Shown: piece by piece, positions 1 through 55,007 of the stretch
How positions within the stretch are numbered: position 1 is the stretch's first letter
How the letters are laid out: every line of letters starts with the position of its first letter
Virus record (IMG/VR): IMGVR_UViG_3300037153_000557
Coordinates: 1-55,007 of that record
Reading direction: 5' to 3' (one strand)
Origin: a virus
Taxonomy: Duplodnaviria; Caudoviricetes
Length of the DNA: 55,007 bases
Made by a program: the position numbers and the translations under genes
Notes under the pieces: generated by a model
Database searches by the model: none
What the model was told of the DNA's origin: nothing
Seen by the model: only the letters and a program-made list of their open reading frames with translations

Positions 1-78
1 ACTTGGCTCTCTTTTGGGAATATCAGGACCATGTAACGAAGCTACCAGTTGAAACACCACTATGGCGTGCTCCTGATA

Positions 79-346
79 GAGGTACCCCTAAGATCCTTGT
101 AAAAATGTGCATTAGTGTACCTTTGTTCTAAAAGTGCCAACTTTGCGGCCAAAAAGATGTCAATTTGTGAATGGAGATTGCGGCTAAAAGCGTTTAGTTG
201 CAGTGCATAAAGCGACTTTAGCAGAGATTTCATGCACACCATCAAGCACCAACATCTTGCTCGGAGACTTTTCAGGACGCCGCCAAGCTCGGCAATATAA
301 CAAATTGTTTTACTGCACAATTTCGCACGGATCTTAGGGGTACCTC
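79..346. mobile_element. MITE (non-autonomous IS derivative), 268 bp
   Basis: Perfect 18-bp TIR GAGGTACCCCTAAGATCC (79-96) / GGATCTTAGGGGTACCTC (329-346), extending imperfectly to about 35 bp. 5-bp target duplication TAGGA at 54903-54907 and 347-351 once the genome is circularised. No transposase. Confidence 0.85.
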
Positions 347-362
347 TAGGAGGGATTAGATT

Positions 363-1421
363 ATGGGATTTGGGACAAATACCTCATTTGATACTCTGGC
401 CTATGCCAGAAATACCACCGTAGCCAAGTTCGGTGAGGATCGTGCATTCGATGCTATCGAAGTCGCTTTTGAAGCGCACAATGAGCAAATGCAAGAGATG
501 ATGGCAGATCTTGCGGATACGACAACTGATCAGCTTCGAGCATTCGGCGGACCCGATAACATGACTATGGAAGAGTTGGACGAGTTCGGTACTCCAGATG
601 CTCAGAAAATCACGGCGGGTCAAAATGTTGGCTTCCCGTGTAAGTACTATGGCATCGGTCTCCAGTGGACTCGCCAGTACTTTCAAGGCGCTATGGCTTC
701 GGAGCTAGCAGCGCAGGCTACTGCAGCGATGGATGCTGATGTGAAGATGATCAAGCGGGATCTGGCAAGAGCTCTCTTCTACCCGACGAACTACAACTTT
801 GTGGATAGACTTGCTCCAAAGAAGCTCACGCTGCCCGTTAAGGCTCTTATCAATGCTGATAGCTCAGCTATACCGATTGCACCTGATGGCACAACCTTTA
901 ACGGTGCTAGCCATACTCACTACCTTGGTACATCCTCCTTTGCTAATACAGATCTCACGGCTGGTATCAGCACCGTCAATGAGCATTTCTTGAGTGGTTC
1001 AGTTACCATCATGATCAATATTGCCCAGGAAAGCACAGTGAGAGGCTTCACAGGCTTTACTGCTAGACTTCCTGTATCGGTCATCGGTGCTATTACTTCT
1101 CAGCAGACACGTGACAATCTTGACGTGTACAACGTGACAAATCGCTGTATCGGTGATTTTAACGGCGTGGAAGTATGGGTGAAGCCTTGGATACCAAGTG
1201 GTTATGTTCTGTTCTTGCATGGCGGCAATGGTGATAAGGTACTGGTAAGACGCAACCTTGAAGGTGACTCCGGTGACCTGCAGCTTCTGTTCGACTTGGA
1301 AGAGTATCCACTCCGGTCAAAAGCAATGGGTCGAAAGTTTGGCTTTGGTGTGTGGAATAGGTTAGCTGCCGCTGTCCTAGACACAGCTCACAGCTCGTAT
1401 AACCAACCTACTATCAACTGA
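363..1421 (+). CDS. major capsid protein
   Basis: 352 aa; RBS AGGAGG; follows scaffold and decoration genes on the circle and precedes neck genes. Confidence 0.8.
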   Translation: MGFGTNTSFDTLAYARNTTVAKFGEDRAFDAIEVAFEAHNEQMQEMMADLADTTTDQLRAFGGPDNMTMEELDEFGTPDAQKITAGQNVGFPCKYYGIGLQWTRQYFQGAMASELAAQATAAMDADVKMIKRDLARALFYPTNYNFVDRLAPKKLTLPVKALINADSSAIPIAPDGTTFNGASHTHYLGTSSFANTDLTAGISTVNEHFLSGSVTIMINIAQESTVRGFTGFTARLPVSVIGAITSQQTRDNLDVYNVTNRCIGDFNGVEVWVKPWIPSGYVLFLHGGNGDKVLVRRNLEGDSGDLQLLFDLEEYPLRSKAMGRKFGFGVWNRLAAAVLDTAHSSYNQPTIN

Positions 1422-1433
1422 TGAGGTGAAATT

Positions 1434-1727
1434 ATGGCAGATCCTAAAGGACAGACACAACAACCTGAGGGCACTGATCAGAATGTCCCTCAACAGGCCC
1501 CACAAGGGCAAGAGCAGGTAAGCCTCACTCAAGCCATTCGAGAGGCTTTTAGCAGCATTGCACGTGAACAGAAGAATCCGGCGCTTGCCTTACAAGGGGA
1601 AATACCACAGCTTGATTATGCTCCTGAAGGGGGGCGCTATGTGGTACGTGGTCAGGTGGTAGATGCTGAAGGCAAGCCTTTGAAGGATTATAGAGCAACT
1701 GCTGATGGCGCAATTGTAAAGGCCTAA
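1434..1727 (+). CDS. hypothetical protein, head module
   Basis: RBS GAGGTG; in operon. Confidence 0.55.
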   Translation: MADPKGQTQQPEGTDQNVPQQAPQGQEQVSLTQAIREAFSSIAREQKNPALALQGEIPQLDYAPEGGRYVVRGQVVDAEGKPLKDYRATADGAIVKA

Positions 1728-1729
1728 CC

Positions 1730-2167
1730 ATGAACAGGACCGACGCTACAAACTTGCTCACACAGCAGTATAGAGAGCTTGCAGCTGACGCCGAGTTCAC
1801 ATCTCAGAATACAACAGATGCATATAATGCAGCTATTGACATGAGTTTGCGTCAACTCGGCTATCAGGAGAGTGACCTTGCGACGGCAGATGTCGATCAA
1901 CCGAACGTGCTCAAATACATCGCTCTCTTGAATTACTACACACTGAAACGCTTCTCAACGCTGTATTCGATCAAGTTTGATGTGGAAGCTGGTCAAAAGG
2001 CAATAATGGCAAGCTTGTCACAATCGTTCAAAATGATCACGGTCTTGCTAGAACAAGCTGCTCAGGAACTAACTCAGTATGGCATCTTCGTAGGCAGTGC
2101 GCAAGGCTTCCAAATGGGGCGTATGACTCTAGACTATCTTGAGCCTAGCACGCTATCGGAGTTCTAG
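1730..2167 (+). CDS. putative head-tail adaptor
   Basis: 145 aa, helical-looking; synteny. Confidence 0.55.
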   Translation: MNRTDATNLLTQQYRELAADAEFTSQNTTDAYNAAIDMSLRQLGYQESDLATADVDQPNVLKYIALLNYYTLKRFSTLYSIKFDVEAGQKAIMASLSQSFKMITVLLEQAAQELTQYGIFVGSAQGFQMGRMTLDYLEPSTLSEF

Positions 2168-2169
2168 TC

Positions 2170-2520
2170 ATGCCATTTATTAGCACTTCCACGCTTACTA
2201 AGCTGGCAACCATCGCTAGCAAAGCTCTGATAGATGATTGCACGATTGAGCGTAATTCTGTACAAAATGGGCAAGTCACCCCAGCACCTATTGAGACGGT
2301 GAAATGCTTAGTCAAGCCGCTCAACTGGCAAAATTCGACTATTGAGGACTACTCAGCTAACAATATTATGCTTTGGCGCGTGTCTTTTCCGCTCAACACC
2401 AACCCGCAAGAGGGGGATGTGCTCACGATCAACGGGCAAAAAATGACCGTGCAAAAGGTGTACACACCTGAGTCGTACTCGGTTTTTGATCAAGTTGACG
2501 CAAGTGGGGTGAAATCGTGA
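2170..2520 (+). CDS. putative head closure (stopper) protein
   Basis: 116 aa, beta-rich, EGDVLTINGQKMTV motif typical of the family; synteny. Confidence 0.6.
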   Translation: MPFISTSTLTKLATIASKALIDDCTIERNSVQNGQVTPAPIETVKCLVKPLNWQNSTIEDYSANNIMLWRVSFPLNTNPQEGDVLTINGQKMTVQKVYTPESYSVFDQVDASGVKS

Positions 2521-2996
2521 TTTTGAGCAGTAATTCGGCAGGGCTGGATGCACTGATAGCCAAGGCTAAGCAAGCGCAATCTGAGTTGCCGCGTGCAACT
2601 AGGGATGCTGCTCAGCGCATAGGTGACACGGTTGCAAAGCAACTCTCTGATGTCGCTCCGAAAGGCAAGAATGGAGGTCCACCACCACCCGGTGACGCTC
2701 AGGGAAAGCTTTCGAACTCGTTCTCTGCTAAAGCTGAGCAAAGAGATGTAGGGGCTCGCATGACGCTCTCAACGAGCCAACCACTCAAGCTCAAAATCAT
2801 CACAGGAGGGCGTAAAGTTGTGGTACCGACCACGAAAAAGGCTTTGTTCTGGCCCGGATTATCTCACCCAGTCAAGCGTTCGAATGCTGTGAAGGCAAAC
2901 GACTTTGTTTCACCGGTCATGAGCCGTAGGAATGATGTGGTGAAAGCTGAGATGCAAAAAGCTATTCAAGAGCTGAAAGGTATTCTAGGTAGGTAA
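2517..2996 (+). CDS. HK97 gp10-like neck/tail-completion protein
   Basis: Basic protein with KKALFW..HPV and ANDF motifs; synteny. Confidence 0.6.
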   Translation: MILSSNSAGLDALIAKAKQAQSELPRATRDAAQRIGDTVAKQLSDVAPKGKNGGPPPPGDAQGKLSNSFSAKAEQRDVGARMTLSTSQPLKLKIITGGRKVVVPTTKKALFWPGLSHPVKRSNAVKANDFVSPVMSRRNDVVKAEMQKAIQELKGILGR

Positions 2997-3521
2997 ATGC
3001 CTTTAAGAGAGATCAATAATCCTAATCCTGATATTGCCATCATGACTCTTCTCAAGAGCATTTTGCCTACGGGTACACAGCTAGCCGCAACTAGCCAATC
3101 AGGGACAGGCGATGAGCTCATCTTTGTCCAAGAAAAGTACAAAATGTCGCTCGTTTTGAGGCAAGATGAGTCTACATCAGCAGTAAACATTTCGGCAAGT
3201 ACACCACAAGAGTATGCACTTGAAGCACAAAGGTCATACTCAGGATTGCTAACAATAGATGTATCTTACTATACCAAATGGACAGGGAATAATGAGGATA
3301 TAGAGACGCAATGGGCAGATATCAGTGCTGATTTGGAGCGTATGAAAGCGAATATTGAGGAACAAGACGCAACTGAGTATCAAGGTACAAATCATACGAT
3401 TAGTTTAGAAAAGATTGCTCTGAGTCCCTATAACGAACAATTTGACGACTCTGTACCAGGAATTACGCCTATCAAGCGTGTGATGACTGTCACCTATAAC
3501 ATTCTTCCATATGGCATTTAG
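2997..3521 (+). CDS. putative tail terminator
   Basis: 174 aa, acidic; lies before the tail tube gene. Confidence 0.5.
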   Translation: MPLREINNPNPDIAIMTLLKSILPTGTQLAATSQSGTGDELIFVQEKYKMSLVLRQDESTSAVNISASTPQEYALEAQRSYSGLLTIDVSYYTKWTGNNEDIETQWADISADLERMKANIEEQDATEYQGTNHTISLEKIALSPYNEQFDDSVPGITPIKRVMTVTYNILPYGI

Positions 3522-3530
3522 GAGGTGAAC

Positions 3531-4010
3531 ATGCCAGATATACCAGAAGGCTTAGTACCAGCTCGCTACAAAGGGCATGGCGGCATAAGCCTACAGCCAG
3601 GCGCGAAATACTACAACATTGATGGGTCCCGCCGCAAGGATACAGAGAACAAAAGTGCTCTCTCACTCGAACCTGGTGATGAGATGCTCTGGCGGGATGA
3701 GGATGTGTACGGGAAAACCTTGCTCCATGATCCGAATGGCAACAAACCATCCAAATATCTTGGCCTTGGGAAGGTTGTTCTCCCTGAGCATGCCGATCTC
3801 ACCGACCAGGAGCGCTATGACTTGGGATACGAACATCACATGCCTAGACGCGACTTGGAAGCTATAGTACCTCTTGAGGAATTTCTGAAGCAAAGAGAAA
3901 AGGCTACCAAGAAGCCAAAGAAGTCCAGGGAAGTCTCGCAAACAATCACCATAGAGCAGCCTCTTGACGCTCCTGTTGAGGATGGACAGGAAGAAAGTGA
4001 GCAAGGCTAA
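3531..4010 (+). CDS. hypothetical protein
   Basis: RBS AGGAGGTG before ATG 3531; stop overlaps next start. Confidence 0.6.
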   Translation: MPDIPEGLVPARYKGHGGISLQPGAKYYNIDGSRRKDTENKSALSLEPGDEMLWRDEDVYGKTLLHDPNGNKPSKYLGLGKVVLPEHADLTDQERYDLGYEHHMPRRDLEAIVPLEEFLKQREKATKKPKKSREVSQTITIEQPLDAPVEDGQEESEQG

Positions 4011-5275
4011 TGGCAATACTCACGCCTTTTAGGGGTTCAAATTTTTACATAGGCTTTGCTGAGCAGAGTGACCCTAACACGCCTCAAGCACCTACTGTCT
4101 TTCCACGATGGAGAAATAGTACCAAGGTTGAGATTAATCCCACCTTCTCTGAAGAGGAAGAAGGAGACGGCTCAAGACGTACTACCCTGCTCCTCAAAAA
4201 CGGGCAAGAGGTGAAAATCACACTTGTCAGCTCTCTACGCCCAAATGAGAGAGGCTATTTTGAGAAGTGGGCACATGGGGCAAGTGCCGATACCTACACA
4301 GCGCCTGCCGTGGCTACAACGCTTGCAGGTGCCACGCTTGCAAATGCCACCTCGATCACTGTTCATTCTAATACTGGACTGACAAGCTCGGGGACAATCG
4401 CTCTTGTTCTAGAGCCGGGAACGGCGACTGAAGAGATAGCAATCTTCTCCGTACCTGCTACCGGATCAAGCGATCCGTACACTCTCACAGTGGATAGTAG
4501 TTACAATGGAGGCCATCTCAAGCTTGCTCATGCAAACAGTGGTGTGGTGAAATCCAAAGCCTCTCATGTACTCACAGACCAGAGCGATGGGCCATATATC
4601 ACGGTTGAGGCTGGCTGGGGAATTCTCTACAGTGGTGGTGGAACGGCTATCAGGATCAAAGCGTGCAAAATCGATAAGTTCACTACAGCATGCGAAAAAG
4701 GCAAGATGCTCATGGATACTATCGAGATGACAGGTATCGTGAGCACGGTCCAAGGTTCGGCTGCTACTGTCACACTCGATCAGCATGCTCCATTCATCTT
4801 CTATGAGGGTGCGTACACCATTGATGGCAACTCGACTGCTCAGGCTCTGCGCAAATTCAGCATAGAGCGAACCAACAACCTTGACGCGGATACTCAGGGT
4901 GAAGGCCTCAATCCTACCTGCTTGATCTTTGGGAAATTGGATGTAAAGGTCAAGGCCACGCTCATTCTCACTGCATTTTCACCGATCTACCAGACCTTTT
5001 ACGGAAGCAAGACAGGCACTACTGACTCAACGCAAGTTGGCTTAGGGAGCTTTAATGCTTTATTCACGCAACCGGACACGCTCAACACGCTTGCTTACAA
5101 CATTCTCACGCTTGGCTATACCAATACCCCTTGGCCAGAACCGAAAGAGGACGGCAAGCACTGGGATCTCGATATTGAGGGCACAAGCGTGGTAACACCG
5201 CTTAGTGGGAGTGGGCCAAATAACGCGTATAAGCTGCAAACAACCCTTACCAACACACAGTACGGAGCTTACTAA
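4010..5275 (+). CDS. major tail (tube) protein with inserted Thr/Ala-rich domain
   Basis: 421 aa; YIGFAEQ start and FSIERTNNL motif; upstream of chaperone and tape measure genes. Confidence 0.75.
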   Translation: MAILTPFRGSNFYIGFAEQSDPNTPQAPTVFPRWRNSTKVEINPTFSEEEEGDGSRRTTLLLKNGQEVKITLVSSLRPNERGYFEKWAHGASADTYTAPAVATTLAGATLANATSITVHSNTGLTSSGTIALVLEPGTATEEIAIFSVPATGSSDPYTLTVDSSYNGGHLKLAHANSGVVKSKASHVLTDQSDGPYITVEAGWGILYSGGGTAIRIKACKIDKFTTACEKGKMLMDTIEMTGIVSTVQGSAATVTLDQHAPFIFYEGAYTIDGNSTAQALRKFSIERTNNLDADTQGEGLNPTCLIFGKLDVKVKATLILTAFSPIYQTFYGSKTGTTDSTQVGLGSFNALFTQPDTLNTLAYNILTLGYTNTPWPEPKEDGKHWDLDIEGTSVVTPLSGSGPNNAYKLQTTLTNTQYGAY

Positions 5276-5277
5276 CT

Positions 5278-5727
5278 ATGGACAACGCAACAATTGAAGC
5301 AACACTTGAGCAGATGAAACAGGCTCCACGTGTGCAAGCAGTAAACATGGATGAGGTCAATCGAGAAACTATTCATGTAAAACTGCACATCTACAAGGAT
5401 ATCCCTCTTGTAGATGATGATGGTAATCCCTTTTGTGATGAGCAGGGAAACCAATATATGGGGCGTGAAGTTGTCGGCACTCGAACAGCCAAGATCAAGA
5501 ATATTGTGCCTGTAGATGCTTACCACGAGGCTATAGAGGTCTCGAAAGGCTTTGTACAAGGACAAATGCCTAACGAAGAGCAGTTAGACCAGATGGCAGA
5601 AATGGTACTCAAATGCTGGCAGATATCAGAGCCATTCATGACCAAGAAAGCACTGAGGGAAGGTGTGAATGGTGATCGGATCATGGCCTTATTCACGCGT
5701 TTTTTCAATCAGGAGAGCCCCCTCTAG
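5278..5727 (+). CDS. tail assembly chaperone (G-like)
   Basis: Between tail tube and tape measure genes; slippery site near the 3' end. Confidence 0.75.
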   Translation: MDNATIEATLEQMKQAPRVQAVNMDEVNRETIHVKLHIYKDIPLVDDDGNPFCDEQGNQYMGREVVGTRTAKIKNIVPVDAYHEAIEVSKGFVQGQMPNEEQLDQMAEMVLKCWQISEPFMTKKALREGVNGDRIMALFTRFFNQESPL

Positions 5728-6218
5728 AGCTGCAATCCCTCTCAAGAAGGGAATACAACGCGAAACGATCAGGGGAAAGCTCTCCTATCTCTGATGATAT
5801 CCCTGTCAATCCTGATTGCGATTGGGATGCTGAAGCCATCCAGAATGCACTAGACCAAGCACGCGAATGTGAGGAGGAAGGTGACTACGATACAGCCAAT
5901 CTCTTGAGAGCACAGGCGCAATCTGCTAAAGCTAGGTTGGATGGCACTGAGAAGGCTAACACAGCCCTTGAGCCATATGACCCAATGCGGACAAAGGCTC
6001 GATTGCTTTACCACTATCCCGGCCTCACGTGGCACGCACTCGAGGAGATGGACTATCGAGAATACTTTGGCTATATCCGAGAATTGACTTTTATCTTGCA
6101 AGAGAAAGCACCCAAGGAAGAGAAGCCAAAACAGCAGTCGCAAGGCGAGATACAGGCAATGCTCAACCAATTCCCGCAACCCGAACAATACACAGGTGAA
6201 ACAATACAGTTGATTTGA
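5700..6218 (+). CDS. -1 frameshift extension of tail chaperone (GT-like)
   Basis: Heptamer T TTT TTC at 5700-5706; the -1 frame is open from 5700 and continues into the listed ORF 5904-6218. Confidence 0.8.
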   Translation, partial: FFQSGEPPLELQSLSRREYNAKRSGESSPISDDIPVNPDCDWDAEAIQNALDQARECEEEGDYDTANLLRAQAQSAKARLDGTEKANTALEPYDPMRTKARLLYHYPGLTWHALEEMDYREYFGYIRELTFILQEKAPKEEKPKQQSQGEIQAMLNQFPQPEQYTGETIQLI

Positions 6219-6225
6219 GGCATAA

Positions 6226-9200
6226 ATGGCAGATAGCACCGTTTGGCAACTTGATATTCAACCAGGCAACTCACAAGCTACACTTGACGCCTTTGTGAAC
6301 AGCCTAAGCGTGGTCAAAGAGCAAATTGCTCAAGTTGGTGCCGCCGGTGAGAACTTTGACAAACTCCAAAGCTTCCAAGTCAAAGCTGCCGAAGCTGCTA
6401 AGAAGCTAGAAGTTGCACAAGCTCAAGCGGCTCTTGCCATGAAGAAAGCCCAAGATGCTGCATCAGGTGGCACGGCTTCAGCAGAACAAATAGCTCTTGC
6501 ACAGGCAAAGGCTGGTCTTGCTGCTCAGAAGGTGGAAACAGCACAAAATAACCTAAGTGTGGCTATGGGGAAGGTCCAAGCGGAGGGTGCTCGGCTAGCA
6601 ACAGCCATGCAAGAGGATGCTGAAGCGGCTCTGAACACGAGCACAGCTATGGATACTATCCGTAGTGCTGCTAGTGCCGTGCAAGAAGGTTTGAGCAGTG
6701 CTATCACGTGGATGGGTGACTTTGCCTCACAAGCCATGTCCTCAGCAAGTGAGTTCATCTCGAGCTTCCAAGGCGTTGATGAGGAGATGACCGTGGTCGA
6801 GGATAAGGCACAAGAGTCCTCTGGTGGGTTTCTCTCTAGCTTCAAGGGTGCCATTGGTGGAGTCATGCATTCTTTTGGCGAGTTCGGACTTGCCATGAAT
6901 GGTGTCCAGATGGGCATTCAGATGGTTGGGCAGGCTGTGGATGCGGTGATTGGTCCGGCAATGCAGTATCAAGAGATCTTGCATCAAACGGATGAGGTGC
7001 TCAAATCTACTGGTGATGCGAGTGGGATGACTGCCAAGTCTCTTCAGGACCTTGCAACCTCGCTTGGACAAACGACCTATTTTTCCCGTGACACGGTTCA
7101 GCAAGGGGAAAACCTGCTCCTCACCTTTACCGACATAGGAAAAGACGTCTTCCCCCAAGCCACAAAGACTATGCTTGACATGAGTAAAGCCATGGGGCAA
7201 GACATCAAGTCAAGCGCTATCCAGCTTGGTAAAGCCCTGAATGATCCCGCGCAGGGTCTGACAGCTCTCACCAGAGTAGGCGTGACGTTCACCGAGCAGC
7301 AAAAGAATATGATCAAGCAGATGGTGGCCGCTGGTAACACGGCGGGTGCTCAAAAGATCATGCTAGCTGAATTGCAGCGCGAGTTTGGAGGGAGTGCCGA
7401 TGCGACACAGACGCTGGCTGGTAAATGGCAAATCTTGCAGAACCGCTTTAATGACTTCAGAGAAAACATCGTCATGGCCGTTATGCCTGCTCTGACTGAA
7501 CTCGTTGGGTGGGTAACTGATCATGTCATGCCTGTCCTGGACGGTTTTGCAGCCTTTATTCAGAATGATGTCAACCCTGTTATAGGGGCCTTTGGTGGCT
7601 TTGTCCAAAATAAGATCTTCCCCGTGTTGCAAACATGGGCAGGCTATGTCAATGGAGCCGTTCTCGGAGCCTTCAACGTACTCAAGACCTTCTTTGAGAC
7701 GCATATCATGCCCAAACTCAGCGAATTTTGGGGATTTATTCAGAACAAGATCCTTCCAGTTCTCGAACGATGGGGAGCGGCTATCCAAACGCACGTTCTC
7801 AACAAATTTGCTGAAGTTCGGTCATTCATCGATACGCACATCATGCCTAGGTTGCAAGGTTTTTGGGCATACCTACAAAATAACATTCTCCCCATTCTAG
7901 AGGCTTGGGGACATAACATCCAGGTATGGGTGATAGACAAGCTCCATGACTTAAAAGCCTTTATTGAGAACCACATTGCGCCTACGCTCCAAGCATGGGG
8001 TCACAATATCCAAGTTTATGTTCTAGACAAACTCAGCGATCTCAAGCGTTTTCTTGAAAATAATGTTATACCTGTTTTGCAGTCCTGGGGCCATAACATT
8101 CAAATATGGGTATTGGACAAATTCAACGATCTGAAAACCTTTATTGAACAGCATGTGATGCCTAAATTGCAGGGTTTTTGGAACTATATCCAGACGCAAA
8201 TCGTTCCGGTGCTTCAGAAGTGGGGAAACAATATCAAGTTATGGGTACTGGACAAGCTTGACGAGCTAAAAACTTTTATCGAGACAAAAGTCCAGCCGAA
8301 GCTACAAGAGTTCTGGAATTACATTCAAACATACATAATCCCTGTTCTGGTGACATGGGGGAACAATATTAAAACGTGGGTGATAGACAAACTTGAAGCA
8401 CTAAAGTCCTATATTGAGACAGTCATTATTCCTAAATTAGAGAATTTTAAGGCCTATATTGAAATGCAGCTAGCAAATGCATTTAGCAATTGGGGAGATA
8501 AGATAAAAGGTGTACAAACAAATTTAGATAATTTCAAGACGTTTATTGAAACAAAAGTGATGCCTCCCCTGATGATCATTTGGAGCTTTATTCAAACCTA
8601 TGTCCTTTCTGTTTTCCAGTCTCTGGGCGAGCTCCTCTCCAATCATGTCAGTCCCGATATGGGGAAGCTTGGGGACAGTATTAATAAGGTTATTGGGGCT
8701 TTAGGTCATCTTTGGAACGTTGTTGCACCGGTAATTATGCCTCTTTTAGGAGGTCTTGCCTTTCTTATCTATGGACCACTCGTTTCTGGATTTGGCAAAT
8801 TAAAAGATGTTATTCATGAATTAGGCCCATTTCTTGACACGCTCGCAGAAGGTATATCGCGCATTGCGGACGATTGGTCCGTATGGATCAACGATATAGC
8901 AAATGCAATCGATTGGATCAAGAGGTTTGGCGCTGAGATTAACAAACTCCCAAGCCAAGCGGTCAGCTTTGTGGCTTCTCACTTGCCAAGTTTTGATACT
9001 GGCGTCGAGAACTTCGGTGGTGGTCTGGCCTATGTCCATGCAAAAGAGATGTTGGTCAATCTTCCCAAAGGTGTCTCGGTGTGGAACCCTGCAAAGACCG
9101 CACAATTCATGCAAACCGTCAAACTTCCGCCTCCTGTACCAGGTAATACCGCCATCTCTTCACAGACTACGTCACAACCCAATTCCGCAACCAATGACCA

Positions 9201-9378
9201 GATTGCTGGCTTACTGGCGGGTATCCTTGCTGAATTGCAAAAGCAAGGCAAAAATGCGGCCAGCATTGTCATGAATGCAAACGTCTCTTCTGGCTCATTC
9301 AATGCTCAAAGGATCAATCAGATTATTCAGAGCTTGGGAGGCAAAGAGATCGAAGCGATGCAAAGGGGGGCTTGGTAG
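6226..9378 (+). CDS. tape measure protein
   Basis: 1050 aa; AIQLGKALNDP..GLTALTRVGVTF core and periodic Trp/Phe amphipathic repeats. Confidence 0.92.
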   Translation: MADSTVWQLDIQPGNSQATLDAFVNSLSVVKEQIAQVGAAGENFDKLQSFQVKAAEAAKKLEVAQAQAALAMKKAQDAASGGTASAEQIALAQAKAGLAAQKVETAQNNLSVAMGKVQAEGARLATAMQEDAEAALNTSTAMDTIRSAASAVQEGLSSAITWMGDFASQAMSSASEFISSFQGVDEEMTVVEDKAQESSGGFLSSFKGAIGGVMHSFGEFGLAMNGVQMGIQMVGQAVDAVIGPAMQYQEILHQTDEVLKSTGDASGMTAKSLQDLATSLGQTTYFSRDTVQQGENLLLTFTDIGKDVFPQATKTMLDMSKAMGQDIKSSAIQLGKALNDPAQGLTALTRVGVTFTEQQKNMIKQMVAAGNTAGAQKIMLAELQREFGGSADATQTLAGKWQILQNRFNDFRENIVMAVMPALTELVGWVTDHVMPVLDGFAAFIQNDVNPVIGAFGGFVQNKIFPVLQTWAGYVNGAVLGAFNVLKTFFETHIMPKLSEFWGFIQNKILPVLERWGAAIQTHVLNKFAEVRSFIDTHIMPRLQGFWAYLQNNILPILEAWGHNIQVWVIDKLHDLKAFIENHIAPTLQAWGHNIQVYVLDKLSDLKRFLENNVIPVLQSWGHNIQIWVLDKFNDLKTFIEQHVMPKLQGFWNYIQTQIVPVLQKWGNNIKLWVLDKLDELKTFIETKVQPKLQEFWNYIQTYIIPVLVTWGNNIKTWVIDKLEALKSYIETVIIPKLENFKAYIEMQLANAFSNWGDKIKGVQTNLDNFKTFIETKVMPPLMIIWSFIQTYVLSVFQSLGELLSNHVSPDMGKLGDSINKVIGALGHLWNVVAPVIMPLLGGLAFLIYGPLVSGFGKLKDVIHELGPFLDTLAEGISRIADDWSVWINDIANAIDWIKRFGAEINKLPSQAVSFVASHLPSFDTGVENFGGGLAYVHAKEMLVNLPKGVSVWNPAKTAQFMQTVKLPPPVPGNTAISSQTTSQPNSATNDQIAGLLAGILAELQKQGKNAASIVMNANVSSGSFNAQRINQIIQSLGGKEIEAMQRGAW

Positions 9379-10440
9379 ATGGGATATGCATCATTTGGCT
9401 CGTATTCACTAGATAGCTTCTCTTCAGGATTGGGAAATATCTTGCGTGCAAAGGATGTGAGTGCTCCTGAAGTGGCTGCGATCACCTCTCCAATTGCACG
9501 CGGCTATGGGGTAGTAAAGAACGGAGAGCAAATCCTCTATCGTGACATTGATGTCATAATTAAGATTGTAGGCTCATCACGATCTGACCTTGTATCACGC
9601 TTGGATGCACTCAAGAAGGCATTGCGACTACGAGGCCAGCAATTAGTCATTTACGAGGATCTGAGGTACTTTGCAAACACAGACTGCATTTCTGCTCCTG
9701 CTACCCTGTCCGGTGCTGCAAATATCTCAGCGGCTCTAGTGACAATGAAATTTCGCTCATACGATCCAATGGCCTATGCAGCCTCGTCTAGTTCATATGA
9801 TACGGGCGTTGCTGTACTAACTTTATCTGGTGGCACATGGAACTTTGTAGCTATCTCTCTTGCTGGTGGCGGGACAATTGAAACTTATCCACTTATTCAC
9901 ATTATTAACAAAACCAGTACTGGATCGACGACTACCACAACAGCCAGAAATAGTGGCACGGCCTATACAACCCTTCCTGTGTCTGCTACAAGCTTTAGCG
10001 CCTCGGTCGGGGATCGACTTATCTTAAGCAACGGCACAAATACGCAAACAGTCGCCGTTGCTACGGCATTCTCATCAGGCGCTACCACCATTACCGTTAA
10101 TTCATTTACAGCAAATGCAACCTATGCCTCTGGTGCAACTGTAACGAAGGATACCCAATGGTCGGCTATCACTGTATCGCAAACTCAGGACTCGCAGACG
10201 CTTACCACGTACTCGACCAGTGGCACGCCGCTTCCCTCTGCCAATAACGATTATGTCGATATCCAGTGTGACCCAATTGTTGGCATGTCAATTATCACGA
10301 ACGGGTCCGGTGAAGTGAGTGATCCAGTGGGCGTTTTTCCCACGCTCAATCCTGACTCGACAACGTTCAATATTGCTATTACCAGTAATTCGGCTGTGAG
10401 TGCGGAAGCAGTGTTCTCATGGTCAAGTCGATATCTATGA
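9379..10440 (+). CDS. distal tail (Dit-like) protein with inserted domain
   Basis: Follows the tape measure gene; FRSYDPMAY, GTIETYPLI and C-terminal WSSRYL motifs. Confidence 0.7.
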   Translation: MGYASFGSYSLDSFSSGLGNILRAKDVSAPEVAAITSPIARGYGVVKNGEQILYRDIDVIIKIVGSSRSDLVSRLDALKKALRLRGQQLVIYEDLRYFANTDCISAPATLSGAANISAALVTMKFRSYDPMAYAASSSSYDTGVAVLTLSGGTWNFVAISLAGGGTIETYPLIHIINKTSTGSTTTTTARNSGTAYTTLPVSATSFSASVGDRLILSNGTNTQTVAVATAFSSGATTITVNSFTANATYASGATVTKDTQWSAITVSQTQDSQTLTTYSTSGTPLPSANNDYVDIQCDPIVGMSIITNGSGEVSDPVGVFPTLNPDSTTFNIAITSNSAVSAEAVFSWSSRYL

Positions 10441-10453
10441 AAGGAGGTGTATA

Positions 10454-11809
10454 ATGCCAAATACACCTTTTGATATGTCTGTTAATAAAATACAAGTGGT
10501 GAAAGTGTATGATCCAAATATGAATTTTATTGATGTTATACGTGATGCTCCTTATCTCAAATGCAAAGAGAATATCAGTGCTGCCGCCGATACGGTAAAA
10601 ATCACTCTCCCAAGACCGATAGACGCTTTTGATGGAGCCGGTCAACCTGGTTCTATGAATACGATTGTCAAAGGCAATATTGTCCAGTGGTGGCTCTATG
10701 GAGCGGGACTCCCCACAACAGGATTGCTCAAATACCAAGGTATTATCGATGAGGTGGCCCCTACCTTGGATGAGGGCGGGGCGGAAAGTGTGGATGTTAC
10801 TGTTACCCCGTTCAGTCAAATCTTAGGTGACCATGGGGTAGACAGTACCGCTATCACATTTGGAACCTCAGGCAGTAGTGGCACCTATATCGATACAGGC
10901 GCAATTTTTCGGGCATTCTTTACCGGAAGCTACGTGGATCGGAGTGGGAATACTATTTCTGTTCTTGATCCAGTAACGAGCAAGCCCTATGGATACCCCT
11001 ATACGATGGACCCTGCTAGTCTGGTCAGCACTGGACAATTCGTACAATTCTCTTCCCAAAGTCAAAAACTTATTTCTATATTTAATGCTCTATTAGCTCT
11101 ATCTACATCTGTCTATTTTTATCGGATGAATCAGAATAAAACAGCCTTTTTAGGAGCTGTTCCGTCTAAACCAACTCACACACTCTTGCTCGGCCAGCAC
11201 ATTTCATCTATTCAATACAGTGAGAGCAATGTGCCGCGCAAGAATGTGATTAACATCATCGGCAACGGCGTGTCCGCAAAAGCTACGGGAACCTCAGCAG
11301 ATCCTGGCCAACTCGGACCACGGGTCTACTACAAGAGCGATAACCGCATTACCGATCAGAACACAGCCAATAATCTGGCCGCTGGTATCCTCTCCATTCT
11401 TGATCAAGAGACGATCCGAGCAAAAATCACCGTGCCTGACTATCGAGGAAGTCCTCAATCAGGTCGTGGCTACGATATCGAAACATTCAAGGTCGGAGAC
11501 ACGCTGAAGATCGTTGATGCGCGAGCACCTGGCACCTCTTCAGTAGGCGCAGGCTCGAAATGGGGAAAAATGGTTTGGGGATCAGGCAAATGGGGAGCAC
11601 CGACGACTCAGACCATCTGGGGAGGCTTCTTATGGGGGCAAGCATTATGGTCAGCAAGCGTGGGAAGCATTTTCAATACAGTTGTGACTATTGTGTCCAT
11701 TCAATATGACTACTTTAGTGTAACGCTAGAGTTAGGAGCAAGACAGCCAAGTTTGAGTAGAGCCTTATTCGATATTGAATTACGTATGCAAGATGCAACA
11801 TTAGTTTGA
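10454..11809 (+). CDS. tail tip / baseplate hub (Tal-like) protein
   Basis: RBS AAGGAGGT before ATG 10454; follows Dit; FKVGDT..I and VTLELG motifs; WG-repeat insert. Confidence 0.65.
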   Translation: MPNTPFDMSVNKIQVVKVYDPNMNFIDVIRDAPYLKCKENISAAADTVKITLPRPIDAFDGAGQPGSMNTIVKGNIVQWWLYGAGLPTTGLLKYQGIIDEVAPTLDEGGAESVDVTVTPFSQILGDHGVDSTAITFGTSGSSGTYIDTGAIFRAFFTGSYVDRSGNTISVLDPVTSKPYGYPYTMDPASLVSTGQFVQFSSQSQKLISIFNALLALSTSVYFYRMNQNKTAFLGAVPSKPTHTLLLGQHISSIQYSESNVPRKNVINIIGNGVSAKATGTSADPGQLGPRVYYKSDNRITDQNTANNLAAGILSILDQETIRAKITVPDYRGSPQSGRGYDIETFKVGDTLKIVDARAPGTSSVGAGSKWGKMVWGSGKWGAPTTQTIWGGFLWGQALWSASVGSIFNTVVTIVSIQYDYFSVTLELGARQPSLSRALFDIELRMQDATLV

Positions 11810-11821
11810 AAAGGAGTAGAT

Positions 11822-12601
11822 ATGCCTAGTGGTATTTTTGGAGCAACGGTTACTACGCTGACGAACGGAACGACAGCAAATGCCTTAACAATCTGGGGCC
11901 TTTAGGGAGTAATCCCTATCGAACAACCTCTCTGGAGTCGGTAAACCTCCCAACTGGAATAAGTGGACAATACCGAGCGAAGCTACACAAAGATGTGAAC
12001 GGCACGTGTAACGACTGAGCGAGAGGCTCCTATCAGAGACGATGGGATGGATCTACAGTCTGAGCTCAGCAGGAATGTTGAGAGAGTAACAGAAATGTCT
12101 ACTCCTGCATGTGATACATGTAAGTAACAAAATATTGCAGATGTAATGGCTAGCTTGAATAGCTTGAAAAGTAATGGTGTCAATAATGACGGCGCACTTA
12201 TTCAAACCGATGGGAGCGGAAACATTATCACTCCAGTTGGGAGATTACGCGGTTTCTTTTTCACCACACCTTTTGCGCATTCTAGCAACGGTACACTCAA
12301 TAGCGGAAATACCGTCAATTTCACAGCCTGGGGAAACGGCGGCGTCCCATCGGGTGCCATTGGCATTTTTGTCAACGCATTCTTTACGCCAAGTGCGGCA
12401 GGAACGTTTGCCACATTCACGCCACACGGGACCGTGTGGAGCAATGGCAACTATCCTGCTGTGGGGACCGCATTTAACAGTACAAATATCTGCATGGGAT
12501 CATTCATTTTACCATTAGATGCATCGGGAAAATTTGACGTGAAAGCAAACAGTGGCAACTGTGTCGGTTTTTACATCCAAATGTATGGGTATGTCCTGTA
12601 G
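11822..12601 (+). CDS. short tail-fibre/receptor-binding-type protein, intron-split (exons 11822-11885 and 12138-12601; 175 aa)
   Basis: RBS AAGGAG. Splicing restores ...TLTNGTTANA-S-DVMASLNSL..., a typical fibre N-terminal anchor motif. Confidence 0.8.
11886..12137 (+). ncRNA. group I self-splicing intron, 252 nt, no homing endonuclease
   Basis: P1 GCCU/GGGC with U-G at the 5' splice site; P10 AUCUG/CAGAU; P3 CCUCUC/GAGAGG; P7 GACUG/CAGUC; terminal G at 12137; removal restores the reading frame. Confidence 0.88.
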
Positions 12602-12788
12602 CTTACCATGTGTGAATTTGCGCATACTCTGACTCATTGTCCAGTGTTTCAGGTGACAAACGAATTACTTTAAGGAGAGCAGATAAAATGTAACGAACGA
12701 CCTTCATAATAGGATTCCTTTCCAAAGGAAATACATCTTTCATATCAGAACGAGCATATAAAGCAATAGTAACAGAAGGAGGAATGAA

Positions 12789-13292
12789 TTGAGCGGCTTT
12801 GGTAGTACGCCAACGACAACGACAGAATCGCCTTTATCTGCTAATCAGGTTTTTATTGGCAGTGTGGCTACTCCTGACACGCCTAATGGGGACTTGACAG
12901 CATTAGAAGGTGGTCCTATATCTACTGACTCTAATGGCAACAAGACCGCACCTGCTTCGCTGTATATCAAGGATGGCAACGATGTCACACAAGGCGCAAA
13001 AGCTGATACAGCTAGCACAGATGCGACAACAGCTAACACCAAGATGTCCTTTCTCAAAGGGCTCGTTAAAATTTTTGCTGACATCTGGGATAGCACCAAC
13101 CATCGAATACATGTGGATGGATCGGGAGTCACACAGCCTGTAAGCGGCTCGGTATCAGTCAACACGATCTCGAATTATGCTACTCAGTCAGCAAATCCAG
13201 GCACAGCTATCTTTGATGTATGTGTCGAGATCACCATAGGATCGGAGGTGTATGATCCACAACCAAGCCGAATACAAATTAGGAAGATTTAA
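12789..13292 (+). CDS. virion-associated / fibre-like protein, possibly truncated
   Basis: RBS AAGGAGG, TTG start; Thr/Ser-rich with a VDGSGVTQPVSG unit. Confidence 0.5.
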   Translation: MSGFGSTPTTTTESPLSANQVFIGSVATPDTPNGDLTALEGGPISTDSNGNKTAPASLYIKDGNDVTQGAKADTASTDATTANTKMSFLKGLVKIFADIWDSTNHRIHVDGSGVTQPVSGSVSVNTISNYATQSANPGTAIFDVCVEITIGSEVYDPQPSRIQIRKI

Positions 13293-13302
13293 GGAGGTTT
13301 CA

Positions 13303-14256
13303 ATGGCCCAATTCCCGGGAGCAAAAGACAAATTTGTTGACAGGGATCGTGTCTGGATCAACCAGAATGACCAGGCAACGATCGTCATTCACGGAACGGG
13401 GGGCAATCCCAATCAAACAGCCGATCAACTCGGGGACTACTTTGAGACAACGCCTCTCATGACTTCAGTCCACTACGGAATTGATCGGGCAGGCAATATT
13501 GATCAATATGTCCTTGAGCAAGATGGGTGCGCAGGAGAAGGCATCCTTGACCCTGGCCACGATCCGTTCTGGGATCAATACGCGCCGAATCCCAACTGGC
13601 ACAGTCTTGGAGTCGAAACAGAGAACGACCAGACAAACAGTCTTCCACTCACCGATCCGCAAAAGCAGACGCTGTTCAGATTGGTCAAGCACTGGGTCGA
13701 CAAATACGGCATTCCACTTTCGCACATTAAAGGACATTTTAGCTTAGAACCCGTAGAACGACACAATTGTCCAGGACCTAACTTTCCCTGGCAAGAACTC
13801 TTTGCTTACTTGAATGGAGGAACTATGCAAATACCAACCGGATGGACCGACGATGGAACGACACTCAAAGGACCCAACGGGATACCTGTCGTTCTTGGTT
13901 TCAGAGACCACGTCCTCAACTCAAATTGGGACCCAGCTAACTGGCCTTTGGAACCTGAGAAGCACCTGACTGGCCTAGAGATGAGCAATCCCACACTTGG
14001 TGATGGGCAATCTCAAATCTTCCGATGGAAGCGACTCGAATACACGCCCAAGATGGGCGTCTTTGAGGGCTGGTTAGGGCAGGAATTGCTCTGGTATCAG
14101 CAGGAAGTCAAGCAGCTTGAGACTGAAATAGCTACGCTCACACAACCAGCCCAGCTCTTAGAGCAGCTTAACGGCCTGATCGCGCAAGCTAGTACAGCCA
14201 ATGCTCAAATCGGCTCGGTGCTTACACAGGCTGCTAAGCTTACCACACTGCAATAA
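13303..14256 (+). CDS. endolysin, N-acetylmuramoyl-L-alanine amidase (Amidase_2-like)
   Basis: IVIHGT, SVHYGID, SLGVE, IKGH and CPG zinc-amidase motifs; RBS AAGGAGG. Confidence 0.88.
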   Translation: MAQFPGAKDKFVDRDRVWINQNDQATIVIHGTGGNPNQTADQLGDYFETTPLMTSVHYGIDRAGNIDQYVLEQDGCAGEGILDPGHDPFWDQYAPNPNWHSLGVETENDQTNSLPLTDPQKQTLFRLVKHWVDKYGIPLSHIKGHFSLEPVERHNCPGPNFPWQELFAYLNGGTMQIPTGWTDDGTTLKGPNGIPVVLGFRDHVLNSNWDPANWPLEPEKHLTGLEMSNPTLGDGQSQIFRWKRLEYTPKMGVFEGWLGQELLWYQQEVKQLETEIATLTQPAQLLEQLNGLIAQASTANAQIGSVLTQAAKLTTLQ

Positions 14257-14262
14257 AAAAGA

Positions 14263-14577
14263 TTGGATGTATCTAATGTGGAAAGAGATCCGCGTGTAGA
14301 TAAACATGACGTGCTGCTTGACAAGCTTGTTGAGCAGCAAATTAGACTTGAGGAAATGTTGAAGGTTCAAATCCGACGTGCTGATATCCAAGATGAAGCA
14401 CTCAAGAAGAAGAGCGAAACTGATGCTCAAAAGGAGATTGAAGCAGCAAAGAAGGAAATTGAGCTTGCAAAAACACTGGCGACCATTGGGCAATCCATGA
14501 CCATGATCAAATGGGCGGCAGGACTGATCGGCACAACGCTGCTTTTAAACTTTCTCGAACACTTTTTGCCAAAATGA
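14263..14577 (+). CDS. coiled-coil protein with C-terminal TM helix (lysis cassette)
   Basis: C-terminal hydrophobic helix; position. Confidence 0.5.
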   Translation: MDVSNVERDPRVDKHDVLLDKLVEQQIRLEEMLKVQIRRADIQDEALKKKSETDAQKEIEAAKKEIELAKTLATIGQSMTMIKWAAGLIGTTLLLNFLEHFLPK

Positions 14578-14587
14578 AGGAGGTGAG

Positions 14588-14896
14588 ATGCTGACCATTT
14601 CCTACATCGATATTCTGCAAATCATATTTTGCCTAGCTGGTATTATACTACCTCAATTCTCAGCTAAATCAAAATATGCAGGTGCTATAGTTATCGCAAC
14701 CATGTTTCTCGTCTCGTTTGCCGGCGCATGGGTTGTTCATGCACTTGATCCTAAGCAAACCTTTAGTGCAGTGAACGCTCGTTTGTTCTCACTTATAGGC
14801 ATATCGCACATTGTTTTCATCTCAGTACAGTCATCCATGTATTGGAAGCTCATATTCCAAAGAGTCGGCTTTTACAAGAAAGAAGAGGAGCCATGA
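14588..14896 (+). CDS. membrane protein, about 3 TM (holin-like)
   Basis: RBS AAGGAGGTG; hydrophobic helices; charged tail. Confidence 0.55.
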   Translation: MLTISYIDILQIIFCLAGIILPQFSAKSKYAGAIVIATMFLVSFAGAWVVHALDPKQTFSAVNARLFSLIGISHIVFISVQSSMYWKLIFQRVGFYKKEEEP

Positions 14897-15270
14897 ACGA
14901 ACAAATCACTCTTGCACTCATTCCCTATGTCGTTCCATCCGTCCTGGGACTGATCGTCTACATCTATCATCAGGTCTGGCAGCGCACGCCCGAGAAGCAA
15001 CGCCATGCCCTTGAGCAACTTGCCACTCCCATTGTGCAGATGGTCGAGCAGCAGTACAAAGATGCCACTCCACAGCAAAAGAAAGAGGCGGCGCTGCATG
15101 CCATCTCGCTCGCATTTACCGCGTTCAATTTGCCAGAGCCAGATGACGCGGTCATTAACGCTTTCATCGAGTCGGCTGTCTTTGAGATGAATCGACTTCG
15201 ATCAGCTAATCCGGTCACACAACCTTTACCCCAAATTACACGTACATCTCAACTCAAGAAAGGTAATTAA
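14893..15270 (+). CDS. holin, LL-H-like
   Basis: N-terminal TM, then VQMVEQ..KKEAA..IESAVFEM pattern. Confidence 0.7.
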   Translation: MNEQITLALIPYVVPSVLGLIVYIYHQVWQRTPEKQRHALEQLATPIVQMVEQQYKDATPQQKKEAALHAISLAFTAFNLPEPDDAVINAFIESAVFEMNRLRSANPVTQPLPQITRTSQLKKGN

Positions 15271-15273
15271 AGC

Positions 15274-16005
15274 ATGAAGCTTGGAAAATTAGCACCCAAA
15301 CACGACCCACGTACTTTGCACTTAGCCAACTACCTCAACATAGGCAAACTGCCACCCGTCCCAGCGCAAAAGGATTGGAGTGGCAAGGTACTCGCGTGGG
15401 GGATGCTACGCAATGATACGCTAGGTGACTGCACCTGCGCCGCTGCCGGCCATATGATCATGGAATGGACAGCCAATGCCAGTACTGAGATTTATCCCTC
15501 TGATACTGCTATCGTGGCCGCTTATAGTGCGGTATCGGGCTATGATCCACTGACAGGAGACAATGACAACGGGGCGGTTGAAGTTGACGTCTTGAATTAC
15601 TGGCGCAAGACCGGGATAGCCAATCATAAGATAGACGCCTACGTTGCCTGTGAGCCACGAAATCACAGCCATGTCAAAGCCGCCGTGTATCTCTTTGGGG
15701 GATGCTATATCGGGCTCGCCTTGCCTCTCTCAGCGCGAAACCAGGATATCTGGAGCGTGGTCGGAGGGCCAAACTCACGGCCCAATTCATGGGGAGGTCA
15801 CGCTGTAAACATTTGTGCGTTTGATGAGCACTATTTGACTTGTGTCACATGGGGCGCATTAAAGAAGATGAGTTGGGCCTTTTGGGATAAATACTGCGAC
15901 GAATCGTATGCCCTTCTTTCTCAAGATTTCATCTCAAATGGCATAGCACCAAACTCAATTGATTGGAAGTCCTTACAACAGGATTTGAGCAAGGTAGCAC
16001 GTTGA
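15274..16005 (+). CDS. papain-like (C1-type) cysteine peptidase
   Basis: GDCTCA (Cys), WGGHAV (His) and TWG motifs. Confidence 0.7.
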   Translation: MKLGKLAPKHDPRTLHLANYLNIGKLPPVPAQKDWSGKVLAWGMLRNDTLGDCTCAAAGHMIMEWTANASTEIYPSDTAIVAAYSAVSGYDPLTGDNDNGAVEVDVLNYWRKTGIANHKIDAYVACEPRNHSHVKAAVYLFGGCYIGLALPLSARNQDIWSVVGGPNSRPNSWGGHAVNICAFDEHYLTCVTWGALKKMSWAFWDKYCDESYALLSQDFISNGIAPNSIDWKSLQQDLSKVAR

Positions 16006-16030
16006 CTTGAGTAGTCTTGTAGCTTAGAAT
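16002..16030 (+). promoter_or_regulatory. sigma70-type promoter
   Basis: TTGACT-N17-TAGAAT. Confidence 0.65.
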
Positions 16031-16127
16031 TGAGATATGCCAACCCGCTGTAGACATGAAATGGGAGTAGTGTCTATTGCCAAGCGTAATTTAATCGCGG
16101 GTTGGCACTCCACTTTTGAGGTGCCCT

Positions 16128-16445
16128 ATGCTACTCAGAAATCCGCAACCAGATCCTGATCTTCGGCGCAAATTCAACGAAACAGAAACGATCAAAGAAC
16201 TACCAGCCGCGCCCAAATCCACAAGTCTTCACCCGAGCTGGTATCAACAGTCTGTGGCGCCTCCACCCGCAAACAATTGGCATGAAAGCTTACCTAAGCC
16301 TCAACAGCTACCAATATTCAGAGAGCCGATAGACCTAGAAAAGTGGGCGGCACGACTCACGTGGGCATGCTTCATTCTGTTTGGGGTTCTGCTCACAGTG
16401 ATATTTATGGGGAAGATGTTGGCAATGGCCTGGGCCCTGAAATGA
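16128..16445 (+). CDS. Pro-rich protein with C-terminal TM helix
   Basis: RBS GAGGT; own promoter. Confidence 0.55.
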   Translation: MLLRNPQPDPDLRRKFNETETIKELPAAPKSTSLHPSWYQQSVAPPPANNWHESLPKPQQLPIFREPIDLEKWAARLTWACFILFGVLLTVIFMGKMLAMAWALK

Positions 16446-16472
16446 AAAACCCCGAGATGGTTACTCGGGGCC
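16445..16472 (-). terminator. intrinsic terminator
   Basis: CCCCGAG/CTCGGGG stem with T-tract on the minus strand, between convergent genes. Confidence 0.65.
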
Positions 16473-16476
16473 TAGG

Positions 16477-16776
16477 CTACTCTTTGGCTTTCTTTTTGGC
16501 TCTCTTCTTGCTCTTGATATATCGATGAATGCTGTCAATGAGGACGAGATCAGCCAGACGCATGTAATCCTCTTCTTGTGGCTCTTTATTTGGAGGATAA
16601 GCAATACTGTGATTGTGGACAAGAGCATCCCGTGATGCATCTTTGAACTCTTGCCACATGCTTTCTGGCATATGGAAAAGAAACCACTTTGCATCAGGTA
16701 CATCAGGGGCCTTGACGACTTTGAGACGGGGACGCCCGGCACCAGGCCGAGCACCACCACGATTGCTATTGCTCAT
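16477..16776 (-). CDS. small DNA-binding protein
   Basis: RGGARPGAGRP motif, basic tail. Confidence 0.6.
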   Translation of the reverse strand: MSNSNRGGARPGAGRPRLKVVKAPDVPDAKWFLFHMPESMWQEFKDASRDALVHNHSIAYPPNKEPQEEDYMRLADLVLIDSIHRYIKSKKRAKKKAKE

Positions 16777-17014
16777 TGCATTCTATCCCACTTGGACTAT
16801 GAATCACACGCTCGTATCCAACGGTTTTGATTTCCGTTTTAATTGAGCATTCCTTGCCTTGCTTGGCATAGTACTCTACGTTCCTCTGTGCTATATCGAT
16901 ACTGGAGACAGCCCATTTCTTGCCATCCATGACATTATAGATAATTTCTTCCTGCTGAGACTCCATGATAGGCATATCTATTCCACTAAAGGTATGACCA
17001 ACATTCCAACTCAT
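16766..17014 (-). CDS. hypothetical protein
   Basis: RBS-preceded ORF in leftward operon. Confidence 0.55.
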   Translation of the reverse strand: MSWNVGHTFSGIDMPIMESQQEEIIYNVMDGKKWAVSSIDIAQRNVEYYAKQGKECSIKTEIKTVGYERVIHSPSGIECNEQ

Positions 17015-17029
17015 TTTGAAACTCGCTTT

Positions 17030-17662
17030 CTATGCTACTAACTCGACTTTTGTATACCATCCTGATTTCATATTTGGAGCAAGATCATCAAGCTCATTGA
17101 CTTCTTTCTGAGAAACATAGTTTGGCTTTTCGGCTACTCGATACTGGAGACTACCACTCCAGACAATCTCTCCAATCTCGTGCTTTTCATCGAGAATGAA
17201 TATCGTCTTCTTCTTAGCATTGGCACGCTCTCTGACCTCTCTCTCAGCACCTAGCTGATCAAGATATTCACTTTTGCCGCCTTGACGACGGATATCTACC
17301 TCATCCTCAAAAGATCCAAAGAGATCATCATCGTCTTCCACGACTCTATTAATTTTCTCTATTGCGCCATTTCGCTTCATACATGCCTTTGCATCCTCTA
17401 AGCTTGCATGAATGCATGGAACAAAAGCTCCGGAGACTTTTTGAAGCATGGCCTTACCACGCATCTTGCAATGGAATTTACTGGACTCCTCTACAATTTC
17501 ATAACCATTTTGATATACAGGTACCATCGTTTTCTCCTTCGCAATGGCAGCTTTCCGCTGTCTAGCAGGAACTACCTTGAGGACTCCTTTCACCTTGCGG
17601 ACTGTAAGGCCTTCTTTGATTTGTAGTTCCGCTACCAGCGGATTAACTTTGCGTACTGCCAT
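17030..17662 (-). CDS. hypothetical protein
   Basis: RBS AAGGAG; upstream promoter TTGACA-N17-CATAAT at about 17708-17737 (minus). Confidence 0.6.
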   Translation of the reverse strand: MAVRKVNPLVAELQIKEGLTVRKVKGVLKVVPARQRKAAIAKEKTMVPVYQNGYEIVEESSKFHCKMRGKAMLQKVSGAFVPCIHASLEDAKACMKRNGAIEKINRVVEDDDDLFGSFEDEVDIRRQGGKSEYLDQLGAEREVRERANAKKKTIFILDEKHEIGEIVWSGSLQYRVAEKPNYVSQKEVNELDDLAPNMKSGWYTKVELVA

Positions 17663-17827
17663 TGTCTTTCTCCTTGTTTTCCTTTCGAGATCTCCTCTCG
17701 ACATTTGAATTATGCCATATTTTCAAACGGATGTCAAGCTTATTTGCAATGAATTTTAGCAGTTTTTCAAAGTTGGTCTAATCAAAAAAAGAAGGTCGTT
17801 CAGACCTTCGTGCTCTCTCGCTCGTTC

Positions 17828-18310
17828 TTACCTGATCCACGCATCTTTTGCTATGCCCCGTGCCATGATGCAGTAGTCAGGAAAGCGTATAGTAGCATCA
17901 TAGGAATACGGGATGTACATATCGCCATTAAACGTGCAATAGCCACCAAACCTTCGACTCACCGGATCAAGCGTAAGGTACCGGAAAGCCGAAAGGACCA
18001 GCTCAGCAGGAAACTCACCAGATAAAAATCGATACTCGCGAATGGCCTCGTCGCATAAGTCGAGCAGGCCTCGGTCCTTGGCTGCTTTCTTGAGGTATGG
18101 CCTGCCTTGCTTATCCAGTAGCAAAAGGCGTTCTGTGACCTTGGAGACGCGAATAGGGACCGTTGGCATGTCGTCAATGGATATCTCATCAGTGGTTCGC
18201 TCCAGTCGTACAGGCTGCCACGGCTTTCTCACGCTTCTCAGCTTGCCGGTATTGCGACGGTTCCACGCGCGCACGTACATACCTGGAACATATCTCTCTT
18301 GCTGCATCAT
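17828..18310 (-). CDS. hypothetical protein
   Basis: RBS; downstream terminator at about 17784-17809. Confidence 0.55.
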   Translation of the reverse strand: MMQQERYVPGMYVRAWNRRNTGKLRSVRKPWQPVRLERTTDEISIDDMPTVPIRVSKVTERLLLLDKQGRPYLKKAAKDRGLLDLCDEAIREYRFLSGEFPAELVLSAFRYLTLDPVSRRFGGYCTFNGDMYIPYSYDATIRFPDYCIMARGIAKDAWIR

Positions 18311-18555
18311 TGCATCCTTCCTGCTTTTTAAGCATGAATTACAAATTAGACAGAATTGTTGAAAAGATTATAGCACAGGAAAGAGCAATTTTGTTGAGCT
18401 TGATCTCATCCGACACAATAAATACAGAGTCAATGAACCAAGACTCTTTGGAGAAAATCTCACGTGACTGGCAGCGGCACGTAAAATCGCTGCTTCTTTA
18501 TGTTTGCAGGCAACAAAAAAGACCTCCGAAGAGGCCTTGGTGGGATGAGATGGGA

Positions 18556-18765
18556 TTAATCTAGATCATACGACTCCAGATAGCACCCTGGCAGTTTCCT
18601 TTCCTGCCAGAGGCGGTATAGATCGCCCGCCTTCCTTTGAGGATCTTCACCTTCGTACTCCACATAGGTGTTTTCGCGTGTCTCGGCTGTTAGACCGAGA
18701 CTTTTAAAGCGAGACTTTAACATCTGGACCTTCTGCTTATCTTCGCAACTAAAACAGATATACAT
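18556..18765 (-). CDS. hypothetical protein
   Basis: RBS; downstream UUCG terminator at about 18515-18537. Confidence 0.5.
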   Translation of the reverse strand: MYICFSCEDKQKVQMLKSRFKSLGLTAETRENTYVEYEGEDPQRKAGDLYRLWQERKLPGCYLESYDLD

Positions 18766-18788
18766 TTTTCCCTTCTTTCTCTTTCTAA

Positions 18789-19190
18789 TTAAACTAACTC
18801 TACATGCCGACGTACGATAGTATCGACCCATACTTTATTTAATGCAGGATGGCCGTGGCGACCATCTGGGCAAAAGCCACAGTCTTTCCCTGTAGTATGA
18901 AAATCCATTCCAAACAGGATTTCCATAGCTTGATATGCTTGTGTGACCTCTGGGGAACCAAGCACTTGTACTAGCAGATGCTTGACGCCTCTTGCTCGTT
19001 GAGAAGCAAAGGGAGCAGTATCCATATCCAGCTTCTCAACATTGACATTCAAGTACCAATCTGGTACCGCCTCATCTAGCAACTCTGCTCCACGTGATAC
19101 TTTTGCGTGGAGATCAAGTCGGTCTCGAACACAACTATCACATTTGCACTTGTTCTCGTAATATGGACCTGCCAGAAAATTATGCCCCAT
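18789..19190 (-). CDS. hypothetical protein
   Basis: RBS AAAGGA; 133 aa. Confidence 0.55.
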   Translation of the reverse strand: MGHNFLAGPYYENKCKCDSCVRDRLDLHAKVSRGAELLDEAVPDWYLNVNVEKLDMDTAPFASQRARGVKHLLVQVLGSPEVTQAYQAMEILFGMDFHTTGKDCGFCPDGRHGHPALNKVWVDTIVRRHVELV

Positions 19191-19202
19191 GTTTTATTCC
19201 TT

Positions 19203-19433
19203 TCAAAGAAAGATTGCATTATCAAAATTGATTTTGTGCTTAATCCGCTCATCAATAGCAGATTGTGCAATGTCACGCGCTACAGCTCTGATTTGATCTA
19301 AATCAGGTTCTTGGCCAGTCTGGAGACAAATCATCTCTCGAAACCACCTCAACCGATCATCGGAAAGCGTGAAACTAATCACAACACGCCTCTCTTCATC
19401 CTTTTTCTTAGGATATGGACGCTTACTCACCAA
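19203..19433 (-). CDS. putative ribbon-helix-helix regulator
   Basis: VVISFTLS strand then two helices; promoter TTGACA-N18-TATAAT upstream. Confidence 0.5.
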   Translation of the reverse strand: MVSKRPYPKKKDEERRVVISFTLSDDRLRWFREMICLQTGQEPDLDQIRAVARDIAQSAIDERIKHKINFDNAIFL

Positions 19434-19604
19434 TCACCTCCTTCATTCGATCTAGTCAGATTATACTGCATTGCAATATTGAATGTCAATGATTTTGAGA
19501 CCAATTTCCGCAAACCCATGATCTCGCTCATGCCTGTATTGCAGCTTTGTGGTGAGCAAAAGAAAAGCCCTCCTGAGTGAGAGGGCTGGTTGGTGGACGC
19601 GCTA

Positions 19605-20057
19605 CTAGGCTTTATAAATGTGTCTGCCAAGCACTTGGCTAGCAACCTCATAGGCCTTGTTGATCTTGGCCATCTTCTCATTATTACCGCCCGCGTCTGG
19701 ATGATGCATCTTGGCAAGTTTGCGGTAAGCCTCTTTGAGCTTCTCATTTGTCAGACCGTGAGCAGACAAGCCAAGCACCTGCAAGGCCTCTTGCTCGCGC
19801 AATGGTGTGCAGGCAGGCGAGACACCTGCCTGTTGAAAATTCTGCAGTCTCTCTTCGATCTGTTTTAGTCGCTCTTGCGCCCTAGCTATTTCATCCTCGG
19901 TTGCTGCCATGTCCCGTGTCCGATTAATCGGCCTTTGGAGAATTCTGGTGAGGACCTGAGCCTGTTTCTTTTGGTTTTCATAGCGTTCTTGAAGATATTC
20001 AATCTTGTCAAGAGTGCGACGCTTTTCATTGATCGTGAATTGCAACAGTGCTTCCAT
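19605..20057 (-). CDS. coiled-coil plus C-terminal J-domain (DnaJ-like) protein
   Basis: ALQVLGL..LKEAYRKLAKMHHPD.GG..KMAKINKAYE. Confidence 0.85.
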   Translation of the reverse strand: MEALLQFTINEKRRTLDKIEYLQERYENQKKQAQVLTRILQRPINRTRDMAATEDEIARAQERLKQIEERLQNFQQAGVSPACTPLREQEALQVLGLSAHGLTNEKLKEAYRKLAKMHHPDAGGNNEKMAKINKAYEVASQVLGRHIYKA

Positions 20058-20088
20058 AGGATCACCTCCTTTCGTTTGTTCGCTGGTT

Positions 20089-20376
20089 TTAGTCGTCGTA
20101 AAAATCGAGATCATCGTCACTTATCCCACTAGAGATGAGGACTTCATTTTGCTGATTGGATGCGGATATTTTTGCCATTGGTAACGTGTTTTGCGTGGGA
20201 GATTGGCTTATCTCACCATTAAGAAAGAGCCGTATATACTCATCCGCATAGAAAGCAAGAAGATGACTTTTCGGTACGCCTTTCTGCCTTTCATCCTCTT
20301 GCAATTGCCTCATCAAGCGGCTATCACGATTGATAGCCACTGTGAGGTAAACCCGCTTATCTGTATCCCTTGGCAT
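20089..20376 (-). CDS. ParR-like centromere-binding adaptor
   Basis: Directly downstream of the actin-like gene; N-terminal RHH-like strand RVYLTVAI; acidic C-terminal tail. Confidence 0.6.
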   Translation of the reverse strand: MPRDTDKRVYLTVAINRDSRLMRQLQEDERQKGVPKSHLLAFYADEYIRLFLNGEISQSPTQNTLPMAKISASNQQNEVLISSGISDDDLDFYDD

Positions 20377-20377
20377 A

Positions 20378-21481
20378 TTAAGAAACCTGCTCTTTTGCAT
20401 CCCGATTAAAGAAGTGTAAAGCGAGTCTTGCATAGCCAGCGGCATTGGCGCATTCCGGTCTTATTGGCACCGATAAACGATTAGCAAAAAGTGCTCTTAC
20501 ACTGTCCTCAAAGTAGTAGGCACCCCCGCCGACTAAGAGGACATATTCAGCATCAGAAGCCACGACATCGCTTCTCAAAGAGCTAGCCCAGGACCGTTTA
20601 ATAAAGCCTGAAATTCGTTTGCCAACTTCGCCTAAAGACTTGCTTAAAAGAGCATCGACTCTCATGTGATGAGCCCCAGCATTCCTGACGGTTGCAACAC
20701 TGTTATAATCCTTGGTATCCACAAAACAATTCTGGAGTTTGGCAGCATCGCTCGCAGATAAAGGATAGCGAAACTCTTTCTCAAAAGACTCGGTTAAACT
20801 ATCGATTGCAGACTCAACCCCAATGTCATGAGACTTGCATTGATCTTTAATTGGTGTTTGACCATTCACCATATAGATATCAGTTGTCCGCCCTCCAATA
20901 TCGATAATACCCGCCTTGACTTTCCCTATGGCCCCATGTGCAATATTGGCACCGGAGCCCTCCATGATGACCTTCCTGATGGCGATGTGGGCTATACGCC
21001 TCTCACCATCTAAGACAAACTCGTGATCGCCTTCGAGCGCGTTTTTAATCGCCTCAATATTCTCCTCATTGTGCGTGAGGATAGGTAGACCAGTGACCAC
21101 GATCAACCCATACTCGCGATCTTTGATCAAAGTACCAGACGTTGCCAGTAGCATAGCCAGACTACGAACACTCCAGTAACGAGTGATGTCCCCACGGCTG
21201 GTCAATGTCATAGCATCGGATGATGGGGCCTGTTCGATTGCCAGATCCCCCACGTAAAACTCATTGCCATTGACGGCTATGATGTGAGCAGTGTCGTGGA
21301 CCGCTCCGATTTGACGCAGGTCCCCATTGGTTGACATGGCCTCCAACTCCTCACGTGAGCCCTCATAGAGCGTACTAGGCATGGTGAGCTCACGAAGATT
21401 ACCTGCAATGTAGGTAATTCCACACGTTTTACTATTGCCATAATCATGGCCGTATGGGTAGGTGTTGTAATGGTAATTCAT
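20378..21481 (-). CDS. parM: ParM/StbA-family actin-like partition ATPase
   Basis: DYGNSKT, VVTGLP, EGSGA, IIDIGGRTTD, LLVGGGA, ANAAGY actin-fold motifs. Confidence 0.9.
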   Translation of the reverse strand: MNYHYNTYPYGHDYGNSKTCGITYIAGNLRELTMPSTLYEGSREELEAMSTNGDLRQIGAVHDTAHIIAVNGNEFYVGDLAIEQAPSSDAMTLTSRGDITRYWSVRSLAMLLATSGTLIKDREYGLIVVTGLPILTHNEENIEAIKNALEGDHEFVLDGERRIAHIAIRKVIMEGSGANIAHGAIGKVKAGIIDIGGRTTDIYMVNGQTPIKDQCKSHDIGVESAIDSLTESFEKEFRYPLSASDAAKLQNCFVDTKDYNSVATVRNAGAHHMRVDALLSKSLGEVGKRISGFIKRSWASSLRSDVVASDAEYVLLVGGGAYYFEDSVRALFANRLSVPIRPECANAAGYARLALHFFNRDAKEQVS

Positions 21482-21497
21482 TTAGGTGATTTCCTTT

Positions 21498-21630
21498 CAC
21501 TACTTCTGTACAGTACGAAATTTAACTGTATTGTACAGTTTACTTTCTTACCAACCGCTTGTCAAGTAAAAAGCTACTTTTTTGCTCTCCTTTTGCAAAA
21601 TTGACGGTACAGGTAAGTACTGTATGGTAC
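21498..21630. promoter_or_regulatory. par promoter with parC-like GTAC/CTGTA repeats
   Basis: Minus-strand TTGACA-N17-TAAACT flanked by clustered CTGTACAG, ACTGTATTGTACAGT and GTACAGGTAAGTACTGTATGGTAC. Confidence 0.55.
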
Positions 21631-21637
21631 GGAATTG

Positions 21638-22159
21638 CTACTTTTCATCTCTACGCAATACGCGTGTAAATTTCCAGTAATCAACCTCTATGTGCTCTAC
21701 ACTACCTATGATGTGACTGCTGATCGTCTCTACAGGGTAGTATCCCCAGTTGTAGGGCTTCGCTCGCTTGAGATAAGCAAGAGTAGCATCGTCAATCTTT
21801 GCCTCTACCAAAGCGTCAAATCTTTCCTTGCTAACTCTTGCTTGGAGAAGTGGAACCTCTGTATGCTTAATCAGAGCAAGGACAGTCTCAAGCCCTGCGC
21901 CTCCCTCGCCTCCATGCGTTCCAAATCCATCAGGGATGATAGTGAGCTGAATACGGCTTATCCATCCCCATGCTACAAACAGAACTCCATCATGGTCAGC
22001 TTCAGGATATTCTTGGCAGCATACCAATGTCATCCATTCTGGTTTAAATTGCCCAAGAAGGATAGTCGCCATAGCCTCAACGCAGCTTCTTGTGATTCCA
22101 GGTTCCCCTAGATACTGGGGTAATTGTCCACCATAGTATTCATAATCAAAAAAAGTCAT
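21638..22159 (-). CDS. hypothetical protein
   Basis: 173 aa; GFGTHGGEGGAGL loop. Confidence 0.55.
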   Translation of the reverse strand: MTFFDYEYYGGQLPQYLGEPGITRSCVEAMATILLGQFKPEWMTLVCCQEYPEADHDGVLFVAWGWISRIQLTIIPDGFGTHGGEGGAGLETVLALIKHTEVPLLQARVSKERFDALVEAKIDDATLAYLKRAKPYNWGYYPVETISSHIIGSVEHIEVDYWKFTRVLRRDEK

Positions 22160-22160
22160 T

Positions 22161-23786
22161 TTAAGCCTCCTCTAATTCCATACCCTTACGAGCCATGTTG
22201 CTAATTGATCTCATCACCTGCTCATACTCAAAACCAGCCTCTTGATAGCCTTGTCCCTTGCCTTTCTTGACTCTCCAGACACGCTCTATGATCCCATCTT
22301 TCGTGTTTATCCCAGAGGCCATCGCTTCTAGGACTTGGGATACTCGTAGATTGGCCTGAGAAGCCTCTTCAGGCTGTTCTTCCATCTCCGTTCTATCCAC
22401 ATTCCATCCACGTGGAGAGACCTCTTTGACGGTTACTTTGGAAGGCTCGTTTTTTGCCTTGAGTAAAGCCTTGACATCGTAGTCAGGGGCCTCCACCAAG
22501 TCGGTACATCCCGTAGCCTCTACCACACATTGCCCTTTTTGCTTGCTTTCCCAGTTCGAGTTAAGCAGTTCTGAGCAAACAAAACCAGCAGCCCTGGCCG
22601 CCGTGGGCTTGACTGCAAAGCTCACATTGATCCCAAAGTTGTTGTTAAACGCTTTCAGGTCCTCATCTGCATAATCCACCTGAGCACAAGCCATAAGATG
22701 GATGAATACTTTGAGCCCGCGAATAGCCAGCTCGTTTAAGTCATCGAGCAGCGTTGATCGTGTAGCCCCGTCAAGGTCCCTGTGTTTCTTCAAGCTCAGG
22801 AACTCCTCAATGTAGACCAGGATATGAGGCTGTTGGGCTTGCTCCGATTCTGGTAGGCTATAGCGCCTATCCATCTCATTGCGGATATAGTGCAGATATT
22901 CAGCTACCTGTCTTGGGTTGCGAGCGTGTAACTCAACTTCTTTCCTGCCTACATTCAAGACTGCCAAGTGCTCCATATCCTCAAAGAGTTTGCTCGTTTT
23001 GTTCTCTAGATCAAGCAAAGCAATCACCATCGTGTCGGGATCATGCGTCTTGGTCACCAGATCTATGAGAGCAGCCGCAAAGCAACTCTTGCCCTTCTGA
23101 CTTGATCCGATAATGAGAATATGCGAGCTATCAATATCGACAATCGGGACCCCATTTTGTCTGAGTGAGTTCCCAAAAGGCAACTGAAAACTATTGCGCT
23201 CTACTAGCTTCACCAAGTCCTCTATCTTTGGCTTGCCAGTTTGTCCAGGAGGGAGCAGCCCCATCGTCTCGCTATTGCTCTCGCTCTTCACGCTGTAATG
23301 CATGCTGTGCAAAGCCGGGTGCTCACGCATATTCCCCCTAATGAGTTGCCAACGCCCGGTCAATCCATCCCTTACGACTAAGTTCCCCTGCTCATCCAGA
23401 TGAGAGATATCACTGAGCCGCTTTGCCTCTGCCAACATCCTTTGTGCCTCAGCTTGCTTGATGGCGTTCTCAGCAGCCTTGGATGAGATCTCAACCAGTG
23501 CCGTCTTGTAGTAGGTCCAAGTCGAAAGGCCATATTTCACGCCAGCGCCAATACCAGCAAGAACAACTGCTGGTATGAGTAGTTGAGCTCCGAACCGAAT
23601 CAGTGAGCCCGATGCTGCTACCCAAATTCCCCAATTAGCAAACATGGCAGTCAGGAAGCCAATGAACAGGATCACCGAGATAGATGAGGCAATCACAAAC
23701 GTCACTAGTGATTTCAGGCCGTCTGCTGGTGAAATCTCTCTATCCATTTCAGCTATTTGCACTTCTTGGTTAAATTTTCTTTTCAC
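22161..23786 (-). CDS. membrane-anchored FtsK/SpoIIIE-family ATPase (TraB/TcpA-like)
   Basis: Two N-terminal TMs; Walker A GSSQKGKS; EMDRRY; Walker B ILVYIEE; LAIRG...Q; possible C-terminal wHTH. Confidence 0.8.
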   Translation of the reverse strand: MKRKFNQEVQIAEMDREISPADGLKSLVTFVIASSISVILFIGFLTAMFANWGIWVAASGSLIRFGAQLLIPAVVLAGIGAGVKYGLSTWTYYKTALVEISSKAAENAIKQAEAQRMLAEAKRLSDISHLDEQGNLVVRDGLTGRWQLIRGNMREHPALHSMHYSVKSESNSETMGLLPPGQTGKPKIEDLVKLVERNSFQLPFGNSLRQNGVPIVDIDSSHILIIGSSQKGKSCFAAALIDLVTKTHDPDTMVIALLDLENKTSKLFEDMEHLAVLNVGRKEVELHARNPRQVAEYLHYIRNEMDRRYSLPESEQAQQPHILVYIEEFLSLKKHRDLDGATRSTLLDDLNELAIRGLKVFIHLMACAQVDYADEDLKAFNNNFGINVSFAVKPTAARAAGFVCSELLNSNWESKQKGQCVVEATGCTDLVEAPDYDVKALLKAKNEPSKVTVKEVSPRGWNVDRTEMEEQPEEASQANLRVSQVLEAMASGINTKDGIIERVWRVKKGKGQGYQEAGFEYEQVMRSISNMARKGMELEEA

Positions 23787-24012
23787 GCTGAAGATACCTC
23801 CTTCCTGCGCAGAATAGGCCTATTCCAATGAGACACATGAAGAACATCTGATTTGATGAGGTGTGTGTGAGGATCATCTCAAGCTCATACGAGAGCCCCC
23901 ATACGAGACCGAGAAACGCTGCTACAGCGATTCCCACCGCAAACGCGATCACGAGGAACTCTTGGATGAGCGGGATGTTGAGGGCTTTATCCCCTGTTGA
24001 TGGTAGTTGCAT
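23770..24012 (-). CDS. small 2-TM membrane protein
   Basis: Coupled to the FtsK-like gene. Confidence 0.55.
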   Translation of the reverse strand: MQLPSTGDKALNIPLIQEFLVIAFAVGIAVAAFLGLVWGLSYELEMILTHTSSNQMFFMCLIGIGLFCAGRRYLQREKKI

Positions 24013-24136
24013 TGTCTGGTTTCCTTTGCTTCTTGCAAGGCCCCCAGACTGCTGTTATGATGCTAGGAGCCCTAATTTATCCTTAGGGTGAGCTCAGCTC
24101 GCTACTGGTTTGCGGCCTAGCGAGCTGAGCGTCTCA

Positions 24137-24331
24137 CTACTTGTATTTACTGGTGTCGACTTTCCACACATCGCGAGGCGCGACATTTGGGAGTCTGTCT
24201 CTCCAGTACTGATCTCGTGGGTTCAGCTCATAGTAGAGCTGACATTGCTCGGTGTACAACTCGTGATTGTACTCAGCACCCTCTGCTTCAGTAATGCTAC
24301 GTAGATACTCATACCGTTCTTGCTTGTTCAT
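24137..24331 (-). CDS. hypothetical protein
   Basis: RBS AGAAAGGA. Confidence 0.55.
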   Translation of the reverse strand: MNKQERYEYLRSITEAEGAEYNHELYTEQCQLYYELNPRDQYWRDRLPNVAPRDVWKVDTSKYK

Positions 24332-24383
24332 GGTTTTTCCTTTCTTGCCTGTTGCTATGGTTCCTAGGCCAGCAACAGGCGAC

Positions 24384-24683
24384 TTACATTATTTGTCTAA
24401 CTTCTGCGTCTTTCAAAATACGAACATCGCACAAACGCTCAGCCTTCTCATCAGGCCTTGCACCGCGACCATATGTGCTTATTGTATACAGTGTCGGTAC
24501 AGCCTGTATCATCACCGAGTCGCCTTCTCTCAACTCAACATCTTCCATATCCACACATACCACCTGTGCAACACTTCCACCTGCTGCATCTCTCACAGTA
24601 TGGAGATAAGCAACAGGCGTCTCTTCCCCACTGCTAGAGGAAGCAGTGGCAAGACGCGCAACACGAGCTGTAAAGTTCATCAT
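24384..24683 (-). CDS. hypothetical protein
   Basis: Coupled ORF. Confidence 0.5.
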   Translation of the reverse strand: MMNFTARVARLATASSSSGEETPVAYLHTVRDAAGGSVAQVVCVDMEDVELREGDSVMIQAVPTLYTISTYGRGARPDEKAERLCDVRILKDAEVRQIM

Positions 24684-25036
24684 TCCCCTTTCTCTGGCAA
24701 CCTTGCCAAAATCAACTGCTGAACTTGGGCGATAGCGTCGAATCGCTTTTGCATGTCTGTTCTGATTGCCGCGACATCCTGCTTTAGCGTGTTCACGTCG
24801 CCTTTGAGCGTCTCAACATCACGTTGGATACGATCCGTTTTGACTTCAAGCTGCCCAACCTTGGGATTGATCCGTGCGACTTCATCAAAGGTGCGCTGGA
24901 GCAAATACTCGCTTGCGACGTCTCGCCGTTCGACTTTGACGTTGATCGGTTCGGTTACCTGCTCCCTCAATTGCCGTACTTCCTCTTTGACCTCAGCCTT
25001 AAATGCTTCGAATTCTTCACGCGTTGGTTGGTTCAT
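24680..25036 (-). CDS. heptad coiled-coil protein
   Basis: DVETLKGDVNTLKQDVAAIR repeats. Confidence 0.6.
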   Translation of the reverse strand: MNQPTREEFEAFKAEVKEEVRQLREQVTEPINVKVERRDVASEYLLQRTFDEVARINPKVGQLEVKTDRIQRDVETLKGDVNTLKQDVAAIRTDMQKRFDAIAQVQQLILARLPEKGE

Positions 25037-25417
25037 CCTCACCTGCTTCCTGTTCTCTCTGTGCACTCTCAATACGTGCTAAGATACCCCACTTCTCGAA
25101 AAGCTCTTTATGCTCGTTGCAATAGAACCCCATACGCCCTGAGTTGAACTTCAACCAGTGCGTGATGGGCTTGTCACAGCCCTCCTCGTCACACAAGCTT
25201 GCACTTTTCTCCTTGCGCTTGTATGGGCTCTGCTGTCCAATCCCCACGTGGCCGAGCGTCCAGGCTTTGCGCGGTTTTTGGTCTGTTGTTGTCATCCTAC
25301 AAAATCCTTTGAACATCCGTCTCTTGTGTTTGTAGAGACGTTTCAACTATACTTTCATTTAAGTAGTCTGTGGGTCTGTGGCTGTCTGTTACCCACTGCT
25401 CAATCACAGACCTAGGG

Positions 25418-25780
25418 CTATGCCGCCGAACTTTCATCACTCTTCTGCTCAGAACTTTTCCTCTTTGGCTTGCTGATAAAACGTATCTTTAGCAATGCTT
25501 CCACTTGATATGTGTATGCACTGCCTACTGACCTGTAAGGATACAAACGCCGTTTGTGATCCTTATCCTCTCTTGTGAGTTGTCCTAGGTAGCGATGTGA
25601 TATATCCCTACCAGCTATGACACTCAGTAAATACGCTGCTTCCTCATGCGTTACCTCAAGGTTCCGTTCATCTTGCGTCAGAGTGTTTCCAGTTCGGTCC
25701 TCCTGTAACTTACTATGTATCACCTTCACCTTCTCTGAAAGCAGAGGCTCTACAATTCGCTTTGGCTTTTGCTTTGGCAT
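25418..25780 (-). CDS. HTH regulator (MerR/Xis-like), probable repressor
   Basis: VTHEEAAYLLS..DISHRYLGQL; divergent promoter region carries palindromic operators. Confidence 0.6.
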   Translation of the reverse strand: MPKQKPKRIVEPLLSEKVKVIHSKLQEDRTGNTLTQDERNLEVTHEEAAYLLSVIAGRDISHRYLGQLTREDKDHKRRLYPYRSVGSAYTYQVEALLKIRFISKPKRKSSEQKSDESSAA

Positions 25781-25821
25781 AGCCCCTCCGATATGTCAAT
25801 CAAACTTGGTATAGATGAATA

Positions 25822-25941
25822 ATACAACAGTTGTTGTAACTTGTCAAGAGAAAAAGCTGTGAATTTTTAGCTGTTGAGAAAATTGGTTAACCTAGAAAGT
25901 TACATCAGTTGCTTGACAAGTTACAGCAGATATTGTAAAAT
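25822..25941. promoter_or_regulatory. divergent promoters with TTACAACAGTTGTTGTAA-type operators
   Basis: TTGACA on both strands (plus: TTGACA-N17-TAAAAT, 25913-25941); operator copies sit in the -35/-10 spacers. Confidence 0.7.
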
Positions 25942-26029
25942 AGAAGAGTCCAGTTGAGGACAGAGGCTGGCTGGCAATCGCTGGTTAGCCCTTTTTATTC
26001 TCCCTTTAAATAGTATTTTGAGGCGTGTC

Positions 26030-26869
26030 ATGGATGAAGAAAATGTATTCCCTGGATTTATTTACCCAGCCCCAAAAGGACATACGCAAATTCCCAACTT
26101 ATGGTATGACGAGATTGTTTCACGGATAGACAATGTAGCAGAGCTGAAAGTGGTACTTTACATTCTTCGCCATACATGCGGCTTCCAAAGAGCAGAGGAA
26201 GCCCAAAGACTAACTGTAGATGAATTTATGAATGGCCGCATATTCAATGGAAGAAGAATTGACAGAGGTACAGGACTTAGTGAGATGTCAGTTCGCAATG
26301 GACTCAAAAACGCGGTGAAACACGGCTATATTGTTTGTGAGTCGGACAATAGCGATAAAGGCAATATCAAGAAGTGCTACAAACTCAGATTTTTAGAGGT
26401 ACAAACTTTAGACCCCAAACAAGAATTAGAGGTACAAACTTTAGACCCCACAGGTACAAACTCTATACCTGTACAGGTACAAAATTTAGGGGAAAAGGGT
26501 ACAAACTTTAGACCTCAATCCCCCAGTGGGGAGAAAGAAAGAGAAAGAAAAGAAAAAGAAAGAATGAAAGAAAGCGACTCATCCATCCATTCATTCGACC
26601 AATCTTCTTCTCAAAGGGCAGATGCAACAGCTTTTATCAGAATGTTTATGAGAAAATTTCTTCTGGAGATGGGTGCAACTGGCAAATTAATGGATGACCA
26701 TTTGAGATACCTACAAGATCTCTATCATTTTTCTGGGCTGGACAAAGAGGCATTCCGGTCTAAAGCTGAATTTGATATGGACAAAACAAGGCAGTTGGAA
26801 GGTGATCTAGGTGAATTTTATCAGTATTTCCATAAGTCAATAGGATGGCAACAGAGTAGAGAGCAGTAA
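26030..26869 (+). CDS. replication initiator A (lambda O-like N-terminal wHTH)
   Basis: AELKVVLYILRHT.GF, GTGLSEMSVRNGL..AVKHGYI; internal iterons. Confidence 0.75.
   Translation: MDEENVFPGFIYPAPKGHTQIPNLWYDEIVSRIDNVAELKVVLYILRHTCGFQRAEEAQRLTVDEFMNGRIFNGRRIDRGTGLSEMSVRNGLKNAVKHGYIVCESDNSDKGNIKKCYKLRFLEVQTLDPKQELEVQTLDPTGTNSIPVQVQNLGEKGTNFRPQSPSGEKERERKEKERMKESDSSIHSFDQSSSQRADATAFIRMFMRKFLLEMGATGKLMDDHLRYLQDLYHFSGLDKEAFRSKAEFDMDKTRQLEGDLGEFYQYFHKSIGWQQSREQ
26393..26516. repeat. iterons (ori A), five copies of GGTACAAACTTTAGACC-like unit
   Basis: Two exact 25-mers TTAGAGGTACAAACTTTAGACCCCA plus three variants, followed by a purine-rich tract. Confidence 0.75.
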
Positions 26870-26897
26870 ACCCTCTACTCTGGATAAAGTGCTTGGG

Positions 26898-27497
26898 CTA
26901 CTCCAGCTCTTGTATCGTGATAGTCCAGTCGATGCCACTATAGATTTTTAGATAAACGCTACCGCCTTTGTGCTCAAAGCTCTCACCTTTTGGTGAAGCG
27001 CTCTCACACGTGGTATCCACAGCATCAAAATCTGCCATATCGTTGGTATTAGCATCATAGACTTGGGCAATGAGAGCAGCGCCGTTAACTTGACAGTTCC
27101 ATTGGATTTTCCAATTATCCACAACGGTAATCGTCTCTGTCTGCTTATCGCCATTACCTGTGTAGGTATGAGTCGTTTGCCACGTCTTTTGTACAGGTTT
27201 GGGCGTAGGTGTAGGCGTTGGGGCGGTATTACTGCTCTCGGTGATTGAGCTAGACGTACTGATTGTCGTTGTGGTAGTGGCAGTTTGCTCTTTGTTTTTG
27301 TCGACAACCGATCCAATAGCCCCAAGTACCAAGACAATGCCAATGGCAATGCCAGCTACAAGCAAACCTTTATTCTTCTTTGGCTGCGGTGGAGGTGGAT
27401 AGCCAGGGTGTGGAGGTGGCATATATCCGCCTGATGGTGGATAGTTGGTATAAGGCCCTTGCCCTGGTGGCATAGGTCCATTAGGGTAATTATTCAA
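26898..27497 (-). CDS. membrane-anchored surface protein (Pro-rich N-terminus, TM, Thr/Pro linker, beta domain); possible exclusion protein
   Basis: Domain architecture; start site uncertain. Confidence 0.6.
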   Translation of the reverse strand: MNNYPNGPMPPGQGPYTNYPPSGGYMPPPHPGYPPPPQPKKNKGLLVAGIAIGIVLVLGAIGSVVDKNKEQTATTTTTISTSSSITESSNTAPTPTPTPKPVQKTWQTTHTYTGNGDKQTETITVVDNWKIQWNCQVNGAALIAQVYDANTNDMADFDAVDTTCESASPKGESFEHKGGSVYLKIYSGIDWTITIQELE

Positions 27498-27616
27498 GTA
27501 GAACGTCCTTTCAAGTAAATAGATACATGTAATTCCATATGCATACACCAAAACGAGTACAAGATGGAAGGATAACAACTCAATTTTTCAGTTTCCTAAA
27601 TCTCATCTAAAAAAGC

Positions 27617-27646
27617 TTGACAAAGTTACAACAGTTGTTGTAATAT
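27617..27646 (+). promoter_or_regulatory. early promoter with operator TTACAACAGTTGTTGTAA
   Basis: TTGACA followed by the same palindrome as at 25822-25839. Confidence 0.7.
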
Positions 27647-28858
27647 AAGGATGTGCCAATTGAGAGCACAAAAAAATCTCTCTAAGTGCTTAGGACCACC
27701 TAGAGAGATCGTCAGAAGCCAAGAGCTTCTTAGTCAAAAAACCGAGGTTAATTTTAGCATGAATACAACTATCGAAGCAACCCAAACCAACGAGACCCAA
27801 GCACCGGAGCCTATCCGCGTGATTCGCAAAGTTAACGGGCGGTACCAGTGGGTCACACTCAACAGTGTGGATGAGCTTACCGAGGACGAATGCCGCCAAA
27901 TTTATTGCGCAGCATTCGGGATTTACGCGTAGTTCGTGAAAGGAGCTGGGGAGTGCTTCGGTGCTCTCCAGATGGACATGGAAGAACAAAACCAAAGCGA
28001 AGTACGACGGCTCTTGGAGACCATCGACCGAGAATACCAAGCTGCACAGTTTGGGCTCTCAGGCCTTGCACAAGGCACGTCACAGCACGAATTTATCAAC
28101 GCCCGAATGGAGAAGATTGAGGACATCCGCGAGAAGCTGGTGGACTTGGTAGGCGAAGAGCAAGCAGGGCGGCTCGTTGTCCAACAAATGGAAAGGAGCA
28201 AGGACGCTCATGGCAAGGAATGAGTTGCCTGTGATGACCGACGAGAGCGGCATAGCCTGTAGTTGGTGTCCATCCACCGAGGAATATACCGATGAACAAG
28301 AGCAAGGCCAATTGTCGCATGGTGTGTGTCATGGACATGCCACTATCATGAGGATGCGTCGACAAGTTGGCAAGGTGCCGTCATATGTCGATCAAAGAGA
28401 GCAATTCGAGAAATATAGAAGAGAGAGGTTTTCGTGAACAAACACGATGTGAGAGCGTTCCTCACCACCAACAAAGAATATGAGAAGAATGAGCACAAGG
28501 GGTTCGATTTCGTTGGCGTTGGCAGGTGGAACAGGAATAAAACATACAGGGAGTACGGACAGACGGTGGAAGATGCTATCTTGGCTGTGTGCACAGGGCA
28601 TCGTTTGTCGCCAAGGGATATTGAGCTAGTGGTCAGAAGGTAAGGAGAACCATACATGGCTAAACCATTCGATTGGAAAGTAGTGAGCTATACCGATGAA
28701 GAAGCAGAGCAGGTTTGTGTTGAGCATCGACAATCATCTTGTGTGTTAGATGCGCATCCTGTAACCTTTGGAGGTAAGACACATGTACATCTTGATTTAG
28801 ATGATGGTGACATTGTAGTCGTAAGCAAAGAAGTTTGCTTACATATTGAGTGGTAGTA

Positions 28859-28941
28859 CGTTTGTCAGGGCCTGTGCATCTCGCAAGGGGTGCATAGGAA
28901 CAGGCAAAAGTGCCTGAGTAGTGCCACATGGCAAGAAAGGA
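28859..28941 (+). repeat. structured intergenic motif, copy 1
   Basis: CGTTTGTCAG-hairpin-CAGGCA..TGCCTGAGTAGT-hairpin-AGAAAGGA. Confidence 0.6.
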
Positions 28942-29177
28942 TATCTATGGGTATCAGAAAAACAATCAATGAAAGTCCACACGGGGCCGCACAAGTTGGA
29001 GACTCCATTTACAAGCAAAGTAGGGACTACGAGGGAATGTATGAGCAGAAAGATGGTGATGGTACTCATTACCTTGTTAGTTCACAACAGATGATTGTTG
29101 AAGAAGTAAAGGCGTGGGCTAGCAGATCTAGCATCAATCCCATAGGGAGAGTTAAGGAGTAAGCAGTCTGCATAGCG

Positions 29178-29260
29178 CGTTTGTCAGTCGTTGCCAGTTC
29201 TACGGACTGGTAACCGCAGGCAAGATGTGCCTGAGTAGTCCTGTAGAACAGGAGAAAGGA
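29178..29260 (+). repeat. structured intergenic motif, copy 2
   Basis: Same conserved blocks; the variable stems differ in sequence but still pair. Confidence 0.6.
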
Positions 29261-29974
29261 AAAAGTCTTGAGTTTCTTAGACAAAGTGGCGCTCGGTGGC
29301 TATTCGCTCATAGCTCGTTTTAGATCTGATGAGGAATTACGACAGATGAAAAGCGATGCTGAGAGAGAAATCCAGAACGAGCTTGACGGCGTGTATGGCG
29401 ATCTTGATCAGGAAAGCGTGGATGATTGGAAGATAGATTTGAGCGTTGCTGAAAAAGAGTTACAGCGCAGAACTCGTAGGAAGTAGCATAGTGGCACGGG
29501 CTGGCCGTACAGCCCCATTTGAACAATATGAACCATTGCAGAGACGAGCAGAACAAGCCTATTTGCCTAGATTGTGCCAACAAAAGCAAATTTAGGGACA
29601 AATTGGCGAATGCCACGAATGCGAGCGGAAAGAGCATATTTTGTGCTGAATGTGGCAAGGGAATCTTGAGCGTTCAGCAAGAAGTAGCTGTACGAAAAGC
29701 AGAAAGAAGGAACACATGAAGAGAATACAGAGACAAGATCTTGGCTATTGGGGCAACATCGAAAAGCGTTTTCGAGAGCTCTATCCCAACGGCATGACAC
29801 AAGAGGAGATCGACGCGGCTAATGCTGAGATGTGGCGCAATGCCTACCCAACGCTAGAAATGTCTCTAGAGGACGAGCAAGAGCAACAGGACTACTTGCA
29901 TCCCTAGTGTCCGTATGGTAGGATGAGAGTATATCTTGTAGTTAAGCCTATAAAGGCACAAGAAGGAGAGAGTT

Positions 29975-30169
29975 ATGCCGGAAAACAAAGAATTATTAAC
30001 AGTTTCAGAGGTAGCACAGGCATTGCGAGTAGATAATACGACAGTGAGGCGTTGGCTGAAAAACGGTGCAATGCAAGCCGTCTCGTTACCACATGTCGGC
30101 AAGCGAATGGCGTATCGCATCAAGCGAGCCACGTTAGACGGGCTACTTGCAACTACAACACAAGCTTAG
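29975..30169 (+). CDS. excisionase-like HTH (HTH_17)
   Basis: LLTVSEVAQALRVDNTTVRRWLKNG. Confidence 0.85.
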   Translation: MPENKELLTVSEVAQALRVDNTTVRRWLKNGAMQAVSLPHVGKRMAYRIKRATLDGLLATTTQA

Positions 30170-30194
30170 TCATCCATCCGTCCATCCATTCATT

Positions 30195-30266
30195 GCCAGG
30201 ACTTCGGTTCTGGCTTTTTTGTGCAAGAAAAAGACCTGCACCAGCCTCACTCATGCAGGTCTTCTC
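30195..30266. terminator. pair of intrinsic terminators
   Basis: GCCAGGAC-TTCG-GTTCTGGC-T6 (plus) and A5-GACCTGCA..TGCAGGTC (minus or bidirectional). Confidence 0.7.
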
Positions 30267-31075
30267 TGGAGTCGAAGCTCCTCGTTACTCGGATAGCTCA
30301 GTATAGCACATCCGTCACGCTACACGGTCTTTCTCGCACGACACATCCATTCTCTCGTCTCTCACGGACAAAGGGCATTCTCGGCCTTCTCAGTGCGATT
30401 TAGGGGCATTTTGGCTCGATTAGGTAAGCTAGAAGCATGGATACTACCAATCAAGAATACTTGCTCACTTACCTAGAGCAATGCAAGCTCAAAGCTCTCG
30501 GTGCCTACGAATACGCACAAAAGCTGCAAGATGAGAGTGTGAAGGAAAAACTTGAGACGATTGTCTCGGATGTGATAGGGTTGACAGAATACGCAAAAGG
30601 CAAAAGAAAAGAGGCTAGCGACTAGGCCAACCTCTCCACAAGACCGCTCTTTTCCACTTCTTGGCACCAGTTCTCAATAGCTTCAGCCAGTGTGTGACCA
30701 AAACCGAAGAAGTTTCCTAGAGCGACAAATATTCTATTGGGACCTACCTGAATATACATCCTATGCTCTTGGCATAGCTGCAACAGATCATCCGTCTTGT
30801 TCATACTTTCCTCACTAGCCTCTTTCGGTAGACCTTGGCTCGCTTGGTGCTCACACATCTGGTGATAACACCAAGCTTAGCACCGAACTGGTAATGCCTA
30901 TTCGCTCTACACCATCTGCGCATAGGCTTGATATAATTCTCTCTTATCCACGTATGCAGCTCACGCTTTCTTTGCAATATTCTAGGCAAGGCACGTTTAT
31001 GAGCATCTTGGAAAGAGATGTCATGCTCAGCACAGCTAGGAGCTTGCATGAGAGCCTCAAGGTAGGTTTTGTCCA

Positions 31076-31168
31076 TTATTTCTTGCCCCTATGATACCAG
31101 CGATAGAGCCAACCAGCCACAATGAGAGCAACGGCTATCGTGGTACAGACGTACCAAAGCCAGTTCAT
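31076..31168 (-). CDS. 30-aa single-TM peptide MNWLWYVCTTIAVALIVAGWLYRWYHRGKK (type I toxin-like)
   Basis: Translated by hand; RBS AGAGAGGA; stop overlaps next start. Confidence 0.6.
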   Translation of the reverse strand: MNWLWYVCTTIAVALIVAGWLYRWYHRGKK

Positions 31169-31638
31169 ATGTCTATCCTCTCTTTACAGGCCTAGTATAC
31201 TCATTTTTGAGCAGGGAGTCACTACTTGCTTTGGAGGCTGGTGATTGGTTCCCTGCTCAACCCACGAACTAATCTTCCTGCTCTTGCTCCATGCTTCTTT
31301 TCAATTGCCTGATAGGACGTACAATACAGTCTTCCTCATGACTATAGCCATGACAGTACTCGCATAGCGAAATTCCATCTAATGTAAAAAAGGTGTCTAA
31401 TTTCGACAAAATCTCAAGTGTAAGTTTTTCTTGTTCTGGTGTCATAGTCTTATCCTTTCTAACTGTGCTATAATTGAGCTGAGCAGAGCAACCTACTACT
31501 ATCTGCAACTACTGCCTCACTGCCAAACACGCTCTGCTCGACCCAAACCTCAGTAGTATACTGTACATGAGAGCAGTGCGCCCCCATCAGGTTTACTTAT
31601 GCCCTAACGAAGAGCACCGCTCTCTTTTGCTTCTCTCG

Positions 31639-31929
31639 TTACTTTCTTCTCACTAATGTATTTATTTGCTGAAGCGCAGCCCTTCTCTCAGCAACCACAA
31701 TCGCACGTTCGACATTCTCGAAATGCTTACTCAAACGTTTCAAAAAGAGCAGTCTTACAATCCACCCACCATTGCCATGAAATGCGCTCTCATCCCAATA
31801 TGCGCTTGTCTTATCTTGTCGTGTGAGATAGGCGTCCATGATGTTTAACGATGACTTCGTACCACTAAAACGGATAGCATAGGTGGTTGTATTGATTTGC
31901 GTGATGTCTTGAATAATCAGCTTGTGCAT
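31639..31929 (-). CDS. hypothetical protein
   Basis: Coupled downstream of initiator B. Confidence 0.55.
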   Translation of the reverse strand: MHKLIIQDITQINTTTYAIRFSGTKSSLNIMDAYLTRQDKTSAYWDESAFHGNGGWIVRLLFLKRLSKHFENVERAIVVAERRAALQQINTLVRRK

Positions 31930-31930
31930 G

Positions 31931-32995
31931 TTACGCTTTGGCTCCTTCCTGCTGTTGTGCTGCTCTTGCTGCGTTCCTCGCTCGCATCTTGGCTAACTGC
32001 TCTTGGTTGCTTCTCTTGATGGCTGCCAATTCGCTCTCTGTTGGCTGTTGTGCAATGTGTGGGCCTGTGGGCTTGCCACGGGATGACGACGCTGGTGTGG
32101 GCTTTGCTTCCAGTGACTGTAACCAGCCATTCAGCTCATTCACTAAATTTTTGAGATGGATTTGTCCTTGAATATACGGTAACGCTCGTACAAAGTGGAC
32201 TAAGCTAATAAAATTCTCTACTGTTTGTACGTATTTTGCAATTTCGGCGCACTCTCCTTTGAGCTTGGCGGTTTTGCGTGGTGGCTTGGCTTTGAAGATC
32301 GTTTGGCAGGCGTAGTCGTAGATGACTTGTTCTGTTTCAGTTGACGAAACTTCCTCTTCCTGCTTTGTCTCCTGAAAAGCAGTTTTAAATTGAGAGTGAG
32401 AAGCATGAATGGATGAATGCGTAGCCTCTTGGGTTGCAGAGACGTTGGGCGTGCCATTCTTTCTTTCTACAGTATCTTTCTTAGAGTTTCTTTCTTTAGT
32501 TTCTTTCTCTGATCGATGTAAACTTTCTTTACCTCCGATGTCAAGATTCTTTACCTCTGGGGTAAAGATGTTTGACCTCTGGGGTAAAGATCCTTTACCT
32601 CTAGTTTGGGGGTAAAGATCCTTTACCTCTGAGTCAGAAGCAAACATCTTGAGAGCATAAGCTTTGACTATTCTAGCCCTGTCTCTATTATCAACATTAC
32701 AGATGAGATAGCCGTGTTCAATGGCATATTTGAGCCCTTGGATTACGCTTGGTTTGCTCAAACCTGTTCCATCATCAATTCGACTTCCATCGGCACGTTT
32801 TCTGCCATGCATAAACTCATCAACAGTGATAGGCTTCGGCTTTCCATCGTATTCCTGAAAGCCCCACGTATGTCTCAAGACGTATTCCACGACCTTTAAC
32901 TCCGCAAGATTATTGATCTTTGCAGAGATATTCACCCATTCGATAGGCATGCGAAAGTAGTTGCTTACAGGAGGGTTGAAACCATTGAATGTCAT
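31931..32995 (-). CDS. replication initiator B (paralogue of A)
   Basis: AELKVVEYVLRHTWGF, TVDEFM.GR, GTGLSKPSV..GL..AIEHGYL; internal iterons. Confidence 0.78.
   Translation of the reverse strand: MTFNGFNPPVSNYFRMPIEWVNISAKINNLAELKVVEYVLRHTWGFQEYDGKPKPITVDEFMHGRKRADGSRIDDGTGLSKPSVIQGLKYAIEHGYLICNVDNRDRARIVKAYALKMFASDSEVKDLYPQTRGKGSLPQRSNIFTPEVKNLDIGGKESLHRSEKETKERNSKKDTVERKNGTPNVSATQEATHSSIHASHSQFKTAFQETKQEEEVSSTETEQVIYDYACQTIFKAKPPRKTAKLKGECAEIAKYVQTVENFISLVHFVRALPYIQGQIHLKNLVNELNGWLQSLEAKPTPASSSRGKPTGPHIAQQPTESELAAIKRSNQEQLAKMRARNAARAAQQQEGAKA
32515..32630. repeat. iterons (ori B), five copies of GGGGTAAAGATCCTTTACCTCT-like palindrome
   Basis: Two exact copies plus three variants; adjacent AT/pyrimidine tract. 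Confidence 0.75.
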
Positions 32996-33222
32996 CTCAC
33001 TACCTCCCAGGGGACTTGATTCGAGGTGGGATTATATGATAATGTGTATAGTATAGACATCAGGTCTACCTTTCTAGTAATAACATACACCTTGTAGTTT
33101 GTTTGGTCACATACTGCTCGGTGTTTTTTGTTAGCTTAGACATCGCATGTATTGCACATGTTCTGTCATCTGTGAAGGTTTGAGCTGACGGGCGTTCGGG
33201 TAAAATGGCCGTCAGCTCGGGC

Positions 33223-33498
33223 CTAGGCTGCCTCCGATACCGAGTCTTGCTCGGTTTCTTTTTTGGCCTCACCTCTAATACTGATCCCGTGAACATTTTG
33301 TAGCGTAAATCTTTTGTCATAAGCAGACGAAAGCGCTATAAGCAGCTTGTTAATGGTACTTCGTATTGCGGGCTTTCCGTCCCTAATTCGTGCGACGGTA
33401 ACTTCGCTGATATTGTGATCCTTGCCAAATTGCCTTAGTGAATAGGGCAAGTTTTCAATCAGCTCTCTTAGTGTATAAATCTCTTTGTCTTCAAGCAT
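33223..33498 (-). CDS. XRE/Cro-like HTH regulator
   Basis: SLRQFGKDHNISEVTVARIRDG. Confidence 0.7.
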   Translation of the reverse strand: MLEDKEIYTLRELIENLPYSLRQFGKDHNISEVTVARIRDGKPAIRSTINKLLIALSSAYDKRFTLQNVHGISIRGEAKKETEQDSVSEAA

Positions 33499-33529
33499 TT
33501 GAGTCTCCTCTCTTTCTTAAGATATTTCA

Positions 33530-33625
33530 ATTCTACATAAAGATAAGCCATCTGTCAACTGATTTCTGCATTTTTAAAAACTCATATAAAAATGTGTTGA
33601 CAGATGGCTTAAGATGTGATATCTT
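33530..33625. promoter_or_regulatory. symmetrical divergent promoters with 16-bp inverted repeat
   Basis: TAAGCCATCTGTCAAC (33544-33559) / GTTGACAGATGGCTTA (33596-33611); each arm contains a -35 TTGACA. Confidence 0.7.
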
Positions 33626-33672
33626 ATAAGTGTCCCAAGGACGAAGAAACAAAACCAAAGGAGACCACACCA

Positions 33673-33966
33673 ATGACTCGCATCCTGGACTTCGGCAAGA
33701 ACAAAGGCAAAGCCCTTCACGACTGTGAAGAGAAATATCTCAAGTGGCTCGTTTCACACGAAAAGGTGCTCGCCAAACGCAATCGCTGGGCTAGCCGAGA
33801 TGCTCGGTTCATCTTAGAGCGCAGAGCAGCACAAGCCGTTGTCACCACAACCGGGAATGCGACATGGAATGAGTGGGAAAAGGTTCTCATCGCGAAACCG
33901 ATCTCCAATGATCTGGGCATGCGTGGTCAATTGAATGGAACAAGAGCGTTTAGCTTAATGCGTTGA
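33673..33966 (+). CDS. DUF3820 / ExoX-C-like small domain protein
   Basis: LDFGKNKGK.L.D...YLKWL motif. Confidence 0.65.
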   Translation: MTRILDFGKNKGKALHDCEEKYLKWLVSHEKVLAKRNRWASRDARFILERRAAQAVVTTTGNATWNEWEKVLIAKPISNDLGMRGQLNGTRAFSLMR

Positions 33967-34259
33967 ACAAAAGAAAGGATAGTAAAATGAGTCAAATGAA
34001 GAATTGTCGAGAGTGTGGGAATACGTGTGTCGGAGATGAAAATCTCTGTAATATCTGTCTTCAAGAGTTCGAAGATGAGTACGAAGATTGGTATGATGGC
34101 TGGCATGAAGAGTGTTGCCAAGACTTCACTCAGAATCGGAAAGAGGAAGAAACAGAAGCAAAGAGAAACAATCCACGGTACTTCGGAAATGCAATTAATC
34201 CCATTCAATGGAATTGGTGGTAAGACGAGAAGAAAGTAAGCAAGGAAGGAGAGACACTT

Positions 34260-34793
34260 ATGAAAAGGCAGACAGCGACACACCACATACAAGCGGCACC
34301 AAAGGTGATCAAAGAGCGTGAGATCCTCGTCTTGAGACGCTACTACATCAAACAGGACTACGCTCCCAAAGGGCTGCACAAAGGTGATGTGGTGTTAGTC
34401 ATTCGCAGCGACAAGGGTGCTGAGTACACGGTGACGTTGCGTAGGAACAAAGCACACTCTTGTACCTGCCCTTCCGTCAAGCCGTGTTACCACATCAAAA
34501 CCATGGTGGGAAAAGAGAATGCGCGGTATGCTACTGAGAAAGCTGTCAAGATGCCTGCTCAAGAAGTTGTCTCTCCAAAGGGTGAAGAAATGGCAGAGGC
34601 CGCCGTCAAAGAGGCTGAAAAGATCGTCACTCCTCAGTTCACCAACCTGTTCAAGAGGCCTAGCAGATGGCTCTCAGAGCAAATTGAGAAGCAAGAGAGC
34701 TATCGTGAGATCAAAGCGCAAGCCCGCGAGATCCGCGAACGTCGTGAATATGCTCCATTGAATGGAAATCGGGCTTTTTCTCTCATGAGATGA
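34260..34793 (+). CDS. SWIM zinc-finger protein
   Basis: YTV..HSCTCPSVKPCYH. Confidence 0.75.
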   Translation: MKRQTATHHIQAAPKVIKEREILVLRRYYIKQDYAPKGLHKGDVVLVIRSDKGAEYTVTLRRNKAHSCTCPSVKPCYHIKTMVGKENARYATEKAVKMPAQEVVSPKGEEMAEAAVKEAEKIVTPQFTNLFKRPSRWLSEQIEKQESYREIKAQAREIRERREYAPLNGNRAFSLMR

Positions 34794-35182
34794 GAGCCCA
34801 AAGAGAAAGGGACAAACAAGATGAAACAGCAAGCCGAACCAAAGATGCCGTGTGAACAGTGCAAAAAACTCATTAAAGTGAGTGAATTGGTCCATTGGCA
34901 CGGATACTATCAAAAGCAAGACCGGACGTATGTCTTGGTCCAAAAAGACGTGTGTTTGAGCTGTCGGAACCGCTTATCCATTCTGATGCCACTGTGAAAA
35001 TGGAGAGGCTGAGAGTCGTCCCGTCCACGATGTGGTTTTTCGCACTCAGGAAAGCGCAAGAGACGGCCTTGCATGGATGAGAGAGACAAACTGCCATCTC
35101 AGAAATCAAAGCCTCAGAAATCGGTGGTAGGAGCTTTCTCGTAGGTTATAGCAATTCGTTATAAAGTGAAAGGACAAAACCG

Positions 35183-35464
35183 ATGGACATTCATGTCAGG
35201 CAATATTGGTATCCCGATGCAAACGGGGTGCCAGCACTCAAGGTGTACAAATTTTTTCGCAAGGTGGGGCCGCGAAAATACGAATTGATCCCCGAGTTGA
35301 TGAGCTACGGCTTTGCGAGCAAAGCACGCGCTGAGAAGCGTGCGAGAGAGGTGGAAGCTGAGTATGCGGCAAAGGAAGCGGCTGAAGCAGCAAAACAAGA
35401 GTTCGTGTGTAGTGGATGTCTCGATGGATGGTGCGATGGGTGCGTGCCGGAGACGGAAATGTAG
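35183..35464 (+). CDS. hypothetical protein
   Basis: RBS GAAAGGA; C-terminal CxxC..CxxC. Confidence 0.5.
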   Translation: MDIHVRQYWYPDANGVPALKVYKFFRKVGPRKYELIPELMSYGFASKARAEKRAREVEAEYAAKEAAEAAKQEFVCSGCLDGWCDGCVPETEM

Positions 35465-35582
35465 TGGGATGGGAAGGCTAGCAGTGAGGAAAGCCTTCCC
35501 AAAGAGCTGGGTGAGAGGCTGCTAGCATGAAACAGCCTCTCAAAAAGAAGTATACAATACTATGACAAGGAGTGTGAACATC

Positions 35583-36416
35583 ATGAGTACCGCATTAATC
35601 AGTTTTAATCAAGAAGAAATCCAGTTAGTCAAGAGTCAGATAGCCCCTGGCGCTAGCGACGGACAGCTAGCACTTTTTATCCAAGTATGCAAACAGACGG
35701 GCCTCAATCCGTTCGCGCGGCAGATCTACGCGGTCTTCAGAAATGAATGGGTGGATGGAAAGAACGAAAAGCGCATGACGATACAAACGAGCATAGACGG
35801 CTATAGATTACTCGCGCAAAGGTCTGGTGAATATGCAGGTCAAGAGGGTCCTTGGTGGTATGACGACCAAAAGAAAGAGTGGGTTGATTTGTGGTTAGAA
35901 GAATACCCACCAGCGGCAGCTAAGGTAGGCGTTATGCGTAAGGGTTTTACGCAACCCATTTATGCTGTAGCAAGTTTCAAGAGCTATGCTGCTCGCAAAA
36001 AAGATGGGACCCTTATGACCATGTGGCAAAAGTTGCCAGAGGTGATGATAGCCAAAGTTAGCGAAAGCTTGGCATTGCGTAGGGCCTTTCCTGCTGAACT
36101 GTCCGGTATCTATACCGATGCAGAGATGGAACAAGCCGACACTTCAGCGCAAACTGTTGCAGTCGCCACACAGGTACGCCCACAAACGGAAGAGGACAAG
36201 AAAAAGGCTCGTCTCAACAACCTCTTCAAAGTCGGCAAGGCCAAGGGCTTGTATGGCAACAAGACCGAGATGGCGGAATACATCTCAGATGCGCTTGAGA
36301 CGGTCATAGAGGCCGATGATCTGATGAGTCTAGAGGATGAACGCTTACTTGTAGTAGAGCAGGCTGTAGAGGCTTCTAGTGGCTTTGCATCGGCAGATCT
36401 GCAACAAGCTTCGTAG
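35583..36416 (+). CDS. bet: phage recombination protein Bet (RecT/Redbeta family)
   Basis: GLNPFARQIY, SIDGYR..AQRSG, W.K.P..MIAK.SE..ALRRAFP..LSGIY..AEM. Confidence 0.9.
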   Translation: MSTALISFNQEEIQLVKSQIAPGASDGQLALFIQVCKQTGLNPFARQIYAVFRNEWVDGKNEKRMTIQTSIDGYRLLAQRSGEYAGQEGPWWYDDQKKEWVDLWLEEYPPAAAKVGVMRKGFTQPIYAVASFKSYAARKKDGTLMTMWQKLPEVMIAKVSESLALRRAFPAELSGIYTDAEMEQADTSAQTVAVATQVRPQTEEDKKKARLNNLFKVGKAKGLYGNKTEMAEYISDALETVIEADDLMSLEDERLLVVEQAVEASSGFASADLQQAS

Positions 36417-36517
36417 CGTGGTGGGGCTTCGGCCCAGAAAAGATGTTCAATCTCGACTCCCCCGCTCGTATCGGGGGAGTGAAACACAAACGGGGCTTCG
36501 GCCAGAAAGGATGAATT

Positions 36518-36679
36518 ATGCCAGCATCAACCAACAGCAAACTGCTCTTTGCTCCTCTTCCTCCGATTGATCCGGTCAAACGCGCTCAAGCCATTCGAGA
36601 GGCACTAGCCAAGAGACGGATCAAGCACACGAAAGAGCTAGACGAGATATTGGCACTGTTAGATCAACTTGTAGCATAA
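36518..36679 (+). CDS. 53-aa hypothetical protein
   Basis: Translated by hand; RBS AGAAAGGA. Confidence 0.5.
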   Translation: MPASTNSKLLFAPLPPIDPVKRAQAIREALAKRRIKHTKELDEILALLDQLVA

Positions 36680-37100
36680 AAGAGTAGAAAGGGATTTACA
36701 CATGGAATGCACACCAATAACTATCACATGGAAGCAGTTCAGACAGCTCAAAGCGGCTGTGCTCATTCAGCACTTCCAACTCGGATTTGAAGAGGTAGGA
36801 AAAGCAATGGTGGCATTGCAGTGTTGGCACTATCGCAAAGAGCGTATCAAGTTAAGAGTACTTACCACATGGTATAAGCGGTAGAAGTGAGGAAACAGAG
36901 CAGTGAGCCAGTGCTGTACGAGCTAAAATCTGACCATTCAAATAGTTGCTCACTGCTCTTGTCCTCAATCATAGACGTACTGTCAACAGACGGGGTTTCA
37001 GCCTCATCTGTTTTTTGTTGTGCTAGGAAAGTAGCCAGATTGGCTACCTTGCGAGTCTCTTCTCGCTGCTATAGTAGGCCGAAACGAAATAAGGCCTGCT

Positions 37101-37322
37101 GTGTTAGAAGATCTCTTTCCAAGGCGATTGAAGCAGCTTCGTAAGAAAAAGAAGCTGACACAGCTCAAACTCTCAATCATTCTGGGCGTACACATTAGCA
37201 CCATCAAACGATGGGAAACAGGAAAGAGATTCCCTGATCCTACCGAGATACAGGCCATAGCACAGGCTTTAGGCGTACGAATGAAAGACCTCTTTGACTT
37301 CCCTGAACATCCTAAACTCTAA
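37101..37322 (+). CDS. XRE-family HTH regulator
   Basis: LKQLRKKKKLTQ..TIKRWETG.RFP. Confidence 0.85.
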   Translation: MLEDLFPRRLKQLRKKKKLTQLKLSIILGVHISTIKRWETGKRFPDPTEIQAIAQALGVRMKDLFDFPEHPKL

Positions 37323-37950
37323 TTAAAAATCGTTATCACCGGGCTCGATCCACAGAAGGGGATCGAGATTTCGTCATGTCCCCAAAATGTCACCAAAAAG
37401 CACTGGTATTTTCTTCCTGTCTTGGGATATACTTGAGAGTGGACAAGAATGGTAATTCTTACACAAGAACTCGCTAGGTGCATTTCTTCACAAGCGCAAG
37501 GCTTGGTTTCCGTTGCAGAGCGATGCAACATACACAAAATGTACGAAGGAGTACAGTCCGATGGACATACATCAACGCTACTAGGCGAATACAGTATTTT
37601 TCGCGTTCCACGCGCAGACAGGCGCTTCTTCTCGATTTTTCTTCGGTTTTTCACGCACGGAGATTCTGTCCTTTTTGGTAGGTGTATAACATGCATAGAA
37701 AGATATGTGGATGTATACATATCAACACATTACCATGTTGGCACATAAGCGCAAAACGAATCGCATGTGTCATGGCGTTTCGAATGGATGTTCTCATCGC
37801 GTAGATTGGCCTGTAGAGCTGGTTTATTGCCACCATGCTATTTAGCACGTACTAATTAGCAGGATTGTGAAATACTCGACAATTGGGCATAATTGTTGGT
37901 ACCGCCGTTGTTTCGACAACGTCTTCCCACTTTTTACAGAGGTAAAAGAT

Positions 37951-38253
37951 ATGAACATAAACAATATCACTCTTTCTACGAAAGAGACCGAAGTGATGGA
38001 TTTATTAGCACGATGGTATGTAAAAGACGAAGAAATAGCACAAGCCTTACAAATTAGCAAGGGAAGTGCACACAATCACGTAATCAGAATTATGCGTTTA
38101 ACAGGCATTCACAACCGTACAATGCTCATATGGTATGCGCAAGAATGCGGCTTTGGGAAAAACAAGAGCCCCCGTCGGATAACAGAGGCTCTCAACCCCA
38201 GCATGGTAAACACAACAAAAACCGAAGTCGGACATAGCGTAGCAGAATTCTAG
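37951..38253 (+). CDS. LuxR/GerE-type HTH
   Basis: LSTKETEVMDLL..EIAQALQISKGSAHNH. Confidence 0.75.
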   Translation: MNINNITLSTKETEVMDLLARWYVKDEEIAQALQISKGSAHNHVIRIMRLTGIHNRTMLIWYAQECGFGKNKSPRRITEALNPSMVNTTKTEVGHSVAEF

Positions 38254-38320
38254 CCAAAAGTGATGGTTCTTTAGAACGATTTCTCGTCCAGCATTGAATT
38301 CCACAAAAGAGGTAATAGTT

Positions 38321-38581
38321 ATGCACGAACACCGTATCTCAGAAACAGACCATCTTGACCAGACAAGCTTTTGTGAGAGAGAGAAGAAGAAACAAGGGCT
38401 CGCAACTCTTTCCCCTGAACGAATTCGTGAAATTGCAAGCATGGGGGGAAAAGCCTGCCATGCTCAAGGAAAAGGGCATCAGTGGACCTCAGAGGAAGCG
38501 CGCGAGGCAGGCCGTAAAGGGGGGCTTATCGGAGGCCGTGCCCCCCGACGAAAGACCGCAGAGAAAAGAGGTGTGGCATGA
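38321..38581 (+). CDS. KGG-motif stress-induced protein (YciG/GsiB/Con-10-like)
   Basis: REIASMGG..HQWTSEEAREAGRKGG. Confidence 0.8.
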   Translation: MHEHRISETDHLDQTSFCEREKKKQGLATLSPERIREIASMGGKACHAQGKGHQWTSEEAREAGRKGGLIGGRAPRRKTAEKRGVA

Positions 38582-39027
38582 TTCGCTGTTTTAAATGCGG
38601 CACGCCCGCCACGCAAGACGCTGAAGGCACGATCCATCGTGCTTGTCAGTGCTACCAGCCCAGTCTTATCCAGACGCCGGAGTTGCCTGCTCTCAGACGT
38701 CATGAAAGCGCAACAGGCGTGCCCATCAACCAGTGCCCCATGTGTGGGGAGCCTGTCATCTCCCTGATGTCTCACCGGTGTCGTGGTTTTGGCTCCGTGC
38801 CACCATCTCAAAGCCACGATGTATTGCCAAAAGTCCTACCAGAAGAACCCGAAGTCTTGCCCGAGCAGGCCCATCGCATGTGTCTCTACCTGGAGAACGC
38901 CCTGATCGAACATCTGTCCACATGTGAGAGCTGCCACTTTCTTGCTCGACAAGGCTTGTCTTGCTTCGACTGCATCACTCTTCATTTGCTGCATGCGAAG
39001 TGGGAAAAGAAAGCAGGCACACCATGA
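38578..39027 (+). CDS. Cys-rich (zinc-binding) hypothetical protein
   Basis: Multiple CxxC. Confidence 0.5.
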   Translation: MIRCFKCGTPATQDAEGTIHRACQCYQPSLIQTPELPALRRHESATGVPINQCPMCGEPVISLMSHRCRGFGSVPPSQSHDVLPKVLPEEPEVLPEQAHRMCLYLENALIEHLSTCESCHFLARQGLSCFDCITLHLLHAKWEKKAGTP

Positions 39028-39669
39028 CCGAACTACACACCCTGGTATCACTTGCCAATGTCCAGACACTGGTGCTCGGTCACCATATTTTTGAGCACGA
39101 ACTGCATCCACATAGTGGTGACGATGTGATGTTATTGAGTGATATTCAGCAATTAAAGCGTACAGTTTGCAAAATAGAGCAAGAACTAGAGAAAGAAGAA
39201 CAAGAATGAAAAATATTCATCCGATCTTACGACAAAAGAAGCTATGCATCTATAGTAAGCGTGAAGAGCATATTCTAGCAGAGGCGCTAGGACGTCGTAT
39301 TCTTGCGCTTCAACGATTAGGCACACCAAAGGAGCAAGAGGAGATAGACATCTTGACGGACATCATGAAGCGCTTTGGCTATCGTCCCGCAACAGAAGAG
39401 GAGCGATATTTGTGATCACTTTACGAACAGGATGCATCTCAGGTTCAGCTAGCATGGTCGTCTATGTGCTTCTTTTGCGAAAGGATAGGCAAGCATGAGC
39501 ACACTCCTCAATACGATCATCATGGCTATCCTGCAAATCCCGGACAATGTGAAAGCTGCTGGTGTCATCCTGTCTTACCTGCTCATGCTTGCCTGTCTCA
39601 CCGCCATCGAGAGCCTTGTCCTTCGAATGCAAAAGCGGCTTGACAAGTACAAAGGTAAAGATTGGCGCT

Positions 39670-39942
39670 ATGACGGATAGGAGGCACATGATGAAAGAGA
39701 AGCAACTTGCTCCACAACAAATGCGCATTGTCTCGCTTATCGCAAGAGGATACGGAAGCGAAGAAATACTCAAAATACTCTCTATACGAAGAAGCACGTA
39801 CTATAACCACATGAAAGCGATAAGAGCTAAGACAGGTATCAGGAGCTATGTTCTTCTGGCGTTCTACGCGCTTGGGAAAGGCATTGTCACGCAAGAGGAG
39901 ATTAAGAAGGCAATAAGGAGACACAAGCATGAGCACGTCTGA
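39670..39942 (+). CDS. LuxR/GerE-type HTH
   Basis: LAPQQMRIVSLIARGYGSEEI..STYYNHM..IRAKTG. Confidence 0.75.
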   Translation: MTDRRHMMKEKQLAPQQMRIVSLIARGYGSEEILKILSIRRSTYYNHMKAIRAKTGIRSYVLLAFYALGKGIVTQEEIKKAIRRHKHEHV

Positions 39943-40155
39943 ATTCCTCCTCTTCATTGCGCAGAACCTGTGTCCATCATGCCTTGTACCCTTGGTGCTT
40001 TGGCTCGTGGTGTGCATCCCGTTGGCATGGCGGCTAGGGAAGAGGCAACATGTAACGTTAGAGGATATGTTAGGAGAAAGAGAACAATGAATATTTGTTC
40101 TAGAAAAGTTATACAAGAAAAGAGGCACGAAAATAGGGACAGGAAAGCCCCGTCC

Positions 40156-40413
40156 CTATACTGCAATTGCGACGCGATCCTGGGGAGGCTCTTCAGAGGC
40201 ATCTATAACCAACTCTTCAAGTGTGACATCCAACGTTTCAGTCAATCGCTTCAGAACATCCGGACGTGGCATACGGTTCTCTTTTTCAATCTTCTGGATA
40301 GTGATGGTGGAAACCTTCGCGTCCTTTGCCAGTTTTTCTATCGAGTAGCCACGCCGTTTACGCCAGTATTTCAGTACTACCCTCAAATTCTTCTCATCAG
40401 GCATAACTTTCAC
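40156..40413 (-). CDS. XRE-family HTH regulator
   Basis: LKYWRKRRGYSIEKLA..VSTITIQKIE; divergent from the helicase gene. Confidence 0.85.
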   Translation of the reverse strand: MKVMPDEKNLRVVLKYWRKRRGYSIEKLAKDAKVSTITIQKIEKENRMPRPDVLKRLTETLDVTLEELVIDASEEPPQDRVAIAV

Positions 40414-40615
40414 CCTTTCTCTAGGACTCTGGATAACAAGACTCCTTTCTTTAATAGTAAAACCTTACTACAAGAAAGTCAACACAAAACTAAAACCATT
40501 CTAACATATTTTACTAACCTGTTACTAGTCTATTGAAAATCTTTTACTTTCATGTTACAATACTGTTAGCAAAAGGAAAGTAAAAGCACCTCGTAAAGCA
40601 GAAAGTGAGCCAGAA

Positions 40616-41953
40616 ATGGTAGTGAAAATAGATGACTACAGGCACAAAAAACAGCCTCCCAACGAGCGTCAACTGGCTTTTATCGAAATGGCGAGAAGGA
40701 TACTAGCCGCTCAACCTATGCCGTCTATCGAAGAAATCAATATGCTCTCTGGGAATTATCCACGTCTCGCAAAAGCCCTTAGAGAAGCCCGCATGGATGG
40801 AACCGAGGACGACTTCAGAACAGCTTATGATGCCTTATCTAACGAGCATACCAATCTCAAAGATTGGCGTTTGCTAATCGGTATGCCAGGGACTGAAGAG
40901 GAAACGGATAAGCGTTTCAAGACAGGCAAAACTGGGAAAAAAGTCATTATCCGCTTCACCGAGGACGATATAGAGGCACTGCCTGATAAAGAGGACCTGA
41001 TCAAGGATATTTTAGAAAAAGGCACGGTTAGTATGATCTATGGTCCTGCTGGTACTGGCAAGACTTTTAATGCCCTCCATATCGCCTACTGTGTAGCACA
41101 TGGCACTCCTTGGTTTAGTCACCAGACAGTACAGGGAAAAGTCTGGTACATCAACACTGAGGGTGGACGAGGGCTCAAACCACGTATAGCGGCATGGCGC
41201 AAAGAGTATCGACGTGGCAAGACCTCCAATATCGAATTCATCACATGGTCCGTCCATCTCAAAGAGCATAGCCAGGAGCTGCTTGACACGGTGGAAGAGG
41301 CGGATGAAAAACCAGCGCTCTTGGTGGTAGACAACTATAGCATGTGTGCTACTGGCACTAACCAGAATGACCAGATGGAAGTCACACGCACGCTTATGGT
41401 GCTGCATGAGATTGCGCAGACCTATGGCTGTCACTGCCTACTCGTCCATCATAGCAACTGGACCGGAAAAGTCAATGGCAGTGCTGCATTTAGAAATCAC
41501 GTAGATACCATGCTGGATCTCTCTCGACCTAGTAAAGAGTCCCCTATCATCCTCAGATGTGAAAAGCAAAGAGACGCCGAGCCCTTTGGTGACATCCACT
41601 TAGAGCTAAAAATTGTCTCTCCTTATGCCCACCCTGTCACGGGAGAGAATATTGTCTCTTGTGTTGTCGTCCTCTCCGATGCGCCTGTTTTAGACACACT
41701 TGGAAGTAAACAGCAGCAATGTCTGGATTTACTCTGTAATGGGATGACATTTACAGAATGGTACCAGATTGTGAAAGATAACGTTAGTGTATCTGAAAAG
41801 ACTCTCATGCGCTACAAAGACCTTCTCATCGAAAAGAAACTGGTAGAGAAACATGAAGGGCAAGGTAAGCATCCTACCTATCATCGTATATCATCTTTAA
41901 ATTTTTCTGGACATTCGGCAAATTACCCGTATTCTGATGAAATGAGTGAATAG
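40616..41953 (+). CDS. RepA/AAA_25-type SF4 helicase with C-terminal wHTH
   Basis: GPAGTGKT, YINTEG, LLVVD, LLVHH, GSAA, KQRDAE. Confidence 0.88.
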   Translation: MVVKIDDYRHKKQPPNERQLAFIEMARRILAAQPMPSIEEINMLSGNYPRLAKALREARMDGTEDDFRTAYDALSNEHTNLKDWRLLIGMPGTEEETDKRFKTGKTGKKVIIRFTEDDIEALPDKEDLIKDILEKGTVSMIYGPAGTGKTFNALHIAYCVAHGTPWFSHQTVQGKVWYINTEGGRGLKPRIAAWRKEYRRGKTSNIEFITWSVHLKEHSQELLDTVEEADEKPALLVVDNYSMCATGTNQNDQMEVTRTLMVLHEIAQTYGCHCLLVHHSNWTGKVNGSAAFRNHVDTMLDLSRPSKESPIILRCEKQRDAEPFGDIHLELKIVSPYAHPVTGENIVSCVVVLSDAPVLDTLGSKQQQCLDLLCNGMTFTEWYQIVKDNVSVSEKTLMRYKDLLIEKKLVEKHEGQGKHPTYHRISSLNFSGHSANYPYSDEMSE

Positions 41954-42061
41954 TTATGCAAAACTTTTCGGACTTTTGGACATTTTCTGGACATTGTCCT
42001 AATGTCTGCGGATTAATTTTTCGGACATTTGGACACACCCTTATAGGGTGTCCAAATGTCC
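41900..42061. repeat. putative origin C: GGACA repeats and 14-bp palindrome
   Basis: Multiple (T/C)GGACA(TT) units; GGACATTTGGACAC-N11-GTGTCCAAATGTCC at 42023-42061. Confidence 0.65.
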
Positions 42062-42096
42062 ATAAAATCTGACCGAAAGTTTTGGGAGGGAGAAAA

Positions 42097-43365
42097 ATGC
42101 TAACGGTATTAGACCTGGCTGGTGAAGATACTCGCCTCAAAAAGAAGTCGGTGAAAGAGTATTGTGGACCATGCCCAAATCCCAATTGTGGATGTCAGAG
42201 GGATGGATTTAGTGTCAAGTACAATGGCAACTCCTGGGTATTCATGTGTAGAGGCTGTTGGGATTCTGGTGAAATGATTACCAACCGAGACAAGAAACGC
42301 GGATGGGGAGATGAGATCCATTACCTGACACACTACCGATCAATAACCCTGGGTGATGCCATTATTCAAGCAATGGACAACGGACTCCTTTCATTTGAAG
42401 ACGCCTATAAACGCTATGCCTACGAAAAACGCTGGCCATACGAGAGAGCACAGCAGCACTTACTTGACCTGGGTGCTGACAAAGATCAACAGCGCGTGAG
42501 AAAGGTGCGTTTTCAAAACACCTCTTCAGATTACCGCTCTCCACTCTGGCAAGAGCAAGTCCATCAGGCAGTAGAGCAGTATGCGCAGACTCTCTGGAGT
42601 CAAGAAGGTACCGAGGCACTCGAATATATCCTGAGTAGAGGTCTCCGGTACAAGACCATTGAAGCTGCAAAGCTTGGCCTTTCAAAACAAGGCGGTATCC
42701 CTCGTTTGATTATCCCGCTTCGCAATTTTCGCTTTCATGAGTATAGCGGAGGCTGGTACTTCACTATCTTTCGTCGCGACTTGCGCCCAGATTGTCCAAA
42801 GGGTGAGCGATGGAAGAATGCTAAAGGTAGCTCTACCGATGCGCTCTACATGGCAGATTGCTTGAAAGCAAAGCGGACAACGGTACTCACCGAGGGAGCT
42901 ATAGACGCGCTCTCAATAGCTCAGGAGTGTGGAGACTTGGTAAATGTGGTAGCAACGGCTGGTGTCACTTGTGGGCAGAATGTCGAAAACCTAGCGCGTC
43001 TATCGCTGATGCCACTGGTCCTCGTTGCTTTTGACGCTGATGAGGCAGGCGACAAAGAAGCGAAATGGTGGCTAGAGCGATTGCCAAATGCACGCCGTCT
43101 CCGACCACTCTTACATGATGTGAATGACATGCTGGTGGATAACTGGGATATGAGAGAGTGGATCAAACGTGAGCTGCCAATAGAAGAGACGCTAGAGGTT
43201 GAAGAGTCCATGTGTGCTGTCTGCCTAGATCTCGGCAGGGAAACAGTAGCGCAGCATGAAGTAGATGAATTTATGTATTGTGATGAACATAAGCCATTGG
43301 ACAATAATTCTAGATCCAATGACTATACATCCAATGACTATACGCAAGAATTAGTAGAAGCATAA
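42097..43365 (+). CDS. DNA primase (zinc finger plus TOPRIM)
   Basis: GPCP..CRGC, YILSRGL, LTEGAIDALS, AFDADEAG, DVND. Confidence 0.88.
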   Translation: MLTVLDLAGEDTRLKKKSVKEYCGPCPNPNCGCQRDGFSVKYNGNSWVFMCRGCWDSGEMITNRDKKRGWGDEIHYLTHYRSITLGDAIIQAMDNGLLSFEDAYKRYAYEKRWPYERAQQHLLDLGADKDQQRVRKVRFQNTSSDYRSPLWQEQVHQAVEQYAQTLWSQEGTEALEYILSRGLRYKTIEAAKLGLSKQGGIPRLIIPLRNFRFHEYSGGWYFTIFRRDLRPDCPKGERWKNAKGSSTDALYMADCLKAKRTTVLTEGAIDALSIAQECGDLVNVVATAGVTCGQNVENLARLSLMPLVLVAFDADEAGDKEAKWWLERLPNARRLRPLLHDVNDMLVDNWDMREWIKRELPIEETLEVEESMCAVCLDLGRETVAQHEVDEFMYCDEHKPLDNNSRSNDYTSNDYTQELVEA

Positions 43366-43377
43366 GGAGAGAACAAG

Positions 43378-44061
43378 ATGTTAAAGTCAATTGAAACAGA
43401 GTACAATGGGTGTTTGTTTCGTAGCAGGTTAGAGGCACGATGGGCAGTGTTCTTTGATACATTAGGCATCAAGTATGAATACGAGAAAGAGGGTTTTGAT
43501 TTGGGTGAAGAAGAAATCAGAGCAGATGAGTACCGATATACTTTGAGTGAAACGTGGTACTTACCTGATTTCTGGCTCCCTAAACAGCAATGTTGGTTTG
43601 AGGTCAAAGGAGAGTGCCCAACACAGGAAGAATACGCAAAGGCAAGGCTATTAGCTCATCAAAGCGGGAAACATGTCTATATTGCCGCCGGTGAAATCAA
43701 AATTCCTCCCGTTGAATATCCTGAGGATGATGGTGGCGATCCACCTGCTCCGGTAGCCCCAATGGAATATTATACCAATCTATTGGAGTATGCTCCTTTT
43801 CAGATAGATTACTATATTTATCCTGATTGGTCGATAAGCAGCTGGAATGAGTGCGTAAAGTGTAAAAATATTGAAATAAATTCAGGATATACTACTATGT
43901 TTTTATCCTGTCCCTGTCTTGAAGACGAATGCAATGATACTTTCAACACGCCACGCCTTAGAAAAGCCTATAGAGCGGCTCGTCAAGCTCGTTTTGAGCA
44001 CCAAGATAGATGGATAAAGAAGGTCAATGACACGTTAGAGAAATTTCAACAGCTTCAGTAG
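43378..44061 (+). CDS. PD-(D/E)xK nuclease-like protein
   Basis: FRSRLEARWAVFF, YLPDF, FEVKG. Confidence 0.7.
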   Translation: MLKSIETEYNGCLFRSRLEARWAVFFDTLGIKYEYEKEGFDLGEEEIRADEYRYTLSETWYLPDFWLPKQQCWFEVKGECPTQEEYAKARLLAHQSGKHVYIAAGEIKIPPVEYPEDDGGDPPAPVAPMEYYTNLLEYAPFQIDYYIYPDWSISSWNECVKCKNIEINSGYTTMFLSCPCLEDECNDTFNTPRLRKAYRAARQARFEHQDRWIKKVNDTLEKFQQLQ

Positions 44062-44077
44062 ACAGACAAAGGACAAA

Positions 44078-46608
44078 GTGATGTTCAAAGAAGGAACTTT
44101 GGTACAACTCAAGACTGGCAAGCATCCCCCGTATCGAGTGCATATAGTCATAGGGTACACCGAATTTGGAGATGCGATGCCGCAAGAAGAGCGGCATGAG
44201 GGCTTCAATGTCTATGGCTTCTACGATGAGTATGGCCGACTCAAAGCGGTGTGTGAGCATGAGATTGAAACATGGACGCCACACGATGAGACAGAGGCAT
44301 GGTTATCGCAGTTCGGACCACGAACCTGGATCGAGTATCAGTGGTGTCTCAATGTTACTCGGTGGTTAGGAGGCGTGCCAGAGGACATGCTCATGCGACG
44401 CTTAGCCGAAAGGGAATCAGCATCCTGACTGGTAGTTATCCACAAGTGTGGACAAGAGAAAGAAAATGAGGAAAACTGATGAGATATAACCCGTATTGCC
44501 TGTGTGCCCAGTGCCAAGCCTACACCCTCATCACGCTTGGCCAAAGCGCACTCGCACCACAAGAGTTCGTGAGACGCGCGAGACGGTACACACTGACAAA
44601 CGAGCAACAAAAGATAGTAGACGAGGTAAAGCTGAAGTTGTGGAATATGAGCGTGAAAGGGGAGCAAGCGTCGTGAATAAACGTCAAGGCAAGAAAAACA
44701 AGAGAAGAGAGCTGGAGCGTCTAGAGGCCTATCTTGAGGATGCTCAGAAAGATCTGGTGCATTTCTGGTGTACCTCTCAGCCTCAAAACGAGCGGGAACG
44801 TGGAAATATTCAATACAATCTGCACAATTTCAATTATCTGAATGAGCAGGAAAGGCAAGAAAAGCTTGAGAAGAAGAGAATGCAAGCAAAAGGAAAAGCT
44901 TGGAAGCACAGGAGCAAGCATCATGATTGACTGTCAAACATGTATAAGGTGTCTCAAACGTATCGACACCTTTGAGTACGACAATGACGCAGTAGCCTTT
45001 GAAGATGAGCTACTTGGAGAAGGATTAGAAGTAGAGTTTGGTGACGTTGTGTGTGATGAATGTGCAAGAGAGCTGGTGGAGAGAGAGCAGGTGAGCAAGT
45101 GAGTATGGAAATTCTCAAGGGGGAAACACCTTATGGTCGCAAATGGGTTCGCTTTGGACATATTTGCGATATGGCAGAGATAGTCAAAGACCAGCGGATG
45201 CTACGCTTTTCAATAGGAGATGGAGCGTATCTCTTCACGCAAGAGGATATACAAGCCATGTTGCCATATCTGCAAAGCTTTGCTGAAACAGGCAAGCTTG
45301 AGGGAAGCAAGGGAGAGAGCAGGTGAGAGGATGATCACACAAGAAGCCCTCTTCACCGTTGACGTGCCACCACCGGAGCCGCCGACGCCCGTGGCACAAG
45401 CTGAACTCGGGACATGCTGCAAGAACGGCTGTATCGAGCCTGCCGTCCTCAAGAGTCCTGGTGGGAGTGTCTATTGCCAGAAGCACGGGTATTGTGCACG
45501 GCGGACGTGTCTCAAGAGCGTTGAGAAGTTTGTGTGGCATCCACGCTTAGGTATTTGGTGTTGTAGCTGTATCTTGAAGTTTGAGAAGAATGCGCTGCTT
45601 CTGGATGCTATTGCACTGAAGCAAAGCAGGGAACGGAGATAGAGCAGGGATGACCATTGAAGAGTTCGAGCACTTGGTGACAGAGGCGGGGCTTATCCTG
45701 CTTCTGGCCTATCCACCTCGGTTCCTGGTGTCCTTGCACGTCGAGACAAAATTCGGAATAAGGATGCAATGTGGAAAGCTCTTGTTTTCGTCACGAGAGG
45801 CCTTTAGGATGGCCGAGAAGGAGGAAACCATATCTGCCATTGAAGAGTTGAGACAGAGGCTTTCTCGGGCTTCTCAGACGCAGCAGGGTGATGTCGCCAA
45901 GGGCGGTACCGTGGAGGTCAAGACAGCGAATGTGAGGAAGCAGGTAGCGATTGGCTATCCTGCACATTGAAAGGACAAAGAGATGAGTTATGAGAATTGG
46001 TGTAAGTACTATAACGGTATCCCTAGTGAAACATGTAATGCGGGTGTAAGTTACAAAGACGTCAAAGGGCAAGAGAGACGCCCATTGAACTATCCATGCT
46101 TCAAGGATAGTGGATGTACAGTGGTATGCCATAAAGCTGAGTTTCGTACACCGGAGGAAGTTGCTGAAGAAGAGAGAAAAGCAAGTGAAGTAGTTCGGAA
46201 GTTTGTTGAAAACCTTAATAACGATATTTGTCCACATTGCGAGAATCCGATCAAAGAGAAGAGACAAGTAAGAAGATCTGTCTATGGCTATCCTTGCGGG
46301 CATAGGCTCTATCAAGGCAAGTTAAAGGAGCGAAAGGTATGAACGACTCGAATCACGCCTGGAATGATGGCAAGCCGATCCGCACCAAGAAACAACCCTG
46401 TGGGTGCTATATCACGGCCAAGCACTTCACATTGTGCGCATGGGGAAAAGATCTCAAGCACTCGGCGGATGGCTGGTACAAAGCGTACCTCAACGAAAGG
46501 GAGCCACGTGGCACCTTCGACTACAAGGCTGCGCACTTTGGGAATTTTGAAACACACAAACAGGCGTATTTAAAGCATATTCGTACAGGGAAGGATTGGG
46601 TGTTATGA
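44078..46608 (+). other. cluster of small hypothetical genes, several Cys-rich
   Basis: Overlapping RBS-preceded ORFs (e.g. 44078-44428, 45650-45970, 45983-46342, 46339-46608). Confidence 0.5.
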
Positions 46609-47054
46609 GCAAGGTGACGCTTACCAAACGACAAATGCAGGTATTGCGCATGCTGGTACGTGGATTCTCGGACGAGCAGATAGCCGAGCGACTCGAATTG
46701 GCAAGGGGGAGCGTTCAATATCATCTTCGCACTATCTACAAGCAATTCGGGCTTGATGCATATTATTCAAGCTCACGAGTGAAACTTACACTCTGGGCAA
46801 TTCGGCAAGGCTTGGTGAAGATTGAGCCAAAGCAAGCAAAACCTGTGTATATCGAGAAAATACAATACAAGTACAATGTAGGAAATAGAGTGTGTGTCAG
46901 AAATCACAGGTACTATGATGTTGAAGGAGAGATTGTGGCACTGATGCCCTACTCACTCGTAGCACCTGCTTATGATGTACAGATTGACGGCATGGTTGTT
47001 GCGGTATCGGAGCGAAGTTTAGAAAGGATAGAGCAGAAACAAGATGTCAAGTGA
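46605..47054 (+). CDS. LuxR-type HTH fused to SH3/KOW-like domain; candidate late activator
   Basis: LTKRQMQVLRMLVRGFSDEQIA..SVQYHL; KYNVGNRV. Confidence 0.7.
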   Translation: MSKVTLTKRQMQVLRMLVRGFSDEQIAERLELARGSVQYHLRTIYKQFGLDAYYSSSRVKLTLWAIRQGLVKIEPKQAKPVYIEKIQYKYNVGNRVCVRNHRYYDVEGEIVALMPYSLVAPAYDVQIDGMVVAVSERSLERIEQKQDVK

Positions 47055-47290
47055 AATTACCATGTATGCCAAGTTTGATGGCAAATGTACGGACTGTGGC
47101 TACAAAATTGACAAAGGTGCTGCGATTAAGTATAACACGGCGAGTCGAACTGCGAAACATGTGAAGTGCCCCGAGCCTGATTATAGCGGAGATAAGCAGA
47201 GAAACATCTTTGAGATGTGGATAGAGAGAGCAAAAGAGACAGAAGTTTTACAAGAAAAGATGAGAGAAAGAAGGAAAGCATGAGAGACGA

Positions 47291-47503
47291 CTACTCTTGC
47301 TTTGGTTGTCGCTTTTTGACGGTTGCTGCTTCTATATCCTGTTTATGGTAGAGTTTTGACGTGGCGTTGACGTGGTGGGTCCTCACGTTCTTGAGTTTGC
47401 GAATATAATCGGGACGGATCGGGCGGCCATATTTCTTACTCAGGATGGCCGCCGCGTCAGACGCACTAATATAGTTGGCTAATGGTTCGATTCTTTTGGT
47501 CAT
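47291..47503 (-). CDS. small MerR/Xis-like HTH, divergent from recombinase
   Basis: YISASDAAAILS..IRPDYIRKL; resembles 25418-25780. Confidence 0.6.
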   Translation of the reverse strand: MTKRIEPLANYISASDAAAILSKKYGRPIRPDYIRKLKNVRTHHVNATSKLYHKQDIEAATVKKRQPKQE

Positions 47504-47610
47504 GAGTCACCTGTGGATAGCAATGATTTCTGTCTCTAGTATACCATAGTTAGGATGTCCGAATAGAGTCTTGACGGTATGGCGTAATTGGGCTAAAATA
47601 AGCTCAACGA

Positions 47611-47638
47611 ATACCAGATAATTACCATTATCTTGCTT
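47611..47638. promoter_or_regulatory. dif-like recombination site
   Basis: ATACCAGATAA-TTACCA-TTATCTTGCTT (11-6-11 layout, ATAA-N6-TTAT core). Confidence 0.65.
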
Positions 47639-47656
47639 TCAGAAGGAGGTTTACAA

Positions 47657-48592
47657 ATGGAGCAAGAACTGATATCTGTCTCATCAATTGACTTAGCAGT
47701 AGTAGAAGATGCTACCACCATCAATCTCTGGTTACGCTCGAAAAGAAGTGAGCACACAAAAAAGGCTTATGCAAGGGATATTAAAAGCTTTTATGCCTTT
47801 ATCAAAGTAAAGAGAGAGAAAGAGATAATAGTAGAAAATGTCACCATTAGGAACGTTACTCTAGAGGACATACAGGACTATGCTGAGTACCTAAAAACTG
47901 AACATAAGGAAGTCTCAACACAAGCTCGTAAAATAGCTGCTGTCAAGTCTCTCCTAACTTTTGCTTCTAGGATAAAGTATACTGACTTTAATGTAGGAGC
48001 AGCTCAACAACTGCCAGAAGGAAAAGACAAGCTAGCCCAAAGAATACTCTCTACTAGCCAAGTGCAGAATATTATCTATGAAGCAAGAGATAATAAACGC
48101 AATCATGCCATGCTCTTACTCTTATATGGTAGCGGCATCCGATGTGCTGAGCTATGCGGCCTCCAGTGGGAAGATGTTCAGGAGACTGCTACTGGAGGAC
48201 AGATTACTGTCTTTGGAAAGAGGAGTAAGACGCGTTCTATTCCACTGCATAAAGTTGTTTGGGATGAACTGATTTCTATTCGTCCTCTAGATGCTAAATC
48301 TGAAGACTATGTGTTTCAGTCTCGCAAGCTCACATCACGAAATGAGCAAGAACCTACACGCAAACTTAATGAAGCTCAAGTGTGGAAAATTGTGAAGGGC
48401 TATGCTGAGAAGGCTGGTATCAAGAAAGCATCCACACACTGGTTTCGACATGCTCATGCTACTCATGCCATGGAAAAAGGCGCTCCGCTTCGACTTATTC
48501 AGGAAACGCTAGGACATGCTGATTTGCGTACACCGAGTAGATACCAACATGTCAGGCCTGAATCATCCAGTTCCACCTATCTTGACTTGTGA
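47657..48592 (+). CDS. XerC/D-like tyrosine recombinase
   Basis: SGIR..EL, GKRSK.R, HWFRH..AT, LGH, Y; RBS AAGGAGGT; no arm-binding domain. Confidence 0.92.
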   Translation: MEQELISVSSIDLAVVEDATTINLWLRSKRSEHTKKAYARDIKSFYAFIKVKREKEIIVENVTIRNVTLEDIQDYAEYLKTEHKEVSTQARKIAAVKSLLTFASRIKYTDFNVGAAQQLPEGKDKLAQRILSTSQVQNIIYEARDNKRNHAMLLLLYGSGIRCAELCGLQWEDVQETATGGQITVFGKRSKTRSIPLHKVVWDELISIRPLDAKSEDYVFQSRKLTSRNEQEPTRKLNEAQVWKIVKGYAEKAGIKKASTHWFRHAHATHAMEKGAPLRLIQETLGHADLRTPSRYQHVRPESSSSTYLDL

Positions 48593-48816
48593 ACCGTCCG
48601 CAACTATCGGACACGTGTGGTATACTGGGCTTGCATCGCACAAAGATGTAGGTGGGTCGGCACCGTGATCAACGACGCAAATGGCCTCTCTCAACAAGTA
48701 GCTCTTGAAGTTTTACGCTTCGAGTGAATGTGAGAGAGGCTTTTTGTTGTCACAAATATCTCACAAGGTTCCTAACATGTATTCTATTTGTTGTAATAAT
48801 GTGCTATCATTGTACT

Positions 48817-49101
48817 AACTTTGTTTCTCCAGTCAGGAACCCCATAGCTAAAGCTAGGGGCTTGTGAAGAGGGGGTGATTTCTGCCCATCCAATTTGCAA
48901 GCTCACCTGACCAGACCCAGCCACCAGGAGCAATCCTGACGGGGCTACGTTAGAGACGAATAGATAGGTACCATAGGGTGCGTCCGCCAGCCCGATGCTC
49001 TACGGTCAGTGGTTAAACAGGTGTACAAGGGTTAAGCCAGTGCTGCTGACAGACAAACCGTCTTCTAACTTCGTCGAGGCGAACATCACCTGGGAAACCA
49101 G
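48817..49101 (+). ncRNA. omegaRNA (HEARO-like) with 5' guide from the left flank
   Basis: Recalled hallmark blocks GACCAGAC, GCTACGTT, GGTACC..GGGTGC..GCCAGCCC..GCTCTACG, TAAACAG, CAGTG, GTCGAGGCGAACATCACC; upstream TGnTATCAT. Confidence 0.75.
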
Positions 49102-49287
49102 TGTGGGTTTGTCCGTTCCCACCCAAAAACGGACTCCCCACAAGGGGACAAAGAAGAAAGGAGAGCAAGTGAGTGCTTATGCACAAGACAAGCTGGCTAA
49201 CCGCCCGCCACTTGTCTTCCCCACATCCCATGCATCTAGGGAGCAATTCCTCCCCATGTCTAAAGCCAGGGGTATCCTTGCACAAAT
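48832..49287 (+). mobile_element. non-autonomous IS200/IS605 (IscB-type) element
   Basis: End hairpins CCCCATAGCTAAAGCTAGGGG (48840-48860) and CCCCATGTCTAAAGCCAGGGG (49252-49272); no tnpA or iscB. Confidence 0.8.
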
Positions 49288-49295
49288 GTGAATGA

Positions 49296-49535
49296 GTGAG
49301 CAAAAGAATGCATTTTATCGGTATTAAGTGCGAGACTTGCAATAAGTTAGCCAACACGAAGGACAGCATTGACGATCTACCGAATGGCTGGATCGCTCTG
49401 GTGCAACGAGCCACAAATTTCTTCAGCACAAGTCGTCAAGAGGCTTTGCACTTTTGTTCGATGGCGTGTCTACGGGCTTGGGTCAGAGAACAGGATGCAC
49501 AGCCCAAAGCGGTAGTGGAACGAGCGGGCGAGTGA
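49296..49535 (+). CDS. small zinc-binding protein
   Basis: CETC..HFCSMACL. Confidence 0.55.
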   Translation: MSKRMHFIGIKCETCNKLANTKDSIDDLPNGWIALVQRATNFFSTSRQEALHFCSMACLRAWVREQDAQPKAVVERAGE

Positions 49536-49627
49536 ATGGACGTCTTGATTGCAATCGCCGTCGTCTTCTTCTGTATCGGCTGTTTTGCATTTGGCTATGC
49601 TGCAGCCCTGTGGCTGGAGAGTAGGCA

Positions 49628-50305
49628 ATGAGTGAAGAGCGTAAACCTTGGGAGCAAAATATTGAAGCTGGCGAACCGGACCTGTGGTATGGACGGTTCG
49701 TCAAATATTTGCGCCTAGGATCGAAACGCTCCGTTAATGCCTTGTATGCCAAAGAAGCCAAGGCCGCGAAAAACAGCGAAAAACAGCGAAATTTAGATGC
49801 TGGCGGGGATTGGTATGACATTGAAAAGGCGTGGAATTGGAAGGAAAGGGCAAGGGCTTATGATGAATGGCAGAGGAAAGAAGAAGATAGAATAATTGCA
49901 GAAGAGAAAGATAAGGTACTCAGGTCAGGATTTGCACTTATGCATAAGCGTATCAAAGAACTAGATAGACAGGCCCGTAAGCTTATACAGATGACTAATG
50001 ACGAGCAAAAGATCTGGGTACCGGAAGTGCGAACAGTTATTATGGGAGAAGATAAGTCACAAACTATTGAAAAGCTCACGTTTAATGCTCCGCTATTTAC
50101 AACTATAGACAAAATATTTGATAGCATTGCTAAGGAAACAGGCGAAAGAGTCAAGAAGAAAGATATCACTATAACTGAAATGCCTGCTAGCGTTTACCAA
50201 GGATTTAATCCTGATGAGGATGGAACTGTAACCGATGGTAACGAAGCCTTACCTAATTCAGAACCACAACAAAATACAGGTAACGAAGGACAACAGGCCG
50301 TATAG
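49628..50305 (+). CDS. terminase small subunit
   Basis: F..YL.LG..RS..W..W.W.ERARAYD; upstream of TerL. Confidence 0.7.
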   Translation: MSEERKPWEQNIEAGEPDLWYGRFVKYLRLGSKRSVNALYAKEAKAAKNSEKQRNLDAGGDWYDIEKAWNWKERARAYDEWQRKEEDRIIAEEKDKVLRSGFALMHKRIKELDRQARKLIQMTNDEQKIWVPEVRTVIMGEDKSQTIEKLTFNAPLFTTIDKIFDSIAKETGERVKKKDITITEMPASVYQGFNPDEDGTVTDGNEALPNSEPQQNTGNEGQQAV

Positions 50306-51623
50306 AGCCCTTGGCGGTGCTCTAGAAGCTTGGAAGTCAGGCCATAAAGAGACGCTTCTGTGTGGTCCGGCTGGCACTGGCAAGAGTCGTGCCATTCTTC
50401 AAAAGCTTCACTTCTGTGCGCAAAAATACCCCGGCATGCGCGGCCTCATCACCAGAAAAACACGACATAGCATCTCACAGACAGCTATGGTGACTTTTGA
50501 AAAGAAAGTCTTACCTGCTGGCTGGCTCGACAAATACGTGCATTTCAACACGACTGAGCAACAGTATGAGTATGTGAATGGCTCAATCATTGCTGTTGGT
50601 GGCATGGATAAACCCTCTAAGGTGATGAGTTCCGAGTGGGACATGATTTACCCGCAAGAGGCGACCGAACTGCTAGAAGAGGACTGGCAAGCTCTCACTA
50701 CCAGACTTAGAAATGGTGTGATGCCCTACCAGCAACTCATAGGTGACTGCAATCCCTCCTATCCTAATCACTGGCTCAAGATCCGTTGCGACAAGAAAAT
50801 TACCCGTCTCATCCACTCCAAGCACACAGATAACCCAAGTGTCACGAAAGCTTATCTCGACACGCTGAACAACCTCCAAGGTGTGATGAGGGACCGTCTC
50901 TTGCTTGGCATTTGGGCGGCTGCAGACGGCCTTGTCTACGATGAGTGGAACCCTGCTATCCACATCGTCACGAAAAAGCAACTCATTGACTGGAATATCT
51001 TCCATCCTGATGGGACATTCAACAAGTGGAAAATCAAACGGTTCGTCGCGGGCGTTGACTGGGGATACACAAACCCTGGAGTGATCAATGTGTTTGCGGT
51101 GGACAATGATGATCGGCTTTATCTGCTCAGGGAAGTCTACCGGACGAGGAAAAGGATTGATTGGTGGGTAGAGCAAGCCCAGGCGCTGGACAGGGAATTT
51201 GGGGGAATTGATGAGTGGATATGTGATCCGTCTGAGCCTGCTTATATTTCTGATTTCAGTTCTGTAGGGCTCAACGCCTTTGGAGCTGACAACGATATCA
51301 TACCCGGCGTTGATGCAATGAAAGAGCGGCTAGAGGTGATTGGTGACGGGCGTGCAAGGCTTTATGTCTATGAGTTCTCTTTGCCAGAACGAGACGCGCT
51401 ACGCGACAATGACCACAAACCCGTGTGCTTTGAGAACGAGATCAACGCCTATGTATGGCCTAAGCAGAAGGATGGACAGCCTGTAAAGGAGGTACCTGTG
51501 AAGCTAGAGGATCACAGCCTGGACAATACCCGGTATGTCTGTAAACAGCTCAAAAGTGATAGTAGCATTCATTCTATCGATGTTGATACCGTTAATGCAT
51601 TACAGAGTTACGTAGGATACTAA
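50235..51623 (+). CDS. terL: terminase large subunit (PBSX-like)
   Basis: GPAGTGKS, QEATE, DCNP, DNP, GVDWG, CDPSEP, DHSLD..RY. Confidence 0.92.
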   Translation: MVTKPYLIQNHNKIQVTKDNRPYRALGGALEAWKSGHKETLLCGPAGTGKSRAILQKLHFCAQKYPGMRGLITRKTRHSISQTAMVTFEKKVLPAGWLDKYVHFNTTEQQYEYVNGSIIAVGGMDKPSKVMSSEWDMIYPQEATELLEEDWQALTTRLRNGVMPYQQLIGDCNPSYPNHWLKIRCDKKITRLIHSKHTDNPSVTKAYLDTLNNLQGVMRDRLLLGIWAAADGLVYDEWNPAIHIVTKKQLIDWNIFHPDGTFNKWKIKRFVAGVDWGYTNPGVINVFAVDNDDRLYLLREVYRTRKRIDWWVEQAQALDREFGGIDEWICDPSEPAYISDFSSVGLNAFGADNDIIPGVDAMKERLEVIGDGRARLYVYEFSLPERDALRDNDHKPVCFENEINAYVWPKQKDGQPVKEVPVKLEDHSLDNTRYVCKQLKSDSSIHSIDVDTVNALQSYVGY

Positions 51624-51624
51624 A

Positions 51625-53313
51625 ATGGGGATAGGAAGCTTTATGTCAAACGTTTTCAATGCTGCTCAAGTGGGCTGGCAAGCGGCTCGACGCGCCTATG
51701 ATGAGCCGAACATGGGCAATCAATACCGCTCGTTTTATCGCAGAATAAGTGAGTACGACTTGCTTTGGTCCTACTACAATAGCTCAGCTTTTGATCGTGC
51801 CGCTCGTTTCCTCAACAACCAGATAGCAGGCGGCTATTATGGCCCCTACCTCTGGGATCGCTACAAAGCGAATTACAACCTCTATCGCAATATTCGCTTG
51901 ATCTACAATCCTACCACCCGCTTAGTCAACTTCTATGCTGGCCAAGTCTATCCTGGTGTCCTCTCTGAAGATGGGAGCAAGCTACCTGACGGCGTGCCAC
52001 TGGCTATTCCATTCTCAGATGACACATCACCTGCTCTCAGAAGTGCTATAGCCCAGATTTGGCAGTGGTCAAACTGGCAACAAAAGAAAGCGGTTGAGGT
52101 TCGCTATTGCGCAGCCCTTGGGAGTGTGCTAGTAGAAGTTGAGGATGATCTTGACCGGGGGAAAGTCTGTTTGTCTGTGTGCTGGCCTGGAACTGTGGTA
52201 GATCTCGATCTAGACAATGCTGGCAACGTCAAATCATATACAATAGAGTATTACACGTATGAAGATGGAGTAGGCCAATACAGGTACAAGAAGACAGTTG
52301 ATCAGCAGTATTTCAGGTATTTTAAAGATGACGAGCCTTTTGACTATGGCTACGGAGCTGTAGTCGAAAATCCATATGGGTTTGTCCCTGCTGTGTGGAT
52401 CAAGCATTCAGATATGGGAGGTGATCATGGTGCTCCTGTCATCTCAGGGACAATGGGCAAGATAGATGAGCTGAACAATCTAGCTAGCCATGTGCATGAT
52501 CAAATTCACAAGGTGATCGGGGCTCCTTTGCTCATCTCTTCAAAGTCTAAAATCACCAATCTCTTCAGCACCCAGAAACGCGGCCCGACATCTGATTTCT
52601 TAGAACCTTCTACTGATCAGGAAAGCGTGCTTATGCTGGCCGGGCCTGAGGACGCAAAAGCGCAAACGCTGGCAGGTGACTTGAACTTAGCTGATGCTGC
52701 TCTCCACATGGATCGGATTATCACTGAGATTGAGAACGATCATCCTGAGCTGAGCTTCTACAAAGAGTTGAGAACGATGTCACAAGTCACTGGACCAGGC
52801 GCTCAACGCATGATGGGTGATGTAGAGCAGCTCGTGATAGAGGCTCAAGCTGGCTATGATCTGCAGAATATCAAGCTGTTTCAGATGGCAGTCGCTATGG
52901 CTGGCTTCAGAGCGAATAGTGGCAATTGGGGACCGCTCAACTCACAACAGCAGAAGTTTGCACCGTTCAACCTGGATAGTTATGAGGCTGGTGATTTAGA
53001 GATGGCTATCATGCCGAGGCCTTTGCTCAATTCCACAAAATTGGAGCGTGCCCAGGAGAATTTGGCAATATGGACAGGTGTCCAAGCGGCGGCTAATGCT
53101 GGTGTACCGCTCGAATTTGTGCTAGAGCAAGAGGGATGGACACCACAAGAGCTGAAAAAGCTTGCACAGGCGAAACAGAAGCAAGATCAGGCAGATCAAG
53201 CCAAATTTGAACAGCAGCAGAAGGTGATAGCACAAAACCAACCTTCTCAGGATGGCAACCAACAAGAGCAGAATGATCAGCAGAATAAGCAACCGATAGG
53301 CCAGAAAGGATAG
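51625..53313 (+). CDS. portal protein
   Basis: 562 aa directly after TerL; ENPYGFVP motif. Confidence 0.8.
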   Translation: MGIGSFMSNVFNAAQVGWQAARRAYDEPNMGNQYRSFYRRISEYDLLWSYYNSSAFDRAARFLNNQIAGGYYGPYLWDRYKANYNLYRNIRLIYNPTTRLVNFYAGQVYPGVLSEDGSKLPDGVPLAIPFSDDTSPALRSAIAQIWQWSNWQQKKAVEVRYCAALGSVLVEVEDDLDRGKVCLSVCWPGTVVDLDLDNAGNVKSYTIEYYTYEDGVGQYRYKKTVDQQYFRYFKDDEPFDYGYGAVVENPYGFVPAVWIKHSDMGGDHGAPVISGTMGKIDELNNLASHVHDQIHKVIGAPLLISSKSKITNLFSTQKRGPTSDFLEPSTDQESVLMLAGPEDAKAQTLAGDLNLADAALHMDRIITEIENDHPELSFYKELRTMSQVTGPGAQRMMGDVEQLVIEAQAGYDLQNIKLFQMAVAMAGFRANSGNWGPLNSQQQKFAPFNLDSYEAGDLEMAIMPRPLLNSTKLERAQENLAIWTGVQAAANAGVPLEFVLEQEGWTPQELKKLAQAKQKQDQADQAKFEQQQKVIAQNQPSQDGNQQEQNDQQNKQPIGQKG

Positions 53314-53316
53314 AGC

Positions 53317-53514
53317 GTGGCTAAAGAGCAACTCAAGTGGCAACCAGTGATGATTGTGACAAACAAGCGTCTTGAATGTGCGTGTGGCTCATTAGCTATA
53401 TTTGTCACTGGTAAAGTGCCTCTTCCTCTCAGACACGACGATGAGTACAACAGCCTGGAAGATGTGGATGTATGGTGTCAAGACTGTTTTCAGAAGTATC
53501 AGGAGCAAGAATAG
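53317..53514 (+). CDS. hypothetical protein
   Basis: CxC/CxxC; in operon. Confidence 0.45.
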   Translation: MAKEQLKWQPVMIVTNKRLECACGSLAIFVTGKVPLPLRHDDEYNSLEDVDVWCQDCFQKYQEQE

Positions 53515-53778
53515 ATGCACTACACAACCGTAACCGTAGGCCTTGTAGAAGGCCATGAAACAGAGGGTATCAACGGAGCTATAGCACAAGGTCTCAACGA
53601 GCTTTCGCAGGAGGTTAACGGCCCTATAGAGCTTGTGAACGTTGTCCCTGTGCCTATGCCAGATGGGAAGCTCTGTTTCATCATTATGGCAAGGCAGTAT
53701 GAGCCACCGATGCCAGTAGTGGCTGCGCAGGCGGTTATTAACGATGTTTTATTGAGAGAGAGTTTCAGAAAGCAATGA
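53515..53778 (+). CDS. hypothetical protein
   Basis: In operon. Confidence 0.45.
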   Translation: MHYTTVTVGLVEGHETEGINGAIAQGLNELSQEVNGPIELVNVVPVPMPDGKLCFIIMARQYEPPMPVVAAQAVINDVLLRESFRKQ

Positions 53779-53824
53779 ACATTCTGTCATACTCTTGACA
53801 ACATGTAGAAAGGTAAGCTAAACT

Positions 53825-54445
53825 ATGAATGTAACACCACAGAACGCTGATCCCAACGGTCAGACACCTCCAGGATCAACTCCGGGCCAGACGCCCACGA
53901 CACCGAACGGTCAGACACCGAACGGACAACTACAGCAAAAGACCACTATGGACAGTTTGCCTCCTGATATACAGGACTATATCAGGGATTTGCGCAAAGA
54001 GTCTGAAGCCAGCAGGAAAGCACTTGAAGCTAAGCTAAAGGCAGATGAAGAAAAAGATCAGCAGGAGAAAATCAAGCAAGGCGAATGGCAGAAAGTAGCT
54101 GAACAGCGTGATTTACGTGTCAAGGAACTTGAGCCCGTCAAAGAACGCTATGACGCTCTCTCAACACTTCTAGCCGATCAAATCAAAGCCCAAGTCAAGG
54201 ACTGGCCAAAAGAGGTCAAAGACTTGCTCCCAAGCGATGATACTCCAATAGAAGTGCGCTATAGCCAAGTTCAAAAGCTTCAAGCTCTTGCCAAGCAATT
54301 GACCGATCAAGCACAAGCTCAGCAACGTGCAAATCTTCCAGGCAACACGCCCGGCCCGCGTCAAGTCAATCAAGAGCAGTCGAGAGACCAGCAAAAAGAA
54401 GAGTTTCGCTTGAGACGTGTGAGAAGTGGGCAGTACGGCCTCTAA
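53825..54445 (+). CDS. capsid scaffolding protein
   Basis: NGQTP repeats, IRDLRKES..R, coiled coil, QGEWQKVAE. Confidence 0.75.
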   Translation: MNVTPQNADPNGQTPPGSTPGQTPTTPNGQTPNGQLQQKTTMDSLPPDIQDYIRDLRKESEASRKALEAKLKADEEKDQQEKIKQGEWQKVAEQRDLRVKELEPVKERYDALSTLLADQIKAQVKDWPKEVKDLLPSDDTPIEVRYSQVQKLQALAKQLTDQAQAQQRANLPGNTPGPRQVNQEQSRDQQKEEFRLRRVRSGQYGL

Positions 54446-54500
54446 AAACTGAATTCAATAATCACCTTTTGACCGCTCTTTACAAGCGGGAAAGGAGAAT

Positions 54501-54905
54501 ATGGCAGCAATCGCAAAGAGCGGCACCCCGTCGCTCTCTTCAATGAATCTTGACCCGGGGGCGCAAAAGCTTCCTGCATTAATTGCCGGGGAGGATCTTC
54601 AGGCGGGGGACGCGTGCTACATCAAGGGCTCTGATGGCCTTGTCTACCGCTCGACAGGCGCAGCCGCCAATGCAGCGGCAAAAGTACGCGGTTTTGCACC
54701 AACAAAAATCCTCTCCGGTGAGCCTGTCTCTCTCATCTTCAACGTGTCCATGAACTATGGCTCCGGTCTGACGCCTGGTACTGATGCGTATCTTAGTGGT
54801 ACCACAGCAGGCGGATTAGATAGTGCCACAAGTACAGGTGGCACAGCTCCTATTGGCTTTGTAATTGATGCAACACGTATCTATTTGCATCAAAGCAGGT
54901 ACTAG
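54501..54905 (+). CDS. capsid decoration/cement protein
   Basis: AGEDLQAGD..YI, GLTPG..YLS.T.G; between scaffold and major capsid genes. Confidence 0.7.
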   Translation: MAAIAKSGTPSLSSMNLDPGAQKLPALIAGEDLQAGDACYIKGSDGLVYRSTGAAANAAAKVRGFAPTKILSGEPVSLIFNVSMNYGSGLTPGTDAYLSGTTAGGLDSATSTGGTAPIGFVIDATRIYLHQSRY

Positions 54906-54907
54906 GA

Positions 54908-55007
54908 GAGGTACCCCTAAGATCCTTGTAAAAATGTGCATTAGTGTACCTTTGTTCTAAAAGTGCCAACTTTGCGGCCAAAAAGATGTCAATTTGTGAA
55001 TGGAGAT
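54908..55007. repeat. left 100 bp of the MITE (circularising overlap)
   Basis: Identical to 79-178. Confidence 0.9.

Follow-up and report, generated by a model that had tools for sequence, protein, structure and literature searches.

A compact ORF-less group I intron predicted in a short tail-fibre-like gene of an uncultured soil phage

In an uncultured phage from soil, an open reading frame of 151 codons lies between the genes for the tail and those for lysis, and its position directly behind a strong but apparently interrupted gene start raises the question of whether it is a complete gene or only the second exon of a longer one. The phage is a tailed, integrase-bearing virus represented by a 55-kb IMG/VR record, estimated to be 93% complete; the whole stretch of DNA analyzed (55,007 nt) is referred to below as the window. 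The fibre-like gene is split after codon 21 by an insert of 252 nt (11886-12137, plus strand). With a probability of roughly 0.88, this insert is a compact ORF-less group I intron in a gene of 175 codons for a short tail-fibre-like protein. The evidence consists of the boundaries of the insert, the restored reading frame, the identity to homologues, the core helices, the match to the intron family and the fibre-type context; actual and efficient splicing is inferred.

The Shine–Dalgarno sequence and the ATG at 11822, from which the original prediction of a hidden intron started, are present (Table 1), and GGAG-type sites likewise precede the ATG in intronless relatives. Upstream of ATG 12146, no Shine–Dalgarno sequence was found on reading the sequence. 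The unspliced frame from ATG 11822 comprises 27 codons and ends with TAG at codon 28 (11903-11905), not with TAA after 22 codons as had been stated: the TAA triplet at 11886-11888 belongs to another frame, the codons here being GCC TTA ACA. This error does not change the conclusion on the intron. Deletion of 11886-12137 fuses exon 1 to the ORF 12146-12601, as proposed, and the resulting frame stays open over 528 nt (175 codons plus a stop) to its end at 12601. The joined exons read ...AAT GCC T + CA GAT GTA ATG..., where the split codon, U from exon 1 and CA from exon 2, encodes Ser; in the predicted spliced junction AATGCCT is followed directly by CAGATGTA, and the peptide across it is ...ANASDVM.... 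Four placements of the boundaries keep the frame, and only the one with U11885 before the intron and G12137 at its end agrees with the group I rule (U at −1, 3' G). No other copies were found within the record. Apart from the stop codon, the original observation was confirmed, as was the expected truncation by gene callers: in the public protein collection, the gene is present only as the 151-aa exon-2 ORF (P0001).

Table 1. Positions of the split gene, of the elements of its predicted intron and of neighbouring genes in the window.
Feature	Position	Strand	Description	Evidence
Tape-measure gene	6226-9378			PHROGs, E 1.4e-28
Two tail genes	9379-11809		Upstream of the split gene	
Shine–Dalgarno AAGGAG	11811-11816	+	5 nt before ATG 11822	Sequence reading
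Exon 1	11822-11885	+	21 codons and the U of the split Ser codon; encodes MPSGIFGATVTTLTNGTTANA	
Group I intron (predicted)	11886-12137	+	252 nt, without endonuclease ORF	RF00028 match and helix check
P1	11882-11887/11894-11899	+	4 Watson–Crick and 2 G.U pairs; U11885.G11896 wobble	
Internal guide AUCUG-GGGC	11891-11899	+	Pairs with both exons	Helix check
P10	11891-11895 (AUCUG)/12138-12142 (CAGAU)	+	5 Watson–Crick pairs	
Ribozyme core	11903-12082	+		RF00028 alignment, pair check, local folds
In-frame stop TAG	11903-11905	+	18 nt into the intron; first bases of P2	
P2	11903-08/11913-18	+	GUAA loop	
P3	11927-31 and 11933-34 with 12020-26	+		Pair check
P4	11938-43/11971-76	+		Pair check
P5	11950-55/11962-66	+	Weak: 5 pairs with a bulge	
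P6	11977-12007	+	Extended hairpin	
P7	12013-17/12056-60	+		Pair check
P8	12028-34/12041-47	+		Pair check
J8/7	12048-55	+		RF00028 alignment
P9	12065-71/12076-82	+	GGAA loop	
3' extension past the Rfam model	12083-12137	+	A/U-rich tail, terminal G12137	
P9.1	12084-88/12100-04	+		Local fold
Anti-RBS segment AUGUCUACUCCU (predicted)	12095-12106	+	Complementary to 11812-11823	Inverted-repeat search, folds
P9.2	12108-12/12116-20	+		Local fold
Exon 2	12138-12601	+	Begins with the remaining CA of the Ser codon, followed by DVMASLNSLKSNG...; TAG stop 12599-12601	
ORF reported by gene callers	12146-12601	+	151 aa from ATG 12146, inside exon 2	
Amidase endolysin	13252-14256		Downstream of the split gene; holin also downstream	

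A search with exon 2 identified 15 non-self proteins, and in 10 of them the exon 1 peptide is contiguous with that of exon 2; the junction reads without interruption as ...TTANASDVMASL... in P0005, P0006 and P0011. The residue at the split codon in these 10 homologues is Ser (seven), Ala (two) or Pro (one). The junction also matches the contiguous sequence of the full-length homologues in alignment, the comparison by which the original prediction could be checked: the spliced frame is gap-free over the first 40 columns in all eight compared, with exon 1 occupying columns 1-21. The first 30 residues, which include exon 1 and the junction, are identical to P0005 and P0006 at 29 of 30 positions. 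At the DNA level, the gene is uninterrupted in six distinct relatives (L004, L005, L008, L009, L014 and L015), and a profile search showed that 26 of 28 family representatives carry the N-terminal module from their first residues. An exon 1 that has stayed intact and conserved would be unexpected if it were never joined to exon 2, and accordingly it counts for joining.

The insert matches the Rfam model of group I introns, RF00028 (Intron_gpI), at 11876-12082, covering the whole model (positions 1-253). The score of this match, 35.8 bits with E 3.3e-7 in a 1.2-kb scan, is below the gathering score of 50. The match was absent from both scans of the whole window, one at the gathering cut-off and the other at E<=0.1, where it was evidently dropped by speed filters. 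In the alignment, segments J8/7-P7 and P7-P3' have high posterior probability, and the conserved U of the model aligns to 11885. The guide predicted to pair with both exons, with a U-G wobble at the 5' site, was located: GGGC together with U11894 is the guide strand that pairs with the 5' exon in P1, including the pair U11885.G11896, and P10 consists of five Watson–Crick pairs. The other predicted elements, P3, P7 and the terminal G (G12137), are all present. Fully paired are P1 (with the U.G wobble), P10, P2, P3, P4, P7, P8, P9, P9.1 and P9.2, while the RF00028 alignment of P5 and P6 contains non-standard pairs. An unconstrained minimum-energy fold recovers nine of the fully paired helices and, within the core, P2, P3, P4, P5, P6, P8 and P9. 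No extra segment separates P7 from P3', and the longest same-strand ORF inside the intron has 26 codons. The minimum free energy of the intron is not significantly below that of shuffled sequences (z = -1.67; 12 of 200 shuffles fold as well).

The Rfam model ends at G12082, and the final 55 nt were assigned by hand; the 3' splice site at 12137 is fixed because the reading frame of the homologues dictates the join. A 3' end at G12082 was ruled out, as joining there produces GCC-UAG, an immediate stop. Searches of viral contigs with an exact 24-mer from the P2 region and with a two-anchor pattern (P7/P3'...J8/7) revealed no relatives of the intron, and blastn of 11000-13300 gave nothing at E 1e-5. 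Against 50,697 phage records, blastn of the intron gave as its best match, a weak one, the 5' core of the known intron in the terminase gene of Lactobacillus phage LL-H; other matches are short and weak. Domains HNH, GIY-YIG and LAGLIDADG were not detected in the 50 ORFs of the window compared with Pfam, mostly ORFs of 110 aa or more, and a partner endonuclease is therefore not in evidence.

In the proposed splicing, the gene would be transcribed as one RNA, in which the intron would fold into the P1-P9 ribozyme. An external guanosine would attack after U11885, held in the U.G wobble by the guide GGGC; the guide AUCUG would align exon 2 via P10, and the exons would be joined behind the terminal G12137. 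In the ligated RNA the Ser codon would read UCA, and the conserved module at the N-terminus, ...TTANA-S-DVMASL..., would be restored. Most simply, the intron is a selfish passenger, lodged where the DNA of this otherwise mosaic gene is most conserved.

The assignment of the gene to the tail-fibre type, made in the original prediction, is supported by its position, by the predicted fold and by modular relatives. In the first of the two upstream tail genes (9379-10440), the match to Sipho_tail is below the threshold (21.2 bits against a cut-off of 24.2). Pfam and PHROGs gave no family for the fibre protein, for 10400-11809 or for the neighbouring ORF 12789-13292. P0002, the closest full-length homologue, was modelled by AlphaFold with a mean pLDDT of 77, and the C-terminal beta-sandwich of the model (residues 63-180) is closest to the C-terminal domain of the Bdellovibrio fibre Bd2133 (Z 10.3, rmsd 2.8 A over 109 residues; Foldseek E 9e-5); the next unrelated structure has a Z of 7.8. 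Carbohydrate-binding modules, C1q, BclA and PRD1 P5 give Z of about 6-8 with P0002, which was rated as a common arrangement. A shared N-terminus of about 45 residues stands ahead of at least four unlike C-terminal parts, namely, those of P0002 and P0005; of P0017, P0018 and L010; of P0019 and P0021; and of P0020. In P0003 and L018, these C-terminal parts follow another N-terminus, and the core motif heads a protein with the Phage Tail Collar domain in L016. These data suggest that the split gene encodes a short tail-fibre-like protein of the receptor-binding type, which probably serves as a fibre of the virion.

A second, different group I intron was found in the homologous gene of a metagenome relative, L010 (571-825, 255 nt). 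Its RF00028 score, 80.3 bits, is above the gathering score. It lies 5 nt further downstream in the same motif, after the Asp codon, whereas the window intron lies inside the Ser codon. Both introns interrupt the same N-terminal module, are ORF-less and of similar length, and have the 5' U.G wobble and the terminal G, but their sequences are unlike. The L010 intron has an insertion of 36 nt between P7 and P3', absent from the window intron, at what we take to be the place of P7.1/P7.2 in subgroup IA, and its P10, read from the sequence by eye, has only two pairs instead of five. L010 directly shows that a 'short' form of the protein may be an intron-split gene.

Elements of this kind are known, and an ORF-less intron has already been published for a phage tail gene. 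In mycobacteriophages BAKA and Optimus, a minor tail gene contains an ORF-less intron of 265 bp, which is spliced as determined by RT-PCR and is given as 'most likely group I' (Pope et al. 2013, PLoS One 8:e69273, PMC3706429). The rarity of introns in adsorption genes implied by the original prediction is thus overstated in view of this published tail-gene intron (PMC3706429). As described there, the BAKA/Optimus intron is, like the window intron, small, free of an endonuclease gene and located in a tail gene of a temperate siphovirus; in both cases the exon ends in U and the intron in G, and the intron was found by means of intronless relatives (PMC3706429). The two differ in that splicing was demonstrated by RT-PCR for BAKA/Optimus and is predicted for the window intron, which is a match to an Rfam model; the genes and the intron sequences are unrelated.

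The LL-H intron lies in the gene of the terminase large subunit (EF455602.1), whose CDS is annotated as joined, with ORF168 inside the intron. It matches the P3-P5 core of the window intron over 63 nt with 75% identity (E 0.02), and RF00028 recognizes only the 3' part of this ORF-containing intron (22.5 bits). Both are group I introns of siphovirus late genes, but that of LL-H carries an ORF and resides in a packaging gene, whereas the window intron is ORF-less and resides in a fibre-like gene. The similarity is too weak for a claim of common descent. Compact bacterial group I introns of the Azoarcus/Anabaena tRNA type (IC3) have GNRA tetraloops on P2 and P9. The window intron resembles this type in its core of about 200 nt, its GUAA and GGAA loops and the lack of any insertion between P7 and P3', and differs from it in its location in a protein-coding phage gene and in the additional P9.1/P9.2 tail.

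The original prediction also regarded splicing as a possible conditional checkpoint. In one form of this idea, whose one hint is a predicted pairing, the intron might have been turned into a gate on translation: its 3' tail would hide the ribosome-binding site (RBS) and the start codon, and efficient loading of ribosomes would begin only once the intron is gone. Such a gate would either keep ribosomes off the ribozyme, whose 5' exon measures just 64 nt, or tie production of the fibre to conditions that permit splicing. We consider this reading doubtful. The target of the anti-RBS segment, 11812-11823, comprises the Shine–Dalgarno sequence, the spacer and AU of the start codon; complementarity extends over 12 positions (11 Watson–Crick pairs and one G.U), with a duplex energy of -18.5 kcal/mol. 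The predicted unpaired probability of 11812-11824 is 0.07 in the precursor, 0.48 in a transcript ending at 12082 and 0.28 in the spliced RNA. The value of 0.07 was reached by none of 100 shuffles of the tail (mean 0.48) and none of 150 shuffles of the whole intron (mean 0.46). The pairing persists when the core helices of the ribozyme are enforced, with an advantage of 5.6 kcal/mol, and the complementarity covers the phage's own spacer GUAGAU, which is different in all seven relatives inspected.

These values are, however, thermodynamic predictions for a single sequence, in which the pairing was spotted post hoc; by rough hand arithmetic, the chance of at least 11 of 12 matches to a 20-nt RBS zone within about 460 nt is roughly 0.02. 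The anti-RBS segment competes with P9.1, the RBS of the spliced mRNA is only moderately open at the 0.28 given above, and under coupled transcription and translation about 280 nt of RNA would be made, with the RBS still free, before the anti-RBS segment appears. The independent L010 intron does not mask its RBS: the unpaired value is 0.54 against a shuffle mean of 0.56, and 16 of 60 shuffles are as low. RBS masking as a common trait of introns at this site was thereby rejected for L010. There is a published precedent in that RBSs of intron ORFs are masked, which keeps ribosomes off the ribozyme, and the same source states that translation of the upstream exon usually aids splicing of bacterial group I introns (PMC3073962). 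In T4, as predicted here, the structure of the intron RNA hides an RBS from ribosomes, but the site masked in T4 belongs to the intron's own ORF, whereas in the window it would belong to the interrupted gene, and the mask would be spliced away. A group I intron masking the RBS of its interrupted gene was not found in the literature searched, including passages of the reviews PMC3073962 and PMC3984707. If masking were true, it would represent a simple coupling of translation to splicing, by which translation of the adsorption protein is licensed by splicing.

Quite improbable is a decayed intron that no longer splices, leaving the gene dead or only the 151-aa ORF translated from ATG 12146. Decay would agree with the Rfam score below the gathering threshold, with the weakness of P5 and with a folding z-score that is not significant, but none of the core helices is broken, the U.G wobble, P10 and the terminal G are all preserved, exon 1 shows no damage and is near-identical to that of homologues, and ATG 12146 is without a Shine–Dalgarno sequence. 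Three proteins, P0016, P0017 and P0019, start at the exon-2 Met or at Val-Met, and at face value short forms exist. These proteins have full-length close relatives, however: P0017 has the counterpart P0018 (200 aa), and P0019 shares a 90% cluster with P0021 (131 aa). The 'short' form of L010 is a split gene, and nearly all family representatives carry the module from the start. P0016, P0017 and P0019 may themselves be intron-split; a search of viral contigs with P0017 and P0019 found only intronless or differently headed relatives.

A search of sequencing runs yielded no RNA run with this stretch. In two DNA runs, only the probable source contig spans it in full; the other matches were two short pieces from a relative, lying outside the intron, and no joints were seen, a result that bears neither on splicing nor on variants lacking the intron. 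That the insert is instead a small transposable insertion, an assembly artefact or a sign of two separate small genes is hardly credible. There is only one independent assembly, and the sole run that covers the stretch completely is probably where the record comes from. However, a check for terminal inverted repeats and a target-site duplication at 11885/11886 and 12137/12138 found neither, the insert aligns with the full length of the group I model, its boundaries lie exactly where group I chemistry requires with the frame restored, and the 27-codon peptide of the first 'gene' is the N-terminus of the homologues and hence not a separate gene.

A group I intron that is spliced from the fibre-like gene remains the preferred reading. 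Phage hosts are predicted mainly from receptor-binding proteins, and hidden introns degrade such annotation; here, a sub-threshold Rfam score together with intronless homologues sufficed to recover the true gene. The occurrence of two different introns in the stretch of the gene that is conserved in the protein fits persistence where the target cannot drift, and the window intron and that of L010 form a natural pair in which to examine how introns without ORFs arrive at a site and persist there. The two introns are unrelated, and their sites lie within 5 nt of each other where the conserved anchor module meets the exchangeable receptor-binding part; gene conversion linked to introns might therefore help to shuffle host-range domains, a reading that we likewise regard as doubtful.

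As for the host, no tRNA was found within the 55-kb window, and a protein-atlas look-up returned only viral clusters with scores <=0.86, which are leads only. A scan of the genome collection gave a sole match, a motif-sharing protein in a Rhodospirillales MAG (L003).

The window is a linear viral record from IMG/VR (55,007 nt), with completeness put at an estimated 93%. The frame opened by ATG 11822 comprises 27 codons (MPSGIFGATVTTLTNGTTANALTIWGL) and ends at TAG 11903–11905; the stop at TAA after 22 codons in the original prediction was a frame slip, TAA 11886–11888 being out of frame. No Shine–Dalgarno sequence was seen ahead of ATG 12146. Removal of 11886–12137 (252 nt) joins GCC-U to CA-GAU and gives a predicted spliced frame of 528 nt, comprising 175 codons and a stop, with zero internal stops and colinear with homologues, which bears out the proposed fusion. 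Four boundary placements keep the frame, and only the one between U11885 and G12137 combines U at position −1 with a 3′-terminal G. On these sequence grounds, the insert at 11886–12137 is a genuine group I intron with well-defined limits, lying within a gene of the fibre type, and its splicing is predicted.

The case for an intron is decided by homologues, at the level of sequence comparison. The protein search with the exon-2 ORF as a query yielded 35 candidates, including 16 proteins at E ≤ 0.001. The exon-1 peptide directly precedes the exon-2 sequence in 10 of the 15 non-self proteins, with the contiguous reading ...TTANASDVMASL... in P0005, P0006 and P0011; another N-terminus is present in four (P0003, P0004, P0007 and P0008), and one, P0016, begins at the exon-2 Met. 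In the protein alignment, the exon-1 translation occupies columns 1–21 and the exon-2 translation starts from column 23; the column left open between them is represented by Ser (7/10), Ala (2/10) and Pro (1/10) in the exon-1-bearing homologues, and the split codon U/CA encodes Ser. The spliced product aligns without gaps over the first 40 columns with all eight full-length homologues, and shares 29 of residues 1–30 with P0005 and P0006. At the DNA level, the uninterrupted gene was found in six distinct relatives, namely, loci L004, L005, L008, L009, L014 and L015, with duplicates left out (L006, L007, L012 and L013 repeat L005; L002, L017 and L019 lie on the contig of L014). Intronless homologues, proposed earlier as a check, are available, with exons 1 and 2 contiguous in both proteins and DNA. 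When a profile built from residues 1–50 was run against 1.84 billion representatives, 28 proteins of 101–200 aa matched at E ≤ 0.001; 26 carry the N-terminal module from their first residues, the remaining two being a protein with an internal module and the window's own truncated ORF, an instance of the foreseen truncation by gene callers.

The Rfam group I intron model RF00028 matched 11876–12082 over model positions 1–253 with 35.8 bits (E 3.3e-7, 1.2-kb scan), a score short of the curated threshold (50); both whole-window scans lacked this match, and in the second it must have been dropped by speed filters. The model ends at G12082; a 3′ end there was rejected, because the junction would give an immediate stop, and the 55-nt tail that contains P9.1 and P9.2 is accordingly part of the intron. 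The helices were verified base by base (see the table): P1 and P10 confirm the predicted guide pairing with both exons, including the 5′ U·G wobble, and P3, P7 and the terminal G were all located. An unconstrained fold of the intron recovers P2, P3, P4, P5, P6, P8, P9, P9.1 and P9.2; its energy is not significantly lower than that of shuffled sequences (z = −1.67; 12/200 shuffles as good). An insertion between P7 and P3′ is typical of subgroup IA; no sequence lies there in the window intron, which thus has no IA-type insertion. The intron is ORF-less, as described originally: its longest same-strand ORF has 26 codons, and no endonuclease gene was found within it. A Pfam scan of 50 window ORFs showed no HNH, GIY-YIG or LAGLIDADG domain, and no transposon-like ends were found flanking the insert.

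Features of the split gene, its intron and the neighbouring genes (gene order from Pfam/PHROG scans)
Feature	Position	Strand	Remark
Major head protein	363–1421		
Tail protein	4010–5275		
Chaperone-like ORF	between tail protein and tape measure		
Tape measure	6226–9378		
Sipho_tail match	9379–10440		just below threshold
ORF without family	10400–11809		
Split gene	between 10400–11809 and 12789–13292		
Shine–Dalgarno AAGGAG	11811–11816	+	5 nt ahead of ATG 11822
P1	11882–87 / 11894–99		U11885·G11896 wobble
P10	11891–95 / 12138–42		5 Watson–Crick pairs
P2	11903–08 / 11913–18		GUAA loop
P3	11927–34 / 12020–26		
P4	11938–43 / 11971–76		
P5	11950–55 / 11962–66		weak, bulged
P6	11977–12007		extended hairpin
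P7	12013–17 / 12056–60		
P8	12028–34 / 12041–47		
P9	12065–71 / 12076–82		GGAA loop
P9.1	12084–88 / 12100–04		
P9.2	12108–12 / 12116–20		
Intron-terminal G	12137		
Exon-2 ORF	12146–12601	+	151 aa, downstream of the 27-codon frame
ORF without family	12789–13292		
Amidase_2 endolysin	13252–14256		
Holin	14842–15270		

The homologous fibre gene of the metagenome contig L010 contains another group I intron, likewise ORF-less but unrelated; there, MPSGIFSASVTNLTNGTTANASD is followed by an insert at 571–825 (255 nt) and then by VMASLNS.... This insert matched RF00028 above the threshold (80.3 bits, E 6.1e-19) and was the sole match among the 10 loci searched (47,068 bases). The sequence, read by eye, places the splice site after U570, with P1 GUGAU/GUCAC and a U·G wobble, and the intron end at G825; the insertion therefore follows the Asp codon and lies 5 nt further downstream than that in the window. 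Both introns are ORF-less group I elements, but their sequences are unlike, and that of L010 has 36 extra nt between P7 and P3′, where the window intron has none. About 500 nt downstream of the split fibre gene, L010 also gives a match to a group II intron domain (RF00029, 1840–1914, + strand, 59.8 bits).

Database proteins starting at exon 2 are represented by P0016 and P0017 (both MASLNS...) and by P0019 (MVMASL...; 8 contigs). The full-length counterpart of P0017 is P0018 (200 aa), and that of P0019 is P0021 (131 aa; 5 contigs), which shares a 90% cluster with it. Since the L010 intron end ...ATG abuts GTT ATG, which a gene caller would read as MVM, P0019 is, judging by its start, probably an L010-type split allele. 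P0019/P0021, P0017/P0018 and P0016 suggest a possible intron presence/absence polymorphism.

The window intron belongs to an already known kind of element. Pope et al. (2013; PMC3706429) demonstrated by RT-PCR that a 265-bp intron lacking an ORF is spliced out of a minor tail gene in mycobacteriophages BAKA and Optimus, and include the Tuc2009 capsid gene among earlier phage introns. Hausner et al. (2014; PMC3984707) report cases in which free-standing endonucleases spread ORF-less introns. A group I intron within a receptor-binding gene was not named in the titles and abstracts from a full-text literature search, which does not prove absence.

The assignment of the split gene to the tail-fibre/RBP type, made in the original prediction, is well supported in silico, though not proven, by gene order, a structural model and modular relatives. 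No Pfam or PHROG family was found for the fibre protein. The AlphaFold model was built for P0002, the closest full-length homologue (76% identical to the spliced product), from a 17-sequence alignment; it has a mean pLDDT of 77.2, with a low-confidence N-terminus, a helix at 21–34 and a confident beta-sandwich at 63–180. The latter is structurally closest to the Bdellovibrio fibre Bd2133, in its C-terminal domain (Foldseek E 9e-5; Z 10.3, rmsd 2.8 Å over 109 residues; next row 7.8), followed by C1q heads, BclA, PRD1 P5 and carbohydrate-binding modules with Z 6–8, a common range. At least four dissimilar C-terminal parts are found behind the shared N-terminal module; in P0003 and L018 such parts follow a different N-terminus, and in L016 the core motif stands at the head of a protein that contains a Phage Tail Collar domain. 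Locus L018 contains two adjacent small fibre-like genes (1899–2282 and 2275–2859) with a common, different N-terminal module (...Y(T/N)..GPF..G..P...); both C-terminal domains are those found behind the MPSGI module elsewhere, and the pair represents modular exchange between two anchor types.

The original prediction also proposed splicing as a conditional checkpoint. Edgell et al. (2011; PMC3073962) describe in-frame stops just within group I introns, the influence of ribosomes on splicing, and intron ORFs whose ribosome-binding sites are masked. In the window, 12095–12106 of the intron 3′ tail is complementary to 11812–11823 at 12 positions (11 Watson–Crick pairs and one G·U), covering the Shine–Dalgarno sequence, the spacer and AU of the start codon. 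The predicted probability of 11812–11824 being unpaired is 0.07 in the precursor, 0.48 in a transcript ending at 12082 and 0.28 in the spliced RNA, with means of 0.48 for 100 tail shuffles and 0.46 for 150 whole-intron shuffles, none of the 250 matching 0.07. Enforcing the ribozyme core helices does not abolish the pairing, which is then favoured by 5.6 kcal/mol. The tail is thus predicted, in a single post-hoc prediction, to hide the ribosome-binding site in unspliced RNA only. The matched spacer is specific to the window phage, and fold prediction gave no comparable masking by the L010 intron; a functional role of this pairing, as a checkpoint would imply, appears unlikely.

Among other features of the record, a HEARO RNA (RF02033, 122.4 bits) was found at 48832–49089 (+ strand), flanked by an integrase gene (47633–48592) and a terS-like ORF (49625–50305). 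HEARO RNA normally accompanies an IscB-type nuclease gene; no HNH/IscB-sized ORF adjoins this one, and therefore it looks like an orphan copy. The 29658–31931 region (~2.3 kb) contains no ORF of at least 110 codons on either strand. Besides the integrase, genes for an actin-like ParM/ALP segregation protein (20378–21481, − strand), an FtsK/SpoIIIE-like ATPase (22161–23786, − strand) and a RecT recombinase (35562–36416, + strand) were detected; the partition gene hints at a possible plasmid-like prophage stage.

Follow-up and report, generated by a model that had tools for sequence, protein, structure and literature searches.

Two proteins with unrelated N-terminal domains, encoded in the early block of one soil phage, have the same short C-terminal peptide. 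At the level of the amino acid sequence, this peptide reproduces the conserved C-terminal tail of the HerA-family ATPase of the lineage that the phage is likely to infect, the Ktedonobacteria. We lean towards the reading that the two phage proteins carry a short linear docking peptide which imitates the host HerA tail and would occupy the site that normally takes that tail. Shared docking tails and the mimicry of host motifs are known in principle. In this phage, the tail can be traced to one particular host protein, and we found nothing in print on a phage tail that copies the HerA tail.

Two early phage genes encode the same C-terminal tail

The window, i.e. the whole stretch of DNA that was analysed, is a virus record of 55,007 bases with a G+C content of 46.8% and 99 called ORFs, including head, tail, lysis, integrase, partition, and replication genes; neither a tmRNA nor a tRNA was found in it. 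The two genes belong to a rightward block that begins with a sigma-70-like promoter-like site (33597..33625, + strand; TTGACA, 17 nt, and TATCTT with TG; 10/12, a consensus match only), continues with ORF A as the first gene and with ORF B, and reaches a RecT-family annealing protein (35562..36416, + strand; PF03837, 6.2e-34). The first-pass annotation had placed both carriers upstream of bet in one early block, and this arrangement was confirmed. A divergent promoter-like site, for a leftward repressor-like gene, is located at 33558-33530 (leftward; 11/12, again a consensus match only). ORF A and ORF B are separated by a small Cys-rich ORF that lacks the tail and has no family match (33987..34223, + strand), and each of the two is preceded by AGGAG, which in the sequence reads as Shine-Dalgarno-like. 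Family searches of the window ORFs revealed no recognisable exonuclease beside RecT, and no DNA match to positions 33000-37000 of the window was found in the phage collection.

ORF A (33673..33966, + strand; ATG at 33673, stop codon at 33964-33966) has 97 aa and comprises an N-terminal domain of the ExoX-like_C/DUF3820 type, a variable linker, and the tail. The resemblance of its N-terminal ~50 aa to ExoX-like_C/DUF3820 stems from an FGKxKG...YLKWL stretch. The match to DUF3820/QSregVF_b (PF12843) has an E value of 0.017 and 15.4 bits, under the Pfam cut-off of 22, and the cut-off for ExoX-like_C (PF20600) was not reached either. One homologue of ORF A (P0114) has a precomputed PF12843 annotation, and a related protein in locus L001 matches PF20600 with 2.2e-8. 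ORF B (34260..34793, + strand; ATG at 34260, stop codon at 34791-34793) has 177 aa and comprises a putative SWIM-type zinc-finger N-terminal domain (CxC...CxH), a helical basic linker, and the tail. Its SWIM match (PF04434, E value 0.003, 17.5 bits) is likewise under the cut-off of 19.6; the residues C68, C70, C76, and H78 are invariant across 26 aligned homologues, and a SWIM relative in locus L022 scores 20.8 bits, above the cut-off.

ORF A ends in DLGMRGQLNGTRAFSLMR (33910..33963, + strand; core LNGTRAFSLMR at 33931-33963; 22.2 bits with the motif HMM), and ORF B ends in RREYAPLNGNRAFSLMR (tail APLNGNRAFSLMR at 34752..34790, + strand). The last 11 residues agree at ten positions, which verifies the common C-terminal tag LNGxRAFSLMR that had been noted earlier. 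The codons differ at five identical residues (R AGA/CGG, A GCG/GCT, S AGC/TCT, L TTA/CTC, R CGT/AGA), also as noted earlier, and the DNA of the last 11 codons is identical at 21/33 bases. BLASTP aligned residues 85-97 of ORF A with residues 165-177 of ORF B (10/13 identical, E value 8e-5) and yielded no alignment outside those 13 residues. In a six-frame scan of the 55,007 bases, LNG.R[AG]F occurs in exactly two places, i.e. in both tails. As a chance control, the best identity between the C-terminal 11-mers of any two of the 99 ORFs was determined. The observed value is 10; in 1000 residue shuffles the best identity was 4 in 312 cases, 5 in 622, 6 in 63, and 7 in 3, and it never exceeded 7.

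The tail is conserved and occurs on further proteins

The retention of the motif in homologues was scored with a regular expression at the C-terminus. The motif was found in 61 of 74 homologues of ORF A; two more miss just the last residue, and 11 lack it. For ORF B, 37 of 56 homologues carry the motif, nine end in a different tail of the LNGAQ...LPSRKAS type, and the remaining 10 are near-variants, truncated, or motif-free. Conservation in homologues, on which the first-pass annotation had made its reading depend, was thus found for both families. The linkers between domain and tail vary, and at least three linker types can be told apart among the ORF A homologues. The consensus upstream of the motif is D-[LI]-[GS]-x-[KR]-G-x-L-N in one class and R-R-x-x-A-P-L-N-G-N in the other, and some tails bear two to three added residues (KVS, KIA). 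The same annotation had raised the possibility that the two C-terminal regions belong to one longer shared domain. Within the window no such domain was detected by BLASTP past the 13 residues; some relatives of both families do have in common a helical basic linker of the REIRERRE type upstream of the motif.

Further carriers were searched with a tail profile (A3, A4) that is built from ten tails only, drawn from the window and the loci. The profile matched 48 of 5,765 word candidates at E ≤ 10; upon inspection, 21 newly found proteins all proved to be DUF3820-like or SWIM-like. Among 1.84 billion, just 8 representatives were retrieved at E ≤ 0.001. One of these 8 (P0156) has neither of the two N-terminal domains, its tail being combined with a repeated Cys/Trp module. 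SWIM carriers with differing N-terminal domains were also found (P0039, P0050, P0143, P0151). Degenerate DNA patterns of the tail had no match in 185,579 species genomes and matched a handful of places in IMG/VR, two of which represent new architectures. The first is an N6_N4 DNA methyltransferase of 346 aa (locus L021; PF01555, 1.9e-20) with the C-terminus PPLNGNKAFSLFK, encoded in a replication module together with an SNF2 helicase, RusA, a DUF3987 protein, and a primase. The second is a longer SWIM protein of 262+ aa (locus L022). In the species-representative genomes, the ORF A family yielded 40 pattern matches and RecT relatives yielded 133, and none of either was confirmed. A search of the literature with six tail strings found no occurrence.

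The five codon differences, the retention of the tail in homologues of both families, and its portability on unrelated N-terminal domains uphold the earlier proposal of selection on the peptide. They support the view that the tail is a portable module under selection as a peptide.

No common partner was found in the carrier phages

Five whole records that contain carriers (the window and the records G001, G002, G003, and G004; 428 ORFs) were compared by all-against-all BLASTP at 1e-5. With the motif HMM, the window and G001 each showed two carriers, of which one in G001 is weak, and G002, G003, and G004 showed a single carrier apiece. No protein family was found among the 428 ORFs that is represented in all five records, and the widest clusters span three of them. 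The phage proteins that might serve as a common partner were rejected. RecT is present in only one of the five records, so that Bet/RecT, one of the candidates named in the first-pass annotation, is unlikely to be the partner. A clamp domain is found in none of the five. Because no phage protein family is common to the five carrier records, the common receptor, if there is one, is probably encoded by the host.

The tail terminates the HerA ATPase of Ktedonobacteria

A search of the species genomes with the endolysin C-terminal domain, aligned between the window and G004, confirmed a single relative, encoded in the Ktedonobacteraceae MAG G005 (45% identity over 150 residues, E value 7e-33). This one match and the motif itself indicate that Ktedonobacteria are the likely hosts of the phages. 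In G005, the tail profile A3 gave a match at the extreme end of an ORF of 579 aa with the C-terminus RRRNEAPLNGNKGFNLMR. The protein is a HerA-family ATPase (PF01935, 1e-39); its best NCBIfam model is HerA (NF040819, 2e-60), far below the equivalog cut-off, and the nearest solved structures are those of T. kodakarensis (9X1L, 1.7e-50) and Sulfolobus (4D2I, 4e-34).

The profile matched 57 of 121 genomes of this class at E ≤ 1 (a tally that includes G071, which is flagged as unpublished). Thirty-five of these matches close an open frame of 572-621 aa, and several shorter matches come from HerA genes cut off at the edge of a contig. With this profile, which is insensitive to very short degenerate cores, no other recurrent host carrier besides HerA was found in the 121 genomes; the only additional carriers were prophage proteins. 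We gathered 80 HerA loci with a HerA alignment, all from Ktedonobacteria (including Ktedonobacter racemifer, Dictyobacter, Thermogemmatispora, Thermosporothrix, and Tengunoibacter), of which 79 have a complete 3' end. All 79 complete genes terminate in a variant of [ED]APL[NSG][GNS]N[KRQ][GP]F[NSQ]L[LM][RK], which makes up the last 13-14 residues of HerA, C-terminal to the RecA-like domain; a strict 13-residue pattern is matched by 71 of the tails.

The tail of ORF B shares 11/13 residues with HerA tails from two genomes of Ktedonobacteria (loci L112 and L103). At the DNA level, at most 29/39 bases are identical to any host HerA tail, with a mean of 60%, so that the likeness between phage tail and HerA tail is one of the peptide, not of the DNA. 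BLASTP aligned residues 161-177 of ORF B with residues 563-579 of HerA (12/17 identical, E value 1e-5) and residues 87-97 of ORF A with residues 569-579 of HerA (7/11 identical, E value 0.013), in both cases with the C-termini end to end.

The same numbers bear on the possibility that the tail is a relic of gene fragments that were swapped between phage genes and herA and has no present function. A swap would agree with the fact that tails of the SWIM type also resemble the basic stretch upstream of the HerA motif (RRxxAPLNGN). However, the codons within the window differ synonymously, the DNA identity to any host tail is at most 74% compared with a residue identity of 85%, the tail has been kept over proteins that are just 40-50% identical elsewhere and have variable linkers, and its position is invariably the extreme C-terminus. 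A relic is thus extremely unlikely.

The tail might also be a signal for turnover or quality control, i.e. a degron of the Clp or Lon type or a chaperone site, which would set the lifetime of HerA and shorten that of the early phage proteins. It is short and C-terminal and has a hydrophobic core with basic flanks, the carriers are early genes, with ORF A leading the block behind the promoter-like site, and a J-domain protein (PF00226, 2.9e-10) is among the phage gene products. Nevertheless, a degron is hard to rationalise on a highly conserved core ATPase, where the tail is present in 79/79 complete genes across the class, and the polar L-N-G-N is as conserved as the hydrophobic part. Furthermore, the two to three extra residues on some tails (KVS, KIA) indicate that a free end is not required, and the J-domain protein is not common to the five carrier records. 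We regard this explanation as quite unlikely. A capsid-loading signal, considered because of a likeness to encapsulin cargo peptides, was rejected, since the carriers are genes of early or replication modules and the host carrier is HerA.

The main rival to the HerA mimic is a third-party host hub outside of the HerA operon, chiefly the sliding clamp DnaN, which would bind the tails of HerA and of the phage proteins and make all of them fork- or clamp-associated. Clients of the clamp carry short, often C-terminal, hydrophobic peptides with the consensus QL[SD]LF or QLxLxL on DNA enzymes, in eukaryotes including a DNA methyltransferase. Every carrier of the tail handles DNA (methyltransferase, SWIM, ExoX-C-like, HerA), and the core x-F-[SN]-L-[LM] loosely resembles the clamp-binding peptides. 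The host DnaN gene was located (L042, 1489-2649), contig C301 of G005 has dnaN and recF at a distance of ~8 kb from herA, and the host clamp would serve the phages, as none of the five records contains a clamp of its own. In contrast to the clamp-binding peptides, the tail is longer and has a conserved polar half, L-N-G-N, which is unusual for them. Their defining leading Gln is found at a fixed position in none of the phage or host tails, which have [KRQ]-[AGP] before the Phe, i.e. the Phe is preceded by A, G, or P. A hub should also have many clients, but the host occurrence is confined to HerA, with no other recurrent carrier in the 121 genomes, although that search is insensitive to short degenerate cores. 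All in all, binding to a third-party hub appears rather unlikely.

Small prophage-like carriers were found in one Ktedonobacteria genome (G024), i.e. two DUF3820-like proteins and one SWIM-like protein, in line with the proposed host; DUF3820-like carriers occur only in this one of 169 genomes of the class. The tails within this genome differ (GFHLMR in HerA, GFSLMR in the two DUF3820-like proteins, and PFTLLKVS in the SWIM-like protein), so that the tails do not track each other strictly. More generally, the usual host tail has F-N-L compared with F-S-L in the phage tail.

The herA operon and the C-terminus of HerA

A protein of 231 aa is encoded upstream of herA in 78/80 loci, and an ORF of at least 100 aa follows directly downstream in 65/80. 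Where inspected (L074, L075, and L188), the downstream ORF encodes a very hydrophobic, small 4-TM protein of ~121-131 aa. The 231-aa protein had no match in the Pfam copy used and is grouped with DUF8166/HAS-barrel clusters in the ESM Atlas (score 0.97). Its AlphaFold2 model (mean pLDDT 80.8) matches best the N-terminal part of HerA chains (9x1l_A: 4.6e-7, query TM-score 0.46; 43 matches at E ≤ 0.001), and in this model DUF8166 looks like the N-terminal, ring-forming HAS-barrel part of HerA. DUF8166 is present in 68 of 301 sampled Chloroflexota genomes (a tally that includes G328, which is flagged as unpublished), and HerA adjoins it in 17 of the 20 Chloroflexota regions inspected. In 14 of these 17 HerA proteins, a degenerate tail, [IL][FY][RK], is found within the last 3-10 residues. 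DUF8166 is not mentioned in the literature searched. In PADLOC, neither DUF8166 and the TM protein nor the phage ORFs were assigned a partner in a defence system, and HerA matches generic HerA models only.

The operon structure raises the possibility that the tail targets proteins to the membrane or to a membrane protein, i.e. that it tethers HerA to the small 4-TM protein and would bring the phage proteins to the same site. The frequency and hydrophobicity of the downstream ORF are compatible with such a role, as is the amphipathic, basic character of the tail. However, the distant Chloroflexota DUF8166-HerA pairs keep the related tail in regions in which no membrane ORF was found upon inspection, the close Ktedonobacteria locus L188 being the exception, and the conserved polar residues are unexpected in a lipid-binding helix. 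Membrane targeting is therefore very unlikely.

Structures of HerA offer a different context for the tail. In archaeal HerA, according to the available text of two reports, a C-terminal brace or protrusion reaches around the adjacent protomer, mainly through hydrophobic contacts, and makes the hexamer more stable (PMC5715905, PMC12977600). The host tail likewise lies at the extreme C-terminus of a homologous hexameric ATPase of the HerA family (Sulfolobus 4D2I, Thermococcus 9X1L). In contrast to the brace, the host motif lies past the region that is aligned to 9X1L (the alignment stops at residue 563 of the 579 in the query), at the tip of the C-terminal extension, 16 residues after the last aligned one, and a comparison of PDB chains with the motif gave no match at E ≤ 10. 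The available text of PMC5715905, PMC12977600, and PMC9960219 does not report the brace sequence on other proteins or on phages. In HerA of D. radiodurans, the C-terminal 14 residues are described as disordered and, in the view of the authors, may be too short to contact the neighbouring protomer, and the analogy to the brace may therefore fail for bacterial HerA, as far as the available text of that report goes (PMC9960219).

A single-chain AlphaFold2 model of HerA, based on 39 close sequences, had a mean pLDDT of 54, with values of 32-36 for the tail, and is too poor to interpret. A complex prediction with HerA 1-556, DUF8166, and ORF A 58-97 scored 0.00 in both runs, which were made without controls, and speaks neither for nor against an interaction.

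Proposed function of the shared tail

In our interpretation, the phage tail mimics that of HerA, because the two match in sequence, no partner is common to the carrier phages, and the archaeal brace contacts a neighbouring protomer. The HerA tail would plug into the HerA machine itself, either into the neighbouring protomer, comparable to the archaeal brace, or into DUF8166. The phages of this lineage would have put the same plug, via variable linkers, onto DNA-handling modules, i.e. ExoX-C/DUF3820-like, SWIM, and N6/N4 methyltransferase domains. This could attach the phage modules to the DNA translocase of the host, or make them compete with its assembly or with its partner. Binding, the docking site, and the outcome, hijack or inhibition, are all what we infer from the sequences. 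ORF A is the gene that leads the block behind the promoter-like site, and no recognisable exonuclease was found beside RecT; both observations fit the recruitment or the neutralisation of a host end-processing motor. Neutralisation would be comparable to the action of anti-RecBCD proteins; the tail on the methyltransferase favours recruitment over neutralisation.

Several observations argue against mimicry of HerA. The HerA and prophage tails of G024 are out of step, and a metagenome contig of 3.8 kb encodes two carriers with different tails (RGFSLLKVS and RAFSLMR). The hosts mostly have F-N-L, compared with F-S-L in the phages. Nine of the 56 SWIM homologues have another tail, and 11 of the 74 homologues of ORF A have none. 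Lastly, a phage protein that rivals six tethered tails in cis would need a high affinity or access during assembly.

A more far-reaching form of the HerA-mimic reading, which might be called 'tail theft', is possible but tentative. The peptide of the brace tip, grafted onto early proteins, would enter the pockets of the HerA/DUF8166 ring that receive the tail, and the housekeeping motor would either be made a carrier for methyltransferase, nuclease-adaptor, and DNA-binding modules or be jammed, similar to the effect of anti-RecBCD proteins. If this were true, a HerA subfamily would use a C-terminal plug-and-socket docking code analogous to that of the proteasomal ATPases.

Tracing the tail to one host protein makes the question of who reads the tag testable with a peptide of 14 residues, and it provides a first functional handle on the conserved and uncharacterised DUF8166-HerA gene pair. 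The tail can also serve as a sequence marker for linking uncultured phages from soil to hosts among the Ktedonobacteria. Should it recruit or block HerA, the tail would represent a new route by which phages seize or disarm a host motor for DNA-end processing or translocation.

Comparison with known docking tails

C-terminal docking tails that are shared by several proteins are found in phages T4 and T7. In T4, gp43, gp33, and gp55 dock on the gp45 clamp, and in T7, gp2.5 and gp4 have acidic tails. As in these phages, one short C-terminal peptide is carried by several unrelated proteins of one phage, and in T4 and T7 the peptide is read by one receptor. In contrast, the T4 and T7 receptors are encoded by the phage and the peptides are acidic-hydrophobic, whereas the tail described here is basic-hydrophobic, has no common phage partner, and copies a host tail.

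A second comparison is offered by the HbYX tails of proteasomal ATPases, which plug into a ring-shaped partner; unrelated activators use the same pockets via the same tail. The HbYX ATPases belong to another branch of the ATPase superfamily and carry another motif. The signature of a hydrophobic residue, Tyr, and any residue as the last three positions is absent from the Ktedonobacteria and phage tails, which end in L-[LM]-[RK], some with two to three further residues, so that the penultimate residue in Ktedonobacteria is Leu or Met and not Tyr. The likeness, which is an analogy only, lies in the location at the C-terminus of a hexameric ATPase, in the HAS-barrel-like DUF8166, and in the [IL][FY][RK] ending of the distant Chloroflexota HerA proteins (14/17).

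Operon context and C-terminal tails of HerA

In Ktedonobacteria, DUF8166, HerA and a small protein with four transmembrane segments are encoded in a near-universal and highly conserved operon (locus L074, 918-3745, minus strand; HerA loci L077-L156). Across the class, the identities are at least 77% for HerA and at least 70% for DUF8166, and the predicted structure of DUF8166 is similar to the N-terminal portion of HerA. No adjoining nuclease such as NurA was seen at L074 or at L077-L156. The DUF8166-linked HerA proteins of more distant Chloroflexota (L169-L187) end in short tails of the [IL][FY][RK] type, e.g. ...SIFK., ...RLYR, and ...QIFR..., suggesting an ancient C-terminal docking code in this HerA subfamily.

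Tail variants and tail carriers in the SWIM family

Nine of the 56 SWIM-family homologues (P0006, P0007, P0013, P0016, P0020, P0022, P0036, P0040, P0042) have a different conserved ending in place of the tail, of the LNGAQ..AGFW..LPSRKAS type, which has only the L-N-G start in common with the usual tail. This ending may represent a second class of tail, with a different receptor. One tail-bearing SWIM protein, P0143, is labeled in its source record as originating from an archaeal (Nitrososphaera) MAG. This label is probably a binning artefact, because the lysis genes are bacterial and there are links to Ktedonobacteria.

Further features of the phage genome

The RecT operon (33673-36416, plus strand) contains no recognizable exonuclease partner for RecT; the intervening ORFs are small, cysteine-rich, and without family matches. 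A full-length match to the HEARO RNA (RF02033; 122.4 bits versus a gathering score of 83) is located at 48832-49089 (plus strand), with the integrase (47633-48592) on one side and the small terminase (49628-50305) on the other, and no IscB/HNH-like ORF was recognized next to it.

The phage is temperate and has a plasmid-like partition set (19605-23786, minus strand). In addition to a tyrosine integrase, it encodes a J-domain protein (19605-20120), a ParM-like actin (20378-21481; PF17989/PF21522), and an FtsK/SpoIIIE-like ATPase (22161-23786), all three on the minus strand. The endolysin (13252-14256, plus strand) has an N-terminal amidase_2 domain. The C-terminal domain also occurs in the tail-carrying provirus record G004 and in a protein of a Ktedonobacteraceae MAG (45% identity; L041), and is therefore probably a host-specific wall-binding domain.

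What the first reader, a model, noticed from the sequence alone, without database searches (positions are those of the whole stretch)
48800..49295. Orphan IscB-type omegaRNA behind a phage promoter: possible RNA-guided weapon that borrows a host nuclease
Seen: an element of about 456 bp with IS200/IS605 end hairpins and an apparently intact omegaRNA scaffold. It has no iscB or tnpA, only a tail (FLPMSKARGILAQM) overlapping the right end. An extended -10 (TGCTATCAT, 48802-48810) lies 21 bp upstream, giving a 5' guide of about 15 nt (..ACUUUGUUUCUCCA). The right flank begins GTGAA/ATGA. Known: IscB uses a 5' guide taken from the left flank and a 3' TAM matching the right flank, and standalone omegaRNAs acting in trans are reported in Ktedonobacter racemifer. 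Inferred: host IscB loaded with this RNA would cut the empty allele (..TTTGTTTCTCCA|GTGAA) in the packaging-operon leader of related phages, giving homing or competitor exclusion. It may instead be a passive insertion.
Basis: partly seen in the sequence, partly recalled or inferred. Interest (0 to 1): 0.85.

Follow-up and report, generated by a model that had tools for sequence, protein, structure and literature searches.

The report
Gene-less guide-RNA transposon inside a phage
A 460-base mobile element that carries only a Cas9-ancestor (IscB-type) guide-RNA scaffold and no protein gene has recently jumped into a soil phage just upstream of its DNA-packaging genes; it belongs to a known kind of element, and there is no evidence yet that the phage uses it as a weapon.

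Summary
Rfam's HEARO model (the IscB omegaRNA) matches 48832-49089 over its full length at 122.4 bits (cut-off 83). Similar hairpins sit at both ends. The 55-kb phage record has no iscB and no tnpA.

The element is 460 bp, not 456. About 40 related copies are conserved through TGATGA, which puts the right edge at 49291|49292 or 49293|49294. The "FLPMSKARGILAQM tail" is the right-end hairpin read as protein.

It belongs to an ORF-less, PATE-like lineage of ISC/IS605 elements. One Chloroflexota MAG (G001) has 57 HEARO hits, and 44 of them have no adjacent IscB. Their omegaRNAs covary strongly. IscB and Y1 TnpA genes lie elsewhere in that genome.

Short contigs from two other soil metagenomes carry identical stretches of the element in different flanks, so the insertion looks recent. 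None of 15 related phage loci has a HEARO. No empty allele was found anywhere.

Promoter-like motifs lie upstream, but transcription in the phage is not shown.

The best reading is a selfish insertion whose RNA could recruit a host IscB to keep itself in place. The phage-weapon idea stays untested, at about 0.1. The element is a new member of a known kind.

The parts
47633..48592 (+). tyrosine integrase gene (context: the phage is temperate)
   Evidence: Pfam Phage_integrase 3.2e-32 and N-terminal SAM-like domain
48683..48749 (+). long hairpin followed by CTTTTTGTTG: a probable intrinsic terminator after the integrase gene
   Evidence: MFE -28.3 kcal/mol, z -3.91, 0 of 200 shuffles fold as well. 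The simple terminator scan did not list it; my reading is that its large internal loop exceeds that scan's loop limit
48772..48800 (+). sigma-70-like promoter match, CTAACA-17 nt-AATAAT with TG before the -10
   Evidence: 9 of 12 consensus positions; prediction only
   Evidence: sequence. The same motif class lies upstream of 15 of 39 G001 copies. Function not shown
48811..48831 (+). left flank; it would form the 5' guide of the omegaRNA if transcription starts upstream
   Evidence: position relative to the scaffold. The 16-mer 48816-48831 matches only itself in the window; one 3-mismatch hit is at chance level
48832..49291 (+). ORF-less ISC/IS605-type (PATE-like) element, 460 bp; alternative reading 48834-49293 inserted in GT|GA
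   Evidence: Left edge. Right edge. GC 0.535 against 0.435 in the left flank. Whole-element homologues in G001: 79% over query positions 26-450 and 76% over 1-450
48832..49102 (+). IscB-type omegaRNA scaffold: the HEARO model region 48832-49089 plus a terminal CTGG-GAAA-CCAG hairpin at 49089-49100
   Evidence: 122.4 bits, full model. The terminal hairpin is kept through compensatory variants in both IscB-linked and ORF-less copies. 95.5% of cells are paired and 23 of 60 pairs covary in 37 ORF-less copies
48840..48860 (+). left-end subterminal hairpin, which is also helix 2 of the omegaRNA
   Evidence: z -2.26. An exact 25-mer is shared with more than 120 places in many phyla
48866..48899 (+). 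lineage-specific hairpin insert in the second stem-loop (28 extra bases relative to the Rfam model)
   Evidence: *[28]* insert. Shared with G001 copies L285, L296 and L307 and with copies in G003 and G196
49111..49148 (+). two small hairpins typical of the ORF-less lineage; read on the minus strand they look like a terminator
   Evidence: fold; not better than shuffles, z -0.84. (minus-strand terminator-like site 49148-49135 plus T-run). Conserved in L126 and L179
49252..49272 (+). right-end subterminal imperfect hairpin
   Evidence: The identical 21-mer is printed in G001 copies L278, L283, L288, L289, L302 and L304. Its fold energy alone is not above shuffles (z 0.31)
49292..49295 (+). ATGA: the family's target site and so the presumed TAM. 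In the other reading the target halves are GT at 48832-48833 and GA at 49294-49295
   Evidence: 15 G001 copies end ...GATGA followed by unrelated sequence (my reading of the print). ISC targets N|ATGA, GT|GA and GT|GG are described in Kapitonov 2016
49296..49535 (+). first downstream ORF (79 aa, Cys-rich; the real start may be the ATG at 49308), followed by TerS 49628-50305, TerL 50235-51623 and portal 51625-53313
   Evidence: Terminase_3 8.7e-13; PHROG small terminase 6.9e-06; PHROG portal 1.5e-06

Best explanation
It is a 460-bp non-autonomous, protein-less (PATE-like) member of the ISC/IS605 transposon superfamily. Its cargo is a complete IscB-type omegaRNA.

Inferred history: a host Y1 TnpA supplied in trans moved it as single-stranded DNA into the family's target site (ATGA, or GT|GA). 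The site lies in the leader between the integrase terminator/promoter region and the packaging operon of a temperate tailed phage from soil. The insertion was probably recent and probably happened in a Ktedonobacteria-like Chloroflexota host that holds dozens of such elements.

Inferred working: the element has no promoter of its own upstream of the guide. It is transcribed from the phage promoter as the 5' part of the packaging-operon leader. The roughly 15-25 flank bases before GUCAGG become the guide. In a cell that makes a compatible IscB, the RNP would cut the element-free junction (left flank followed by the target motif). Recombination with an element-bearing copy would then restore or copy the element. 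That serves the element's own retention, with conversion of element-free co-infecting genomes as a side effect.

Shown here: identity, boundaries, family, copy number and structural constraint in related genomes, and absence of the nuclease and transposase from the phage. Not shown: transcription, the host, IscB loading and cleavage.
For: RNA identity: full-length HEARO hit of 122.4 bits against a cut-off of 83.

Ends and target:
- The LE and RE hairpins are 86% alike.
- The 5'-GTCA ... TGAATGA-3' ends match the ISC consensus 5'-GTCA ... CGATGA-3' and its targets (passages of PMC4810608).
- 15 G001 copies end in GATGA.

ORF-less lineage:
- L179 has both ends and no ORF.
- G001 has 57 HEARO hits at or above the cut-off. 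By my comparison of the coordinates, only 13 of them abut an IscB match.
- Whole-element matches to G001 reach 79% and 76%.
- The window's omegaRNA is 83% identical to the nearest ORF-less copy and 74% to the nearest of 11 IscB-linked copies.

Structural constraint within ORF-less copies:
- 95.5% of cells are paired.
- 23 of 60 pairs show changes on both sides.
- 0 of 500 shuffles reach any of the measures, and slid controls give 3-16 pairs.

Helpers available in trans: IscB in 4 of 4 genomes (G001-G004) and Y1_Tnp in 4 of 4 genomes (G001, G002, G003, G196).

Recent and multi-copy elsewhere:
- Run X2 contig, 48835-48983, 0 differences.
- Run X3 contig, 49033-49296, 0 differences.
- Seven X2 contigs have differing sequence just before 48832.

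Lineage-specific in the phage: 0 of 15 related loci have a HEARO. GC is 0.535 against 0.435 in the left flank.

Upstream signals: a terminator-like hairpin and promoter-like sites.

Known mechanism: PATEs that encode omegaRNAs acted on in trans, and TnpB/IscB cutting of the donor joint, are described in passages of the Meers et al. preprint.
Against: - No empty allele or excision joint was seen, so even the insertion event is inferred from family comparison.
- The host is not identified. TerL relatives in 401 Chloroflexota genomes and in 169 genomes of G001's class reach only 45% and 43% identity.
- No IscB-linked omegaRNA of the same sub-lineage was found. The 5 P2-insert copies in G001 and G003 are all ORF-less. 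The nearest IscB-linked RNA is only 74% identical. Cross-loading is therefore assumed.
- The promoters are consensus matches only.
- The RNA contigs of run X4 are 96-98% alike, not identical, and do not include the phage flank. They show at most that relatives are transcribed somewhere.
- Covariation counts sequences rather than events, and could partly predate loss of the ORF.
- A near-identical, recent insertion would look intact whether or not it does anything in the phage.
Confidence: 0.7

Rival explanations
1. Inert hitch-hiker. The element transposed into a prophage or replicating phage and has no activity there. Either it is not transcribed with a usable guide, or the phage's hosts lack a compatible IscB. 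It is simply too young to have decayed.
For: Stretches identical to contigs in other soil metagenomes imply a very recent insertion. No same-sub-lineage IscB was found. The promoters are only predicted. 0 of 15 related phage loci carry a HEARO.
Against: ORF-less copies keep the omegaRNA fold through compensatory changes. That would be unexpected if the RNA were useless once the ORF is lost. IscB genes were found in all 4 genomes searched for them (G001-G004), each of which also holds HEARO elements. The element points the same way as the operon, behind a terminator and promoter-like sites.
Confidence: 0.2
2. Phage weapon or gene drive. The phage benefits. Its promoter-driven orphan omegaRNA loads a host IscB, which cuts the packaging-operon leader of related element-free phages, excluding or converting competitors.
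For: The geometry fits. A flank-derived guide lies next to the family's target motif in the empty junction. The element is co-oriented behind promoter-like motifs. 'Non-restorative homing' into co-infecting phages or plasmids is put forward as theoretically possible, with a plasmid example, in the review PMC13565253 (passages).
Against: No target allele is known to exist. The same promoter-proximal arrangement is common for chromosomal copies: 15 of 39. Nothing therefore points to phage-specific adaptation. The insertion is recent and unique to this phage among those seen. The guide matches nothing else in the phage.
Confidence: 0.08
3. Leader RNA with a regulatory effect. The 460-nt structured insert changes expression of the packaging operon through processing, stability or attenuation, and is kept for that reason.
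For: It lies between promoter-like sites and the first ORF of the operon. The region folds strongly (-119 kcal/mol, z -2.1).
Against: No plus-strand terminator lies within it. Its sequence and fold are those of a mobile family found in many unrelated contexts. Relatives of the phage manage without it.
Confidence: 0.02

Closest known systems
ISC (IscB) transposons of the IS605 superfamily, with the HEARO RNA (Rfam RF02033); Kapitonov, Makarova & Koonin 2016, PMC4810608 (passages read)
   Same: 5'-GTCA start, subterminal imperfect hairpins at both ends...TGA(A)TGA right end with an ATGA or GT|GA target, no target duplication, and a full-length HEARO/omegaRNA at the left end.
   Different: There is no iscB gene. 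About 1.3 kb of coding sequence is replaced by about 150 nt with two small hairpins. Full-length relatives such as L178, L182 and the Microcoleus loci start IscB 215-252 nt from the left end.
PATE-like protein-less IS200/IS605 derivatives that encode omegaRNAs and must be acted on in trans (Meers et al. preprint 10.1101/2023.03.14.532601, passages)
   Same: No protein gene, both transposon ends, a guide-RNA scaffold, dependence on TnpA and on a nuclease encoded elsewhere, and many copies per genome.
   Different: The discussion sentence read there speaks of TnpB proteins acting in trans on PATE-encoded omegaRNAs in Geobacillus. The element here has an IscB-type RNA with a 5' guide, so it needs an outside promoter, and it sits in a phage.
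[quoted passage not shown] 2021). That paper is not held.
   Same: An omegaRNA without an adjacent IscB, in a genome lineage that also holds IscB. G001 appears to share a class with Dictyobacter (G004), because G004 appears in the 'class of G001' set.
   Different: The copy here is on a viral contig.
Virus-associated HEARO/IscB systems (Goltsman et al. 2022, PMC9755519, passages)
   Same: HEARO elements occur on viral or prophage fragments; the paper says over 16% of HEARO-encoding fragments. My own IMG/VR pattern scan found 14 IscB-linked HEARO stretches and 4 loci with ORF-less ones.
   Different: That paper concerns nuclease-encoding loci. The phage copy here has the RNA only.
Homing endonuclease marker exclusion in T-even phages, and 'transposon non-restorative homing' (review PMC13565253, passages)
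   Same: If a host IscB is loaded, the element-free allele of a co-infecting phage would be cut and repaired from the element-bearing genome.
   Different: The nuclease would be borrowed from the host and the specificity would come from a flank-derived RNA. Nothing here shows that this happens.

Membership tests
HEARO / IscB-type omegaRNA (Rfam RF02033) | Covariance-model score at or above the curated gathering score, over the whole model | tested here: met
   122.4 bits against 83, model positions 1-211 of 211, E 6.9e-25
HEARO / IscB-type omegaRNA (Rfam RF02033) | Helices supported by covariation in close relatives | tested here: met
   37 ORF-less copies including the window: 95.5% of cells paired, 23 of 60 pairs with changes on both sides, 0 of 500 shuffles as high, slid controls 3-16. 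The terminal hairpin has compensatory variants
HEARO / IscB-type omegaRNA (Rfam RF02033) | Adjacent ORF with RuvC and HNH domains (IscB), starting at the 3' end of the RNA | tested here: not met
   No IscB match in the record at E<=1. No significant tblastn hit in 48800-49400. The same is true of 44 of 57 HEARO hits in G001, so this feature is not universal in the family
HEARO / IscB-type omegaRNA (Rfam RF02033) | Forms an RNP with IscB and guides DNA cleavage next to a TAM | not testable with these tools
   Needs biochemistry
ISC/IS605-superfamily non-autonomous element (PATE-like) | Subterminal imperfect palindromes at both ends, with no terminal inverted repeats | tested here: met
   The RE 21-mer is identical to that of six G001 copies
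ISC/IS605-superfamily non-autonomous element (PATE-like) | Family termini and 4-bp target (5'-GTCA ... (C)GATGA-3'; N|ATGA or GT|GR), with no target-site duplication | tested here: met
   GTCAGG at 48832 and TGAATGA at 49289-49295. The flanks CTCCA and GTGAG are not duplicated. Family comparison and literature. Which of the two cut models applies is unresolved
ISC/IS605-superfamily non-autonomous element (PATE-like) | Many copies with unrelated flanks | tested here: met
   39 G001 copies share the first base and differ upstream. Seven X2 contigs diverge before 48832
ISC/IS605-superfamily non-autonomous element (PATE-like) | No protein-coding gene; transposase supplied in trans | tested here: inconclusive
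   Absence of genes. Y1_Tnp is present in 4 of 4 candidate-lineage genomes. The phage's host is unknown and mobilisation was not observed
ISC/IS605-superfamily non-autonomous element (PATE-like) | Occupied and empty alleles of the same site | tested here: inconclusive
   No relative shares the region. The flank strings are absent from IMG/VR. There are no joints in the laid runs
RNA-guided transposon homing (TnpB/IscB retention, Meers et al.) | Guide equals the flank and the TAM equals the transposon target, so the empty junction is the target | tested here: met
   Met by geometry only:
RNA-guided transposon homing (TnpB/IscB retention, Meers et al.) | A cognate nuclease expressed in the same cell, with cleavage of the empty site | not testable with these tools
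   Host unknown. No same-sub-lineage IscB-linked RNA was found

The most novel reading that the evidence does not exclude
A phage carries a guide-only selfish element. Transcribed from the late/packaging promoter, the orphan omegaRNA commandeers a chromosomal IscB of the host and cuts the element-free leader of co-infecting relatives. It thereby acts as an RNA-programmed gene drive or exclusion device between phages without encoding any nuclease. A related possibility: ORF-less omegaRNA elements in general survive mainly where a captured promoter expresses their guide. That would explain the excess of forward extended -10-like motifs upstream of chromosomal copies (15 of 39, against 5 of 39 on the reverse strand and 3 of 20 for IscB-linked copies).
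Probability: 0.1. Interest if true: 0.8.

Novelty: new member of a known kind. Interest (0 to 1): 0.4.

Why it matters
Guide-RNA-only derivatives of IscB transposons are known from bacterial chromosomes, and IscB/HEARO loci are known on viral fragments. This is a clean, apparently fresh example of the RNA-only form inside an almost complete phage genome. It sits exactly where a phage promoter would supply the 5' guide.

That makes one question testable with a defined substrate: can such RNAs borrow a nuclease in trans, and does that bias inheritance between co-infecting phages? If the answer is no, the finding is an ordinary transposon insertion into a temperate phage.

The comparison with about 40 chromosomal copies adds two points. 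The ORF-less lineage keeps its RNA fold by compensatory change. It also tends to sit behind promoter-like motifs. Both bear on whether stand-alone omegaRNAs are functional.

Tried and rejected
Empty-site search:
- The closest phage relatives (L003-L019, TerL 50-78% identical) share no DNA upstream of about 49800. Their small ORFs are not syntenic. The 15 of them scanned with Rfam have no HEARO.
- Exact strings from the right flank and the left flank found nothing in IMG/VR.
- blastn against 50,697 phage records found nothing.
- The laid runs X1-X4 gave cover only inside 48831-49296 and no joints. The lack of cover on the flanks, even in the probable source run X1 (58% read), proves nothing.

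Host search:
- There are no tRNAs.
- TerL reaches only 45% identity in 401 Chloroflexota genomes and 43% in the 169 genomes of G001's class.
- The count of 54 of 169 genomes matching the element includes the unpublished genome G484.

Closer element copies:
- The window's 43-mer is absent from IMG/VR.
- The P2-insert 28-mer is absent from JGI metagenomes.
- A 26-mer at the 3' end of the RNA gave 5 contigs that are only about 72% alike overall. Three of them showed IscB matches by tblastn.

iscB relic hypothesis: rejected. The tail is the RE hairpin, and the interior matches only ORF-less copies, for example L227 at 89% over 160 nt.

Element-borne promoter, suggested by TGTGCTATC being shared with L126: rejected. 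Upstream sequences of 39 copies are unrelated.

IMG/VR HEARO core pattern: 10 of its 28 hits were false positives in coding DNA.

The neighbours of the 4 viral loci with ORF-less HEARO gave no common context.

The review and the papers searched gave no described case of an ORF-less omegaRNA in a phage. These three word searches do not prove absence.

The empty-site alignments of Kapitonov 2016 (Figs S2, S4-S6) and Supplementary Fig. 15 of Goltsman 2022 could bear on the cut model and on viral HEARO, and were not seen. Altae-Tran 2021 is not held. Weinberg's original HEARO description is recalled only.

Full report
WHAT IS THERE.
The window is a whole IMG/VR virus record of 55,007 bases, linear, with a CheckV completeness of 93%. 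It is a tailed, temperate phage. It encodes a major head protein, a tape measure, a minor tail protein, primase/helicase proteins, a tyrosine integrase (47633-48592), a small terminase (49628-50305), a large terminase (50235-51623) and a portal protein.

Between the integrase and the packaging genes, Rfam's HEARO model matches 48832-49089 on the plus strand. HEARO is the RNA now called the IscB omegaRNA. The score is 122.4 bits against a cut-off of 83, the E-value is 6.9e-25, and all 211 model positions are matched. It is the only Rfam hit in the record.

Two similar hairpins lie near the ends, at 48840-48860 and 49252-49272. They are 86% alike. The record holds no IscB and no Y1 transposase.

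BOUNDARIES.
The left edge is firm. Homology to the closest copies begins at 48831/48832. I fetched 40 ORF-less copies from one genome, G001, and 37 of them start GTCAGGAA at the expected base. Adding L126 and L179 gives 39 copies with completely unrelated upstream sequence. In soil run X2, seven contigs diverge exactly before 48832.

The right edge needs correcting. I read the printed tails by eye. Fifteen G001 copies end ...CCTTGCACAAA(T)C-TGATGA and are followed by unrelated sequence. Three more prints were cut off. Other sub-families end ...ATGG (7 copies)...GGTAG (4) or ...GGTGA (1). Twelve copies were not resolved by my script. The window reads ...CCTTGCACAAATG-TGAATGA and ends at 49295.

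Kapitonov et al. (PMC4810608, passages) describe ISC elements with a 5'-GTCA ... CGATGA-3' consensus. Some are inserted as N|ATGA, others in the middle of GT|GA or GT|GG. Applied here, the element is either 48832-49291 followed by ATGA, or 48834-49293 inside GT|GA. Either way it is 460 bp. I could not decide between the two models without an empty site.

NO iscB RELIC.
Full-length relatives with the same left end include L178 (432 aa), L182 from Dictyobacter aurantiacus (448 aa) and several Microcoleus loci (438-441 aa). Their IscB starts 215-252 nt from the left end, directly after a small terminal hairpin that lies beyond the Rfam model.

That hairpin is CTGG-GAAA-CCAG in the window, at 49089-49100. 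It is kept through compensatory variants in both IscB-linked and ORF-less copies: CCGG/CCGG, CTGC/GCAG, CCGT/ACGG, CCTA/TAGG and CCCC/GGGG.

After the hairpin the window has two small hairpins and then the right end. There is no significant protein similarity to IscB. The "FLPMSKARGILAQM tail" is the right-end hairpin read in one frame. The IscB of L182 happens to read through its own right end and ends ...LLPMHECRGIRALEKR.

The interior matches only other ORF-less copies, for example L227 at 89% over 160 nt.

THE FAMILY.
The exact 25-mer of the left hairpin occurs in more than 120 places across many phyla, so it says nothing about the host. By whole-element similarity the nearest copies are in G001, a MAG labelled 'uncultured Chloroflexia'.
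- L126 and L179 are about 80% identical over 48832-49146.
- G001:C11:192056-192482 is 79% identical over query positions 26-450 of the 460-bp element.
- G001:C8:550512-550945 is 76% identical over query positions 1-450.
- G196 reaches 81% over the first 318 positions.

The named Dictyobacter genome G004 appears in the 'class of G001' search set. G001 is therefore probably a member of the Ktedonobacteria in GTDB terms. This is an inference.

G001 has 68 HEARO matches, 57 of them at or above the cut-off. It has 25 IscB matches, of which I count 10 as near full length. Comparing coordinates by hand, 13 of the 57 HEARO hits abut an IscB match and 44 do not.

Three further genomes (G002, G003, G004) also hold both HEARO and IscB. 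G001, G002, G003 and G196 all hold Y1 transposase genes.

The ORF-less RNAs form a lineage of their own. Each is 79-100% identical to its nearest ORF-less neighbour, but only 60-78% identical to the nearest of the 11 IscB-linked RNAs I could parse. The window's values are 83% and 74%.

Within 37 ORF-less copies including the window:
- the fold is kept in 95.5% of cells;
- 23 of 60 pairs show changes on both sides;
- no shuffle out of 500 reaches any measure;
- slid controls give 3-16 such pairs.

These counts are of sequences, not events. Even so, they argue that the RNA stays under structural constraint after the ORF is lost.

The window shares a lineage-specific 28-base hairpin insert with three G001 copies, two G003 copies and five G196 copies. 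The five copies in G001 and G003 have no IscB beside them. I did not search G196 for IscB.

HOW RECENT, AND IN WHICH PHAGES.
None of the 15 closest phage loci scanned has a HEARO. The element's GC content is 0.535, against 0.435 in the left flank and 0.468 for the whole record.

Short contigs from two independent soil runs carry stretches identical to the window. One in X2 covers 48835-48983 with 0 differences. One in X3 covers 49033-49296 with 0 differences. None of these runs covers the phage flanks.

So an essentially identical element is present, in several contexts, in soil organisms. The phage copy looks like a recent insertion. I saw no empty allele and no excision joint.

The element type is not unique to this phage. 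An IMG/VR scan with a HEARO core pattern gave 28 stretches:
- 14 are next to IscB;
- 4 loci are true ORF-less HEARO (L310, L318, L334, and L322 with two copies in tandem; Rfam scores 103-132 bits);
- 10 are false positives.

Goltsman et al. report that over 16% of HEARO-encoding fragments look viral or prophage-derived (PMC9755519, passages).

EXPRESSION SIGNALS.
A strong hairpin followed by CTTTTTGTTG lies at 48683-48749. Its energy is -28.3 kcal/mol with z -3.9, and 0 of 200 shuffles fold as well. It looks like the terminator of the integrase unit.

Two promoter-like sites follow:
- CTAACA-17-AATAAT with TG, at 48772-48800;

Either would give a 5' leader of about 15-25 bases before GUCAGG. 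One characterised HEARO nuclease prefers 24-base spacers (PMC9755519, figure legend). No plus-strand terminator was found inside the element. Read-through into the packaging genes is therefore plausible.

All of this is prediction. A soil metatranscriptome (X4) holds contigs that are 96-98% identical to parts of the RNA, but they do not carry the phage flank. At most this shows that relatives are transcribed somewhere.

The arrangement is typical of the family rather than of the phage. In G001, 15 of 39 ORF-less copies have a forward TGnTAnnnT within 70 nt upstream, against 5 of 39 on the reverse strand. Shuffles give 3.3 +/- 1.7, and 0 of 2000 reach 15. The Fisher test of forward against reverse gives p = 0.018. 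Among IscB-linked copies the count is 3 of 20, and the Fisher test against ORF-less copies gives p = 0.08. I had no genome-wide background for leader regions, so this remains an observation.

MECHANISM.
Passages of the Meers et al. preprint state three relevant things. TnpA excision leaves a scarless donor joint. TnpB or IscB with a flank-derived guide cuts that joint, so recombination restores the element. PATE-like elements often encode omegaRNAs that must be served in trans. They also note that the conserved region upstream of iscB is bounded by the transposon's RE. This fits the geometry here, in which the target motif lies on the 3' side of the guide match.

By that logic, the window's RNA would recognise the element-free junction, if it is transcribed with its flank and loaded on a compatible IscB. 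This serves the element first of all. Conversion or killing of element-free co-infecting phages would be a side effect. The 2026 review PMC13565253 calls that 'non-restorative homing'. It treats it as theoretical for phages and gives a plasmid example.

I put about 0.9 on the identity of the element. I put about 0.45 on its RNA actually working with a host IscB. I put about 0.1 on a benefit to the phage.

VERDICT.
The element is a new member of a known kind, a PATE-like ISC element or stand-alone omegaRNA, found in a phage.

The guide matches nothing else in the phage.

Noticed in passing
G001 loci L270-L309 (70 nt upstream of each copy): Forward-strand extended -10-like motifs (TGnTAnnnT) lie upstream of 15 of 39 ORF-less omegaRNA copies. 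The reverse strand has 5 of 39, shuffles give 3.3 +/- 1.7, and IscB-linked copies have 3 of 20. Many of the motif ends fall 22-35 nt before the element. This may reflect insertion into 5' leaders, or better survival of copies whose guide is transcribed.
   Followed up: partly
L298, L299, L302, L303, L305, L307 (alignment A2, columns 220-270): Six G001 copies carry the same palindromic insert of about 50 nt inside the GTTAAACAG hairpin of the omegaRNA. It looks like a tiny nested element or an expansion segment.
   Followed up: no
L322:12035-12518 (minus strand): There are two HEARO RNAs in tandem on a 40-kb viral contig (130.6 and 130.2 bits). The second element begins 31 nt after the first RNA ends, so one element inserted into another.
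   Followed up: partly
L310, L318, L334 (IMG/VR contigs): Three further viral contigs hold ORF-less HEARO copies. L318 has a hairpin insert at the same place as the window's lineage-specific P2 insert, with similar sequence (my reading of the print), and is 81% identical to the window over 208 nt. Neighbouring genes gave no common context.
   Followed up: partly
window 49135-49148 and T-run, minus strand: A terminator-like hairpin (TCCCCTTGTGGGGA followed by GTCCGTTTTT) reads on the strand opposite to the omegaRNA. It is conserved in the ORF-less relatives. It could stop antisense transcription into the RNA.
   Followed up: no
G001 right ends (print): ORF-less copies in one genome fall into at least three right-end/target classes...GATGA (15 copies)...ATGG (7) and ...GGTAG (4). 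The left-end hairpins differ to match, which suggests several TnpA specificities or sub-families side by side.
   Followed up: partly
window 48724-48736 and 49288-49300: A 13-mer, GTGAATGTGAGAG, in the terminator hairpin resembles the right junction GTGAATGAGTGAG (85%). It is probably chance (family D6).
   Followed up: no
window 50235-50305: The small-terminase ORF and the longest large-terminase ORF overlap by 71 bases. The real TerL start may be further downstream.
   Followed up: no
L304 (G001:C8:245202-245916), alignment A2 columns 288-320: A run of about 33 A interrupts one omegaRNA copy. This may be an assembly artefact or a simple-repeat expansion.
   Followed up: no
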